The position numbers were made by a program, and so were the translations under genes. The notes beneath the pieces were generated by a model. The model searched no databases. It was not told the origin of the DNA and saw only the letters and a list, made by a program, of their open reading frames with translations. From assembly GCA_964016885.1 (NCBI GenBank), contig OZ024742.1, positions 249,860,001 to 249,924,000 of the forward strand: a stretch of DNA of 64,000 nucleotides. Reading direction: 5' to 3'. Below are positions 1 to 64,000 of this stretch, piece by piece. Origin of the DNA: Eledone cirrhosa (taxonomy: Eukaryota). Numbering within the stretch: the stretch's first letter is position 1; every line of letters begins with the position of its first letter.

Positions 1-351
1 ATAGAACAAACAACCAATCAGTAACATGTAAATAAACAAATAAATAAACAAATATAAACACACACAGACACCCGGATGTAACACATGCGCAAACTAATCA
101 CACAACACACACAAAAACAGGATGGCGTAGGACAGAACAAAGGAGAGGCACAAAAACAAAGAAAAGAAAAGAATCCCCAGTCACTAAAGAGGTCACAGAA
201 TGTGTGACGAAAGAACTTTGACAATATATGAACAATCGTCTGGTTGTGGAACCAACCAACCAAAGGAATTTTATAAATTTAATTTATAATAAATTGAAGT
301 GAAAGTAACTGGTGCGTGTGTTTCTTATTGGCAACATGACCCTCCCAAAGC

Positions 352-448
<97 letters not shown>

Positions 449-561
449 TCGTGTACAGATATTTTTGCATACTCAATAACAAAATATATACAAACGTATT
501 TATTTCACGCGGCTCCATAAGGATGAATATATATCAAATATATAAGAACCATAGAGCAGAT

Positions 562-589
562 CCCGAGCAACGCCGGGCTATTCTGCTAG
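562..589 (+). mobile_element. Helitron-type 3' terminus
   Basis: GC hairpin CCCGAGCAACGCCGGG followed 8 nt later by CTAG|T, the canonical Helitron 3' end; closely related hairpins at 18639 and 19687 on -. Confidence 0.55.
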
Positions 590-1411
590 TATACACTATA
601 TGAACTTTATATACAGGGGAAAGCAAAAGACGATTCATTTTGGAATTAGTGTCGTAGCAGCTTATTTTGTCCAGAGGAGCTGACTGAAACAAAGTGATAC
701 AAGACGCCTTTCTCATGTCTAATGTTTAAAGAATCAAACAGTGAGACAAACATTCTAACCCATAAACCATATTTCAAGATGGAGTAACACCCCCACCCCA
801 CGCCATCTTAGTACTTCTACTCTTCTCAGCCTTGGTGAGATAGTTCTTACTCTCATTTTTTTTCTTTTCCGGAGAGTTTTACCAGCAGCTGTCTGGGGTA
901 GCCATGGATAAAAGATGGACCCTAATTACGTCAACTTGTTCGTTGGCTATGTTCATGATCTCCATCCAGTACCCTGATCACGACCTTAGAGCTAAACGGT
1001 CGTTAGATCGACGATTTCATCTATAGGATTGCTCAAGTAATAAAACTACATAACCTTGTTTTCTCCAACTCCGTCTTGGTTGCTGGTCAACTCTTGGAGT
1101 CGGACCAGGTACTCCAAGTCTGCCAGGCACGGTACCTTCAACATTTCGAACATATACAGCTATATATAGGAACTTTGAAAGCAGGAGTATCAGAAGTATC
1201 TGTAGCATGACGTCTGAAAAACAGATCTTTTCGAGGGCTGAACGCAATTATCACGAGGCATTGGTGAAAGGTGGCTTCACAAAAAAATTAAAAAATAATA
1301 ATATACACGGAAAATACTTCGCCTACCCAAAATTGAAACCTTGACCTTATGACCATAATTCTGAAACACTAACTACTATGCCTCATGCATTTACTACAGA
1401 GAGTAAATAAT

Positions 1412-1582
1412 TGTTTCTACTGTTTGGCACAAGGCCAGCAATTATTCCAGTGTATTACTGGTACTTTATTTTGTCGACCCCGTGAGGATGAAAGGCAAAG
1501 TTAACTCAGACCGTAAAGGACCGTAACTTTATGCTGCAAAGGATGGTGTCCGACTCTACCGATACTGCCAATCCACCGCCCC
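1412..1582 (-). mobile_element. tRNA-derived SINE (main family of the window) with 16-bp TSD
   Basis: Head GGGCGGTGGATTGGCAGTATCGGTAGAG, body TTTGCCTTTCATCC...GTCGA..AAATAAAGTACCAG, tail CCTTGTGCC...AGAAACA; direct repeat ACAGAGAGTAAATAAT at 1396-1411 and 1583-1598. Confidence 0.85.
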
Positions 1583-2544
1583 ACAGAGAGTAAATAATAA
1601 TAACAACAACAATAAAAATCACTAAAATAACAAGCACTATCTTCACATTAACCTATCGCAAAAACAAAAACATGATTAAAATAAGAAACCTTGTTCGTGC
1701 GATATAAAATGTCAGGATAATAAATGTAGCAGTGTTCCGTAATGTACTTCTGTTCCATAGGTAAGTAGGTCAATAGAGAATTGGTATTGGGCTATAGAAA
1801 TACCAATTGGTACTTGGCTATAGAAATACCAAAGAAGGAAGGTATGTCTTTATAAAGATGAAAGTCTTGCCGAATAATGCGAAGAATGAGAAAGATTTCG
1901 ATATATTTGTATTTGAGATGTACTAATGAGAAGAAAGAAAGAGATAGATGAAAAGAAAGAGGAAGAGATAGAGAAAGATTGGTTGAAAGTGTGAGAGATT
2001 GAAATATAAAGAGAGAGTGGTGTAGAGGAAGACAGCGAGATAGGGGGGGGGGGAGATATTTAGAAAGACAGAGAGAAATAGAGGCCGAGAGAGAGGGGGA
2101 GAGAAATAGAGGGAGGGACATGGGGGCGGGGGGATAAACATGGAAGCAGAGAGGGATTTATGACAATAAGTGGACATTCTATGTTAAGCAAACAGAGAAC
2201 AACTAATCCAGCACATTAGTCACGTGAGTGCAGTACTAACAAATGGTTTCAAGTTGAAACAAGGTAACAAGTAGTGGAAAGACTGTGCATGTGTGTGTGT
2301 GTATGTGTGTTTATGTATATGAGTGCGTATATATATCTGCGCGTGTCTGTGTATGTGTGTAATACAGAGAAATACCTTCGGTAAATGGAACCCAATTAGA
2401 ACTTCAAAGAACAACACACGTCGGTGTGTTTATAGTCCTATATACATGTGTGTGCGTGTATACACATATATATATATATATGCATATATCAGTTTGTGTG
2501 TGTATATATATGTATATGTATACACATGTATATATACACATATA

Positions 2545-2605
<61 letters not shown>

Positions 2606-2769
2606 GTATATATCAGTTTGTGTGTGTATATGTGACAATGCGCATATGTGTGTGTATAGGTGTGTGTGTTTATGTGTCTATAGGTAGGTGTGGGGTTAAT
2701 AATAATGCCTGTGCGTACTTGTGTGTAACTAAGACTACGTAGCAGGCTTATATATAAATATATAATATA

Positions 2770-2814
<45 letters not shown>

Positions 2815-2827
2815 TATAAAGAGATAA

Positions 2828-2877
<50 letters not shown>

Positions 2878-2949
2878 GTGTGTATGTATATACATATATG
2901 TCTCTCTCTCTCTCCCTCTCTCTCTCTCTCTCTTTATATATATATATAT

Positions 2950-3074
2950 ATATGAATAAAGTTAGTCCTTCATCAGTGATCTTCCAACCATCATTGGTAT
3001 TTCATCGCTTTAAAGACAATGAAATACCAATGATGGTTGGAAGATCACTGACGAAGGACTAACTTTATTCATAT
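2950..3074. repeat. Near-perfect palindrome abutting (TA)n
   Basis: ~60-bp arms centred on CTTT|AAAG at 3011/3012; arms contain CTGAYGA but no downstream GAAAC. Confidence 0.85.
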
Positions 3075-3119
3075 GTAACCCAATGGCAACCACGCAGCAC
3101 GTTTATTCTCATATTTACT

Positions 3120-3192
<73 letters not shown>

Positions 3193-3394
3193 GGGGGGAG
3201 ATCTGTGTGAGCGTATGCTAGTGTGTACACATATATGCATGATCTTACTTATATATGTATTTGTGTGTCCACAGATATATGCATGCGTATGTATAATATT
3301 GTCTATCACATTATTTGTGCGGAAATGTGGAGATATGTATGGAGAGTCATCATGAGCCTGCATAACTGTATTTCCAACTCCACTCAACCTAATG

Positions 3395-3437
<43 letters not shown>

Positions 3438-3440
3438 CAC

Positions 3441-3474
<34 letters not shown>

Positions 3475-3642
3475 TTGTCTGTCTATGCGTGTGTGTATAT
3501 GCACACATACACTCACACACACATATATATGTATGTATATATATATATATATGTGCGTGTGTGTGTGTTTGCGTGTGCATATACACACACATATAGACAG
3601 ACAAACACTGTCACAGATACACACGCAAATATGATTTATATA

Positions 3643-3712
<70 letters not shown>

Positions 3713-4792
3713 TATATATGAGAATGTGAGCATTCAAAGCGCATATGCATACGTATACGTGTAACTTATCTGTATCAAGATGCAGCTAGTAAAGTACGAA
3801 TAACGTAATTCCCACGGGGTGTATTAGCGTATATGAGAAGCAATGTATATATACATATATACATAGATATATATATGTGTGTGCGTGTGTGTGTGTTTGT
3901 GTATATTTATATATATATTTATAACATATATATAGAATATGTGGTGCTCAGTCCGGAGAGACGACTAATCAAGGGAGTACTCAATGTATGGCGAGGTGCA
4001 TGTGTATTCTGCAACACATTTCAAGGGCGTAGTAATATTTGTAGAATATCTAAAAATAGGTCACTAGTCTTGGTAGTGATTTAGTCGAATTTATCATCGC
4101 AGTAAAGTAAACTGCATGAATCTAGTAAGTGAGGTGTTGGTAGTGGGGGGGGGGGGGCAGAGAATAGATCTGGACAGGGAACGGATTAAGAGAAGGTGGT
4201 AGTGTGGGTGGTTGGTCGTAGGGATGGTTTAGTGTGTATGAGTGGAGTAGGAGCAGAAGAGGTATCATGGTCTTAGAAATAAGGGTGTTGGGGTGACAGC
4301 TAAGAATATACCCGTCACCTCTACGGGTAAGAATAGGCAGGTTTTAGAGTTTGAAGGAGTATATTTAAGAAAATAATGAATTTAAAAGTGGGTTATATTG
4401 ATGTAAATGAACAAATGGTTTTGTAAATTAGTAAATAGCTGAGTGAATAAGGTAAAATACGATACAATAAGAGCAAATAAAATTTAAGGGTTGAAAAATA
4501 GAAATGCATGAACAAATAAGTCGATTATTTCTTTAAAGAAAAGGTTGTGTTGAGGTAAAATATGGAGAGTAAATAAATGAGTTGATGGATTTATGAGTGG
4601 GTAAATTATGTGAATTACATATACTAGGTGGATAGATGAGTAGTGAAAGTATGTACACACAAGCACAAGCACTTTTATACATGCATACATACATACCCAT
4701 GTGTACACATATACATACATACATACACACATACTTGCACATTCATATACTTGCGTATATGCATATACGCATAGTCATGTACCAACACATAC

Positions 4793-4843
<51 letters not shown>

Positions 4844-4845
4844 TA

Positions 4846-5265
4846 CTAGCCGAATTACCCGCACCTTGCTGCGTTTCACACATTTTTTTTGTAAGAAAAG
4901 GATTGATTTTAAATCAGTGGTATAATTTATGGAGAAAAACTCTGCATTTCAATATTACTCCAATGTAAAATGTAATTCATGAAAAATTGGAAAACTATAT
5001 TTTGTAATACATCAAATCAAAATTACATAATTAATTTTTTTTTAAATATCAATTCAAAACTTTTGTGAACAGGCATCATATTGTCATTTACCTATGGTTT
5101 AAATTTCATATAAATCGAAGGGAAAATATTTTCAGCGAGGTTTTCAACGGGGGTTTTGTGCCACCGGAGAACCCTTTGATTAACTATCTCCAAAACCATA
5201 GGGGTAGTTCCTGAACAAACAAACAAACAAACAGACAGATATACAATCTTATATATATATAAAGT
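4846..5265 (-). mobile_element. Non-autonomous Helitron-like element
   Basis: Minus strand ends in a CGCAGCAAGGTGCGG hairpin + CTAG|T at 4846; (TA)-rich 5' end followed by (CTGT/TTGT)n near 5220-5265. Confidence 0.45.
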
Positions 5266-5601
5266 TGTATTCCTGTCTGTTTGTTTGTTATATGCACACC
5301 CATACATAGTCTCACATTCATAAAAACAGGTCCTTGCATGTCCATATGGAGAGAGCAGGTGTGGTAAAATTGTCAGCACGCACGTGCTTATGTGTCTCCT
5401 ACATGACCACTTTACAGTGTGGACTGGGTACTTTTTGTTGTGTCATCGACAGTGGACGGAAATGGGAGGATGGGGTAGGGTGTGGGGGTGGGGTGTATAT
5501 TGGGTTAAGAGGTACCTACTGACTGTAGCTTTGTATGCAAGGGAAGGTGGGTCTTCTGTACAATCGCATCGCGACAAAGATCTCGATCCAGTGTCATTGT
5601 C

Positions 5602-5900
5602 TTAAGAGAGGTGTAAGTGAGCAAGGACAGTTTTTATCACCTCGTCCCAGGTTTTTCTTGTTCTACCCACTCCGTAGCTTCCATCAATTTTCATTGCCCT
5701 GCACATTTTTATACAGCTGTCGTCCTTCATATGCATCACATGTCCATACCAACTCAATCTCCTCTCTAGAACACAGCATCTGATACCTCTTATGCTTAGT
5801 CTCTCTCTCAATTCGTTTATACTTTGCCGTTCACGTACATCACTATTACACATCCATCGGAGCATGCAAGTTTCATTTCTTTCAGGTCTCATTACCGTAT
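5602..5900 (-). pseudogene. RTE-clade LINE 3' ORF fragment
   Basis: MLRWMCN...RERLSI...RRLSWYGHV...GRTRKTW motifs typical of the RTE RT C-terminus. Confidence 0.7.
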
Positions 5901-5942
5901 ATCACCGTTCGTATACAAGCATCATACAATCTGCCTTTCACT

Positions 5943-6067
5943 TTGGTATGGAAATGAGGGTAGAAGTGGTGAAAATAGTGAATTCAAAATTGACAAGTAT
6001 TCCCACTGCATTGTTAGTGTAATTGAATTCACTATTTTCACCACTTCAACCCTCATTTCCATACCAA
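5943..6067. repeat. Inverted repeat (~43-bp arms, short spacer)
   Basis: TTGGTATGGAAATGAGGG...GAATTCAA and its reverse complement. Confidence 0.8.
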
Positions 6068-6201
6068 TATACATGTTTATATATACCTTGTTTTTCTCGT
6101 ATATACTTTTTCTCATATATATTTCCTCTCTCATTTAGCATCTATGTAATTCATGTCAAAAAAGGTATTCACTAATTGTTTGCCTAATTACTACGTTTCA
6201 T

Positions 6202-6550
6202 ACTTTAAATTTATCTTCCGTTCTACTGTACAGTACTATCGTTTAATATATGGATAATATATCTGTAATATGCAATATTGATCGCCTTTTCAAATTTCTT
6301 ACTATAATTTACACATCTACTATTTAGTTTCTTTTTTTTTTTTTTCTCTTAATTTCAATCGAGATTTTAACTTTAAATTTATCTTCCGTTCTACTGTACA
6401 GTACTATCGTTTAATATATGGATAATATATCTGTAATATGCAATATTGATCGCCTTTTCAAATTTCTTACTATAATTTACACATCTACTATTTAGTTTTT
6501 TTTTTGTTTTTTTTTCTCTTAATTTCAATCGAGATTTTAACTTTAAATTT
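6202..6550. repeat. Tandem duplication, ~168-bp unit x2
   Basis: ACTTTAAATTTATCTTCCGTTCTACTG starts at 6202 and at 6370; the units are nearly identical. Confidence 0.9.
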
Positions 6551-7204
6551 CTAATTTTCAATCTTAATTTCCACTGTGATACCATAATATCTAGACCTTA
6601 CAATTAATTTTATATTCTCTTCGCAGGAGATGGTCAATTCTATTGTCCAACCATAATTTAGGAGTAGTATCGAAACCTATTGAAACTTATACCATACCAC
6701 TACCACTAGTTTTCGGTTCGCTACCACTGGAAGAGCGACTAGTAGTAAACTATAACCGTGTCATATTACCGGCCTGGATGGGGGTGATTGTTTGTTGGGG
6801 CGGGGGACTAGTCTAGGCTAGTTTTCGTTAAGTTTTGGGGTAGTAGTTAGATGGTCAACTTCCTTCGCATTTGCGCCTGCGCAAAGCTGAGGAGGTGAAT
6901 TGGGGCTCACAAGGGAACGGGCGAAAGATTCAAGAACACGCGCTTTGCCCGTTCCCTGGTTTCAATTTGGATTGCCACGGGAACGTAACCTTATTATGTA
7001 AGAAGCTGTCTGATGATGTTATGGCCCTGGGTACACAGATTCGTGTGGCCACTCTCGTCATGGAAATATGTATCACAGCCTTATCAATAAAGTACTTCAA
7101 CATCTGAAACTACTTCGCATTTTCTTATTCTAAATCTGCTACGTCATTCCTATGTGGAAAAAGTCGGTGTAGTGCTTGAATTGAATTGCATCAATATTTA
7201 CCGT

Positions 7205-7301
<97 letters not shown>

Positions 7302-7331
7302 GATAGGTAGATAGATAGATATAGATATATA

Positions 7332-7366
<35 letters not shown>

Positions 7367-7930
7367 TTGCTTGTGTGTGGTGTGTATGCATAAATGTCTA
7401 TATGTGTATGTGGGCGTATGTTTGTGTATGTATAATGTGGATAAACTGAATCAAAATGCAATTCGAGGCATGAATATATTGAAATAAATATAAATTCATA
7501 TTTATACATTTATACCGAACCAGCTCAAGTTGCTGCCGTATCCGGCTTAATAATCGTTCAACAACACGTTTAATCACCTGGAATTTACTTAACTTTCACC
7601 TGAATTTATTCCGTAATAGATATATTCTCATGGTAAAATCATTATCTATAAAAATGCCGTAAAATTCCATGATACTACTGGTCTTCCACACTTAGTCTTA
7701 GCAATAGATTTCATAGGCTTCAGAAAAACACAGCCTAAATAAAAAAATATATATCCCGTGATTAGAATCTACGACAATGTTCAATTAACTAAATATATAG
7801 GGTTTAAATTATGCAGAAAACTTAAATACAAAAAAGAAGAACAGTTAAAAGTTATAACTAAAAATTGTTCATGTATAACACAGCGTATTTACAAAATCTA
7901 AGACAATATAGTTATTCTGTTATACTAATC

Positions 7931-10049
7931 GTACACATTTAAGGCATGAATATGTACCTGGACTTTCAAAGGAATTTACAGAACTCTATGCCACCTATAT
8001 CAGCATGTTTGAAGCATACTCCTTCTGAGAAGAAACAATTGCCCAAGGTGAGAAGGTGATGGAAAGCATTGTCCAAGAGTGAAGCAAGACCTGGAATGCT
8101 CTTATTAAATCTATGGACATGTAAAAAAAAACAGCAAGAAAGAATCGACACTTATTCACAAGCTACGTGGGGATCCTAAAGCAGCCACTCAGCACCCAAT
8201 AGTCACTGCCAACCAATTGCTAGATAATGGAAAGAGGGGAAAAAGAGGGAAGAAGATCAAACTAAACCCCAAGAAATACACTGCGAACCCTTCTTTTCCA
8301 AGACCGTTTATCATAGAAGAGCTGGAAGCAGGAATCTCTACCTTCAAACCAGGGGAGGCAATTGGACTGGATAACATCGCAACCGAACAAATCAAGCACT
8401 TCACAAAGCAAAGAGGTGGCTTCTACAGTTCTACAATGAGCTTAACAACATACAAGCTCCCCAACATCTGGAAGAAAGCTCACATTATAGCACTGTTGAA
8501 ACCTGGGAAAGGTCCATCCGCTCCTAAGAACTTTAGACCAGTCACACCTACGAGCTCTTTGAACGCCCGATCCTCGACACAATTGGCCCCTTTGTGGACA
8601 AAGACCGCATCCCGAACAAGCAGGCTTCCGCCCTGGCAAGTCGACAACTAACCAAGACCTCAACCTCACCCAGTACATCGAGGACGGATTTGAGGAAGGG
8701 ATAGTAAGTGGTGTGGTGTTTGTCGACCTCTCAGCTGCCTATGACACTGTCAACCACAGACGTCTCATTAGCAAGATCCTGGAGACCACAATAGACACTT
8801 GCCTCATGGAGTTGATTGAAAGCATGCTTGAAAACAGGCACTTCTTTGTTGAGCTAGGAGGGAAGAAAAGCAGATGGCGAAGACTGAAGATGGGCCTCCC
8901 ACAGGGAAGTGTGCTTGCACCACTTCTCTTCAAAATCTACACCAACAACCAACCAAAACGTGCAGATACCCGCCGCTTCATCTATGCAGACGATCTTGGC
9001 ATAGGTGCACAAGACAATGATTTCAAGGTTGTGGAATATAGACTCTCCAATGCTCTGGAAGAGCTAATACCTTATTGTGAAGAGAAACACCTGCGTGCAA
9101 ATCCGTCCAAGAGGCAGGTGTGTGCTTCCCACTGCGAAACCGTGAAGCCAAGCGCTAGCTGATGGTTAACTTCTCATGAACCCCACTCGAACACTGTGAG
9201 CACCCAGTCTATCTAGGTGTAACGCTGGACAGGTGTTTCTCTTTTGAGATCCACATTGAGAAGACCAAGTGCAATGTGAGTGCGAGGAATAACATCATCC
9301 GCAAGCTCACTAGCACAACCTGGGATGCAAACCTACAGACTCTGAAGTAAACTGCACTAGCTCTCTGCTACTCAGCTGCCAAGTATGCATGCCCAGGATG
9401 GGAGCAAGCAGTCTATGTCCAGAAGCTAGATCCCGCCCTCGATGATAGTTGCCACCACATCACAGGCTACCTGAAATCTACACCTACAGACCGTCTACAT
9501 ATCCTGGCAGGCATAGCTCCACCAAAGATACGACGAAGTGCAGCAATCAAGAAAGAGCGTCAACAACAGACTACCGATTAAAAACATCCTCTCTTCGGCC
9601 ATGTGCCAGCCTAAAGCTGCCTTAAATCCAGGGAAAGTTTCCTAAAGAGCGTCACACCCCTTGGAACATCAAGCATAAGTAGTGAAAGAGTCACTCGCTA
9701 GGAAGAAAAACTTAACAACAATGGAGCTAAAGGTGAGCGAGGCACTGACCCCGGAGTAGATACAAACTATGCAATGTAGAAATGCCTCAACAGATTAAGA
9801 TCTGATGTTAGTCGTGCAAAAACCAGTCTGGCAAAATGGGGATATTTAATGGATGGGGACATTGTGTGTGACTGCGACATCGAACCACAGATTACGCAGT
9901 AGTCCCTGATACACCACCTGCTAGAACACCCCTGCACAGCATTGGATTTGGCAGAGTTTAATGAGAAAAGACAGCGATATGTTCAGCTGTGGCGGAACCA
10001 CATCTAGCCAAGATTTGTAGCCGACACTGGTGGACGCGATAAGAAGAAG
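7931..10049 (+). mobile_element. Decayed 5'-truncated Ingi/Vingi-like (I group) LINE
   Basis: Frameshifted RT: FVDLSAAYDTV, GLPQGSVLAPLLF, FIYADD, ANPSK, YLGVTLD, ARNNIIRKL, LAGIAPP, C-terminal CDC; ends in (AAG)3. Multiple stops. Confidence 0.75.
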
Positions 10050-10196
10050 CTAATCATGAAAAGACGATTACTATCATAATAGCTAATAATTAAACTTTGG
10101 TCAATACTTGACATATATAGTGACTTGGTAAAATTTATTTTGGAACAATATGGCTCCTTGGATTACTTGTTTTATATCATAATATCTATTTATTTA

Positions 10197-10386
10197 AGAG
10201 GGCGGTGGATTGGCAATATCGGTAGCGCATCGGACGCCATGCTTTGACGTATTGAGTTACGGCCCTTGCCATTCTGAGTTCAAATCCCGCCGAGGTTAAC
10301 TTTGCCTTTCATCCTTACGGAGTCGATAAAATAAAGTACCAGTAATGCATTGGGTAAATGCTGGCTTTGTGCCAAAAGTAGAAATA
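10197..10386 (+). mobile_element. Full-length tRNA-derived SINE with 18-bp TSD
   Basis: A-box-like TGGCAATATCGG, B box GAGTTCAAATCC; TSD ATAATATCTATTTATTTA at 10179-10196 and 10387-10404. Confidence 0.9.
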
Positions 10387-10523
10387 ATAATATCTATTTA
10401 TTTACTTCTTTGAAAATATCTCTTTTAATCCGCTTCTCTCTCTCTCTCTCTCTCTCTTCTCTCACTCCCCCCTCCCTCTCTCTCTCTACAGTGTATGTAT
10501 ATGTATATATAAATATATATATA

Positions 10524-10577
<54 letters not shown>

Positions 10578-11543
10578 CGTATGTGTGCGTGCATGTGTAT
10601 GTATGGATACATATATATATATATATACATATTTATATGGAAAGATATATATAAATATACGCAAACATGCGCACACACGCACATTCACATAAATACATGA
10701 ATATACACGTTTGTGTGTGTATATTTATAATCCCTATAGTATATATATATATATATATATATATACATACATTTACATATATATATATGTGCACATATAC
10801 ATACATATAGCCACGAAGCTGTACGTGTACACACAGCAATATGAAGGTACATATGTATAAAATAAACGTATATAGCCAAGGCAATTGATGTTAGTTAATG
10901 TTCACCAATTTTCTTTTTTTTTTTTCTTCTTCTTCTTACCATATGGACACCAGAAACGTTCTGCTTGAGGTGATATCACTGTAATCTGTGCAAAGATCAA
11001 AAGATATTCTAAATATTTGCTTAAGGACTGCTAGCCCGCCTCCTTACACAACACCGCCACCACTAATCATGGAGAAGTGTTGCTGGCTGGCATCGTGCAC
11101 ACAGCGCAACTGTTGCTCTCGATTCCAGTATATCTATCTTTCTATATATCTAACTATTTGTCTACCTACATACTTACACACCTACCCACTCTTTTTCTCA
11201 ATGTATATATATATATATATCGATATATATAAATCATGTTTCGGAATGCTTAGGTTATATAATCTGATAGCCCTCACTATTCGAAAATATTTACTTTTAT
11301 ACGTGAAAGATTGCGTATGCATATGCACACTAAGTCATCGTAATCTTACCACCATCCGCCTAGTTTAATATAAATTGTTGCTAAAACAACATATCGGAAG
11401 GTGGTAATCCAGTAGCTATGAGTTAAATTCCGGGCTATGTTATCCTTCATTGGATACGAGTATTTCCGCATGTTCATTTTATGGAGCTGAGCTGGTAATT
11501 AAAAGACACGTAATGGAGTTTACAAACAGCAATCTATATATCT

Positions 11544-11575
<32 letters not shown>

Positions 11576-11578
<3 letters not shown>

Positions 11579-11778
11579 GGAACCAGTAAGACCCCGACAG
11601 CTGAGCTCAAGCCGTTTCGACGGCTAATTCTGGACTCAAGAAGTCCAGAATTAGCCGTCGAAACGGCTTGAGCTCAGCTGTCGGGGTCTTACTGGTTCCT
11701 ATTACCCACTCTACTACCTCAAGTATTGAGTACTTTGGTGCGTTATGGTCCACCTGGTTCCTTACCACATTTCCTTCG

Positions 11779-11780
<2 letters not shown>
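11576..11780 (+). mobile_element. Penelope-like 3' end fragment with inverted 5' arm in (TA)n
   Basis: Palindrome 11576-11702 plus unpaired extension to 11780; contains the 3' half of a hammerhead (CGAAAC-stem III-GTC); homologous to 58532-58745. Confidence 0.65.
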
Positions 11781-11818
<38 letters not shown>

Positions 11819-12186
11819 ATACTTGGGGAGGGTCATATTTGTGTAATATTGCCAGAATTAATAACAGAACACACTCACTGTTTGGTTGGTTTTCGCTTCT
11901 CGCTTCTGTGTCTTTTATATCGGTAATCTAATTTACTCGGTCCTCAATGTTGCCATTGACTGACCGACGGTCAAAAATAATACAGATACAATATAGACAC
12001 AAACACATATATATAGTTTATCATAAATCTTTCGTTGCACATCTGCAACATCGTCAGTGGTATTATTGTTTCCTCCTGTTGTATTGTATGTCTACGCCAT
12101 TTTTATTCAGTCTGTCTATATATTTATTTATCCCAAGTATAACAATATTTGTTTCGACACACGATTTCATATAAAAAACCTCGCAA

Positions 12187-12228
<42 letters not shown>

Positions 12229-12229
<1 letters not shown>

Positions 12230-12415
12230 AGTATTACCGACACATATAGAATAGAGCATTCGACGAAGTACACAAGTGGGTCTGTTTATCCCGGAGTATA
12301 TTTATAATCATGAAGTACAGGTCAACAGATTATAATTCACTTCGTTTATTCATAATCACTATTATATATATTTCAGTGATAACCGTTATGCAACAGATAT
12401 GATCTCATCAGACAG
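12229..12415 (-). mobile_element. Penelope-like terminal fragment with degenerate hammerhead
   Basis: Minus strand CTGT CTGATGA ...stem II... GAAA TATATA TA ATAG (12359-12415); ends at (TA)n; related to 13078-13279. Confidence 0.5.
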
Positions 12416-12519
12416 CTAAACGTTGAACAGAACAAAAGAGAAATGGCAGTAAAATATAAAGGAAAAATCATTTCTATTGTTTCGATTCATTGATATGCCC
12501 GGGCTGATATTTGGTGTTG

Positions 12520-12705
12520 CTCTCTCAAAGCACCGGTGACATGTGTGGTTGGTGTTTGGCTGTCCTGAAAAGTTTACGAATATGATTAAAACCCTCCATA
12601 AGGTTATGCAGGCCTATATTAATTTTAGCGGTAGTTTTTCAGAATCGTTCGTAGTGGAAAATGGAGTAAGGCAGGGTGACCTTGAAGCATCAACACTCTT
12701 TGCCA
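12520..12705 (+). pseudogene. RTE(BovB)-like RT fragment
   Basis: FGCPEKFTNMIKTLH...F.VENGVRQGD..ASTLF. Confidence 0.7.
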
Positions 12706-13077
12706 AGTCTAAATTCGCATGCAAAATTATAATTCCAATAAACAAGAATATTTTTCCTCCACATCGACAGTTGGTCAGAATCATATCAATGCTTTATTTG
12801 TTCGCTTGTTTTCTTTTAAATTAAAAGCACTTGTTGCTACAGACTTTGTTTCATTGTGTCAGAATCCGAATACAAGTTTTAATTGGATATATGGCCCACA
12901 TTAAATACAACGATATAAGGTTTCTCTTAAAAGACATGTAGTTCTCCATATATATATATAGTCATCATGTATGGAAAGACTTTGATAATATGACTGTCGG
13001 ATTGTGGCTGAGAGGTAGCGTGATCAACAGCTAGAACAACAGGGCTAAATAAATATGTATATATATATATATATATT

Positions 13078-13279
13078 GAGTATATGTTGGTTGTTTACCG
13101 ACACCTCAGTATGCAGATTGGAGCACTCGACGAAGTACGCAGGTTGGTTTGGTTACTCCGGAGTAATGTAAAATAAAATAATTAAGTCAAATATTTAAAA
13201 TTTGGCTTCGTTTATTAAAGGTGTACTGCTATATATATTTCGGTGACAGTCATCCTTGGCTGTGACCTATTCGGGCAGT
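13078..13279 (-). mobile_element. Penelope-like terminal fragment with degenerate hammerhead
   Basis: Minus strand ACTGC CCGAATA GGTCACAG...CTGTCACC GAAA TATATA TA GCAGT (13225-13279); stems largely intact, core mutated. Confidence 0.55.
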
Positions 13280-13395
13280 CCGAATTGGTGTGGTAGATAC
13301 AGGTACACATGTTGTTGAAGTGTTTTACTCCGTCAATACTCCGATATGCCCAGTTCCTGGTTGGATTGTTATTTCTCTGAGGAACTGGAATCATA

Positions 13396-13458
13396 AGTGG
13401 TGACAGTCAAGTTTGCAATTTTCAACTGTTGAAAATTGCAAACTAGACTGTCACCACT
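13396..13458. repeat. 63-bp palindrome
   Basis: AGTGGTGACAGTC...TTTCAAC T GTTGAAA...GACTGTCACCACT. Confidence 0.85.
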
Positions 13459-13674
13459 GAATATGAACCTGAAAATTGCGAAAGCATGAAAGTACTTGTT
13501 CAATTAACATTTAACATTTAATACCATACTATTTCATTATAATATCATTATAATTTTAAAGGATTATAAATAAAACGAGTAAATCAGACAAAGTTGGAAT
13601 TCCTTTTATTAATATAATCTTCTATACACAATCATACACACCCGTGTATATATATTTATATGTATGTATATATA

Positions 13675-13804
<130 letters not shown>

Positions 13805-13987
13805 GATCCCACCGACCCATCCAACAACAATAAAGACAACGACAAGATATATTTGGGAATGTAGTCACAGTAAGTAACAAAATGTAATACGAACATGGGG
13901 CAGGAATGTCTTCGATTAGGGTTGACATGGGTGGATATCATCAACAATATCAATAACTACTACTGTAAATATTACTACCACCACCAT

Positions 13988-14027
<40 letters not shown>

Positions 14028-15307
14028 GCTTACGTTATTATGCATTAGACCCTCGGAATTGTGTATTTTTCGCGGTGCACTGTTATAAAATAAACAATTT
14101 GAGGAAATTTTCCTTGCATCTCTCTAAATTTGTTAAGGCAAAGTGCCAAATGCTAGGTTACCCCACCAGCCGCTTTCTCCCCCTTTCTCTAAAATACTGA
14201 AATAACAGTAGTTAACCCTATACACCTATACACTGTAACATGTTACCTCTACACCACCTCTGCCCACAATTCCCCCACTTTTCCACCCACTCCACACAAT
14301 CAATGGAAATTACTAAGCGGACATATTAGACTTAACAAACAAGAATATTTGACGTCATACCAGTAATTACCAGCTGTTTTATTATGTTTTTGTTGTTTTA
14401 AAAAAGAAAGAGCTCTTCATTCCATACAAGACTGTTTAACATAATTACTGGCTTGCTTACTGCACTGTACAGTATACAGTAGATCTAGTTCCTCATTCTC
14501 TTGTGATGGTGGTGGAAGTTGGCGGAAGAGGGAAGTAAGATGGCTGTGGTAGAGGAGGGGGTTGATAGTGATGGTTGTGGTGGTGGGGAGCTGGCGACGG
14601 TTTTCAAGGTGAAGGGGTGATGATGGAGATGTTGAGACTGGTGAAGTTTGTGGTACTAGTTGTGGTTGTGAGCTAATGGTGAAGACAAAGGGATAGGAGG
14701 AGGAAGGAGGAGGGGACGAGGAAGATGTGGAGGAGGAAGAGGGGAAGAAGTAGGAGGGAGGGAGACAGAGAATGGTGAGAAGATGGTGAAGTGAAAGGGG
14801 AAGAGAGATATGTTAATAAGGATGATAAAGTTAACAACAGCAACAACAACAACATGTACAAAAACAATAACATGTACAGCAGCAGCAGCACCAACAATGG
14901 TATCGATAACTAATGAGGGAGCTTCTACGTAGTCACTAGATTTGCTGGAAATAGCAGTCACACACCCCTCAAATTATATCCCTACTATTTCAGCTTATGG
15001 CATGTTCTTTCCACATCAGGAAAAGACTGTCTGGTCACGGAGGGAATGTTAGATCAGGACTAAATCTGAGCTAATTGTCAACAACAATAACAATAACAAG
15101 CACATGGCAACAAGGCAATACACTTGGAAAGAATTACGCAATCGATTACATCGACTGCAGTATTTAATTTCATCGATCCCGAAGAATTAAAGGTTAACTA
15201 CGACAAGATTTAGACTAAGAAGATAAATGGCAGCATTTAAACACTGCAATGAAATGTGTGGTGTTCTAACGATCCTTCCAATCTATCACTATTATTAAAT
15301 ATAATAA

Positions 15308-15494
15308 GGGCGGTCGATTGTTTGATCGGTAGAGCGTCAGACAACATGCTTTGCAGCAAAGAGTTATGGCCCTTTGCGTTCTGAGATCAAATCCTGCCGA
15401 GGTTAACTTTGCATTTCATCCTTGCAGGGTCGATAAAATAAAATACCAGTAATGCACCTGGATAATTGCTGGCCTTATGACCAAATCAGAAACA
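15308..15494 (+). mobile_element. tRNA-derived SINE with 17-bp TSD
   Basis: Family head, body and tail; TSD ATTATTAAATATAATAA at 15291-15307 and 15495-15511. Confidence 0.88.
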
Positions 15495-15512
15495 ATTATT
15501 AAATATAATAAT

Positions 15513-15699
15513 TGTTTATACTTTTGGCACAAAGCCAGCAATGACCCAGTGCATTACTGGTACTTTATTTCATCGACACCGTGAGGATGAAAGGCAAAGT
15601 TAACCTCGGCGGGATTTGAACTCAGAATGGCAAGGGACGTAACTCTATGCGTCAAAGCATGGCGTCCGACCCTCTACCGATACTGCCAATCCACCACCC
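15513..15699 (-). mobile_element. tRNA-derived SINE with 12-bp TSD, tail-to-tail with the previous copy
   Basis: Family sequence on -; TSD AAATATAATAAT at 15501-15512 and 15700-15711. Confidence 0.88.
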
Positions 15700-16382
15700 A
15701 AATATAATAATATTTGACAGAGTCACGAGACTTTTTAAGCCATCAAGTAAAACCCTGCATGAATGAATGGTGTGGGGAATGAGTATAAAATTCCGAGTAT
15801 AAAAGGTATGAAAAGGATGTGGTAGCAGATGCTTAAGTAAGTGGTAGATAGAGACAATACCTCTGTAGCGAGACATGATAGTACTATTTTATCGGTGTGG
15901 CGTAATTTGGTCGTGCTTGGTCAGTCGCCAGCCCTGTAGGTTTGGTGACGTATGAATACAAATGACTATTTCCATCCAGCAGTAGAACGCGCCTTTTTTA
16001 AAAACTAGCTAGTAGTTGCGTTTTGGACGCTGGTAGTGCAACAGCTTGTAACTAGCTTACCCACTATTTTTTTCTCTCTCTAACATTGGGAGTAGTTCGT
16101 TAGACGGCCTTTCAGGGATTTACCATTTATCCGTCAACTTTGTTTTACCAAATATTTTAATCCCTTACGGATGCAACTTTATTATCCTTCCTACGACCAA
16201 ATTTGATAGTGACAGTAATTAAGGATAAATTAGTGCCTGTCTGACTACGTTTTTAGCCTATTAAAAAAAAGACATTCATTTCACGGAGAACATCTCCACG
16301 GAGAAAACCTTGCTACATACACTTTGTTCACGTGTTCAAACCAATAAAATAAATTATTTTTGTATACGCCTTCTGATATATA

Positions 16383-16421
<39 letters not shown>

Positions 16422-16435
16422 ATATATATATATAT

Positions 16436-17431
16436 ATGTAAGTATGCATGTATACGTACATACATACATGTATACAGACGTACAGTAGTATGTATATATA
16501 TATACATACATGCACACATATATATATATATATATGTACGTATGGGTTTACCGAACATTTATTATAATGCTCGGTTTGTTTGTAAACAAACAGCCCGAAT
16601 TACGCCGTACAGTGTTCAGGCAACCATCGTCAACTTTTTGTTCAACACTACAGTTTCAAGTTCATTAGCTATCGTCAGCATCGTATACCTTTCTGTCAGA
16701 TGGTTGAACGTCTGAAAGTATATACTTTCCTTATGCATATTAACGGCTGAGCAGCCTAATTTGCATATAGAGTGAGTTAGTAGGTACGGCGTAATTCGGG
16801 CTGTTTGTTTACAAACAAACCGAGTATTATAATAATTGTTCGGTAAACCCATACGTACATATATATATGTGTGCATGTATGTATATATATATACATACTA
16901 CTGTACGTCTGTATACATATATGTATGTACGTATACATACATATTTACATTTAAGTACCAGCCGTACTAAGAGTGAGAAATGAAATTTCGTTTCATTCTT
17001 TTCCATTTATCATTTTCGGTGCGTCCGGCCGACTAACTCACTCGATATGCAAATTAGGCTGCTCAGCCGTTAATATGCATACGGAAAGTATATACTTTCA
17101 GACGTTCAACCATCTAACAGAAAGGTATACGATGCTGACTATAGCTAATAAACTTGAAACTAGTACATCGTTTCTGTGTTAGTGTTGAACAAAAAGGTGA
17201 CGATGGTTGCCTGAACACTGTACGGTGTAATTCGGGCTGTTTGTTTACAAACAAACGGAGCATTATAATAAATGTTCGGTAAACCCATACGTACATATAT
17301 ATATATATATGTGCATGTATGTATATATATATACATACTACTGTACGTCTCTATACATATATGTATGTACGTATACATACTTACATTTAAGTACCAGCCG
17401 TACTAAGAATGAGAAATGAAATTTCGTTTCA
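16436..17431 (+). mobile_element. Small hammerhead-containing element (~436-bp monomer, terminal direct repeat, inverted 5' block)
   Basis: Direct repeat 16784-16995 / 17220-17431; 16436-16781 is the reverse complement of ~17032-17385; hammerhead at 17130-17170. Confidence 0.7.
17130..17170 (+). ncRNA. Type I minimal hammerhead ribozyme motif (this copy G8>U)
   Basis: CGATG CTGACTA stem II GAAA CTAG TA CATCG; the inverted copy retains CTGACGA. Confidence 0.6.
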
Positions 17432-17434
17432 ACT

Positions 17435-17516
<82 letters not shown>

Positions 17517-18088
17517 CATATATATATGTATATACACATATATATATCAGAAGGGGTATATACAAATAATTTATATTTATATATATCTACATCTTCCCAA
17601 AGTGTCACTCTTGCTAAAAATTGATAATAGCTAGTAAACCTCTAAGCAACACTTTTCCTCAATTCCTCTCCGTTTTAAAGAGTCATCTAATAAATTTTCA
17701 ACGGAACACCATCTCTTTTACATATTTGTTACATTTTTTTATTATATTTATTTCTATTTATTTATTTATTCATTATTATTTTATTGCTTTTTGTGATTTG
17801 CTATTTCAGGATCCGCCTTATAGTCTGAACAGTTTATTTGATATATACAAAATATATGACAATCTTTACCACATTGGATTCCTCCCGAATTATTCCTTTC
17901 AATAATATTCCACCATTGAAATTTGAAATTTCTCTTCCGAAACCCACGTTCCTCTAGTTTGAAAATCACTGCTCGACAGGGCAGTGCAGGAATTGGGACA
18001 ATCTGTTAAAGAGAGTAACTAAATTTCCATTAAATCACTGTCAAGAGTCTTTGAAAAATGATATTTCCTACTACATGAGAGAATGTAG

Positions 18089-18129
<41 letters not shown>

Positions 18130-18176
18130 AAAAAAAGATGTTATCGAAAATGCAACTGGGGTCTTATTTTTAAAAA

Positions 18177-18352
18177 TATATATATTTATTTGGTTCCTTT
18201 ACCGGTTTCGCAGTTCTTCTGCTTTTCAAAAGTAGAGTTGAGATGTAGGGTCTGTGCTTTTTCTCACATCAGATGTGAGAAAAACCACAGACCCTCCATC
18301 TCAACTCTACTTTTGAAAAGCAGAAGAACTGCGAAACCGGTAAAGGAACCAA

Positions 18353-18365
<13 letters not shown>
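18177..18365. repeat. Palindrome (1-nt spacer at 18271) carrying a hammerhead-like motif in each arm
   Basis: ~94-bp arms; CTT TTGAAAA GCAG-AAGAA-CTGC GAAA CCGG TA AAG at 18310-18345, mirrored at 18197-18232. Confidence 0.8.
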
Positions 18366-18383
<18 letters not shown>

Positions 18384-18503
18384 ATAAAGTATGTGTTTCT
18401 ACGTGTAAAAAACACATAGGGATATAAGTAAAGATACATATAGTAAGTACAGCGAACTTTTTAAAATTTATTTTAAAATCTTTCTCTATTTGCTAAACCT
18501 TGA

Positions 18504-18588
<85 letters not shown>

Positions 18589-18638
18589 GAATGGAAAACG
18601 AAAAATCAGTGATACATCGGAACTCAATTTATTATGTA

Positions 18639-19579
18639 CTAGCATTAAAGCCCTGCGTTGCTCGGTGTCAGTAAGTTACCAAAGTTAGGTTGCACCAGCC
18701 ATTTTATGGCACCACTTTTTTGTCTGCCGGGTACTGGGTGAATGAATTGCAGACCTGGACTGCCGAAGGAAGAGCTGCGCCAGCAGTGACAATTGTAGTT
18801 TCGCCTATGGATATTATCTCTGTGCAAAGAAGTGTTGAAATTTATTGTTTCACAGTACTTGCGCAACACACGCGTAGACGATGCCAGCCGAACAACAGAG
18901 CTGCGATGGAGTTGTTCTGCATGGCTGTCTAATGAGTGTTTTCTAAATTTAAGACAGTAGGGAGATATGTGGGAGAGTTAGCTGCTGTTTATAGCGAATT
19001 TAAGATATGTGGGAGAGTTAGCTGCTGTTTATAACAAGTTTAATGACCTCATAGAGGATATTATTTTGTATAGTAAATAAACTTATACTTCTTTCTTCCA
19101 CGTTCGTTGAGAGATGTTTTAAAAAAGATTTATCGGTATTTTTTTTGTTGTTGTTGAATAAATATATATGTTGCTTTTGAATAATTGTTGTTTCGTATGA
19201 AATGTAATAAGTTCTCTTTGTCATTGAAGTAAATAAAGGTTTGACCGGTCCACACTCAAAAACAAACGTTCTCTCTCTCTCTTTCTCTCTCTCTTCTTTC
19301 TTCGGCGTTCCTAAAGGAAGTTTGTAAGTTTAAGCGTATATAAGAGAAAGTTGCAGCATGTATATAATTTTATCGAATTTTAAGGGGAGTAGAGAGATAG
19401 AATCAGATTGTATTAGAGGGGTAAACGTCATGTATTTAGTTTTATCGTTTATTTCCGTAATAATGGATGAGTTAGAAAGAAATACATAGTCGTTGACCTT
19501 AGTTAGACGATTTACAACATTCTTACAGACCTTGAGTCCAATCGGTTTGAAATTTTGCAAATGTATAAACATGGAACAT

Positions 19580-19627
<48 letters not shown>

Positions 19628-19683
19628 ACACACACAACAACAACAACAACAGCAACAACAACAACAATCTGCTTTTTTATAGA
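18639..19683 (-). mobile_element. Non-autonomous Helitron
   Basis: Minus strand starts A|TCTATAAAAA and ends in hairpin CCGAGCAACGCAGG...CTAG|T. Confidence 0.55.
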
Positions 19684-19686
19684 TAA

Positions 19687-20478
19687 CTAGCAGATGTACC
19701 CCGCGTTGCTCGGGAAATGAATAACAGCCTGTTTGTCCGTATAAAGAGAGCCAAATGTTGAGCAAAAAATTGAAATGTAATTGTAAAAAAAAGTTTAACA
19801 AAATGGGTGTACAGTGACATGAGGGAGTGAAATAAACGGCAACATAAAAACAATTCATGGGGTAGCTTGAGTTAATTGACATGAATGATTTCAGGTCCGG
19901 CCTTGCTGTAGTAGGTATGAGTAAGGGGATAAAGATGGAATTGACGCACCGTATGTCCTTCAGTAGACTAAGCCCTATGCGTAAGATGGCGCTGCCACTA
20001 CCACGTTGACCATCCACTGGACAGAAATATCATTCCTTGAAGCAACTATTCGCCCTCAACGCCTGAATACACGATGAGAATGAGCAAAAAGGTTAAGTTA
20101 ATCAAAACGAAGACACTGTTGCCGAGAATGCGGCTGCACGATTTTCAGAGGCCATAGCGAGTCAAACTGCTAGGTACACACTTAGCCAATGAGAGTTCGC
20201 CTTAATAGCACGTGCCAAATAGGCCTAGTACTTCAAAAGTTCAAAGGAGCCTAGTATTTGTACACAGACAGATAGACACACAAAATCGATTTTTCGGCCC
20301 CAATATCGATTTTTTCAAATTTGTTTTTGTCCGAAACCTGCTCTGGCACATAAGCAATACGTGTGCCAAATTTGGTTGTAAACGGCCTAGTACTTCAAAA
20401 GTGAAAAGGAGCCTAGTATTTGTACACAGACAGACAGACACACACACACACAGACCGACTTGCTTTTATATATATAGA
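19687..20478 (-). mobile_element. Non-autonomous Helitron
   Basis: Minus strand A|TCTATATATATAAAAGC ... CCCGAGCAACGCGGGG-TACATCTG-CTAG|T; inserted between A and T with no TSD; internal duplicated block ~20210-20270 / ~20360-20440. Confidence 0.7.
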
Positions 20479-20891
20479 TTACAATTGTTTCCACGGCGAA
20501 AGAGGATTAGCTCCAAAATCAATAGACGTGTCTGAGGAACCTGCGAATCCAGAGCCAGGTCGATCCACACACAAATCGCACCTCAAACTGTTCGCCGGGG
20601 AAACAATTGTAATACATAATAAATTGAGTTCCGAAGCATCACTGATTTTTCGTTTTCCGTTCTATCATACTCTTCTCCGTAGGAGCATAGAGTGCTCAAC
20701 CGGCATACCGCGTATGGACGCATCCTAGTTTCCATAAGACATATATATATATATATATATGTGTGTAGTGGGGGGGGGGGTCTGTGTGTATGTATGTATG
20801 TAAAAGCTAAACAGAAATAACAACACAATCGGTACAGTATATGGAAGAAATATATAAATATATATGCATAAACATATATAAATACGTAATG

Positions 20892-20941
<50 letters not shown>

Positions 20942-21290
20942 CGTGTGTGTGTGTGTTCGTGTGTGTGTTCCTGTGCGTGCGGGTGTACGTATATATAGGT
21001 ATATATGTATATAAATAAATATCAGATATTGAGTTAGGAACTCAAAATAGTCTCATACAATTGAATAGCTCAAAGAAACAAGTTTTTCCGAGCCGTGTAA
21101 TATAATTGAATTACAAGGGAGATAAACACAAATATAAACACATATGTGTTCGGATTGTAAGGGACCAAGTTCACTAGGGGGAAAAAAATACTAAGTATAA
21201 CAAAATGGTTTGCCAGACTTAATTTAAAGTAATAAATCAAGAAAAAGAACCTATGTTTGTTCTTCTTTTTCTTGATATATATATATATAC

Positions 21291-21389
<99 letters not shown>

Positions 21390-21512
21390 CGTGTGTGTGC
21401 GTGTGTGTGTGCGTGTGTGTATGTACGTATGCATACACACACATAATTTATTATATGAATTGGGTGCTTCTTTTGGTGCAACCATCAGTAATTCACTGAA
21501 TCACCTACACAC

Positions 21513-21587
<75 letters not shown>

Positions 21588-21869
21588 TATTCCATATATT
21601 TTCGTACTGAAAATATTTAACCTACAGTTACTGTATTTCTTTTTCTTTTACGTAAGAAGCCTGTTATAGTTTCAGTTGTTATTCATATTACAACGGTATG
21701 TTACTGTTCTTACAATTGACGTTCTTGTTGTTGCTATTAAAGTTAGGTCTGTAGTTCTTGTTGCTATTGATGTTGCTGTTGTTATTGCTGTTAGTACTAA
21801 CACCGTTAGTACTAACCGTGTTCTGATTGGTTTCATTGCTGGTTGATACGCCCTGTATGATACCTTGCC

Positions 21870-22044
<175 letters not shown>

Positions 22045-23265
22045 TGCACATATATATTTGAGCGTATGGGCATGCGTGCGTTACTTTGTGTGTGTAAGTG
22101 TGTGTGTCTGTGTCTCTGCGTACACACATTCATACATACACACACACATATACAAACAAACATACATACATACATACATACATACATACATACATACATA
22201 CATACATACATACATACATACATACACACACATACATATACACACACACATACATACACACATACATACATACATACATACATACATACATACATACATA
22301 CATACATACATACATACATACATACATACATACATACATACATACATACATACAAATAATAATGTTAAAAATAGAGACGGCGATACATGCATGTTTTTTT
22401 CCTTTTGAACTCAACTTGTTTACAACTCGTCGCCATATTGTATGCACATACAAATGTATTTCTGTTCTGGTCCTCGCCATCAAACCGACAGCCAATTATC
22501 TAATACGATGGCTTGGACTTTAAAGAATGTCTTCCTTGCGAAAATATTTTACTGTTTTCACGCATGCGCAGTTTTCATTCGTATTGTCTTGTCTTGTGTT
22601 TAGGAATGTTATTTTCTTTTTTGGTATATATTTATTTATATATACTTTTTTTTTAATCTTTAGTTACATGTATTCACATACACGTACATACACATACATA
22701 CACATACATACACATACATGCACACAAACATATAAACATACATGCATACACATACTGCTATAGCAATTGTATATCGATGCCTATAGTATGTATGCATATA
22801 TGTGTTTGTATATGTATGTATGTATGTATATATGTGTGTATATAAATATATATATATAAATATATTTGTGTATGTATGTAAAATGTGTACAAGCATATAT
22901 GTATACAATTATATATATATTTGTATATATGTGTGTGTGTATGTGTGTGTATGTATGTATGAGTGTGTGTACATAATATGCGTATGTATATGGGTGTATT
23001 TATTTATGTATGTATATATGTATGTATATATGTATGTAGAAAAGGAGAGAGGGGGTCAATACTGCGTGCGTGAGTTTGTGTGAGTGAGTGAAAGAGAGAG
23101 TAAGAAAGAGAGGAAAAGAGAGAATATATGTGTGTGTTTCTCTGTGAGTGTTATTGTTCGTATATTTGTATATATTCTAAATAATTTACAATTATATGTA
23201 AAAGCAGAAATAAAAAGAAAACTATATTACTCACACGTACCATCACATATATACATACACTCCGT

Positions 23266-23346
<81 letters not shown>

Positions 23347-23357
23347 GCTCTTGTTAT

Positions 23358-23406
<49 letters not shown>

Positions 23407-23640
23407 GTCGGCTCTTGTTATAACACTTTTCATTACACCAAGTTTCATATTGTGTATTTGAACTAACCTATATTCACTCATATATATATATATATATATA
23501 CATATATGTGTGTGGGTATCGATCCTCGAGCAGATCGACAGTGAAACATATGTAATATGTATTTAAATATCTATATGATGTAACACTGATTCTTTGTTCC
23601 CTTATATATCAATACTATATATATGTATATATATATATAT

Positions 23641-23709
<69 letters not shown>

Positions 23710-24126
23710 TAGAGGGAGAGATACGACACCACAAACATATATACACACCCACATACACACTCTTGTACATAATGGCTAATAAACTGAAAGCACCAAATGA
23801 AAAATTACATTCAATAGAATTTATATTTATTTGTTTGTTATTTTCTCTATATTTTATTTTTATTTATGTTGTATTTTCCTTTTTTTCTCTTATTTATTTT
23901 CTATTTTGTTTTATTATTATTGTTTTCGTGTTTCGATTTTTTCTTTCGTTCTAAGAAAACATTCCAAAATCTTTTCCGACAATTAGTACCACACAACGTG
24001 TAATTCCAACACACTTGTAGAAAAACGGTAAATTAGTTAATGTATATTATTGGTATGTATGTATCTATGTTCGTATGTAAACATACATACATACTAACGC
24101 TAACGGACAGACATATACACATCACA

Positions 24127-24210
<84 letters not shown>

Positions 24211-24226
24211 CATACATATATATGTA

Positions 24227-24290
<64 letters not shown>

Positions 24291-24334
24291 GAGGTTATAT
24301 TTAATTTGTTGGGATTCAACAAGCTTATACATTC

Positions 24335-24367
<33 letters not shown>

Positions 24368-24420
24368 GGTATGTATATATATATGTATGTATGTGTATAT
24401 TTATATATATATATATATAT

Positions 24421-24489
<69 letters not shown>

Positions 24490-24786
24490 GTATGTATGTA
24501 AGAGAAGTGAAATGCCATTGTGTGAGTGGAGATGCAATCAACTCTGTCTGATGTGTTTTTGCCCTTTTTCTCTTTCTCTCTCTTTCTCTTAACAAAAACT
24601 ACTAACGTGATGTGGATGTGTTGACAGATTGTAGATTTACTACGTTTTACAACATAATATACTGTATTATATCATGTCTTGACGGGATGGATACAACAAG
24701 GCGCCGTTTTACAAAACCACAAATTACTTTACTATAAGGTGTAACATTGTAATTTACTGTCAGAAGATGAAAGTCTGGCGTTATTG

Positions 24787-24987
24787 AATGCACTGGGTAA
24801 TTGCTGGCCTTGTGCCTAAAGTAGAAACAGTTATTGTATATCCAATTTCCAGCATAGTTACGTCCCTTTACTATCTGAGTTCAAATCCCGCCGAGGTTGA
24901 CTTTGCCTTTCATCCTTACGGGGTCGATAAAATAAAGTACCAGTAATGCACTGGGTAATTGCTGGCCTTGTGCCTAAAGTAGAAACA
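24787..24987 (+). mobile_element. Two 5'-truncated SINE copies in tandem
   Basis: SINE tail plus flank (60 bp) repeated at 24787-24846 and 24945-25004. Confidence 0.8.
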
Positions 24988-25232
24988 GTTATTGTATATC
25001 CAATATGGTTGTGTAACGTGGACTAATATTCTTTTATTTTTTCAGTCTTTAGACTGGAGCCATACTAAAGCACCCCCTCGAAGAGATTTAACTAATAAGA
25101 TCGATCCTGGGACGTTTTTTTTTTATTTCGCATCTTTGGTACTTATTCTATCGATCTCTGTTCGTCATACTGCCCAGTTATGAGACATAAACAGAGATCA
25201 GGCACAAAAGTAAACATACATATACACACACA

Positions 25233-25354
<122 letters not shown>

Positions 25355-25520
25355 TTATATATGGTTGCATTCTTTAAGGGTAAGTCAATATTTATTTATA
25401 AAACTGATCTATATTATATTTTATCTGATGAAAGCACACCATAATTTAACTTGGTGTCCTTGAAATATGTATAATGAAATAAATATGGTTTTATAAATAT
25501 AGTTTCCATTTGTTAATATC

Positions 25521-25551
<31 letters not shown>

Positions 25552-25561
25552 CGCATATATA

Positions 25562-25792
<231 letters not shown>

Positions 25793-25835
25793 TGCCTCCT
25801 CGTTATCGAATATGGCGATTGCACGATATAACATT

Positions 25836-25998
25836 TAGAAGGTCGGACTCCATGCTTTCCAGCATAGTTACGTCCCTTTACGGTCTGAGTTCAAATCCCG
25901 CCAAGGTTAACTTTGCCTTTCATCCTTATGGCGTAGATAAAATAAAGTACCAGTAATGCACTGAGTAATTGCTGGCATTGTGCCAAAAGTAGAAACAA
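25836..25998 (+). mobile_element. tRNA-derived SINE
   Basis: B box GAGTTCAAATCC, family body, tail TTGTGCCAAAAGTAGAAACA followed by ATTATT. Confidence 0.85.
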
Positions 25999-26820
25999 TT
26001 ATTAATAATTATCAATTAATTCTATCGTGCAATTCCTGTGCGTGAACATTTTTTTTTAAGTCAGGAAAGAGTGGGCACTGAGCCAATCCCACTCTCTGAG
26101 CGACAGTAGTTATATCCCAAAAAGAGCCGCAGGTTTTATCGGAGTTATCTTAGTTTCCTGAGTTGCTTAATCCTAGTAGAATGCCCTGACAAAAGGTTCC
26201 TTCAATGCTAGTGGATTAACCGCGCGATGGGGTATCCAGCCTGACTATTTCTATGTCCCCGCGCATATACATATACATGCATACATGTATATACATATTT
26301 ACACATTGTTGGATGGCCGTTAACTCTTATAAGTACTTCCGCCATTTGTCAGGGTTTTTTTTTTATCCTGCAGAGTGTTCAAAATCACCTTCCTCACCAA
26401 GTAAACTTGGTGGGTCTGCATGTTTAGTCGCCGACGACCCGGCCAAGCGAGAGGTCGTACTGGGTTACGTGTTACCACTAGCACCCAAGAGTGACCCGAC
26501 ATTATATATATATATATATATATATACATTTATATATATAGTGTCTGCAGATCTATCGATTCCAAGTTAGGGCTGATCACAATCGATCAAACTTTGAGCT
26601 AACTGACCGCGAAAAGATATAATCATGTTATACTGATACATCAAAATGCTTCACCGCATTTCCACAATTCCGTCAACCAGATTTCTTTCACAAAACATTG
26701 CTCAACGTGAGGTCCTAGTAGAAGCTTGTCCCAGGCACTACACTAGGGAACTGAATCTGAATTGAACTTCTTATTAACGGTGTCATGTCTTTCTCAAATA
26801 CAATATATTATATGTTGATT

Positions 26821-26990
26821 TGGCATGGACATACGGCCCTTTAGGTTCTGTGATCAAATCCCGCCGATGTTAGCTTTGCCTTTAATCCTTACATGGTCGA
26901 TTGAATAAAGTACCAGTAACGTAGTGGGGTCGATTTAATCGAATATCCCCTCACCCAAAATTCTTGGCCTTGTGCCTAAATCAGAAACCA
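26821..26990 (+). mobile_element. SINE, longer-tail variant
   Basis: Family body plus GGGGTCGATTTAATCGA...CCCC segment; ends CCTTGTGCCTAAATCAGAAACCATTAT. Confidence 0.75.
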
Positions 26991-27224
26991 TTATATCTCG
27001 GCTTTTTATTGAAATTTTGTCGACGGTAAAACTGTGCCTGTGTGTCTGTGTTTATATGCCAGTGTTTAGGTTTAGTCTTTGTTGATAGCCCTTAACCTAT
27101 CAAACGAGGAAAAGAGGTCGATCTCGATATTTTACCTGACTTGAAAAATACGCACTGGGGTCGATATGATTGACTGTATCCATTCAGTGTCGGTAACATA
27201 GCAAGGCCGCAGTCTCATGTCTGT

Positions 27225-27260
<36 letters not shown>

Positions 27261-27261
27261 A

Positions 27262-27299
<38 letters not shown>
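27225..27299 (+). repeat. (TAC)n(TAA)n microsatellite, left flank of the retroelement stack
   Basis: Direct reading. Confidence 0.95.
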
Positions 27300-27301
<2 letters not shown>

Positions 27302-29572
27302 GACTGATTTGAGTATCACAGTTGAAACTCTTAAGGGGCAAGCCAAAAAACTAACCAACTGGAAATCACCAGGCCCAGATGGTGTGCAGGGGTATTGGAT
27401 TAAACATTTAACATCCCTCCACCCGAAGCTGACGGCCATGTTCAATGACTGCTTGGTGTCGGGTGAGGTGCCAGAGTGGTTGACAAAAGGTACCACGGTT
27501 CTGATAATGAAAGACCGAATCAAGGGTAATGATGTTACCAACTATAGACCTATCACATGTCTGCCCGTAATGTGGAAACTGTTGACGAGCATTGTGTCTG
27601 AGGAAATCTACCATCACCTCCACACAAACAACTTGTTACCGGACGAACAGAAAGGATGCCGAAAGAAGTCACGTGGTACAAAGGACCAGTTGCTTATTGA
27701 TAAGATGGTAATGGGGAATTGCAGGAGGAGACACACTGATCTTGCCATGGGATGGATAGACTACAGAAAGGCATTTGACATGGTGCCTCATTCCTGGATC
27801 ACCAAAAGCCTGGAGATCTTCAGGGTGGCAGATAACATCAGACAGGTGCTGGGCAGGAGTATGGGGTCCTGGGAGACAGAGTTGACATCAACTGGAGTAT
27901 CCTTGGGAAGCGTGAAGATCAAGAGAGGTATCTTCCAGGGAGATAGCCTGTCCCCTCTGTTGTTTGTCCTTGCCCTGATGCCCTTGACCATTATGCTGCG
28001 AAAAGTGAGAGCAGGATACAAGTTGGGAAGGGGAGAGCTTACCATCAATCACCTCCTCTTCATGGACGATCTTAAGCTCTTCGGGAAAAGTGAGAAGGAG
28101 TTGGATGTGCTTGTTGACACTGTCCGTATTTTCAGCAGTGATATATGTATGCAGTTTGGTATTGGTAAATGTGGAGTCATTGTGATGAAGAGGGGTAGGT
28201 TGAGCAGAAGTAACGGGATCCAGATACCAACAGGTGAGATGATAAAGGAAATTGACTCTGAGGAAGGATACAAGTATTTGGGCGTTCTGGAGGCTGATGG
28301 CATAAAGAACAAAAAAATGAAGGAATTGTTAAGAACTGAATACATTCGGAGAGTAAGGAGCGTATTGAAGTCACATCTGAACAGCAGAAATGCCATAAGC
28401 GCAGTAAATTCCCGAGCTGTGTCTATTATTAGGTACAGTGCGGGAATTCTGAGATGGAATGTTGCTGAACAAAAAGAAATGGATAGGAAGACTAGGAAGC
28501 TATTGACTATCTACAACATGTTCCACAAGAGGAGTGATGTCGATAGACTCTACCTAAGGAGATCTGAGGGTGGAAGAGGTCTTATCAGCATAGAGGACTG
28601 TGTTCAGATGGAGAAAAACAACCTATACAAATACGTGACCTATAGTAAGGAGCCAATGCTCAGAGCTGTACTGAAGGAGGGGACAGTAGGCCAGGGGATA
28701 TCCAAGGAGGAAATAACATCAAGGAGGAAGAGCAGCCTTAAGGGAAAATCCCTTCATAGTACCTTCTTTGAGAAAACTGAGCTTAGAGATCCACAGACAT
28801 GGAACTGGTTGAGAAGAGGACACCTCAAAAAGGCTACAGAAGGAATGCTAATGGCTGCGCAGGAGCAGGCCCTCAAAACGAAGTGGTTGAAGCACCATAT
28901 CTACAAGGAGGAGGCTAGCCCACTGTGCAGGATCTGTGGAGAGAGAGAGGAGACTGTGGCTCACATTGTGTCCGAGTGTAAACACCTAGCCCAGACCCAC
29001 TATAAGGGCTGGAGACACGATGTGATGGGCAGGGTGATCCACTGGCACCTGTGCAAAGTAAACAATCTACCACATTCTGAGAAATGGTATGAGCATAGGC
29101 CAGAGGCGGTGATGGAGAACAGTCAGGTGAAGGTGCTGTGGGATTTTAGGATACAGACGGACAAAAAACTGGAACACAATAGACCTGACCTGGTGGTTGT
29201 GGACAAAGAAAAAAGATCGTGCCTGATTGTGGATGTGGCCTGCCCGTTCGACACGAGAGTGCAAGAGAAGGAGAGGGAGAAAATTAACCGATACCAGGAC
29301 CTAAAGTGGGAGGTGAAAAGGATTTGGAACTGCCATGAAGTCAAAGTGATCCCGATTGTCATAGGCGCACTGGGGACTATCTCCAAAGGTTTCCAGGGAT
29401 GGTTAAAGAAAATCGGCCCCTTCACGCTTTTTGGAACGCTTCAAAAGGCATGCTTGCTTGGAACAGCAAGAACCCTCCGATACGTCCTGAATATCTGAGG
29501 CTGCAGGTAGTGGCTTGATATTCAATCCAACGGACTTTCCAGTTAACCAACATCAATGACTGAGATTCAAGG
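27300..29572 (+). mobile_element. R4/Dong-clade non-LTR retrotransposon (RLE type), 5'-truncated
   Basis: Begins just before RT domain 0, directly after (TAA)n; ~75-bp 3' UTR followed by AATAAC/AAT repeats. Dong-type elements are known to target TAA repeats. Confidence 0.88.
27309..29498 (+). CDS. Reverse transcriptase + CCHC finger + restriction-like endonuclease (N-terminally truncated, no ATG start)
   Basis: Uninterrupted 729 aa: NWKSPGPDG, YRPITCL, GIFQGDSLSP, FMDD, CRIC..ET..H..SEC, RHD, RPD-x-D-x-K RLE core, PIVIGALG. Confidence 0.92.
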   Translation: MSITVETLKGQAKKLTNWKSPGPDGVQGYWIKHLTSLHPKLTAMFNDCLVSGEVPEWLTKGTTVLIMKDRIKGNDVTNYRPITCLPVMWKLLTSIVSEEIYHHLHTNNLLPDEQKGCRKKSRGTKDQLLIDKMVMGNCRRRHTDLAMGWIDYRKAFDMVPHSWITKSLEIFRVADNIRQVLGRSMGSWETELTSTGVSLGSVKIKRGIFQGDSLSPLLFVLALMPLTIMLRKVRAGYKLGRGELTINHLLFMDDLKLFGKSEKELDVLVDTVRIFSSDICMQFGIGKCGVIVMKRGRLSRSNGIQIPTGEMIKEIDSEEGYKYLGVLEADGIKNKKMKELLRTEYIRRVRSVLKSHLNSRNAISAVNSRAVSIIRYSAGILRWNVAEQKEMDRKTRKLLTIYNMFHKRSDVDRLYLRRSEGGRGLISIEDCVQMEKNNLYKYVTYSKEPMLRAVLKEGTVGQGISKEEITSRRKSSLKGKSLHSTFFEKTELRDPQTWNWLRRGHLKKATEGMLMAAQEQALKTKWLKHHIYKEEASPLCRICGEREETVAHIVSECKHLAQTHYKGWRHDVMGRVIHWHLCKVNNLPHSEKWYEHRPEAVMENSQVKVLWDFRIQTDKKLEHNRPDLVVVDKEKRSCLIVDVACPFDTRVQEKEREKINRYQDLKWEVKRIWNCHEVKVIPIVIGALGTISKGFQGWLKKIGPFTLFGTLQKACLLGTARTLRYVLNI

Positions 29573-29851
29573 AATAACAATAACAATAATGATTTCTTTA
29601 TTAACCACAAGGGTTTACATAAAGTAGACATTAAGGACAGTGCAGGACAATGCAGGACGGTACAAATGGGCATTTCTGCGTGTAAAAAACAAAAACAGAG
29701 GATGTAACAAAAATAACAATGAAAATAACAATGAAAAATTCCCCAATAGGGGGGAGACTTCGGAGGGACATTTGTGGAGAAAGCCCAGTAAAAAGCCACA
29801 ATGACCCTGACCACCAAGGCAAGTGCCCTCTCCCAGTTTTCCACCTTTAAT

Positions 29852-32800
29852 TTACAGATATATACTCAGAGTAGGCCCATTCACTCGGGCCATTCTTGCT
29901 TCTCTCACCCATCTTTCAACAAAATGCTGGGAAGAGAGCACTTCCCTCTCTACTCTGATTTTCCTTTTCAAATGAAATTTGAAAAAGTCAATCAGAGCAT
30001 CACCGAAGAGGTAAGTGCTCGTCTTCAGCCCTTTCAAACGTGTCCACAATACTATCTCTTTCGCCATGGCCACCAGACAGATAAAAACAGCCTGCCCTTC
30101 CCGGCTAAAGGAGGAGGGCGGGGCAATCCTCACGATGGACTCAGATGATAGCCGGATCCGTCCTAAACGTGACAGCAGGTGTTCGACATAAACCCACAAG
30201 TCAGCAATTTTCGGACACTGGACGAGTGCGTGCAGGACGGTTTCGTCGCCCTGCGCGCATCTCGGACATGCCCGGCTGACGGCACCTCCATGCCTGTAGA
30301 GTTTATCCCGAACTGGCAAGGCTCCTCGGTAGCACTGCCAGGCCAGAGATTTCTGGAAGTTGTCCATAGGCCCCGGCCCGAAAGTTCTTCCGAAGAGATT
30401 GGCTAGTTGATTTTCGTCGACGCCTAGAGTTTCCCCAAGTACGTCGTCGCTCTTACCCTCCACTAATCCTTTATAGAACGCCGAGGTGGAGTTTCCACCG
30501 ATCACATTGCCCGATTGGTCGAGGGCTGTGAGCGCCTGAAGACATTCCAGTCTCCAGGCGCTCCCTCTCGGTCTTCGCTTGACCCAGGACTGCAGCTCCG
30601 TCAAGGAAACGAGCTGGGGAAAAACGCGTCTAGCAAACGGCGACCACACCTGATCACCGTCGAGGAAGAGGTGGAGATGTCGTAGCCTGAGCGCGTGCCT
30701 GCGCATCATCAGCCACGGCATGCCCAGCCCTCCACGTAGCGGGTGTTGACAACAGATGGACCGCCTGACCATCGGAGCACGTCCCTTCCACAAAAAGCGA
30801 AAGAGCAAACGCTCCAGCGCAGTCAGGCGAGGCTTAGGACAAGGTACGACGGTCAGGCGGTAGCAGATGACAGACGCGATGTACGCGTTAGCCACCTCCG
30901 CTCGACCTTTCAGGGATAGCTTCCTCTCCGCCCATTTCTGGGTGAGAGAAGCCACCCTGCTCGTCACCTCGTCCCAGTTTTTGTCCGTCTGGAGGTCCGG
31001 ACCGAAGCAGACCCCTAGCAATTTAACCGGTCCGTCTGTCCAGCGTCCGACGACGCTGTTGGACGGCATGGACCTGCCTCTCCAGGTGCCGAGCTGCAGG
31101 CCCACTGACTTTTCCTGGTTGATCATTGCTCCTGTCACCGCTTCGTATTCTCTTAATGTAGTGCCGATCGCCTCGATGTGTTTGGCGTTCGACACCACTA
31201 CGGTGACATCGTCCGCATATGCTGACACGGATCTTCCGCATCCTAGTTCGCGCGGGACTCCCCTCAACGTCTCCAGTTTGTGCAGTAATGGCTCGAGAGT
31301 CAATACGTACAAGAGGGACGAGAGGGGACATCCTTGGCGGACCGAGCGCATGATGTTGAACGGTTCCGACAGGTGACCGTTCACTCTCACCACAGAGCAG
31401 ATGTCGCTGTGCATGGCAGCGATCCAGCCTCTGAAGACGGGCCCAAAGCCAGCCGCCCTCAGGACTGCCGCTAGGTAACGATGGTCGACCCTATCGAAAG
31501 CTTTCGACTGATCTAAATTGATCAAGGACCCACCCGTGCCAGGTTCCCTAGCTACCCTCTCTACAATGTATCGCATGGGGTGGAGGTTGTCGTGGATGGA
31601 TCTGTCGGGAATGGCGCATGTCTGCGCCTCTCCCACCAGACCACCAACGACAAGCGCCAACCTCTTTGCTAGCACCTTGGCCAAAATCTTAAACTCTGTG
31701 TTTAGCAGAGTTATGGGCCGGAAATTTTGTATGTTATCCCCCTTGTTCGGATCCTTTCTCAGCAGTGCCACCGCTCCTCGGCTCACAGAACTGGGAATTC
31801 TCCCGTTCTGTTGCCAGTTGCAGTAGACGTCCGCCAAGAGGCCTCCGAACAAGGCTGGCATCTGTACGTAAAGTTTATAGGGCAGACCATCCAAACCAGG
31901 CGATTTACCCCTTGTGCAGCCAGTCATTGCCTCCCTTACTTCAGCGGCTGTTATCGGCTTTTCGCAACACTTCGCCTCAGTGGCCGAGAGCCGCGGCAGT
32001 CCGTCGAGGTAGACACTAAAGTCCATCCCTCTACCCGGCCCCCCGCTGCCCCCGAACAGCTGAGCGAAATGTCGCTGAAAAGCTTCACACATTTTCCCGG
32101 GATCGAGTAGCATGCGCCCGTCGTGGTCCACCAAAGACCGGATCGTGGCTTTGTTGCCACGACGCGCCTCCGCCACGCGGGCCCATTGAACGGCTTTCGT
32201 CCCCTCGTGTCTGAGAGCACGCACCCTAGCTCTGACAACGCAGCCTTCGTGCGTTGCATTGAAGAATTGGTCAAGGGCCAATTTCGCCGCAAGCACGTCG
32301 GTCGCAATGCCTTTGCTAAGCGCCTCGTCTAATTTTCTAACTAGTTCTCCCTCTGCTCTATTTTTCTCTATTGCTAAAGCCTTACTAAACCTAATCGATT
32401 CTATTCTATTCGCTCTTTTCAGAGCAAACCACCACTTGTTGTTGACGATGGCCCCCGTCAACGCCCGCTTAACTAGTTCGCTAACCCGGTCTCTGTAGGC
32501 CTTGCGCGCTGGTAAGGACGCGTTTAGCTTCCAGTAGCCGGGTCCTCGTCTATGAAGCCTATCTAAGTCAAGCACACAGGTCACGAATTTGTGGTCCGTG
32601 TAGCTGACTATCTTGAATTGTGGACAGCCTATGCTAGACCTATCTATTTCCCTACAAAATACTCTATCTAGATATGATCTGGATGACCCTATGCGGTTTG
32701 TCCAAGTCCACATTGGCACATTCGGGAAATCCAATCGGTACCTGTCAGACAGTTCAAAACGCCTGAGCAGGTTGGTGAGGCTCTTGCACCCTCCACCCCT

Positions 32801-33270
32801 ATCCGCTAATCCCACACAGTCCCAGCGTGCATCTAAGATCCCGTTCCAGTCGCCCACTAACACTAAAGAGCGGGACGTTCCAAGAAAGGTCTCCAGACGC
32901 CGGAAGAAATCAGGCCGCCCTGCTCCTGTCGGGGCATAGACGGCCACTAGCCTGAAAGCTTGCCCGTCTCCGCTGGTCACGTCCAGCACCACCAGCTTAC
33001 CCTCTGGGTCCAGGAAGATGGCCCGTATGGCGATCCAAACCTCTCCGAAAAAGCACAGCAACTCCTCCACCCGATCCAGGACGGCTGGGAGATGCGTACA
33101 CATCGTAGCCGCCGAAGATCGGTGCGAAGGCCCGTGCTTCGGAGATTCTGGTCTCGCTGATGGCCACTACATCTATGTTTAGTGACCTGAGGTCGTTGAG
33201 CAGGTGACCCTGCTTCCATGACGACCCCAAGCCACGCGCATTTATGCTGCCTATTCTGAGTGAGGTCATG
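29852..33270 (-). pseudogene. Copy A ORF2 (APE + RT), one 2-bp frameshift near 33030
   Basis: Matches copy C ORF2; GCGATCC versus GCGAGATCC breaks the APE N-terminus. Confidence 0.85.
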
Positions 33271-33304
33271 TTTAAAATAGAGTGGAAAAGATGGAAAAGA
33301 CCAC

Positions 33305-35400
33305 TTACCGTACTTTTGGTAGGAGGGATGGTTTTTACATCCCCTTTCACTTGATCGTCTGGTGAAGGGACCGTTGAATCGTCCCTTCGGCTGGTCGTCG
33401 GCTCTTCTAAGAGAATGTCTGAATATACTCTTCGATTGATGGTTCCTCCTAGGTCCCTGAAATCACCAACTGCGTTGGGGAATTTCGTTTTAATGTTTGT
33501 GTATTGTTTCTGTGCTATTTTTAGCAGTCTTATGTTAGTTGGCGTTTTGATTGGTGCTGGTATTATGTAGTCCTGTTGTGAAATGTCTGTGTGTTCAATT
33601 ATGTAAGTCATTAGTTTCTTGTTGTGTGTGTTTATTGCCGTGCATTTGTTTTTCTGGGGGTGGGGTGTGGTTCTGCTATTTTCTTGTCGTTGTTGCTGGG
33701 TGTGTGTGTTTTGTTGTTGTGTTTGCGATGTTGGTGCTTGTGGTGGTGGTGTTGAAGGTGTTGTTGGCGGTGGGGTTGTCGCCGATGGTGATGGTGGTGC
33801 TGGTGTGGGTGGTGATGGTGTTGGTGGTGTTGCTGCTGTGGGTCTCTTTGCAGTAGACTTTACCCTTTTCTCATTTCTTTCCTCCCTTTTCAAAGGCGAC
33901 GATGCGCTGCTTCTGCGTTTGTGCCTTCTTGCGACCTTTTGCCATCCCTCTCCCACCTCACACTCCATGTCTGATTCTGTGAGGTCGGGGAGGGGTAGCA
34001 GCTCCACTCTTTCACTTGTTGTTGTTGGTGATGTTTGCACTGGAGTCTCTGTTGCAGCTGCATTTGGTATTGCTGTTGTTGTTGTTAATATTTCCACTGC
34101 TGCTGCTGTTTTTGATTTCCGTGGAGTGGGTATGGGTGCCACGGACCTATCGTTCCTGGTTGCCGCTTGTCCTGTTGCTGGTAGCCGTGGAGCCGGATTC
34201 GGAAGGAGGGGGGTTTTCTCCTTTCTCAGGGTCTTCTCGTTGCAGAAGGCCCTGAGGTGAGTCTTCGATCCACAGCGAAAGCATTTCGGGCGTTTGCCCT
34301 CAACACTTATGGGCAGTTGAGTGCCGTTATCGAAGTCTATCACATCCGGGATAGCTTCGATGCACTCCTGGTTGGTTTGGATTAGCATCTCAATGGAGGA
34401 GCCGACCCAATCTTCTCTTACTTTTTTCTGTACTTGCAGTACAGTTGTTTTGTCCTCGATTCCGACGAGGACAGACGCGGCCAACCAAGAAGGGGTCATT
34501 CCGGGGGGGGACGTGGGTCAGTTTGACCCTCACAATTTTTTGCCCGCAGTAGGAGGGCACCAACACCATTTCCTCGCTCCTTAGGGTCACTACTGATTGG
34601 GCCTTTGCCTCCTGGGGTGTGGCAAAAAGTACGTCTACGGTGGCATATTTTTTGCCTCGGGTGATGTGCGTTTTCCGCTGCCACACAGACCCCAAGGCTT
34701 TTTGTATTTGGGCCTCTGTTGCTCTTTCCACCCTACGGGATTTTGTACTTACTGTACGGTACGTGACCGTACAGTGCTCTTGGGTTTCGAAAAATGTTTC
34801 CGCTGCCTTGCAGATTGCTCGGTGTCCGTTCTTTGTCACCATCTTCTTCGCTTCCTCTAATTCCTCATTCGTTATGAGGATTGTTTCCAAGTTTTTCGCA
34901 ATACCTGCAAATGAGATTGGTTTTTCTCTGCTGTTGTTGTTGTCGTCAGAGCTGCTGGTACTTTTGTTGTTGCTGCAGGTACTACGACTACTGCCTCCGC
35001 CGCTGTTGCTGTGGTTGTTGTTGGTGTTGCTGCTGCTAATGCTGTTGTTGTTTATGCTGCTGGTGATGCTGTTGCGACTGCTACTGTTGTTTTCATTGTC
35101 ACTGTTGCTGTTGTTATTACGGCTGCTACTGCTATTATTCCTGACGTCAGACGAATGAACTGGGTTTTCGTATTTCCCGCACACCTGTTTCGTCGCTGTC
35201 GTCGTCGTCGTGGAGAAACCTTGCACGCTTTGCACGAGACTTTTCATTTCTTTCGTCACTTGCGAAAGAGAAGGGAGGGGGAGAGACACATTTAAAGAAG
35301 GGAGGGAGAGAGACAATCTTCTCTCTGCTGTAGTGATGATTGAAGAAGAAGAAGACGGAATGAGTGGGAGTGACGTATGAAATTTCTTTTTCGTAGCCAT
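33305..35400 (-). pseudogene. Copy A ORF1 (CCHC knuckle), frameshift in the G-run near 34505
   Basis: Split across the 336-aa and 500-aa ORFs; CFRCGSKTHLRAFC. Confidence 0.8.
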
Positions 35401-35615
35401 GTTGTTTTTTGTTTAAAATGAAATTTTGGGTACAAAACCCCAATAACTGGTTATTTAACCCCGAAGGGCCAAATAACGGACAGAAAGACCCCTCTCACGA
35501 GGAGGAGGGTGTCTTTATCAACAATTTGGTTCAAGTTTTAAACAATTTACAATTGTTTTAACGGTTAAAAATTACTATACCTTACAGAGCCGAGCCTCCG
35601 TCAACCATGGCATTC

Positions 35616-35633
35616 AATAATAATAATAATAAT
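35616..35633 (+). repeat. (AAT)6 spacer between copies A and B
   Basis: Direct reading. Confidence 0.95.
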
Positions 35634-35894
35634 GATTTCTTTATTAACCACAAGGGTTTACATAAAGTAGACATTAAGGACAGTGTAGGTCAATGCAGGA
35701 CGGTACAAATGGGCATTTCTGCGTGTAAAAAACAAAAACAGAGGATGTAACAAAAATAACAATGAAAATAACAATGAAAAATTCCCCAATAGGGGGGAGA
35801 CTTCGGAGGGACATTTGTGGAGAAAGCCCAGTAAAAAGCCACAATGACCCTGACCACCAAGGCAAGTGCCCTCTCCCAGTTTTCCACCTTTAAT

Positions 35895-38800
35895 TTACAG
35901 ATATATACTCAGAGTAGGCCCATTCACTCGGGCCATTCTTGCTTCTCTCACCCATCTTTCAACAAAATGCTGGGAAGAGAGCACTTCCCTCTCTACTCTG
36001 ATTTTCCTTTTCAAATGAAATTTGAAAAAGTCAATCAGAGCATCACCGAAGGGGTAAGTGCTCGTCTTCAGCCCTTTCAAACGTGTCCACCATACTATCT
36101 CTTTCGCCATGGCCACCAGACAGATAAAAACTGCCTGCCCTTCCCGGCTAAAGGAGGAGGGCGGGGCAATCCTCACGATGGACTCAGATGATAGCCGGAT
36201 CCGTCCTAAACGCGACAGCAGGTGTTCGACATAAACCCACAAGTCAGCAATTTTCGGACACTGGACGAGTGCGTGCAGGACGGTTTCGTCGCCCTGCGCG
36301 CATCTCGGACATGCCCGGCTGACGGCACCTCCATGCCTGTAGAGTTTATCCCGAACTGGCAAGGCTCCTCGGTAGCACTGCCAGGCCAGAGATTTCTGGA
36401 AGTTGTCCATAGGCCCCGGCCCGAAAGTTCTTCCGAAGAGATTGGCTAGTTGATTTTCGTCGACGCCTAGAGTTTCCCCAAGTACGTCGTCGCTCTTACC
36501 CTCCACTAATCCTCTATAGAACGCCGAGGTGGAGTTTCCACCGATCACATTGCCCGATGGTCGAGGGCTGTGAGCGCCTGAAGACATTCCAGTCTCAGGG
36601 CGCTCCCTCTCGGTCTTCGCTTGACCCAGGACTGCAGCTCCGTCAAGGAAACGAGCTGGGGAAATACGCGCCTAGCAAACGGCGACCACACCTGATCACC
36701 GTCGAGGAAGAGGTAGAGATGTCGTAGCCTGAGCGCGTGCCTGCGCATCATCAGCCACGGCATGCCCAGCCCTCCACGTAGCGGGTGTTGACAACAGATG
36801 GACCGCCTGACCATCGGAGCACGTCCCTTCCACAAAAAGCGAAAGAGCAAACGCTCCAGCGCAGTCAGGCGAGGCTTAGGACAAGGTACGACGGTTAGGC
36901 GGTAGCAGATGACAGACGCGATGTACACGTTAGCCCCCTCCGCTCGACCTTTCAGGGATAGCTTCCTCTCCGCCCATTTCTGGGTGAGAGAAGCCACCCT
37001 GCTCGTCACCTCGTCCCAGTTTTTGTCCGTCTGGAGGTCCGGACCGAACCAGACCCCTAACAATTTAACCGGTCCGTCCGTCCAGCGTCCGACGACGCTG
37101 TTGGACGGCATGGACCTGCCTCTCCAGGTGCCGAGCTGCAGGCCCACTGACTTTTCCTGGTTGATCATTGCTCCTGTCACCGCTTCGTATTCTCTTAGTG
37201 TAGTGCCGATCGCCTCGATGTGTTTGGCGTTCGACACCACTACGGTGACATCGTCCGCATATGCTGACACGGATCTTCCGCATCCTAGTTCGCGCCTGAC
37301 TCCCCTCAACGTCTCCAGTTTGTGCAGTAATGGCTCGAGAGTCAATACGTACAAGAGGGACGAGAGGCGACATCCTTGGCGGACCGAGCGCATGATGTTG
37401 AACGGTACAGACAGGTGACCGTTGACTCTCACCACAGAGCAGATGTCGCTGTGCATGGCAGCGATCCAGCCTCTGAAGACGGGCCCAAAGCCAGCCGCCC
37501 TCAGGACTGCCGCTAGGTAACGATGGTCGACCCTATCGAAAGCTTTTGACTGATCTAAATTGATCAAGGACCCACCCGTGCCAGGTTCCTTAGCTACCCT
37601 CTCTATGATGTATCGCATGAGGTGGAGGTTGTCGTGGATGGATCTGTCGGGAATGGCGCATGTCTGCGCCTCTCCCACCAGACCACCAACGACAAGCGCC
37701 AACCTCTTTGCTAGCACCTTGGCCAAAATCTTGAACTCAGAGTTATGGGCCGGAAATTATCTATGTTATCCCCCTTGTTCGGATCCTTTCTCAGCAGTGC
37801 CACCGCTCCTCGGCTCACAGAACTGGGAATTCTCCCGTTCTGTTGCCAGTTGCAGTAGACGTCCGCCAAGAGGCCTCCGAACAAGTCTGGCATCTGTACG
37901 TAAAGTTCATAGGGCAGACCATCCAAACCAGGCGATTTACCCATTGTGCAGCCAGTCATTGCCTCCCTTACTTCAGCGGCTGTTATCGGCTTTTCGCAAC
38001 ACTTCGCCTCAGTGGCCGAGAGCCGCGGCAGTCCGTCGAGGTAGACACTAAAGTCCATCCCTCTACCCGGCCCACCGCTGCCCCCGAACAGCTGAGCGAA
38101 TTGTCGCTGAAAAGCTTCACACATTTTCCCGGGATCGAGTAGCATGCGCCCGTCGTGGTCCACCAAAGACAGGATCGTGGATTTGTTGCCACGACGCGCC
38201 TCCGCCACTCGGGCCCATTGAACGGCTTTCGTCCCCTTGTGTCTGAGAGCACGCACCCTTGCTCTGACAACGCAGCCTTCGTGCTTTGCATTGAAGAATT
38301 GGTCAAGGGCCAATTTCGCCGCAAGCACGTCGGTCGCAATGCCTTTGCTAAGCGCCTCGTCTAATTTTCTAACTAGTTCTCCCTCTACTCTATTTTTCTC
38401 TATTGCTAAAGCCTTACTAAACCTAATCGATTCTATTCTAATCGCTCTTTTCAGAGCAAACCACCACTTGTTGTTGACGATGGGCCCCGTCAACGCCCGC
38501 TTAACTAGTTCGCTAATCCGGTCTCTGTAGGCCTTGCGCGCTGGTAAGGACGCGTTTAGCTTCCAGTAGCCGGGTCCTCGTCTATGAAGCCTATCTAAGT
38601 CAAGCACACAGATCACGAATTTGTGGTCCGTGTAGCTGACTATCTTGAATTGTGGACAGCCTATGCTAGACCTATCTATTTCCCTACAAAATACTCTATC
38701 TAGATATGATCTGGATGACCCTATGCGGTTTGTCCAAGTCCACATTGGCACATTCGGGAAATCCAATCGGTACCTGTCAGACAGTTCAAAACGCCTGAGC

Positions 38801-39303
38801 AGGTTGGTGAGGCTCTTGCACCCTCCACCCCTATCCGCTAATCCCACACAGTCCCAGCGTGCATCTAAGATCCCGTTCCAGTCGCCCACTAACACTAAAG
38901 AGCGGGACGTTCCAAGAAAGGTCTCCAGACGCCGGAAGAAATCAGGCCGCCCTGCTCCTGTCGGGGCATAGACGGCCACTAGCCTGAAAGCTTGCCCGTC
39001 TCCGCTGGTCACGTCCAGCACCACCAGCTTACCCTCTGGGTCCAGGAAGATGGCCCGTATGGCGAGATCCAAACCTCTCCGAAAAAGCACAGCAACTCCT
39101 CCACCCGATCCAGGACGGCTGGGAGATGCGTACACATCGTAGCCGCCGAAGATCGGTGCTAAGGCCCGTGCTTCGGAGATTCTGGTCTCGCTGATGGCCA
39201 CTACATCTATGTTTAGTGACCTGAGGTCGTTGAGCAGGTGACCCTGCTTCCATGACGACCCCAAGCCACGCGCATTTATGCTGCCTATTCTGAGTGAGGT
39301 CAT
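35895..39303 (-). pseudogene. Copy B ORF2 with two frameshifts
   Basis: 10-bp deletion near 37737 and 1-bp deletion near 36558 relative to copy C. Confidence 0.85.
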
Positions 39304-39338
39304 GTTTAAAATAGAGTAGAAAAGATGGGAAAGACCAC

Positions 39339-41045
39339 TTACCGTACTTTTGGTAGAGGAGGGATGGTTTTTACATCCCTTTTCACTTGATCGTCTGGTG
39401 AAGGGACCGTTGAATCGTCCCTTCGGCTGGTCGTCGGCTCTTCTAAGAGAATGTCTGAATATACTCTTCGATTGATGGTTCCTCCTAGGTCCCTGAAATC
39501 ACCAACTGCGTTGGGGAATTTCGTTTTAATGTTTGTGTATTGTTTCTGTGCTATTTTTAGCAGTCTTATGTTAGTTGGCGTTTTGATTGGTGCTGGTATT
39601 ATGTAGTCCTGTTGTGAAATGTCTGTGTGTTCAATTATGTAAGTCATTAGTTTCTTGTTGTGTGTATTTATTGCCGTGCATTTGTTTTTCTGGGGGTGGG
39701 GTGTGGTTCTGCTATTTTCTTGTCGTTGTTGCTGGGTGTGTGTGTTTTGTTGTTGTGTTTGCGATGTTGGTGCTTGTGGTGGTGGTGTTGAAGGTGTTGT
39801 TGGCGGTGGGGTTGTCGCCGGTGGTGATGGTGGTGCTAGTGTGGGTGGTGATGGTGTTGGTGGTGTTGCTGCTGTGGGTCTCTTTGCAGTAGACTTTACC
39901 CTTTTCTAATTTCTTTCCTCCCTTTTCAAAGGCGACGATGCGCTGCTTCTGCGTTTGTGCCTTCTTACGACCTTTTGCCATCCCTCTCCCACCTCACACT
40001 TCATGTCTGATTCTGTGAGGTCGGGGAGGGGTACCAGCTCCACTCTTTCACTAGTTCTTGTTGGTGATTTTTTACAGTGGAGTCTCTGTTGCAGCTGCGG
40101 TTGGTATTACTGTTGTTGTTGCTAATAATTCCACAGGACCTAGCCTTCCTGCTTGCCGCCTGTCCTGTTGCTGGTAGCAGTAGAGCCGGTTTCGATAGGA
40201 GAGGGGGTTCTCCTTTCTCAGGGTCTTCTCATTGCAGAAGGCCCTGAGGTGAGTCTTCGACCCACAGCTAAAGCATTTCAGGCGTTTGCCCTCAACACTT
40301 ATGTGAAGTTGAATGCCGTTATCGAAGTCTATCACATCTGGGATAGCTTCGATGCACTCCTGGTTGGTTTGAATTAACATCTCAGTGGAGGCGCCGACCC
40401 AGTCTTCTCGTACTTATTTCTGTACTGGCACTACGGTTGTTTTGTCCTCGATTCCGACGAGGACAGACGCGGCCAGCCAAGAAGGGGCCATCCGGGGGGG
40501 GGGGGGGGACTTGGGTCAGTTTGAACCTCACAATTTTTTGCCCGCAGTAGGAGGGCACCAACACCATTTCCTCGCTCCTTAGGGTCACTAAGGATTGAGC
40601 CTTTGCCTCCTGGGGTGTGACAAAAAGCACATCCATGGTGGCATATTTCTTGCCTCTGGTGATATGCGTATTCCGCTGCCACACAGACCCTAAGGCTTTT
40701 TGTATTTGAGCCTCTGTGGATCTTTCAACCCTACGTGATTTTGTGCTTACTGTACGGTACGTGACCGTACAGTGCTGTTGGGTTTCGAAAAATTCCGCGG
40801 CTGCCTCGCAGATTGCTCGGTGTCCGGTTTTCGTCACCATCTTCTTTGCTTCCTGTAATTCCTCATTTGTTATAAGGATGGTTTCCAGGTTATTTGCGAT
40901 ACCTGCAAACCAGATTGGTTTTTCTTTCTTGTTGTTGTTGTTGTCGTCAGAGCTGCTGTTACTTTTGTTGTGGCTGCTGGTATTACGACCACCGCCGCCG
41001 CTGTTGCTGTTGTTGTTGTTGTTGCTGGTGTTTCTGCTGTTGTTG

Positions 41046-41081
<36 letters not shown>

Positions 41082-41467
41082 TTGTTGCTGTTGCTGCTGC
41101 TGATGTTGTTGCGGCTGCTACTAGTATTTTTCTCGCCAATGTTGCTGCTGGTACTGTTATTACGGCTGCTGCTGCTATTCTTCATGAAGTCAGACGAATG
41201 AAATGGCTTTCCGTATTTACCGCACACATCTTTCGTCGTCGTGGAGAAATGTTTCACGGCACGCGCGTTCTCTTGATGAAGAACACTATGAGAAACTACA
41301 TTTTTCTTTTTCTTTAATGTTGCCGCTTGCGAAAGAGGCGACAGAGGCGACACCACATTTAGAGAAGGGAGGGAGAGAAACAATATTTTCTCTGACGTAA
41401 TGACGATTGAGGAAGAAGAAGACGGAAGGAGTGGGAGTGACTTGTGAACATTCTTTTTTGTGGCCAC
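39339..41467 (-). pseudogene. Copy B ORF1, fragmented
   Basis: Pieces of 361, 102 and 102 aa homologous to ORF1 of A and C; CFSCGSKTHLRAFC. Confidence 0.8.
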
Positions 41468-41683
41468 ATTTTTTTTTACGGTTTAAAATGAATATTGGCC
41501 ACAAATCCCCAATAACTGGTTATTTAACCCCGAAGGGCCAAATAACGGGCAGAAAGACCCCTCTCACGGTGAGGAGGGTGTCTCTATCTACAATTTAGTT
41601 CAAGTTTTAAACAATTTATAATTGTTATAACGGTTAAAAATTATAATACCTTACAGAGCGGAGCCGCCGTCGATATGGCATTC

Positions 41684-41725
41684 AATAATAATAATAATAA
41701 TAATGATAATAATAATAATAATAAT
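41684..41725 (+). repeat. (AAT)7 GAT (AAT)6 spacer between copies B and C
   Basis: Direct reading. Confidence 0.95.
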
Positions 41726-41988
41726 GATTTCTTTATTAACCACAAGGGTTTACATAAAGTAGACATTAAGGACAGTGCAGGACAATGCAGGACGGTACAA
41801 ATGGGCATTTCTGCGTGTAAAAAAAACAAAAACAGAGGATGTAACAAAAATAACAATGAAAATAACAATGAAAAATTCCCCAATAGGGGGGAGACTTCGG
41901 AGGGACATTTGTGGAGAAAGCCCAGTAAAAAGCCACAATGACCCTGACCACCAAGGCAAGTGCCCTCTCCCAGTTTTCCACCTTTAGT

Positions 41989-44900
41989 TTACAGATATAT
42001 ACTCAGAGTCGGCCCATTCACTCGGGCCATTCTTGCTTCTCTCACCCATCTTTCAACAAAATGCTGGGAAGAGAGCACTTCCTTCTCTACTCTGATTTTC
42101 CTTTTCAAATGAAATTTGAAAAAGTCAATCAGAGCATCACCGAAGAGGTAAGTGCTCGTCTTCAGCCCTTTCAAACGTGTCCACCATACTATCTCTTTCG
42201 CCATGGCCACCAGACAGATAAAAACTGCCTGCCCTTCCCGGCTAAAGGAGGAGGGCGGGGCAATCCTCACGATAGACTCAGATGATAGCTGGATCCGTCC
42301 TAAACGCGACAGCAGGTGTTCGACATAAACCCACAAGTCAGCAATTTTCGGACACTGGACGAGTGCGTGCAGGACGGTTTCGTCGCCCTGCGCGCATCTC
42401 GGACATGCCCGGCTGACGGCACCTCCATGCCTGTAGAGTTTATCCCGAACTGGCAAGGCTCCTCGGTAGCACTGCCAGGCCAGAGATTTCTGGAAGTTGT
42501 CCATAGGCCCTGGCCCGAAAGTTCTTCCGAAGAGATTGGCTAGTTGATTTTCGTCGACGCCTAGAGTTTCCCCAAGTACGTCGTCGCTCTTCCCCTCCAC
42601 TAATCCTCTATAGAACGCCGAGGTGGAGTTTCCACCGATCACATTGCCCGATTGGTCGAGGGCTGTGAGCGCCTGAAGACATTCCAGTCTCCAGGCGCTC
42701 CCTCTCGGTCTTCGCTTGACCCAGGACTGCAGCTCCGTCAAGGAAACGAGCTGGGGAAAAACGCGTCTAGCAAACGGCGACCACACCTGATCACCGTCGA
42801 GGAAGAGGTGGAGATGTCGTAGCCTGAGCGCGTGCCTGCGCATCATCAGCCACGGCATGCCCAGCCCTCCACGTAGCGGGTGTTGACAACAGATGGACCG
42901 CCTGACCATCGGAGCACGTCCCTTCCACAAAAAGCGAAAGAGCAAACGCTCCAGCGCAGTCAGGCGAGGCTTAGGACAAGGTACGACGGTTAGGCGGTAG
43001 CAGATGACAGACGCGATGTACGCGTTAGCCACCTCCGCTCGACCTTTCAGGGATAGCTTCCTCTCCGCCCATTTCTGGGTGAGAGAAGCCACCCTGCTCG
43101 TCACCTCGTCCCAGTTTTTGTCCGTCTGGAGGTCCGGACCGAACCAGACCCCTAGCAATTTAACCGGTCCGTCCGTCCAGCGCCCGACGACGCTGTTGGA
43201 CGGCATGGACCTGCCTCTCCAGGTGCCGAGCTGCAGGCCCACTGACTTTTCCTGGTTGATCATTGCTCCTGTCACCGCTTCGTATTCTCTTAGTGTAGTG
43301 CCGATCGCCTCGATGTGTTTGGCGTTCGACACCACTACGGTGACATCGTCCGCATATGCTGACACGGATCTTCCGCATCCTAGTTCGCGCGGGACTCCCC
43401 TCAACGTCTCCAGTTTGTGCAGTAATGGCTCGAGAGTCAATACGTACAAGAGGGACGAGAGGGGACATCCTTGGCGGACCGAGCGCATGATGTTGAACGG
43501 TTCCGACAGGTGACCGTTCACTCTCACCACAGAGCAGATGTCGCTGTGCATGGCAGCGATCCAGCCTCTGAAGACGGGCCCAAAGCCAGCCGCCCTCAGG
43601 ACTGCCGCTAGGTAACGATGGTCGACCCTATCGAAAGCTTTCGACTGATCTAAATTGATCAAGGACCCACCCGTGCCAGGTTCCCTAGCTACCCTCTCTA
43701 CGATGTATCGCATGAGGTGGAGGTTGTCGTGGATGGATCTGTCGGGAATGGCGCATGTCTGCGCCTCTCCCACCAGACCACCAACGACAAGCGCCAACCT
43801 CTTTGCTAGCACCTTGGCCAAAATCTTAAACTCTGTGTTTAGCAGAGTTATGGGCCGGAAATTGTCTATGTTATCCCCCTTGTTCGGATCCTTTCTCAGC
43901 AGTGCCACCGCTCCTCGGCTCACAGAACTGGGAATTCTCCCGTTCTGTTGCCAGTTGCAGTAGACGTCCGCCAAGAGGCCTCCGAACAAGTCTGGCATCT
44001 GTACGTAAAGTTCATAGGGCAGACCATCCAAACCAGGCGATTTACCCCTTGTGCAGCCAGTCATTGCCTCCCTTACTTCAGCGGCTGTTATCGGCTTTTC
44101 GCAACACTTCGCCTCAGTGGCCGAGAGCCGCGGCAGTCCGTCGAGGTAGACACTAAAGTCCATCCCTCTACCCGGCCCCCCGCTGCCCCCGAACAGCTGA
44201 GCGAAGTGTCGCTGAAAAGCTTCACACATTTGCCCGGGATCGAGTAGCATGCGCCCGTCGTGGTCCACCAAAGACCGGATCGTGGCTTTGTTGCCACGAC
44301 GCGCCTCCGCCACTCGGGCCCATTGAACGGCTTTCGTCCCCTCGTGTCTGAGAGCACGCACCCTAGCTCTGACAACGCAGCCTTCGTGCTTTGCATTGAA
44401 GAATTGGTCAAGGGCCAATTTCGCCGCAAGCACGTCGGTCGCAATGCCTTTGCTAAGCGCCTCGTCTAATTTTCTAACTAGTTCTCCCTCTGCTCTATTT
44501 TTCTCTATTGCTAAAGCCTTACTAAACCTAATCGATTCTATTCTAATCGCTCTTTTCAGAGCAAACCACCACTTGTTGTTGACGATGGCCCCCGTCAACG
44601 CCCGCTTAACTAGTTCGCTAATCCGGTCTCTGTAGGCCTTGCGCGCTGGTAAGGACGCGTTTAGCTTCCAGTAGCCGGGTCCTCGTCTATGAAGCCTATC
44701 TAAGTCAAGCACACAGATCACGAATTTGTGGTCCGTGTAGCTGACTATCTTGAATTGTGGACAGCCTATGCTAGACCTATCTATTTCCCTACAAAATACT
44801 CTATCTAGATATGATCTGGATGACCCTATGCGGTTTGTCCAAGTCCACATTGGCACATTCGGGAAATCCAATCGGTACCTGTCAGACAGTTCAAAACGCC

Positions 44901-45408
44901 TGAGCAGGTTGGTGAGGCTCTTGCACCCTCCACCCCTATCCGCTAATCCCACACAGTCCCAGCGTGCATCTAAGATCCCGTTCCAGTCGCCCACTAACAC
45001 TAAAGAGCGCGACGTTCCAAGAAAGGTCTCCAGACGCCGGAAGAAATCAGGCCGCCCTGCTCCTGTCGGGGCATAGACGGCCACTAGCCTGAAAGCTTGC
45101 CCGTCTCCGCTGGTCACGTCCAGCACCACCAGCTTACCCTCTGGGTCCAGGAAGATGGCCCGTATGGCGAGATCCAAACCTCTCCGAAAAAGCACAGCAA
45201 CTCCTCCACCCGATCCAGGACGGCTGGGAGATGCGTACACATCGTAGCCGCCGAAGATCGGTGCGAAGGCCCGTGCTTCGGAGATTCTGGTCTCGCTGAT
45301 GGCCACTACATCTATGTTTAGTGACCTGAGGTCGTTGAGCAGGTGACCCTGCTTCCATGACGACCCCAAGCCACGCGCATTTATGCTGCCTATTCTGAGT
45401 GAGGTCAT
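41989..45408 (-). CDS. ORF2: AP-like endonuclease + reverse transcriptase + C-terminal CCHC
   Basis: Intact 1139 aa; SINARGL, ISET, VYAP, GDWN, YLDR, TDH (APE); GKSPGLDG, FRPITLLN, QGCPLS, YADD (RT); CPRC..ET..H...C; GPGYWKLN and GGLG motifs typical of Tx1/L1. Confidence 0.95.
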   Translation of the reverse strand: MTSLRIGSINARGLGSSWKQGHLLNDLRSLNIDVVAISETRISEARAFAPIFGGYDVYASPSRPGSGGGVAVLFRRGLDLAIRAIFLDPEGKLVVLDVTSGDGQAFRLVAVYAPTGAGRPDFFRRLETFLGTSRSLVLVGDWNGILDARWDCVGLADRGGGCKSLTNLLRRFELSDRYRLDFPNVPMWTWTNRIGSSRSYLDRVFCREIDRSSIGCPQFKIVSYTDHKFVICVLDLDRLHRRGPGYWKLNASLPARKAYRDRISELVKRALTGAIVNNKWWFALKRAIRIESIRFSKALAIEKNRAEGELVRKLDEALSKGIATDVLAAKLALDQFFNAKHEGCVVRARVRALRHEGTKAVQWARVAEARRGNKATIRSLVDHDGRMLLDPGQMCEAFQRHFAQLFGGSGGPGRGMDFSVYLDGLPRLSATEAKCCEKPITAAEVREAMTGCTRGKSPGLDGLPYELYVQMPDLFGGLLADVYCNWQQNGRIPSSVSRGAVALLRKDPNKGDNIDNFRPITLLNTEFKILAKVLAKRLALVVGGLVGEAQTCAIPDRSIHDNLHLMRYIVERVAREPGTGGSLINLDQSKAFDRVDHRYLAAVLRAAGFGPVFRGWIAAMHSDICSVVRVNGHLSEPFNIMRSVRQGCPLSSLLYVLTLEPLLHKLETLRGVPRELGCGRSVSAYADDVTVVVSNAKHIEAIGTTLREYEAVTGAMINQEKSVGLQLGTWRGRSMPSNSVVGRWTDGPVKLLGVWFGPDLQTDKNWDEVTSRVASLTQKWAERKLSLKGRAEVANAYIASVICYRLTVVPCPKPRLTALERLLFRFLWKGRAPMVRRSICCQHPLRGGLGMPWLMMRRHALRLRHLHLFLDGDQVWSPFARRVFPQLVSLTELQSWVKRRPRGSAWRLECLQALTALDQSGNVIGGNSTSAFYRGLVEGKSDDVLGETLGVDENQLANLFGRTFGPGPMDNFQKSLAWQCYRGALPVRDKLYRHGGAVSRACPRCAQGDETVLHALVQCPKIADLWVYVEHLLSRLGRIQLSSESIVRIAPPSSFSREGQAVFICLVAMAKEIVWWTRLKGLKTSTYLFGDALIDFFKFHLKRKIRVEKEVLSSQHFVERWVREARMARVNGPTLSIYL

Positions 45409-45443
45409 GTTTAAAATAGAGTGGAAAAGATGGGAAAGACCAC

Positions 45444-47544
45444 TTACCGTATTTTTGGTAGAGGAGGGATGGTTTTTACATCCCTTTTCACTTGATCGTC
45501 TGGTGAAGGGACCGTTGAATCGTCCCTTCGGCTGGTCGTCGGCTCTTCTAAGAGAATGTCTGAATATACTCTTCGATTAATGGTTCCTCCTAGGTCCCTG
45601 AAATCACCAACTGCGTTGGGGAATTTCGTTTTAATGTTTGTGTATTGTTTCTGTTCTATTTTTAGCAGTCTTATGTTAGTTGGCGTTTTGATTGGTGCTG
45701 GTATTATGTAGTCCTGTTGTGAAATGTCTGTGTGTTCAATTATGTAAGTCATTAGTTTCTTGTTGTGTGTGTTTATTGCCGTGCATTTGTTTTTCTGGGG
45801 GTGGGGTGTGGTTCTGCTATTTTCTTGTCGTTGTTGCTGGGTGTGTGTGTTTTGTTGTTGTGTTTGCGATGTTGGTGCTTGTGGTGGTGGTGTTGAAGGT
45901 GTTGTTGGCGGTGGGGGTTGTCGCCGGTGGTGATGGTGGTGCTGGTGTGGGTGGTGATGGTGTTGGTGGTGTTGCTGCTGTGGGTCTCTTTGCAGTAGAC
46001 TTTACCCTTTTCTCATTTCTTTCCTCCCTTTTCAAAGGCGACGATGCGCTGCTTCTGCGTTTGTGCCTTCTTGAGACCTTTTGCCATCCCTCTCCCACCT
46101 CACACTCCATGTCTGATTCTGTAAGGTCGGGGAGGGGTACCAGCTCCACTCTTTCACTTGTTGTTGTTGGTGATGTTTGCACTGGAGTCTCTGTTGCAGC
46201 TGCATTTGGTATTGCTGTTGTTGTTGTTAATATTTCCACTGCTGCTGCTGTCTTTGATTTCCGTGGAGTGGGTATGGGTGCCACGGACCTATCGTTCCTG
46301 GTTGCCGCTTGTCCTGTTGCTGGTAGCCGTGGAACCGGATTCGGGAGGAGGGGGGTTTTCTCCTTTCTCAGGGTCTTCTCGTTGCAGAAGGCCCTGAGGT
46401 GAGTCTTCGATCCACAGCGAAAGCATTTCGGGCGTTTGCCCTCAACACTTATGGGCAGTTGAGTGCCGTTATCGAAGTCTATCACATCCGGGATAGCTTC
46501 GATGCACTCCTGGTTGGTTTGGATTAGCATCTCAATGGAGGAGCCGACCCAATCTTCTCTTACTTTTTTCTGTACTTGCAGTACAGTTGTTTTGTCCTCG
46601 ATTCCGACGAGGACAGACGCGGCCAGCCAAGAAGGGGTCATTCCGGGGGGGACGTGGGTCAGTTTGACCCTCACAATTTTTTGCCCGCAGTAGGAGGGCA
46701 CCAACACCATTTCCTCGCTCCTTAGGGTCACTACTGATTGGGCCTTTGCCTCCTGGGGTGTGGCAAAAAGTACGTCTACGGTGGCGTATTTTTTGCCTCG
46801 GGTGATGTGCGTTTTCCTCTGCCACACAGACCCCAAGGCTTTTTGTATTTGGGCCTCTGTGGCTCTTTCCACCCTACGGGATTTTGTACTTACTGTACGG
46901 TACGTGACCGTACAGTGCTCTTGGGTTTCGAAAAAATTTTTCGCTGCCTTGCAGATTGCTCGGTGTCCGTTCTTTGTCACCATCTTCTTCGCTTCCTCTA
47001 ATTCCTCATTTGTTATGAGGATTGTTTCCAGGTTTTTCGCAATACCTGCAAATGAGATTGGTTTTTCTCTGCTGTTGTTGTTGTCGTCAGAGCTGCTGGT
47101 ACTTTTGTTGTTGCTGCAGGTACTACGACTACTGCCTCCGCCGCTGTTGCTGTGGTTGTTGTTGGTGTTGCTGCTGCTAATGCTGTTGTTGTTTATGCTG
47201 CTGGTGATGCTGTTGCGGCTGCTACTGTTGTTTTCATTGTCACTGTTGCTGTTGTTATTACGGCTGCTACTGCTATTATTCCTGACGTCAGACGAATGAA
47301 CTGGGTTTTCGTATTTCCCGCACACCTGTTTCGTCGCTGTCGTCGTCGTCGTGGAGAAACCTTGCACGCTTTGCACGAGACTTTTCTTTTCTTTCGTCGC
47401 TTGCGAAAGAGAAGGTAGGGAGAGAGACACATTTAAAGAAGGGAGGGAGAGAGACAATCTTCTCTCTCCTGTAGTGATGATTGAGGAAGAAGAAGACGGA
47501 ATGAGTGGGAGTGACGTATGAAATTTTTTTTTTTTGGTAGCCAT
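45444..47544 (-). CDS. ORF1, gag-like with one CCHC zinc knuckle (~700 aa; one +1 frameshift in a G-run near 45915)
   Basis: MATKKK start, Asn/Ser-rich tract, C-X2-C-X4-H-X4-C, basic patch, Thr/Pro-rich region; C-terminal part in the 45444-45752 frame. Confidence 0.8.
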
Positions 47545-47784
47545 GTTTTTTTGTTTAAAATGAAATTTTGGGTACAAAACCCCAATAACTGGCTATTTAA
47601 CCCCGAAGGGCCAAATAACGGACAGAAAGACCCCTCTCACGAGGAGGAGGGTGTCTTTATCAACAATTTGGTTCAAGTTTTAAACAATTTACAATTGTTT
47701 TAACGGTTAAAAATTACTATACCTTACAGAGCCGAGCCTCCGTCAACCATGGCATTCAATAATAATAATAATAATAATAATAAT

Positions 47785-47994
47785 TCATTCTACTATAAGC
47801 ACAAGGACAGCAATTTTGGGTCGGGGAAAATTAAATCAACCCCAGTGCAATGCTGGTGCTTTATTTATCAACCCCGCAAATTTGAAAGGCAAAATTAAAC
47901 TCGGCGAAATTTGAACTCAGAACGTAAAGGGACACAACTCTAAGTTGCAAAGCATTTGGTCCGATGCTCTACCGATACTGTCAATTCACCACCC
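47785..47994 (-). mobile_element. Older tRNA-derived SINE whose tail abuts the (AAT)9 flank of copy C
   Basis: Family head, B box GAGTTCAAATT, tail CCTTGTGCTTATAGTAGAATGA(ATT)n. Confidence 0.8.
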
Positions 47995-48013
47995 TCATCA
48001 ACCGCAAAATAAT

Positions 48014-48170
48014 GATTTCTAGTATAGGCACAAGGCAATGCTGGTGCTTTATTTCTCGACACCATAAATTTGAAGAGTTAAGCTAACCTCGGCGGAATTT
48101 AAATTCTTAACGTAAATGGTCGTAACACTATGCCACAAATCATGTTGTCCGACGCTCTACCGATATTACC
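48014..48170 (-). mobile_element. Second tandem SINE copy
   Basis: Tail CCTTGTGCCTATACTAGAAATC ATTATT; family body. Confidence 0.75.
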
Positions 48171-48288
48171 AATAATAATTATTATTATACTAATATTACA
48201 ATTGTATACATATATATAGATATGTGTGTGTGTGTGTGTGCATGTTTGTGTGTGTCTGTGTGTGTGTGTGTGTGCCTCTGTGTGTGTG

Positions 48289-48970
48289 TGTATTGTAATT
48301 TCGTATTTCTAAAGAAATACGGTATGTTTATATGTAAACATTTAGAAAGCCATAGTTATGCAAAACCCCGAGGCTATCGCCCCCTGTAGGTGTCCAGCAG
48401 AAGCAAGTGGGGGGGGGGGGGTAACAATCGTCGATGCATTTTGAACTTAACTCGTTTCCATATCAGGACTATCCTTCCCACTCTTGCGACTGCTGGACTT
48501 GAAACTTGAAAACAGGCGGCAAAACTACGGCTTTCTAATTTTTTACCTATAAACACACCGTATTTCTTTAGAAATACGAATTTACAATACATATCTGTAT
48601 ACAGCTATACATGAAGCTAAATCCTAGTTCTATTCTATTATAAGTTGAGCCAACTTATGCAGTTCATATGCAAATGAGATTAATCACCTCATTTTACACA
48701 GACGAATATATACCATAAATTCTCGCCTGTTTTCAAGTCCAGCAGTCGCAAGTGGGAGAGATCGTCCTGATGAGAAACCACTTAAGTTCGAAATGCATCA
48801 ACGATTGTCCCCGTTGCTTCAGCTGAACACCACCAGAGTTTGATAGCTCCGGTGTTTTGCATAGCTACGGCTTTCTAAATGTTTACCCATAAACATACCG
48901 TATTTCTTTATAAATACGAAATTACAATATATATCTGTATACAGTTATGCATGAAGCAAAATCCAAGTTC

Positions 48971-48975
<5 letters not shown>
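48289..48975 (+). mobile_element. Small hammerhead-containing element (~340-bp monomer, terminal direct repeat, inverted 5' block)
   Basis: Direct repeat ~48519-48641 / 48859-48975; 48289-48518 is an inverted copy of ~48724-48930; hammerhead at 48761-48805. Confidence 0.7.
48761..48805 (+). ncRNA. Type I minimal hammerhead ribozyme motif
   Basis: ATCGTC CTGATGA GAA...TTC GAAA TGCA TC AACGAT; the inverted copy has GACGAT, which restores the first stem I pair. Confidence 0.7.
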
Positions 48976-49030
<55 letters not shown>

Positions 49031-49177
49031 GTCGTTTAGACATTATTGCATATAATATATGACATATAATATAGAGAGTTTAACCTGTCATCTTAATTAG
49101 ATATTGTCGTAGCATCGATAAAGCACACAAAAACACACACACGAACACATATATATATACACACAAATGTGTGTTTG

Positions 49178-49269
<92 letters not shown>

Positions 49270-50207
49270 TGTACACATGTATGTGTGTGTACACATGTAT
49301 ATGTGTGTGTTTGTGTGTGTATATATATATATTAGTACTTTAATCCTTCCTTTGGTTTAGAGTGTTGTAGTTGTATTATTGTTGGAGAATTGCCATGCCA
49401 TTCGGTTGTTTAGAATTCACTTTACGTACTGCAAAGTTTGGAATTTACCTGGTTGTTGCTGTTGTTGGGGTGGTGGTGATGTTGTCGGTGTGCTGTTGGT
49501 GAATGAGGATGTGGGAGTTGAGGAAAGTAATATATGATGGAACTGTAACTACTTAATCAGTTCTCTTGGGGTAATTAATACGATCTAATATTTTAGCGAC
49601 ATCCACTTCCTTCTCGATTCTTGTTTAAAAAAAAAAAATGGTGAATGCTGGAAGAACTTAAAGAAAGATAGAATGTTTACATTTTTACATTTGCACAGAG
49701 GTATATGCTTATATATCGGCTCATAATATGGCTTTGGTTGTTGCTGTTAAAACAGATTGAGCAATCAAAGATTACTGCTATGTGACATTTCTGAGCGGTG
49801 GACTAGCACAATTGGTTGCTGTATATTTTACTGGCTCTTTGCTTTCTCCATTCAAAACACCGAAATCAACTTTACCTTCCATCATTTCGACAATCGATGA
49901 AATAAAAATACCAGTCCACGTTAGTGTAGTGGTGGAATTGTTAGATCATCGGACAGTATGCCTTTTGTTTTATGTTCAAATCTCACCGTAGCCTACATGG
50001 AACGTAGATTTTATTATTAAAGCTGCCCTTATATTGTGTCTTTTCAGATCTCCTCTTTCTCCCACCAGTTACGTAGACAAATGTCCTTTCTCTTAAACTA
50101 AATAGTAAAGAGGAACACGTATAAAACGCAATATCATTGCCTCTATTCGACATTAACATTACCTTTAAAGCTGTAGTACATATACATACATTTACTTACA
50201 AAATAAT

Positions 50208-50375
50208 TGTTTCTACGTTTGACACAAGGCCAGCAATACCCAGTGATTACTGGTACTTTATGTTATCGACCCCGTAAGGATGAAAGGCAAAGTTAACCTC
50301 TGCGGGATTTGACCGTAAAGGGACGTAACTATGTTGGAAAGCATGTCCGACCCTCTACCAATACTGCCAATTAAC
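50208..50375 (-). mobile_element. tRNA-derived SINE with 9-bp TSD
   Basis: Family sequence; CAAAATAAT at 50199-50207 and 50376-50384. Confidence 0.8.
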
Positions 50376-50777
50376 CAAAATAATGTATACATGCTCATCT
50401 TTACATGATCATACATTTATCTGACGGTATGTAGCATAATACACACACATGCGTGTATATAACATAAGAACGTACATATAATTATGAAACATTATGATAG
50501 TACTTATACATATGTACATTATGATACAGACATTTACTTATGTACTTTATAATTTGTATATATAGGTATATAAACAATATATAACTGTGTATTGACAGGA
50601 TATCTATTCGAAACGCCGTATTACAAACGTCAACAAACTTAGTGGAACAATAACACAAACAGGCAAATCCAAACTTTCGTCATTGTTCTATCTGTGTGTG
50701 TTCTTCTAACTAGTCTTTTGACCTTTCTACTGTCTTATTACAGACAAAATGTCTGACGCTAGGTTAGAAAATAACGA

Positions 50778-51010
50778 AAGAGGGGTGTTAAGAGAAGTAT
50801 GTATGGAAGGTGGTATGCTGTGATATAGGCTTCTGTGTGTGGTAATATGTGGTGCATGTGTGTGCTATATATTCATATATGTATGTATGTATGTATATAT
50901 ATATATATACATATATGAATATATAGCACACACATGCACCACATATTACCACACACAGAAGCCTATATCACAGCATACCACCTTCCATACATACTTCTCT
51001 TAACACCCCT

Positions 51011-51013
<3 letters not shown>
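50778..51013. repeat. Perfect inverted repeat (~105-bp arms) with microsatellite centre, abutting (TA)n
   Basis: AAGAGGGGTGTTAAGAGAAG... and ...CTTCTCTTAACACCCCTCTT. Confidence 0.9.
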
Positions 51014-51044
<31 letters not shown>

Positions 51045-51159
51045 AGTATGTGTGTATGTGAGTATGTGTGTGTGTGTGTGTGTGTGCTATCTGTAGTTGT
51101 GGGGGGGTAACGCCATACGTTTGTTACGTCAGTACGGTTTAGAATCAGTACACGCACAC

Positions 51160-51218
<59 letters not shown>

Positions 51219-51516
51219 TTCAGGACCCCAACGGCTGAGCTCCGACCGTTTCGACAGCTGATCCGAACTAAGCCAGCTATATATATATATATGTGTGTAA
51301 ATATATATATATATATATATATATAGGGAATTTAACGTCCAGTTACGGTAGGTTCAGCAGAGTGAGCACTCGAAGCGTATATATATATATATATATATAT
51401 ATGTTTGTGGGTGTGTCTGTGTATGTGTGTGTGTGTGTGTGCGTGTGTGTGTGTGTGTGTAGAACTATATTTGTGTGTATTTGTGTGTGTAGTTGTGTGT
51501 GAGTGTGTATGTACTA

Positions 51517-51558
<42 letters not shown>

Positions 51559-51933
51559 GTGTGTGTGTGTGCGTATCGTGTTCGTAGGTAGAACAGTGAA
51601 TTACTGGTGTTGGTACCAAATCTGACGAGGAGATCGATACTGGAGACGGGTCCATAACTCCTATAGATTACCTTGAGTGAATCCTTTGCGAAACGCGCGT
51701 AACAGGTGGATAGACAATAAATATTTTTCATATATAAACGAAACTCGGCAGTCACATGAGTTACTTCCCCTAACTACAAAAACGCCTCCCTTACATTTGA
51801 CAAAGTTTCATATATGAAATAACGTTCAGCCATCTTTGTTTTGCCCGATGATTATCTATTTCCTATACTGTTTGAATTTGAAACCTTATGTAGCATGCAG
51901 TTGTGTTGAGAATTTATTCACATAATATATATA

Positions 51934-52029
<96 letters not shown>

Positions 52030-53717
52030 TGTGTGTGTGTGGTAATCTGAATAATTGGTAGATAATCAGTATCGGCCATATTGGTCATTTTGTGGATTAA
52101 TCGGTTTTAATAATCATGTTTTAGATCAAGAAAACTGTGTTTGACACGAAAAAGTCTGAAAATACATTGGATTGAACAGGCAGAAATACTCTATAATTAT
52201 ATATTATTTCCTAGGATACATAACCTTTTCCGACCAGTATAGTAGATCTCTGTTACAGATGTTCAAAAGCACAGGTCTACTCAATCGGCAGATTAAAAAG
52301 TATCAAAATATGTGAGTGTCCCTTCTACGGATTTCCGAGGATATGTTTAATTGAAATTTTTTTAAGTAATTCATTAAAAAATCATGCATATTTCGCTTTC
52401 TTGTTAATTTAAATGTATTCATAAATTTTCCAATAATATTGATTTCTGTTAACCTAATAAAACAGAAAAATTATAAATCATAAATTACAATGTAAAACAA
52501 TAAGAATTTTTCTATTTTCATATCATAAACAACTTCTCGGAGGTTCTAATAGGTTACCTCTTTAACGTAAAATCAACCCAATGCTTTTGCGGTCTTGTCC
52601 GCGGGGCACAGCACCAATACCACTTAGGCTTAGAGCCCACCCCCTCCCATTCTTCTGTGACCCTAGAGCCGTTGCCATTCCCTTCTTTTTCCGTTTCAAT
52701 AGCCATAAAAGAGACTTGCATTTTTTACAATAAAACCTGTAATTAATTCACAAAATCAACCTAAAATTAGCATGTGCTCTCAAATGGTAGATTCATAATT
52801 GTGATTAATTATGAAATATTATAATGTATTAATTACAATTAATAACAATAAAGTGTTCACATAATATTGCATAATTACATTATAGACAATCGGCAACCGA
52901 CTAATCGGTATTATTTGAAAAAACAAAACCGATTTTTCGGTAATCAGTAATCGTCCGATTTAATTATGGGCGCATCCTTAATACATACATACATACATAC
53001 GTACATTCATACATACATACAAACATACATACATACATACATACATACATACAAACATTCATACATACATACATGCTTACATACAAACAAACGTACTTAC
53101 AAACAAATATAAATACATACGTACATATATATGTGTATGCGTGTGCGTTTGTGGGATATTATGTGTGGGGTGGTGTACTGTGTGTAGCAACGAATATGTG
53201 CGTGTGTGGGTATATGTGGAGTTGACTTAGAATTATAGTATCGTTTATCTAATGAGCAGATAATGATGCGTTGGAAAGAAAACGAGAGAGGGGTGATGTC
53301 TGTAATAGAGAGAAAGTGCGAGAGATTGAGAGAATGAGAGAGAGGGAATTGTCAGTGGGAATAGTTTCAACGTCCAATTGGATCATATGAGAAACTGTAA
53401 AGAGGCTAAATTGCGTGAAATTGGAGGAGAGATTTGGGTTGGGGAATGGCAAGAAGAGACACATAGTGAGGGATAGGTGGAAGGACAGAGAGAGAAAGAG
53501 AGAGAAGTTACATGTAGATAGAGATGAGAGAGGAATGTGGAACAGATATAGAGTCAGACTGTTCAGTAATGAGAGAGAGAGAGAGTGGGAAAAAGAGATA
53601 TTTAAAGGAAAGTTCGGAACAGAAGCAGGAAGAGTAAGAGTGATACACACACACATCACACACACATATGTATATGTGTGTGTGTGTGTGCATACATATA
53701 CATAAATATTTATATAC

Positions 53718-53795
<78 letters not shown>

Positions 53796-53902
53796 GTATA
53801 TATATATGTGGTTGTATAAATATAATATATAGTGACAAGTTGATGTGACTTTTACCTCAATTTTGATGTGAATGTTTTATTCCGCAGCATATATATGTCT
53901 GC

Positions 53903-53995
<93 letters not shown>

Positions 53996-54024
53996 ATATA
54001 TGTATATGTATAGGTATGTGTGTG

Positions 54025-54055
<31 letters not shown>

Positions 54056-54139
54056 GTTTGTGTGTGTGTATATACATATATATATATATATATGTTTGTG
54101 TGTATATATACATACGTACACACACACACACATATAATG

Positions 54140-54415
54140 TATTGGTGTGCAACGCTCAGTTACTGTTGGTTCACTAGTTTGAGCACTCAATACTATTGTA
54201 TGGACCCGGCTTCTGATGTGGGATTCTACATTTGAGTCTTCACCAATTTCGGTTCCCGCAACATGCAGAATCTTATTAATAATAAGAGGGAAGGAATTAT
54301 CAATATAACATCAATATATATGTATTCACGCGTGACGCTCGTTTCGCAAACTTTCAGCTCAACGTAAAATGCGCACCCATGCTGCCTGACTCAGAAATCG
54401 ACTGCTCGTCGATTG
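54140..54415 (-). mobile_element. Penelope-like terminal fragment related to the 55.3-55.8 kb element
   Basis: Minus strand TCGACGAGCA...TGCGAAACGAGCGTC and terminal AGTGCTCA...TGAACC..CAGTAACT shared with 55726-55756 and 51326-51377. Confidence 0.5.
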
Positions 54416-54979
54416 CAAAACGTGTAAATAAAAAAGGTTATTGATGTTCCTACTTCTTATTCTTATTCCATGTGTTTTATATATATATATAATATATGTG
54501 TGTGCGCGTGTGTGCGTAGCAGGTTATCCGTACATAAAAGGCCGAGGAAAACAATTATCAGTCTAGTGAGCCTATTTAGCATATTTAAATTCTTAATATA
54601 TATGTGTAACCTGAGCTTTCGGTGCCCAGTTATGACCATCACCGTGCAGTGGAGGAGCTGTTTGGAAAGTGGCCTCTCATGAGTGCCAGAACAAAATAAT
54701 AAAAAGAAATAAAAATATAAGCTATAGCCCACTAAATTTGGTTTTAATGCAGTGGGGAACCCGTTTTTGAAAACAAGGGAGACAATTCCCAAGGTCCGAA
54801 TTTCTCGAGGTAGAAAAGTTCAAATATACAATATGTGCATGACTTTATTTATAAGTTAATCTGTGTGTAAATGTAATATATGTGTTACTGAAGTTGTAAT
54901 ATATTAAAAAGTTTAAACCCTTCAAAGGAGTTCATTACAATAAGAAATTGAGCGACCAAGCGAGGTAAATTCTACTCTG

Positions 54980-55235
<256 letters not shown>

Positions 55236-55240
55236 CTATA

Positions 55241-55290
<50 letters not shown>

Positions 55291-55293
55291 CAT

Positions 55294-55344
<51 letters not shown>

Positions 55345-55352
<8 letters not shown>

Positions 55353-55773
55353 AATAAGATAACAAGGACGATTGGTTACTCCTTCATTACGTTTATTGGA
55401 TGGTGACGCGCGTTTCGCCACTGATCAGCTCAAGGTTCGATCTTTATCGATCTGACCCGACTCTGTAGTCCGCGGCTCGTCAGATCCCTTGTAATGTTAA
55501 TGGAAAGAAAAATTTCCATTAACATTACAAGGGGTCTGACGAGCCGCGGATAACAGAGTCGGGTCAGATCGATACAGATCGAACCTTGAGCTGATCAATG
55601 GCGAAACGCGCGTCACCATCCAATAAACGTAATGAAGGAGTAACCAATCATCCTTGGTATCTTAATTCACTATAATACACTCTGTCTAGCTCTACACCTC
55701 GACACTGAAGTAAACCTAAACATCAAGTGCTCACCCGGGTGAACCTACAGTAACTCCATGTTACACTCCCTGG
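55345..55773 (+). mobile_element. Penelope-like end with ~160-bp inverted arm in (TA)n
   Basis: Palindrome 55345-55674 plus unpaired extension to 55773; hammerhead in each arm. Confidence 0.75.
55533..55617 (+). ncRNA. Type I hammerhead ribozyme motif with large loop II
   Basis: GGT CTGACGA GCC ...54 nt... GGC GAAA CGCGCG TC ACC. Confidence 0.7.
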
Positions 55774-56146
55774 ATATATATATACACATATATAAATATA
55801 TATGAGAGTATTGAAGTTTGCTTGAAGCATTGTGGAACAATAAGTAAATATCTTTAAGTCGTTTGGAAGCCTCGACAATGCAGATGGGTAAATCTCTGGG
55901 TAACAAGGTCCGGTGGTGGAGAGAGAGATGTAAGTGGGTGTACGTTGAGATGCGTGATGTGTGAGATGTGTAGAATGAAGGGAAGAGTATAAAGGATAAA
56001 AATAAAAATAACAAGAGAGTTACCTTGGGAGAGATTTAATAGTCCCTATATATTTCTGATTCACATCCATCAACTGGGTTTTTTTTCCGGGGTGGGGGAA
56101 AAGGTTGTCTGTCGGACAAGTCCGGAACGCGTCTTTCGCTGTTTGT

Positions 56147-56180
<34 letters not shown>

Positions 56181-56622
56181 TGAATTCATCTGCGGGAATT
56201 TTAGCGTGCAAGATATATTGCAAACTTTAAAGTTTCCACTAAGATCTTCCCAAAAACTAAAGCTTGATCATGTTAAACAAGATTAATTATAAACTTTATG
56301 TTTCAATAGTGTGCAATATGATTTTGTAAGGAAAGACCTCTGTCAACAATCTATCATGTTGTGTGCATGTGTTTGTGGATGTGATATGCTTAAAATGTTG
56401 TGTGAGGATAGGGGACTGAGAGGATTAGGTTCATGGAGGGTATAGCAGGTCTGTATATTTTTGCATCAGAAGTACCATCTCCTGTCCAATTGGAAATCGA
56501 CATCACATGATGCCCTCTCATGAGACCTGCTAAATCCTCCGTTAACTTATACCTCACTGTCACCTATCAATTGTACCAGCTTTCTGAAAATTATGAGTCA
56601 TATTTTACACACACACATACAT

Positions 56623-56672
<50 letters not shown>

Positions 56673-56750
56673 ATATATATGTATAGATATATGCATATAT
56701 ATATAAATTGTATTGGCTAGTTTCCTGAGGTGAGGCTGTTCCTTCCATAG

Positions 56751-56783
<33 letters not shown>

Positions 56784-56802
56784 AATACATAATCGGAGAA
56801 AG

Positions 56803-56853
<51 letters not shown>

Positions 56854-57959
56854 TAGGGGGGGGGGAGATGGAGTTAGATAGATAATTAGAAAGATAGATA
56901 AGCAGACACACAGATAGCCTGCGACATATAACGTTCACATAAATATTAAAGTAAAGGATACATCAACGTGTCACATTGACTTTATTGCCACATCGTATTA
57001 AACACGTTATTAGTAATGGGACTAAACGTCACTTCCAACATAATACCTCTGTCTGACTAAATCTGTCTTTCTGTAACTCTGTCTCTTCGTGATTGTGTCA
57101 AATAGACACAGACATTGTGACGTTGTTAAAGGGTTTAATTTGGAAACCTGGATTTCAGGTTCCGTTTATAATTGGTTGACCATTACTTAATGCTTTGTAA
57201 GTGGGATTTCGAATTCACTAAATATAATATGTTTGTGTGTGTTTATATGTGTGTATGTGTATGTGTGTGTTTATGTGTGTGTATGTGTGTACGTGTGTGT
57301 AATTAAGACCACAATTGTGTAAGCATGAACTTAAATGCATCTAAAATTAAACCATGTTGTCCACGAACTAAGTAATCGTAGCATATAAATCATTTATGAG
57401 GTCACTCAGCATACATCTACAGTGCAAGGAAAGGAAAGCAAAATGTGCGCATGACCTTCTAAACAACGTCCCAACACTCCTTTCAAAACAACCATCAACT
57501 AGCAACAATTATAGATGTTAGTGTTTGGATGCTATTGTGTTGCAGTTATCGATTTACGTAGTTTCTATCAAATAATTTGCAGAGTCTTCGACTCCATTAT
57601 GTAGTTGGCCCCGTACCTACATATATATGAGTGTAACCGCCAGAATGTTCTCCAACCATATATTCCAAACGAACCCGTTCAAACCTACAATTATACAGCG
57701 AGCTATTCCCTATAGATAGAACCCACACCTACAAAAAATAAACTCAAGAGTCACTGTTTAAAGTTGATAAAAAATATTTATTTCAATGAACAGAAAACCT
57801 TGATATCACTGAATAACCTAAACTAAACATTATCGAGCATAACGAACCGATAAGCCCGAAAAGATTGACAGTGTGAAGTCACGGGTACAGCTAACACATG
57901 ATTAAATAAAATGACTACTAAAACCAACCATAAAAACAAACTTTTACACAGTCAGTCAC

Positions 57960-58237
57960 AATAATGTGTCTTCAAGTTGAAACGATCAACGAAACAGCCT
58001 GTACGTGAAATTAACCTACAAGTGTCTCAGCATTCAAAAGACACGCGTACCCTTAACATACCTCTCAGAGAGATTCAGCATGACAAAATGTGACATGCCT
58101 CACCCTCCGAATTACAGGTGCAACTCACTTCAATCAGCTAAGTGGACGGGAGTAACATGAAAAATACTAGCTTGCTCAAGGACTCAGCACACTACCGGGA
58201 ATCCAACTCATGACATTACGATCTTGAGCCGAATACC

Positions 58238-58239
<2 letters not shown>
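57960..58239 (-). mobile_element. Second SINE family (CORE-like)
   Basis: Minus strand tRNA-like head then GTCCTTGAGCAAG; another fragment at ~58436-58505 and a probable head at ~62705-62790. Confidence 0.55.
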
Positions 58240-58288
<49 letters not shown>

Positions 58289-58531
58289 TACATATATATA
58301 TATATATCGATCCTTTTATATATATATATATATAAAAGGATCGATCGACATCCGTCAAATCGGACCGAGGAAACAATGTTTCCGTTGGTCTTTCCAGTTG
58401 CTAATACTATCTATCGGTCGCAACTTCAGGTAGAAGGAGCAATGTGAAATAAAGTGTCTTGCTCAAGGACATAACGCATCACCCGGTCCAGGAATCGAAC
58501 TCACAATATATATACATATGTATATATATAT

Positions 58532-59377
<846 letters not shown>

Positions 59378-59635
59378 GACTTCCAATTACATTTTACATT
59401 ATATACATGCCTGTGTATATGTTAATTATTTTAAAGTTATTATTTAAATGAACATGACCCAATGGGTCACGGATGGTCTAGTTAACAATAAACTTGAGTT
59501 CAAATCGAAAACAAAGATTAAGGCAAACCCAGAAAATGCGAAAATAAATTGAGGCAACTAATATCAGAACACGCCGTATATTTAATTGAAAGATATAAAA
59601 ATTGACATTCAATTTTATTTAAAAGGCTATATAAT

Positions 59636-59816
59636 TGTTTCTACTTTTGATATAAGGCAAGCAATTAATCAGTGTATTACTGGTACTTTATTTTATCGAC
59701 CCCGTAAGGATGAAAGGCAAAGTTAACCTCGGCGGGATTTGAACTCCGAATGGCAAGGTCCGTAACTCTATGCGTCAAAGCATGGCGCCCTACCCTCTAC
59801 CGATACTGCCAATCCA
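59636..59816 (-). mobile_element. tRNA-derived SINE
   Basis: Family head, B box, body and tail AGTAGAAACAATTAT. Confidence 0.85.
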
Positions 59817-60450
59817 ATGTTATAGACTTCTCAACTCAATAAATTATCAAATATATCAATATTTAAATTAATAAATATTATATAAATATATTTTATTGAA
59901 AAATTTATCTCATCCAAGCAACCGCATATATAACTCGGTGGATCAAAAAACCATCAGATGAAATACTGGAACTGCTACATGCTGACATCACAGTTATTAA
60001 GTGGAAGTAGCCGAAGCCACAGGTTTCTGACCCCGGAAATCAGTCACCTAACACTCTCCCTCCCCCCTCCTCCTCCGCCTCTTCTTCTTCTTCTTCTTCT
60101 TCTTCTTCTTCTTCTTCTTCTTCTTCTTCCTCATCACGTTCACGTGATTGTGCCACACATTTTCAGGCTGCTCTCACTACAATGCGGAAAGCCCATATTG
60201 AGTCTGGCAGTCTCTCTTAGGAATTCTTCCCTTAGGTTTAAGACTGAACTCCGTCGATGATTTATCTCGTTAGTCATAGACATAGATCTCAAACTCAACA
60301 CGCTCATATAGGACGTGGTAATAAAACAGTTCCAGTTCGGAGCATTATAGTAAATCCCACACTAAGACGTCTAGCTACTGTTTAACGTATTGTGTACACT
60401 CTCAATTACGGATTCGTATTTACAGCTTGCAATTTCTGTAATTTCATGGA

Positions 60451-60683
<233 letters not shown>

Positions 60684-60684
60684 C

Positions 60685-60861
<177 letters not shown>

Positions 60862-61394
60862 TGTGTGTGTGTGTAAAAGGTAAACAGAAATAACAACACA
60901 ATCGGTACAGTATATGGAAGGGATATTGTTTAACAGAATGAGAAATAAGATAGATTGAGGGGACGGGCGGGATGGAATTGGAAAAAATGTCTTTAGATGA
61001 AAATAATAGGTCCATTCATGTTGACATCACTTGCAAAGCTGTTGGTCCTGACGTTTTGTGTATGATTTATTTTTTAGAAAATGGATGATGGAGCGCGTCT
61101 ACCTGAAATGGAAATAAGCATGTGTGTGTGAGTGTGTTATTATACGCCCGTACGAAGCTAAGAAGAAATGTGTGTGTATATGTGAGTAAAAGAGTGTGTG
61201 TGTGCATGTAAGTACGAAGCTATGAGCAAAAGTATGTTAATATAAGGGTGTGTATGTGTGTATACAGAGTAGTGAAGGGAAAAGTGGAGTGAGCATATAT
61301 AGTCGGCATGTATTAGTTGTAAGAGAAGCTGCTAATGATCAAGAGAAAGCGATAGGGCTGTGATAATGGACGGGGTATTAGAGAAATTGGGGAG

Positions 61395-62285
61395 GTGAGT
61401 TGAGTCCAAGAGGGGATTAGGACCCAAGGCGGTGAATCAGACTTTGTTCAGTCCTGGTGCGTAGGCTTGTGATCCATGATGTAAAAGGACACCTAGGGCT
61501 GAAACATGTAGGGAAGAATGACCAGGAGAACAGAAAGGACGGGCGACAGGAGTATCCAAACTGAGTCATATGTCCCTCAAATATTCGGCAAAACGGTCCG
61601 CTATATGGCGTCTCGTTTGTCCGATATATAAAGACCCGCAATAGTAAAACAGGAAGGCTTAGACAACGTGGGATGATTTCAGATGAAGGAATAGCGGATA
61701 CGGAAAGACCCGGTAGGGCTTGTAAGAGTGGTGAGCTGGAAATAAAGGGACAAGTGTTGCAGCGAGAACGGGAACAAGGATGAAAGCCGGGTGGAATCGT
61801 GGAAAAGGACGAAAATGAACTGGGGTGGGTTTGGAAAAAAGCGAGAAGTGGCGGGGTCAGAAGAGAGAATATGTCGTCGGAGTGGTAGGATGGTGGGGTG
61901 GTAGGTGAGAGGGAAAGGAACACTGGTGTTAAGAGGGCGGGTGAAGTGAGAGGGCTGTGGTGCGGTCTGTTTCACGGGCGTGGGTGAGAGCGGCTTGGAT
62001 CATATCCACCCTGGATGAAGCAAGAAGCCATGCGACGGGAATGGGTTTCGAAATCGTCGTCCTGGCTACTGAGTCGACGAAGACGGAATAATTGGGAATA
62101 GGGTATGGAGTGTTTGGTGTGGGTTGGATAGGAGGCGGTGAAGTCGAGATAAGATTGGGCGTCTGTTGGTTTAATGAAGATGGAAGTAGAGAGGGTGTGG
62201 TGAGAGTGATTAATTGATTAATAGATAGAGAGATATCTAGAAAAGCGACAGAAGAATCGGAGACGGAAGCGGTAAAATTGTGGAG
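61395..62285 (-). pseudogene. Penelope-like (Neptune-type) RT C-terminus + Cys linker + GIY-YIG endonuclease, decayed
   Basis: Frameshifted: VAFLDISL, KPTDAQSYL..HTKHSIPYSQLFRLRRL, PCSRSRCNTC, LYIGQTRRHIADRFAEYLRDI. Confidence 0.8.
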
Positions 62286-62574
62286 CATATATATATATGT
62301 GTGTGTATGTGTGTATGTATGTGTGTGTGTGTGCGTGCGCGTGTGTGTTTTACTGTATGTGAGCATATGTGTGTGTGTGTGTGTGGCTTTGTGTGAGTTT
62401 GTTTGTCCATGTCGAGGCTTATGTTTCTGTGTTTATGTCCCATGAACTAAGTTTTCGAGTTAAAAAAAGATTGATAAAAATAATAGAAGGATTTTTTAAA
62501 TGGTGTGTTGACGATATGTTGGACTAACATCATTGAAGATGTAATAAAAGAAAATAATACTGTGTTCGAGATAT

Positions 62575-62700
62575 AGCATGAGTCCAAGTTCTTAAATATA
62601 TCACGCAGAAAGGTGGAATCAGTATAAAACTTTCTTTTATGAACGTTTTATAGAGAGTCCACCTGTCTGCGTGATATATTTAAGAACTTAGAATCATGCT
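62575..62700. repeat. Imperfect inverted repeat (~55-bp arms)
   Basis: AGCATGAGTCCAAGTTCTTAAATATATCACGCAGA and its reverse complement. Confidence 0.8.
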
Positions 62701-63217
62701 GTGAAGGCGAGTAGCTTAGATGTTACGGTGTTCGGCTCATGAAGGTAGGGTCCTAAGCTCGAATCTCGGTGTGGTGGTGTGTCTTTAGTTTCATGTTTTT
62801 TGCAGTCCACGGGCAAAAATTAATTGTAACTCTAATTCAAAAGATCGGTCTATTTGCACACCCTATACTTAGAAACTACATTAAGGAAATACGTGAGAAT
62901 GCAATGCTCAGCCACATATATGTTAATTTCAGGACAGAGCTGTTCAAATGGTCGAACAACAAGGGCGTTCTCCGACAGAAACGACGGAGGTCCAATGCAG
63001 TTTACAGTAATGCACGATTTTTGTGTTGGTACATCCAGAGAAAAGCAGCTTCCAGTGATTCATTATTCTCACTGTTCCATATGTTATTATGTACAAACGA
63101 AAGACTGAAAACAAAGAATTTTAACAGCAGATATCAGCTATGTAAACAGAGATCGCAATATGGTGGTGAGCTATACTTATAACCATATGGCCTCACTCTA
63201 CTGAGACATACAAACGC

Positions 63218-63275
<58 letters not shown>

Positions 63276-63353
63276 GTGCGCCTGTATGTAAGAATTGAAT
63301 AGTTGAGAACGGCAAAATGAAAAATGAAATGAAACAAGAATATGCGTATGTAC

Positions 63354-63397
<44 letters not shown>

Positions 63398-63435
63398 CTG
63401 TGTGTGTATGTATGTAATATATTGTATATACATAT

Positions 63436-63490
<55 letters not shown>

Positions 63491-63591
63491 ATATATATTC
63501 ATATATATGTGATAAAAACATAAAAAGTGACAAATTTACAAATGACGTAAATACATATAAAAATGTAAATAAATAAATAAGCACACGCACT

Positions 63592-63625
<34 letters not shown>

Positions 63626-63754
63626 GATATATGTATACACACACACACACACACGCACGCACATATATATATATAAAACGAAAAACAACAAGTTTATGCA
63701 TGACGTAAATACATAGGCAAAAACATATATATATATATATATAATATATATACA

Positions 63755-63829
<75 letters not shown>

Positions 63830-64000
63830 GGAGAGGTTTATGTGCTTTTGTGTGCGTATATGTATGAATGTATGTCTGTATGTATATATATATGTATGCA
63901 AAAAAAACAGTCAAATGTATAAATATGAAAAGAATATATCAGTGAGTTCCCCGTCTGTTTGAACCCGCCATCTCTCCCTCCATCTCTTACCCCAAACAAG

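Follow-up and report, generated by a model that had tools for sequence, protein, structure and literature searches.

The window, i.e. the whole stretch of Eledone cirrhosa DNA that was analysed (64 kb), contains an array of three LINE copies of ~6.0 kb, c1 to c3, which follow each other head to tail on the minus strand between a LINE of a different type on one side and SINE-like repeats on the other (Table 1). An earlier sequence-only reading had delimited the copies and the spacers (AAT)6, (AAT)7GAT(AAT)6 and (AAT)9, all of which were recovered at the same positions, and had noted that the 3' ends pass directly into ATT repeats devoid of poly(A), which holds for c1, c2 and c3 alike. The termini, described there as identical, are so at the 3' ends, whereas the 5' end of c2 agrees in its first 9 nt only. 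Both outer flanks had to be reinterpreted: the AATAAC part of the supposed left spacer AATAAC/AAT is the 3' end of the oppositely oriented Dong/R4-like LINE, and the (AAT)9 at the right edge, though present, constitutes the tail of a SINE. All AAT/ATT runs of at least four units in the window (5/5) adjoin these elements. The c1/c2 spacer has the shortest length among the head-to-tail joints seen, while the joint between c1 and the Dong-like end compares with 6-21 repeats at other joints of this kind. Moreover, the ATC interruption in the c2/c3 spacer limits the target duplication of c3 to at most six repeats.

Table 1. Features of the LINE array and its flanks (window positions).
Feature	Position	Strand	Remarks
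Compound microsatellite (TAC)12-(AAT)12	27225-27299	+	5' flank of Dong/R4-like element
Dong/R4-like LINE, 5'-truncated	27300-29584	+	tail to tail with c1; (AAT)n at both ends
Dong/R4-like frame	27300-29498	+	open, 732 aa: RT, zinc finger, restriction-like endonuclease motif
(AAT)2 between Dong-like end and c1	29585-29590	+	unusually short
Copy c1	29591-35615	-	6025 bp; type-A head
Spacer c1/c2	35616-35633	-	(ATT)6
Copy c2	35634-41683	-	6050 bp; chimera; several frameshifts
Spacer c2/c3	41684-41725	-	(ATT)6 ATC (ATT)7 in element sense
Copy c3	41726-47757	-	6032 bp; youngest of the three
3'-terminal hairpin of c3	41738-41750	-	4-bp stem, CUUGU loop; common to related LINEs and SINE
c3 ORF2	41989-45408	-	open, 1139 aa: AP-type endonuclease, RT, zf-RVT
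c3 ORF1	from 47544	-	one CCHC knuckle; 1-bp frameshift near 45913
5' UTR of c3	47545-47757	-	several hairpins, z -3.3
(ATT)9	47758-47784	-	SINE tail and 5' flank of c3
SINE-like repeat	47788-48010	-	same orientation as LINE copies
Second, older SINE copy	48008-48190	-	ends ...GAAATC ATTATT, as the LINE does

The copies c1 and c3 differ at 60 sites, and c2 differs from either at 252-261, while the nearest relative of c3 among 42 full copies lies at another locus and shows 6 differences. Hence, these comparisons support a separate origin of c1, c2 and c3, in agreement with the preference of the sequence-only reading for independent insertions over segmental duplication; comparison of the 5' tracts of neighbouring pairs detected no head sharing between the window copies. 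Frameshifts interrupt ORF1 and the endonuclease part of ORF2 in c1. The view that all three are plain full-length insertions fails for c2, which by its site pattern is a chimera with the head of an older family on a young-family body. Identity to c1/c3 is ~87% over its first ~1.75 kb and ~98.5% over the remainder; before position 1600, 108 of 115 informative sites match the older family, and after position 2300 the young family is matched at 543 of 551, with the switch at about 39928-40077. The first 17 nt of c2 occur once in the genome, and a marker of its head has 83 genome matches at no more than one mismatch, 16 of which were retrieved. Other carriers of this head possess an ORF2 only ~80-83% like that of c2, and membership of c2 in a young subfamily was rejected, since the marker's other carriers are either disrupted or joined to an old body; a second chimera, L235, is among those retrieved. 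As a single copy with a 13%-divergent head, c2 may also descend from a rare chimeric master. None of the contigs assembled from four sequencing runs bridges the switch.

The ORF2 product matches PF03372, PF00078 and PF13966 in Pfam, and its best solved match is human L1 ORF2p (3e-52, versus 1e-21 for R2). It thereby combines an N-terminal AP endonuclease, an RT and a C-terminal zinc motif, as in the L1 clade, and the catalytic-type residues E39, D141, N143, D202, D226 and H227 are nearly invariant in 19 relatives. A separate ORF1 with an RNA-binding-type CCHC domain likewise conforms to this clade; its look-alikes are zf-CCHC/ZCCHC3-type RNA-binding clusters (score 0.90-0.93), and a Pfam search of ORF1 returned nothing at cut-off. 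By this domain architecture the family is assigned to the L1 clade in the broad sense, including Tx1, and it probably falls within the Tx1 group, to which sequence comparison speaks indirectly: its RT region scores 270-303 bits against turtle and wrasse proteins versus 134 against human L1, no named Tx1 family being among the matches, and the flanks indicate sequence-specific insertion of the Tx1 type. An extended endonuclease hairpin loop is a feature of Tx1L. The loop found here is not of this extended type, as it aligns gap-free to the human L1 endonuclease and with two gaps to the LTX graft. A poly(A) tail, as in mammalian-type L1, was present in 0 of 61 sampled 3' flanks, which extends the proposed poly(A)-free state from the window to the family. 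An Rfam search of the 5' UTR yielded no family and no match near the gathering score, and a 5' self-cleaving ribozyme was rejected, with 0 of 37 pairs compensatory across 23 heads.

Genome-wide counts were obtained by sequence-pattern matching, with a reversed control pattern giving 0 matches in every genome search. The family features 9,501 exact 3'-end motifs and 4,692 exact head motifs; hence, full length is common and about half of the copies keep the head, so that three full-length copies out of three, which the sequence-only reading took to be unusual for a LINE, are not exceptional here. Directly upstream of type-A heads, at least six ATT repeats in phase occur in 2,375 of 2,652 cases, heads chosen by an internal motif invariably show the junction ATT/GAATG (30/30), and 3,031 of 3,704 tails continue into (ATT)3. 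Judged by these flanks, the family is very probably specific for (ATT)n, as proposed from the array itself. At full-length heads, the upstream repeats exhibit a sharp minimum of about six in a single phase, though a few heads have only 1-2; this floor together with the interrupted spacer of c3 would fit a putative target duplication of ~18 bp. Tails nearly always begin with ATT, even where ACT or CTT runs come next, though no more than two pure ATT units are present in 12 of 61 sampled tails (c1 has two) and 5 of 61 lack ATT at the start. Among the 5'-truncated junctions read, ATT lies upstream of the internal breakpoint in 5 of 11, another trinucleotide run in 2 and no repeat in 3; truncated copies with ATT upstream include L003, L009, L013, L020, L024, L080, L093 and L097. 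Words of the LINE sequence also occur in at least 20 sequencing runs under many organism codes, with no RNA runs among the matches listed. Of three contig runs from other organisms that were examined, two contain the LINE at a depth of ~2-40, and it is deep only in X8; horizontal transfer is not claimed, as such depth fits trace DNA.

The SINE-like repeat next to c3, which presumably has a tRNA-like head, belongs to a family of at least 28,360 copies, the number of SINE ends counted with (ATT)3. SINE and LINE 3' ends feature the same CUUGU loop at the same 16-nt distance to the tail. In an alignment of 14 rows, obtained by a motif search with the loop fixed and comprising three related groups, 3 of the 4 stem pairs are changed on both sides and 92.9% of cells are paired, a value reached by 0 of 500 shuffles and compared with 14-54% in slid controls; measures counting pairs or types did not rise above shuffles (339 and 295 of 500). 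The common 3' sequence with stem-loop that defines a stringent SINE/LINE pair is thus present, albeit on a short match and in a small selected set, and several SINE copies have no ATT upstream. Mobilisation of the SINE by enzymes of this LINE lineage therefore appears fairly likely.

On the other flank, the Dong-like frame matches Pfam RVT_1 (4e-23), and among proteins of solved structure those of R2 are closest (1e-30, versus 1e-13 for L1). An R2-like RT with a C-terminal restriction-like endonuclease, located in TAA repeats, agrees with Dong/R4, an assignment made by features rather than by a tree; the name is an assumption from the motifs alongside the TAA target. TAA-repeat specificity is described for Dong of B. 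mori, A. gambiae and B. glabrata (PMC3812793). The 3' end of the Dong-like family includes AATAACAATAAC, with the AATAAC part at 29573-29584, and is found identically at L002/L061, L092 and three arrays. Moreover, 19 of 61 LINE tails are followed by the 3' end, in reverse orientation, of a member of either of two Dong-like families. Since the Dong-like LINEs occupy these repeats on the opposite strand, ATT runs would constitute mixed landing hubs.

Throughout the genome, 642 head-to-tail joints were detected, with varied spacers and with partners that differ in age and head type; no spacer is shorter than 18 nt among 100 joints listed, though the pattern permitted shorter ones, and on C1 successive tails lie within 8 kb in 14 of 99 cases, where 0.9 are expected. 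The sequence-only reading had held that each insertion regenerates the target and that arrays grow in this way. Stacking of separate insertions is borne out, but target regeneration alone is insufficient, because one neighbouring pair in three has a 5' tract in common. Of 50 type-A neighbour pairs (several per array and thus not independent, all on contig C1 except those of the window, 32 of 40 extra joints having been selected for a young 3' end), 17 have an identical 5' tract that is longer than any which one of the two copies has in common with a non-neighbour. Tracts of at least 500 nt occur in 14 of 50 neighbour pairs versus 0.46% of 5,601 non-neighbour pairs, and just 2 of 28 neighbour pairs reach a 3' tract of 1,000 nt. 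Inside the 5' tracts, the partners have private variants in common, i.e. variants unseen in about 100 sampled copies. Pairs with a common 5' tract often also possess a duplicated unique upstream flank, yet differ 3'. Where spacers contain sequence other than ATT (20 cases), stretches of 3-816 non-repeat letters from the flank of the upstream copy itself recur in 12, of which 8 accompany a 5' tract of at least 300 nt, versus 1 of the 8 others. Private changes in the upstream copy of the 17 sharing pairs are fewer in 11, more in 3 and tied in 3; a binomial test of age direction is weak (p 0.09, calculated on 10 vs 3 where the actual count is 11 vs 3). The sharing pairs A179 1-2 and A234 1-2 have the 3' part in common too and are consistent with duplication, mis-assembly or unequal crossing-over, and a third such pair, A439 1-2, shares 948 nt. 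By their polarity, the shared 5' tracts probably point to completion of the cDNA on a resident neighbour.

In the proposed mechanism, ORF2p would nick the AAT strand within an (ATT)n run and duplicate about six repeats, so that every insertion would be bordered by new target repeats at either end. The enzyme may recognise its own RNA via the 3' CUUGU hairpin and prime reverse transcription at the nick. Where a related copy resides beside the site, the new cDNA would often pair with it rather than undergoing end-to-end joining. If the nick lies upstream of the resident, the spacer and the 5' part of the resident would then be duplicated before the new body, which would yield shared-head arrays; if it lies downstream, the body of the resident would be replaced and its head kept, as in c2. 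Such pairing would allow 5'-truncated cDNAs to be completed, exchange heads among lineages and help to account for the ~50% of copies that bear heads. The whole account, a young high-copy (ATT)n-directed LINE with neighbour-templated heads, a SINE partner and hubs shared with Dong, takes in target association at both ends, lack of poly(A), arrays, the chimeric c2 and polar 5' sharing, all of which are observed, and is considered likely to hold. Its most specific form, in which targeting beside old copies would cause heads (promoter plus ORF1) to be routinely recycled and swapped in the germline, the same enzyme lineage would drive, via the CUUGU hairpin, a SINE that ranks among the most abundant of octopods, and Dong would use ATT runs on the opposite strand, is tentative and a little short of an even chance.

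An alternative is that arrays arise by plain repeated insertion with short target duplication, while shared heads and c2 result from later recombination among the copies, by unequal crossing-over or gene conversion, which would be independent of retrotransposition. Tandem expansion of R1 by unequal exchange has been described (10.1101/158386), 33 of 50 neighbour pairs, including those of the window, share nothing, and complementary 5' and 3' tracts in A179 and the identical A234 1-2 are in line with it. This explanation is nevertheless unlikely, as the 3' part of a crossover hybrid should match the upstream neighbour, which is not the case in A57, A114, A118, A436 and the two-copy A94. Furthermore, crossing-over offers no way to duplicate the unique flank that precedes the first copy, the flank duplications start exactly at LINE 3' ends, and gene conversion gives no reason for tracts to begin at the 5' end.

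The RNA might also carry ATT repeats at both ends, acquired by transcriptional read-through from the upstream side and into the tail, and anneal by them, a short ATT patch being enough, so that the element itself makes or lengthens the microsatellite. The repeat floor and single phase at full-length heads would follow, as would tails starting with ATT before ACT or CTT runs; on the other hand, ATT also precedes the truncated copies named above, a few heads have only 1-2 repeats, and the duplicated flanks are locus-specific rather than family-inherited. We regard this as improbable in its own right, though in part compatible with neighbour-templated insertion into existing runs. An origin of the arrays by mis-assembly or segmental duplication is barely credible: the identical pair A234 1-2 and the unbridged c2 switch speak for it, but the window copies differ from one another and have closer kin elsewhere, and the 642 joints combine varied spacers with partners of unlike age and head type.

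Microsatellite-targeting Tx1 and stacking by re-insertion are already known. The Tx1 families Kibi, Koshi and those of crocodilians target (TC)n, (TTC)n and (TTCC)n/(TTTC)n, respectively (PMC4494074, PMC3812793), and resemble the present family as AP-endonuclease L1/Tx1-type LINEs with repeats on both sides; the latter differs by its (ATT)n target, its host E. cirrhosa and its thousands of copies, half of them headed, and the passages on these families in both sources mention neither head sharing nor a 3'-matched SINE. Dong uses the same microsatellite, yet on the opposite strand and with an R2-like RT plus a restriction-like endonuclease, an enzyme unrelated to that of the present family, and the LINE studied is not a Dong element. 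Head-to-tail stacking upon target duplication that recreates the site links the arrays to Drosophila R1, with its tandem arrays and double insertions (10.1101/158386), and to the likewise tandem SINEU-3 (PMC4494074); the non-LTR tandems in the relevant part of the R1 study are mostly tail-to-truncated, while those found here mostly join head to tail, and one in three of the sampled type-A pairs has a 5' tract in common.

Gilbert et al. 2005 reportedly described chimeric L1 insertions that arise when the nascent cDNA anneals to homologous sequence close by, which is thereby duplicated. In human tumours, chimeric L1 insertions bearing templated duplications are rare and mostly <250 bp (10.1101/2024.08.27.596794), whereas those proposed here would be frequent and fixed in the germline, would extend to ~4 kb and would be promoted by insertion next to earlier copies. 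As in the stringent maize pair ZmSINE2/LINE1-1_ZM (PMC3747384), the common 3' hairpin has a conserved loop and a variable stem; the L1-clade pairs with a common 3' end named in the corresponding sections are from plants and one alga (PMC3747384, PMC4494074), and SINEU/Tx1-Mar, which have a common target preference as well, are described as linked by target only (PMC4494074). Searches of the open-licence PMC and bioRxiv literature revealed no earlier description of an (ATT)n target for such a LINE, of polar head sharing or of the pairing with this SINE.

Since 5' attachment and the start of second-strand synthesis of non-LTR elements are poorly resolved, hundreds of natural neighbour pairs that record this step, countable from one assembly, are of use. 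If true, neighbour templating would explain the unusually high full-length share and an exchange of 5' modules between LINE lineages. In addition, the LINE would provide a highly abundant SINE with a partner that can be tested, in a group whose genomes consist of SINEs to a large extent (11.6% in O. vulgaris, PMC13282606), and a LINE that is directed to (ATT)n and frequently inserts its 6 kb whole is relevant to targeted insertion. ATT-repeat markers in such genomes will often have flanking elements.

The LINE is a real, (ATT)n-specific form within the known microsatellite-targeting type. In the 3.0 Gb host assembly, which was searched by exact motif patterns, it is represented by 9,501 3' ends, 3,704 of them in the youngest form. 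The sequence-only reading had proposed (ATT)n specificity and the lack of a poly(A) tail, and both hold on genomic copies: (ATT)3 directly follows 3,031 of the 3,704 youngest-form ends, (ATT)6 in a single phase immediately precedes 2,375 of 2,652 type-A heads, and among 61 sampled tails 56 start with ATT and none carries poly(A). The alternative type-B head (2,343 motifs), largely unrelated to type A, is attached at position ~2266 to the same body, and ATT runs likewise precede it. Set against the 3'-end counts, type-A and type-B heads together give about one head to two tails; a type-A head lies 4.5-7.5 kb upstream of 41 of the first 100 young tails on contig C1, and the type-B junction occurs in 10 of 40 other fetched young tails. 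In the 11 truncated copies read, the internal breakpoint is preceded by ATT (five), other trinucleotide runs (two), an ambiguous sequence (one) or no run (three); a tail by itself could not supply this upstream ATT. The target duplication would comprise about six repeats: none of 100 listed joints falls below 18 nt, and the interrupted c3 spacer caps the duplication at six repeats; exceptions to the six-repeat flank exist, c1 included. Copies L010, L021, L014 and L096 lie next to runs of (ACT)n or (CTT)n, in most cases preceded by a single ATT, and specificity is hence slightly relaxed. At L071, L076, L079, L095 and L063, a truncated LINE abuts the interior of an opposite-strand Dong-like copy without ATT between them, one of both insertions having probably deleted the repeat run.

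The three window copies previously described are borne out in number, coordinates and spacers by a check of the window sequence. In c3, ORF2 is open (1139 aa) and encodes AP-type endonuclease, RT and zf-RVT domains (Pfam); frameshifts are present in c1 and c2. Human L1 ORF2p is the best solved relative of this ORF2. The closest named proteins stem from Argonauta hians (73% across the RT region, and 58% in another comparison), which makes an octopod host likely. Membership in Tx1 is probable. Between copies c1 and c3 there are 60 differences, and the nearest sampled relative of c3, with 6 differences, resides at another locus.

The pattern search picked out 642 head-to-tail joints in the assembly, each comprising a type-A head and a spacer of a length that the pattern could span. 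A sample of 16 arrays, 40 extra joints (32 selected for a young 3' end) and the window yielded 50 neighbouring pairs with a type-A head on both copies. In 17 of these, the identical 5' tract between neighbours is longer than that of either with any other sampled copy, and tracts of at least 500 nt occur in 14/50 neighbour pairs versus 0.46% of 5,601 non-neighbour pairs; an identical 3' tract at 1,000 nt was found in 2 of 28 neighbour pairs. Rare variants are common to both neighbours within the identical 5' tracts. Three copies of array A57 have in common a 42-nt imperfect flank as well as 550 and 1,290 nt of old head, and their bodies become progressively younger toward the 5' side. Among 20 impure spacers, 12 copy the outer flank of the upstream LINE copy itself, the repeats beginning at, or a few letters from, the LINE 3' end; two of the 12, three letters each, may be due to chance. 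We infer that, where priming occurred upstream of a resident copy, the cDNA would pair with the resident, duplicating flank and head. Arrays A179 and A234 are compatible with unequal exchange of the ordinary kind or with duplication, so this mechanism operates too. Taken as a whole, the arrays are natural evidence of unusual clarity for neighbour-templated 5' completion; neighbours in the window array do not share heads. In many copies (L042:1087, L098:3564, L099, L074, L146, L147, L168, L173), an intact head, sometimes just 10-25 nt long, is joined to a distant internal position, which may constitute a non-homologous form of head recycling.

The middle copy, c2, is ~87% identical to c1 and c3 over its first 1.75 kb and ~98.5% beyond. 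Up to position 1600 it matches an older family, that of the carriers of its head marker, at 108/115 sites; past position 2300 it matches the young family at 543/551. Its head holds 52 private changes, its longer body 22. Its first 17 nt occur once in the assembly; near matches to the head marker number 83, of which 16 were fetched, and the ORF2 of intact carriers among these is ~80-83% similar to that of c2. In the simplest reading, c2 would be an old resident in which a young cDNA, primed in the resident's ATT tail, took the place of the body. The older family supplying this head is unevenly spread, with 20 of the 83 matches on contig C28 and 7 within C4:167.8-171.9 Mb.

A SINE of ~180-220 bp ends like the LINE: a 3-4 bp stem bearing a CUUGU loop lies 16 nt ahead of its tail. 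One end motif of this SINE, counted where (ATT)3 follows, occurs at least 28,360 times. Many SINE copies, truncated ones included, are preceded by ATT runs, and others are not. In 14 selected ends, a small and related set in which 2 of 5 measures fail to beat shuffles, stems changed on both sides at 3/4 pairs and 92.9% of cells are paired. A LINE-SINE partnership is likely. Type-B 5' UTRs (L006, L158, L091) bear a hairpin ~150-175 nt from the 5' end, with a CUUGU or CUUGA loop as at the 3' end, and type-A heads a similar one at the corresponding place; ORF2p might bind both RNA ends.

Available portions of PMC4494074 describe Tx1 families targeting (TC)n, (TTC)n, (TTCC)n and (TTTC)n, whereas the present LINE targets (ATT)n; insertion in tandem where the target has been regenerated is already known (ibid.; 10.1101/158386, in part). 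Within the excerpts covered, L1-Tx1 and Dong-R4 are listed as recently active in O. vulgaris, the target being unnamed (PMC13282606), human L1 cDNA pairs with nearby DNA (10.1101/2024.08.27.596794), and plant L1-clade 3' stem-loops are common to LINEs and partners (PMC3747384). The accessible parts of PMC4758252, PMC4824008, PMC9004415, PMC5753468 and PMC10294476 name neither an octopus SINE partner nor an (ATT)n-type target. Searches of the open-licence PMC and bioRxiv literature yielded no account of an (ATT)n LINE combined with head sharing and SINE pairing.

All five window runs of at least four AAT/ATT units belong to the LINE/Dong-like/SINE cluster. The LINE left of c1 is, from its motifs, one we take to be Dong/R4-like. 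The letters AATAAC/AAT, formerly read as the left spacer, are present, but AATAAC belongs to the 3' end of this element. A second basis for the label is the TAA target of Dong in the portion of PMC3812793 covered.

Coordinates of features in the window and of two further arrays on contig C1 of the host assembly (G000)
Feature	Position	Strand	Remarks
c1	29591-35615	-	
c2	35634-41683	-	
c2 family switch	~39928-40077		
c3	41726-47757	-	
Type-A head hairpin	47565-47585	-	UUUGU loop
Dong/R4-like LINE	27300-29584	+	5'-truncated; RT nearer R2 than L1; (AAT)n at both ends
Two SINE-like copies	right of c3		oriented like the LINEs
Further SINE 3' end	50202-50236	-	CUUGU hairpin, ATT tail
Five-copy array	G000:C1:55423200-55456100		a duplicated Dong-like fragment of ~880 bp lies between copies
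Array	G000:C1:234598200-234617500		a spacer of ~240 bp recurs at a distance of 18 kb; one identical copy pair
Fragment of another LINE	8109-9162	+	broken, RT-coding (Pfam RVT_1 1.5e-23)
Frames resembling a decayed retroelement	61417-62432	-	0 Pfam matches; presumably Penelope-like
168-bp tandem duplication and ~350-bp inverted repeat pair	6202-6550 and 16448-17438		outside the LINE array

Follow-up and report, generated by a model that had tools for sequence, protein, structure and literature searches.

The repeat at positions 48289-48978 of the window (the whole stretch analysed here, 64,000 nucleotides of Eledone cirrhosa contig OZ024742.1) is one old, damaged member of a dispersed family of non-coding repeats with a 339-bp unit. 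By its sequence features, the element resembles and, at the family level, can be classed with the metazoan non-LTR retrozymes, with ends of the Penelope-like element (PLE) type. It is very probably a decayed 339-bp non-LTR retrozyme whose reverse transcription and insertion were carried out in trans by a Penelope-like retrotransposon with an endonuclease. The features on which this reading is based are as follows, with q denoting positions in the unit.

48289..48518, minus strand: inverted arm, q83-291, 5'-truncated; its 3' end is the 'short' end, without tail
48426..48473, minus strand: hammerhead of the inverted arm, with a broken core (2-nt insertion in CTGATGA; GAAA reads AAAA)
48519..48639, plus strand: partial upstream unit, q219-339, a pseudo-LTR-like direct repeat with its own tail at 48592-48639
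48640..48978, plus strand: full 339-bp unit, q1-338, terminating at the 'long' end
48667..48678, plus strand: 12-nt block TATGCAAATGAG, containing the octamer and matching host U6 locus L211 letter for letter at -76
48707..48721, plus strand: TATA-like region, altered in this copy; in the family consensus the TATA lies 43-45 nt past the octamer
48760..48806, plus strand: type I hammerhead, with stem I at 48760-66/48800-06 and the core CTGATGA at 48767-73
48774-48799, plus strand: remainder of that hammerhead, with stem II at 48774-89, GAAA at 48790-93, a palindromic ATGCAT stem III and a predicted cut after C48799
48860..48918, plus strand: 3' block with two hairpins, common to three related families
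48932..48978, plus strand: tail of ~45 nt between the short and long 3' ends, on the forward arm only
48974..49027, no strand: target microsatellite, (TA)n, next to the long end
16433-17440: the 16.4-kb element, which belongs to a family with a 436-bp unit and 5,038 first-look candidates
17046: octamer block of the 16.4-kb element
17135: hammerhead core of the 16.4-kb element, type I, mutated; a second core lies at 16678 on the minus strand

The window copy consists of an inverted arm, a partial unit and a full unit, flanked by (TG)n, which adjoins the inverted arm, and (TA)n. The [inverted B-A][A-C] x [B-A-C] layout described in the initial annotation could be mapped onto these parts. The inverted arm and the partial unit are joined bluntly at 48518/48519. 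The direct repeats are 340 bp apart and 88% identical, the inverted arm is 80% identical, and the GC content around the copy is 36%. Two 80-nt contigs from public runs X1 and X3 bridged the inversion junction with one difference; they represent one sample, possibly the assembly's own.

Other repeats were observed in the window. A LINE of ~6.07 kb (endonuclease, RT, zf-RVT) was present three times head to tail on the minus strand at 29573-47784; the copies were 93-99% identical and one had a 1195-aa open frame. An RT frame in the opposite orientation lay at 27300-29498. A ~190-bp SINE-like repeat was present in many copies, including one inverted pair (1406-1581, 10181-10400, 15307-15714, 24846-24999, 25836-26023, 47841-48173, 50185-50377 and 59628-59816).

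Searches of the host genome (3.0 Gb, microsatellite-rich) with three DNA queries returned 3,066, 978 and 3,486 first-look candidates, which are not copy numbers, and the 32-nt hammerhead motif had 30 exact matches. The 145 loci fetched yielded 120 insertions, and 117 insertions with 164 arms remained after the removal of three segmental duplicates; the queries biased this sample toward good, long matches. Twenty-four loci were left out as overlaps or as an identical duplicate, and the real copies L033 and L154 lie outside the 117. The family is old, with a mean divergence from the consensus of 7.5% and a minimum of 3.3%. Its unit lies within the size and composition range of non-LTR retrozymes (non-coding, 150-450 bp, GC under 50%). 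The three forward frames of the consensus held no long open frame, and the RT/GIY-YIG frame of an autonomous Penelope-like element was found neither in the unit nor attached to it. Four family copies (L044, L048, L159 and L169) had internal deletions, with units of ~304-316 bp, and read depth over q1-60 was very high in runs X1-X3. The deleted copies and the read depth together suggest that a more abundant, shorter relative exists.

Among the 164 arms, 83 had their 3' end at the long site (~q334-339) and 46 at the short site (~q286-301), so that 129 ended at two fixed sites ~45 nt apart; the 5' ends were scattered. Inverted head-to-head arms were present in 36 of the 117 insertions, partial tandems in 75 and both in 28 of this query-biased sample. 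Both ends were canonical in 17 of the 36 inverted pairs; 16 of these combined a long with a short end and one had two long ends (p ~4e-5 against random pairing). Dinucleotide runs adjoined 110 of the 129 canonical ends, a proportion for which the background rate may be high in a microsatellite-rich genome. At the family level, the insertions show the PLE-type marks: they stop at fixed 3' sites, are truncated at the 5' end, include partial tandems and can have an inverted 5' copy, with the tail on one side only. The class proposed in the initial annotation depended on other copies sharing the direct-plus-inverted layout. Many of them lack part of it, since the layout is optional, and the class itself was not refuted.

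Eighty-two arms crossed the unit junction into the end of the same unit, and 10 reached upstream of the predicted start. Such arms need either a circular template or an uncut transcript of an array outside the sample. The longest arm was a full dimer of 679 nt (L269), with no longer array in the sample. Sixteen of the junction-crossing arms passed back through the upstream cut site, a count from which two further arms that start at this site were taken off; cleavage was thus not obligatory for linear templates. An excess of A-to-G changes on the sense strand, as a scar of RNA editing, was absent (183 versus 223 T-to-C).

The structure of these insertions is ordinary for PLEs. Partial tandems (the pLTR), an inverted 5'-truncated copy, a tail at one end and microsatellite targets including (TA)n are described for EN+ PLEs (PMC8557442, PMC3846280), as is a hammerhead with a palindromic helix III (PMC4209133). 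In vitro, a PLE protein is described as nicking both strands of AT-rich DNA and beginning to reverse-transcribe at two internal positions, one on either side of the tail (PMC11167929), a likeness to our two fixed ends. The 339-bp family differs from the EN+ PLEs so described in having no reading frame and in its tail of ~45 nt, compared with 30-40 bp. Of the earlier proposal that retrozyme-like elements share an integration mechanism, the class and the shared mechanism were supported, and the mechanism is not new, because its layout has already been described for Penelope-like elements. What our analysis adds is the one-end-per-arm statistic and the U6-type block considered below.

Intact RT plus GIY-YIG open frames of 938 aa and 1096 aa were present elsewhere in the genome (L091 and L093), and by eye they had a Cys cluster ahead of the nuclease similar to the one described for Neptune/Nematis elements (PMC8557442). 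GIY-YIG first-look candidates numbered 10,597. Among 50 of the at least 150 GIY-YIG loci listed from these candidates, searched with BLAST, tblastn and a 3'/5'-block profile, no autonomous PLE carrying the unit was found; only nested non-coding relatives were recovered. Two nested relatives, followed as a route to the partner, gave two more non-coding families and no ORF.

Three other accounts of the origin and layout were weighed against insertion in trans. The units could be truncated pseudo-LTR ends of an autonomous PLE, without an independent non-coding life cycle. PLE copies are described as mostly 5'-truncated, with hammerheads in their pLTRs (PMC4209133), and most arms of the 339-bp family are shorter than one and a half units. 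However, the arms that continue past q1 never run into a common longer sequence or a PLE frame, and we regard this account as very unlikely. Less remote, yet still improbable, is an inverted arm that arose when a single template folded back and primed itself, or through DNA rearrangement at a later time, and not from two primings on the two nicked strands. Self-priming has been proposed for PLE inversions with palindromic junctions (PMC3846280), and L033 and L047 are among the few copies here with overlapping palindromic junctions, at the q239-256 hairpin. Against it, the two arms are often of very unequal extent, the inverted one often has sequence that is absent from the adjacent forward arm (q83-218 in the window copy), and the two arms use different fixed ends in 16 of 17 cases. 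We consider it highly unlikely that a LINE mobilised the family as a SINE with an (AT)n tail, or that the family is a foldback element resembling DNA transposons. LINE-type priming is compatible with truncated 5' ends and a 3' flank of simple repeats, and LINEs occur in the window, but PLEs are marked by two fixed internal ends, by partial tandems and by tails on one side only, and the inverted arm is optional and variable, in contrast to terminal inverted repeats.

The hammerhead letters noted previously (CTGATGA, GAAA, TGCA and a TC cleavage site) were found in the forward unit. Its stem I begins with an A-C mismatch at the base, and its stem II has gained one nucleotide by insertion. The family consensus contains a type I hammerhead motif with a 7-bp stem I, CTGATGA, a 4-bp stem II with a 7-nt loop, GAAA and the palindrome ATGCAT as stem III, with a predicted cut after C159; its core and stems I and II are intact. 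The core pattern was kept in 78 of the 119 hammerhead regions covered, of which 30 loci had been chosen by that very motif. Rfam at the gathering threshold gave 0 matches over the whole window, and thermodynamic folding of four copies did not single out the hammerhead (z -1.2 to +1.3). Stem III cannot close in a monomer, as is expected for a dimer-type motif; hammerheads with a palindromic stem III are described as active as dimers (PMC4209133). The window copy has one forward hammerhead, not two consecutive ones. At the family level, consecutive hammerheads in tandem were found in the 16 arms that cross the upstream cut site and in the one full dimer.

Four arms started at q158-160, the predicted cut site, where ~1 was expected (p ~0.02), which is a weak sign of cleaved templates. 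A genome-wide pattern search for copies in which the cut site is the last base before TA returned only one locus; L154 also ends at the cut site, but had been selected by a motif ending on that base. L255, initially taken as an arm starting at the cut site, proved to have an internal deletion and was removed from the count. Further hammerhead-like motifs of other families were observed in the window at 25417 (plus strand), 59214 (plus) and 59095 (minus) and 12419 (minus), one of which forms an inverted pair; these are probably other PLE ends.

The 16.4-kb element was considered unrelated in sequence in the initial annotation. BLAST of the window element against it gave no match. The two consensuses are nevertheless colinear, with 148 of 223 aligned bases identical (66%), and their alignment score of 137 was higher than any obtained with 500 block shuffles (maximum 104) or 500 genomic pieces (maximum 99), and was far above the reversed control too. 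The octamer, TATA, hammerhead and 3' hairpins stand in register between them. Judged by these alignments, the 16.4-kb element is a distant homologue with its own hammerhead. The same layout does occur there, the inverted arms of its family mostly starting ~50 nt short of the long end; as the two elements are distantly related, the layout they have in common does not count as independent support for convergence.

A third family is closer to the 339-bp family than the 16.4-kb one, and a fourth has the common 3' block and a consensus without the octamer. Three related families keep the hammerhead helices with different letters, each with a palindromic stem III, and in one related family, with a stem III palindrome of 16 nt, a T-A pair replaces C3-G8. 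The 3' block itself (48860..48918 in the window copy) is a candidate recognition site for the mobilising protein. At L171-L190 we observed a sister family of ~340 bp with TTGATAA replacing CTGATGA and a 16-nt palindromic stem III. A fifth family (L100:783-871, minus strand; L292:210, plus strand) has an octamer ~93 nt ahead of a different hammerhead.

In the 339-bp unit, TATGCAAATGAG stands 98 nt ahead of the hammerhead core. Three host U6 loci (L211, L212, L213) and the best U6atac locus (L302) have this block at -76 to -78 and a TATA at ~-30, with octamers that are exact or have one mismatch. Over the 12 nt the 339-bp family is identical to L211 and the 16.4-kb family to L212, and the TATA-like box, placed as listed above, compares with a spacing of 46-48 nt in the three U6 loci. 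Among 13 U6 loci, an insertion has moved the block in two more array copies, the block of L238 lies at -275, and an exact octamer is missing from seven. Seven of eight U6atac loci lack the block at -76 to -78, and most look like retrocopies. The octamer occurred within 300 bp of none of six U2 loci. The proximal block and the TATA of the host U6-type (type 3 Pol III) promoter are thus both present in the unit; type 3 promoters are read by Pol III. On the strength of these matches the unit probably carries a working U6-type promoter. A distal CCCTT motif of the U2 and U6 promoters resembling q166-180 was rejected as a further promoter part: the stretch belongs to the closing helix of the hammerhead, and two related families lack it.

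The octamer and TATA letters might instead have been kept as RNA structure or as protein-binding RNA, with transcription by Pol II read-through. The octamer is partly paired in a predicted RNA hairpin, two T4 runs within the unit might terminate Pol III transcription, and the octamer-to-TATA spacing, at 42-45 nt, is 3-4 nt shorter than in U6 genes. In addition, the 5' ends cluster at q88-100, 5-15 nt upstream of the start given by U6 spacing (11 versus 3 expected, in an interval picked post hoc). Set against this are the exact match of 12 letters to host U6 blocks in the 339-bp and 16.4-kb families, though these are only about two-thirds identical, the rarity of exact octamers (0.12 per kb across control loci totalling 248 kb), and the constant octamer orientation and hammerhead distance across families (-98, -88, -96). 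On balance, we consider conservation as RNA rather unlikely and favour a U6-type promoter.

The host U6 genes form a tandem array with a period of ~1.8 kb and the U2 genes one of ~2.2 kb (G000:C19:31.78-31.84 Mb; G000:C3:307.35-307.45 Mb), and in some U6 array units a SINE-like insertion parts the promoter block from the start. Promoterless U6/U6atac copies at L237, L241, L242, L303 and L304 start right after (TA)n-rich runs; possibly, these are retrocopies made by the same microsatellite-targeting machinery. A literature search, with subscription journals outside its scope, returned no paper on U6-type promoters in retrozymes and none on cephalopod retrozymes.

Newt satellite 2 (Coats, Zhang and Epstein 1994) is reportedly a hammerhead repeat of ~330 bp with an internal snRNA-type promoter, transcribed by Pol II. 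The block of the 339-bp family differs from such a Pol II-transcribed repeat in matching the host U6/U6atac promoters and not the U2 promoters. As cited in later papers (PMC2220036; PMC6765202), satellite 2 is a precedent for a promoter-bearing hammerhead repeat. The SINE-like hammerhead repeats of schistosomes likewise have a promoter followed by a hammerhead in each unit, a likeness in arrangement; tandems are described as needed for their propagation, and Pol III has been proposed (PMC6765202). The available text of that account does not mention PLE-type ends, unlike those of the 339-bp family.

Metazoan non-LTR retrozymes are described as non-coding, 150-450 bp long, low in GC and equipped with a type I hammerhead, and as occurring in monomers and tandems, all of which applies to the 339-bp family (PMC7229834; bioRxiv 10.64898/2026.07.22.740005). 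The same sources describe the co-occurrence of PLEs with metazoan retrozymes and propose PLEs as the mobiliser. Our family differs in that most of its copies are scattered and truncated at the 5' end, with a maximum length of two units in the sample, and in its two-armed inversions with a tail, which were not met in the available text of these accounts.

A life cycle can be outlined under which these insertions would arise. Tandem copies would be transcribed from the U6-like octamer-plus-TATA block, and two hammerheads would pair via ATGCAT and then cut. Each strand of a (TA)n/(CA)n run would be nicked by the PLE protein, one cDNA would begin at each of the two internal sites, and the two truncated cDNAs would join at their 5' ends. 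The partial tandem may result from copying past the unit junction, either round a circle or along an uncut multimer. More tentatively, and with less than even confidence, we suggest that the families form a 340-440-bp retrozyme superfamily that has internalised a host U6-type promoter, in which each tandem unit transcribes the next, self-cuts into a unit-length RNA circle and is rewritten into microsatellites by a Penelope RT in two priming events on the circle, each at its own fixed site.

So far, the sources available have connected animal retrozymes with Penelope elements through co-occurrence and sequence similarity (PMC7229834; 10.64898/2026.07.22.740005). The insertion ends of the 339-bp family offer a mechanistic footprint, with two fixed start sites, one per arm. 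The U6-like block is a concrete, testable answer to how protein-free repeats may be transcribed. If the superfamily reading is true, these elements would be self-transcribing, PLE-dependent circular-RNA parasites.
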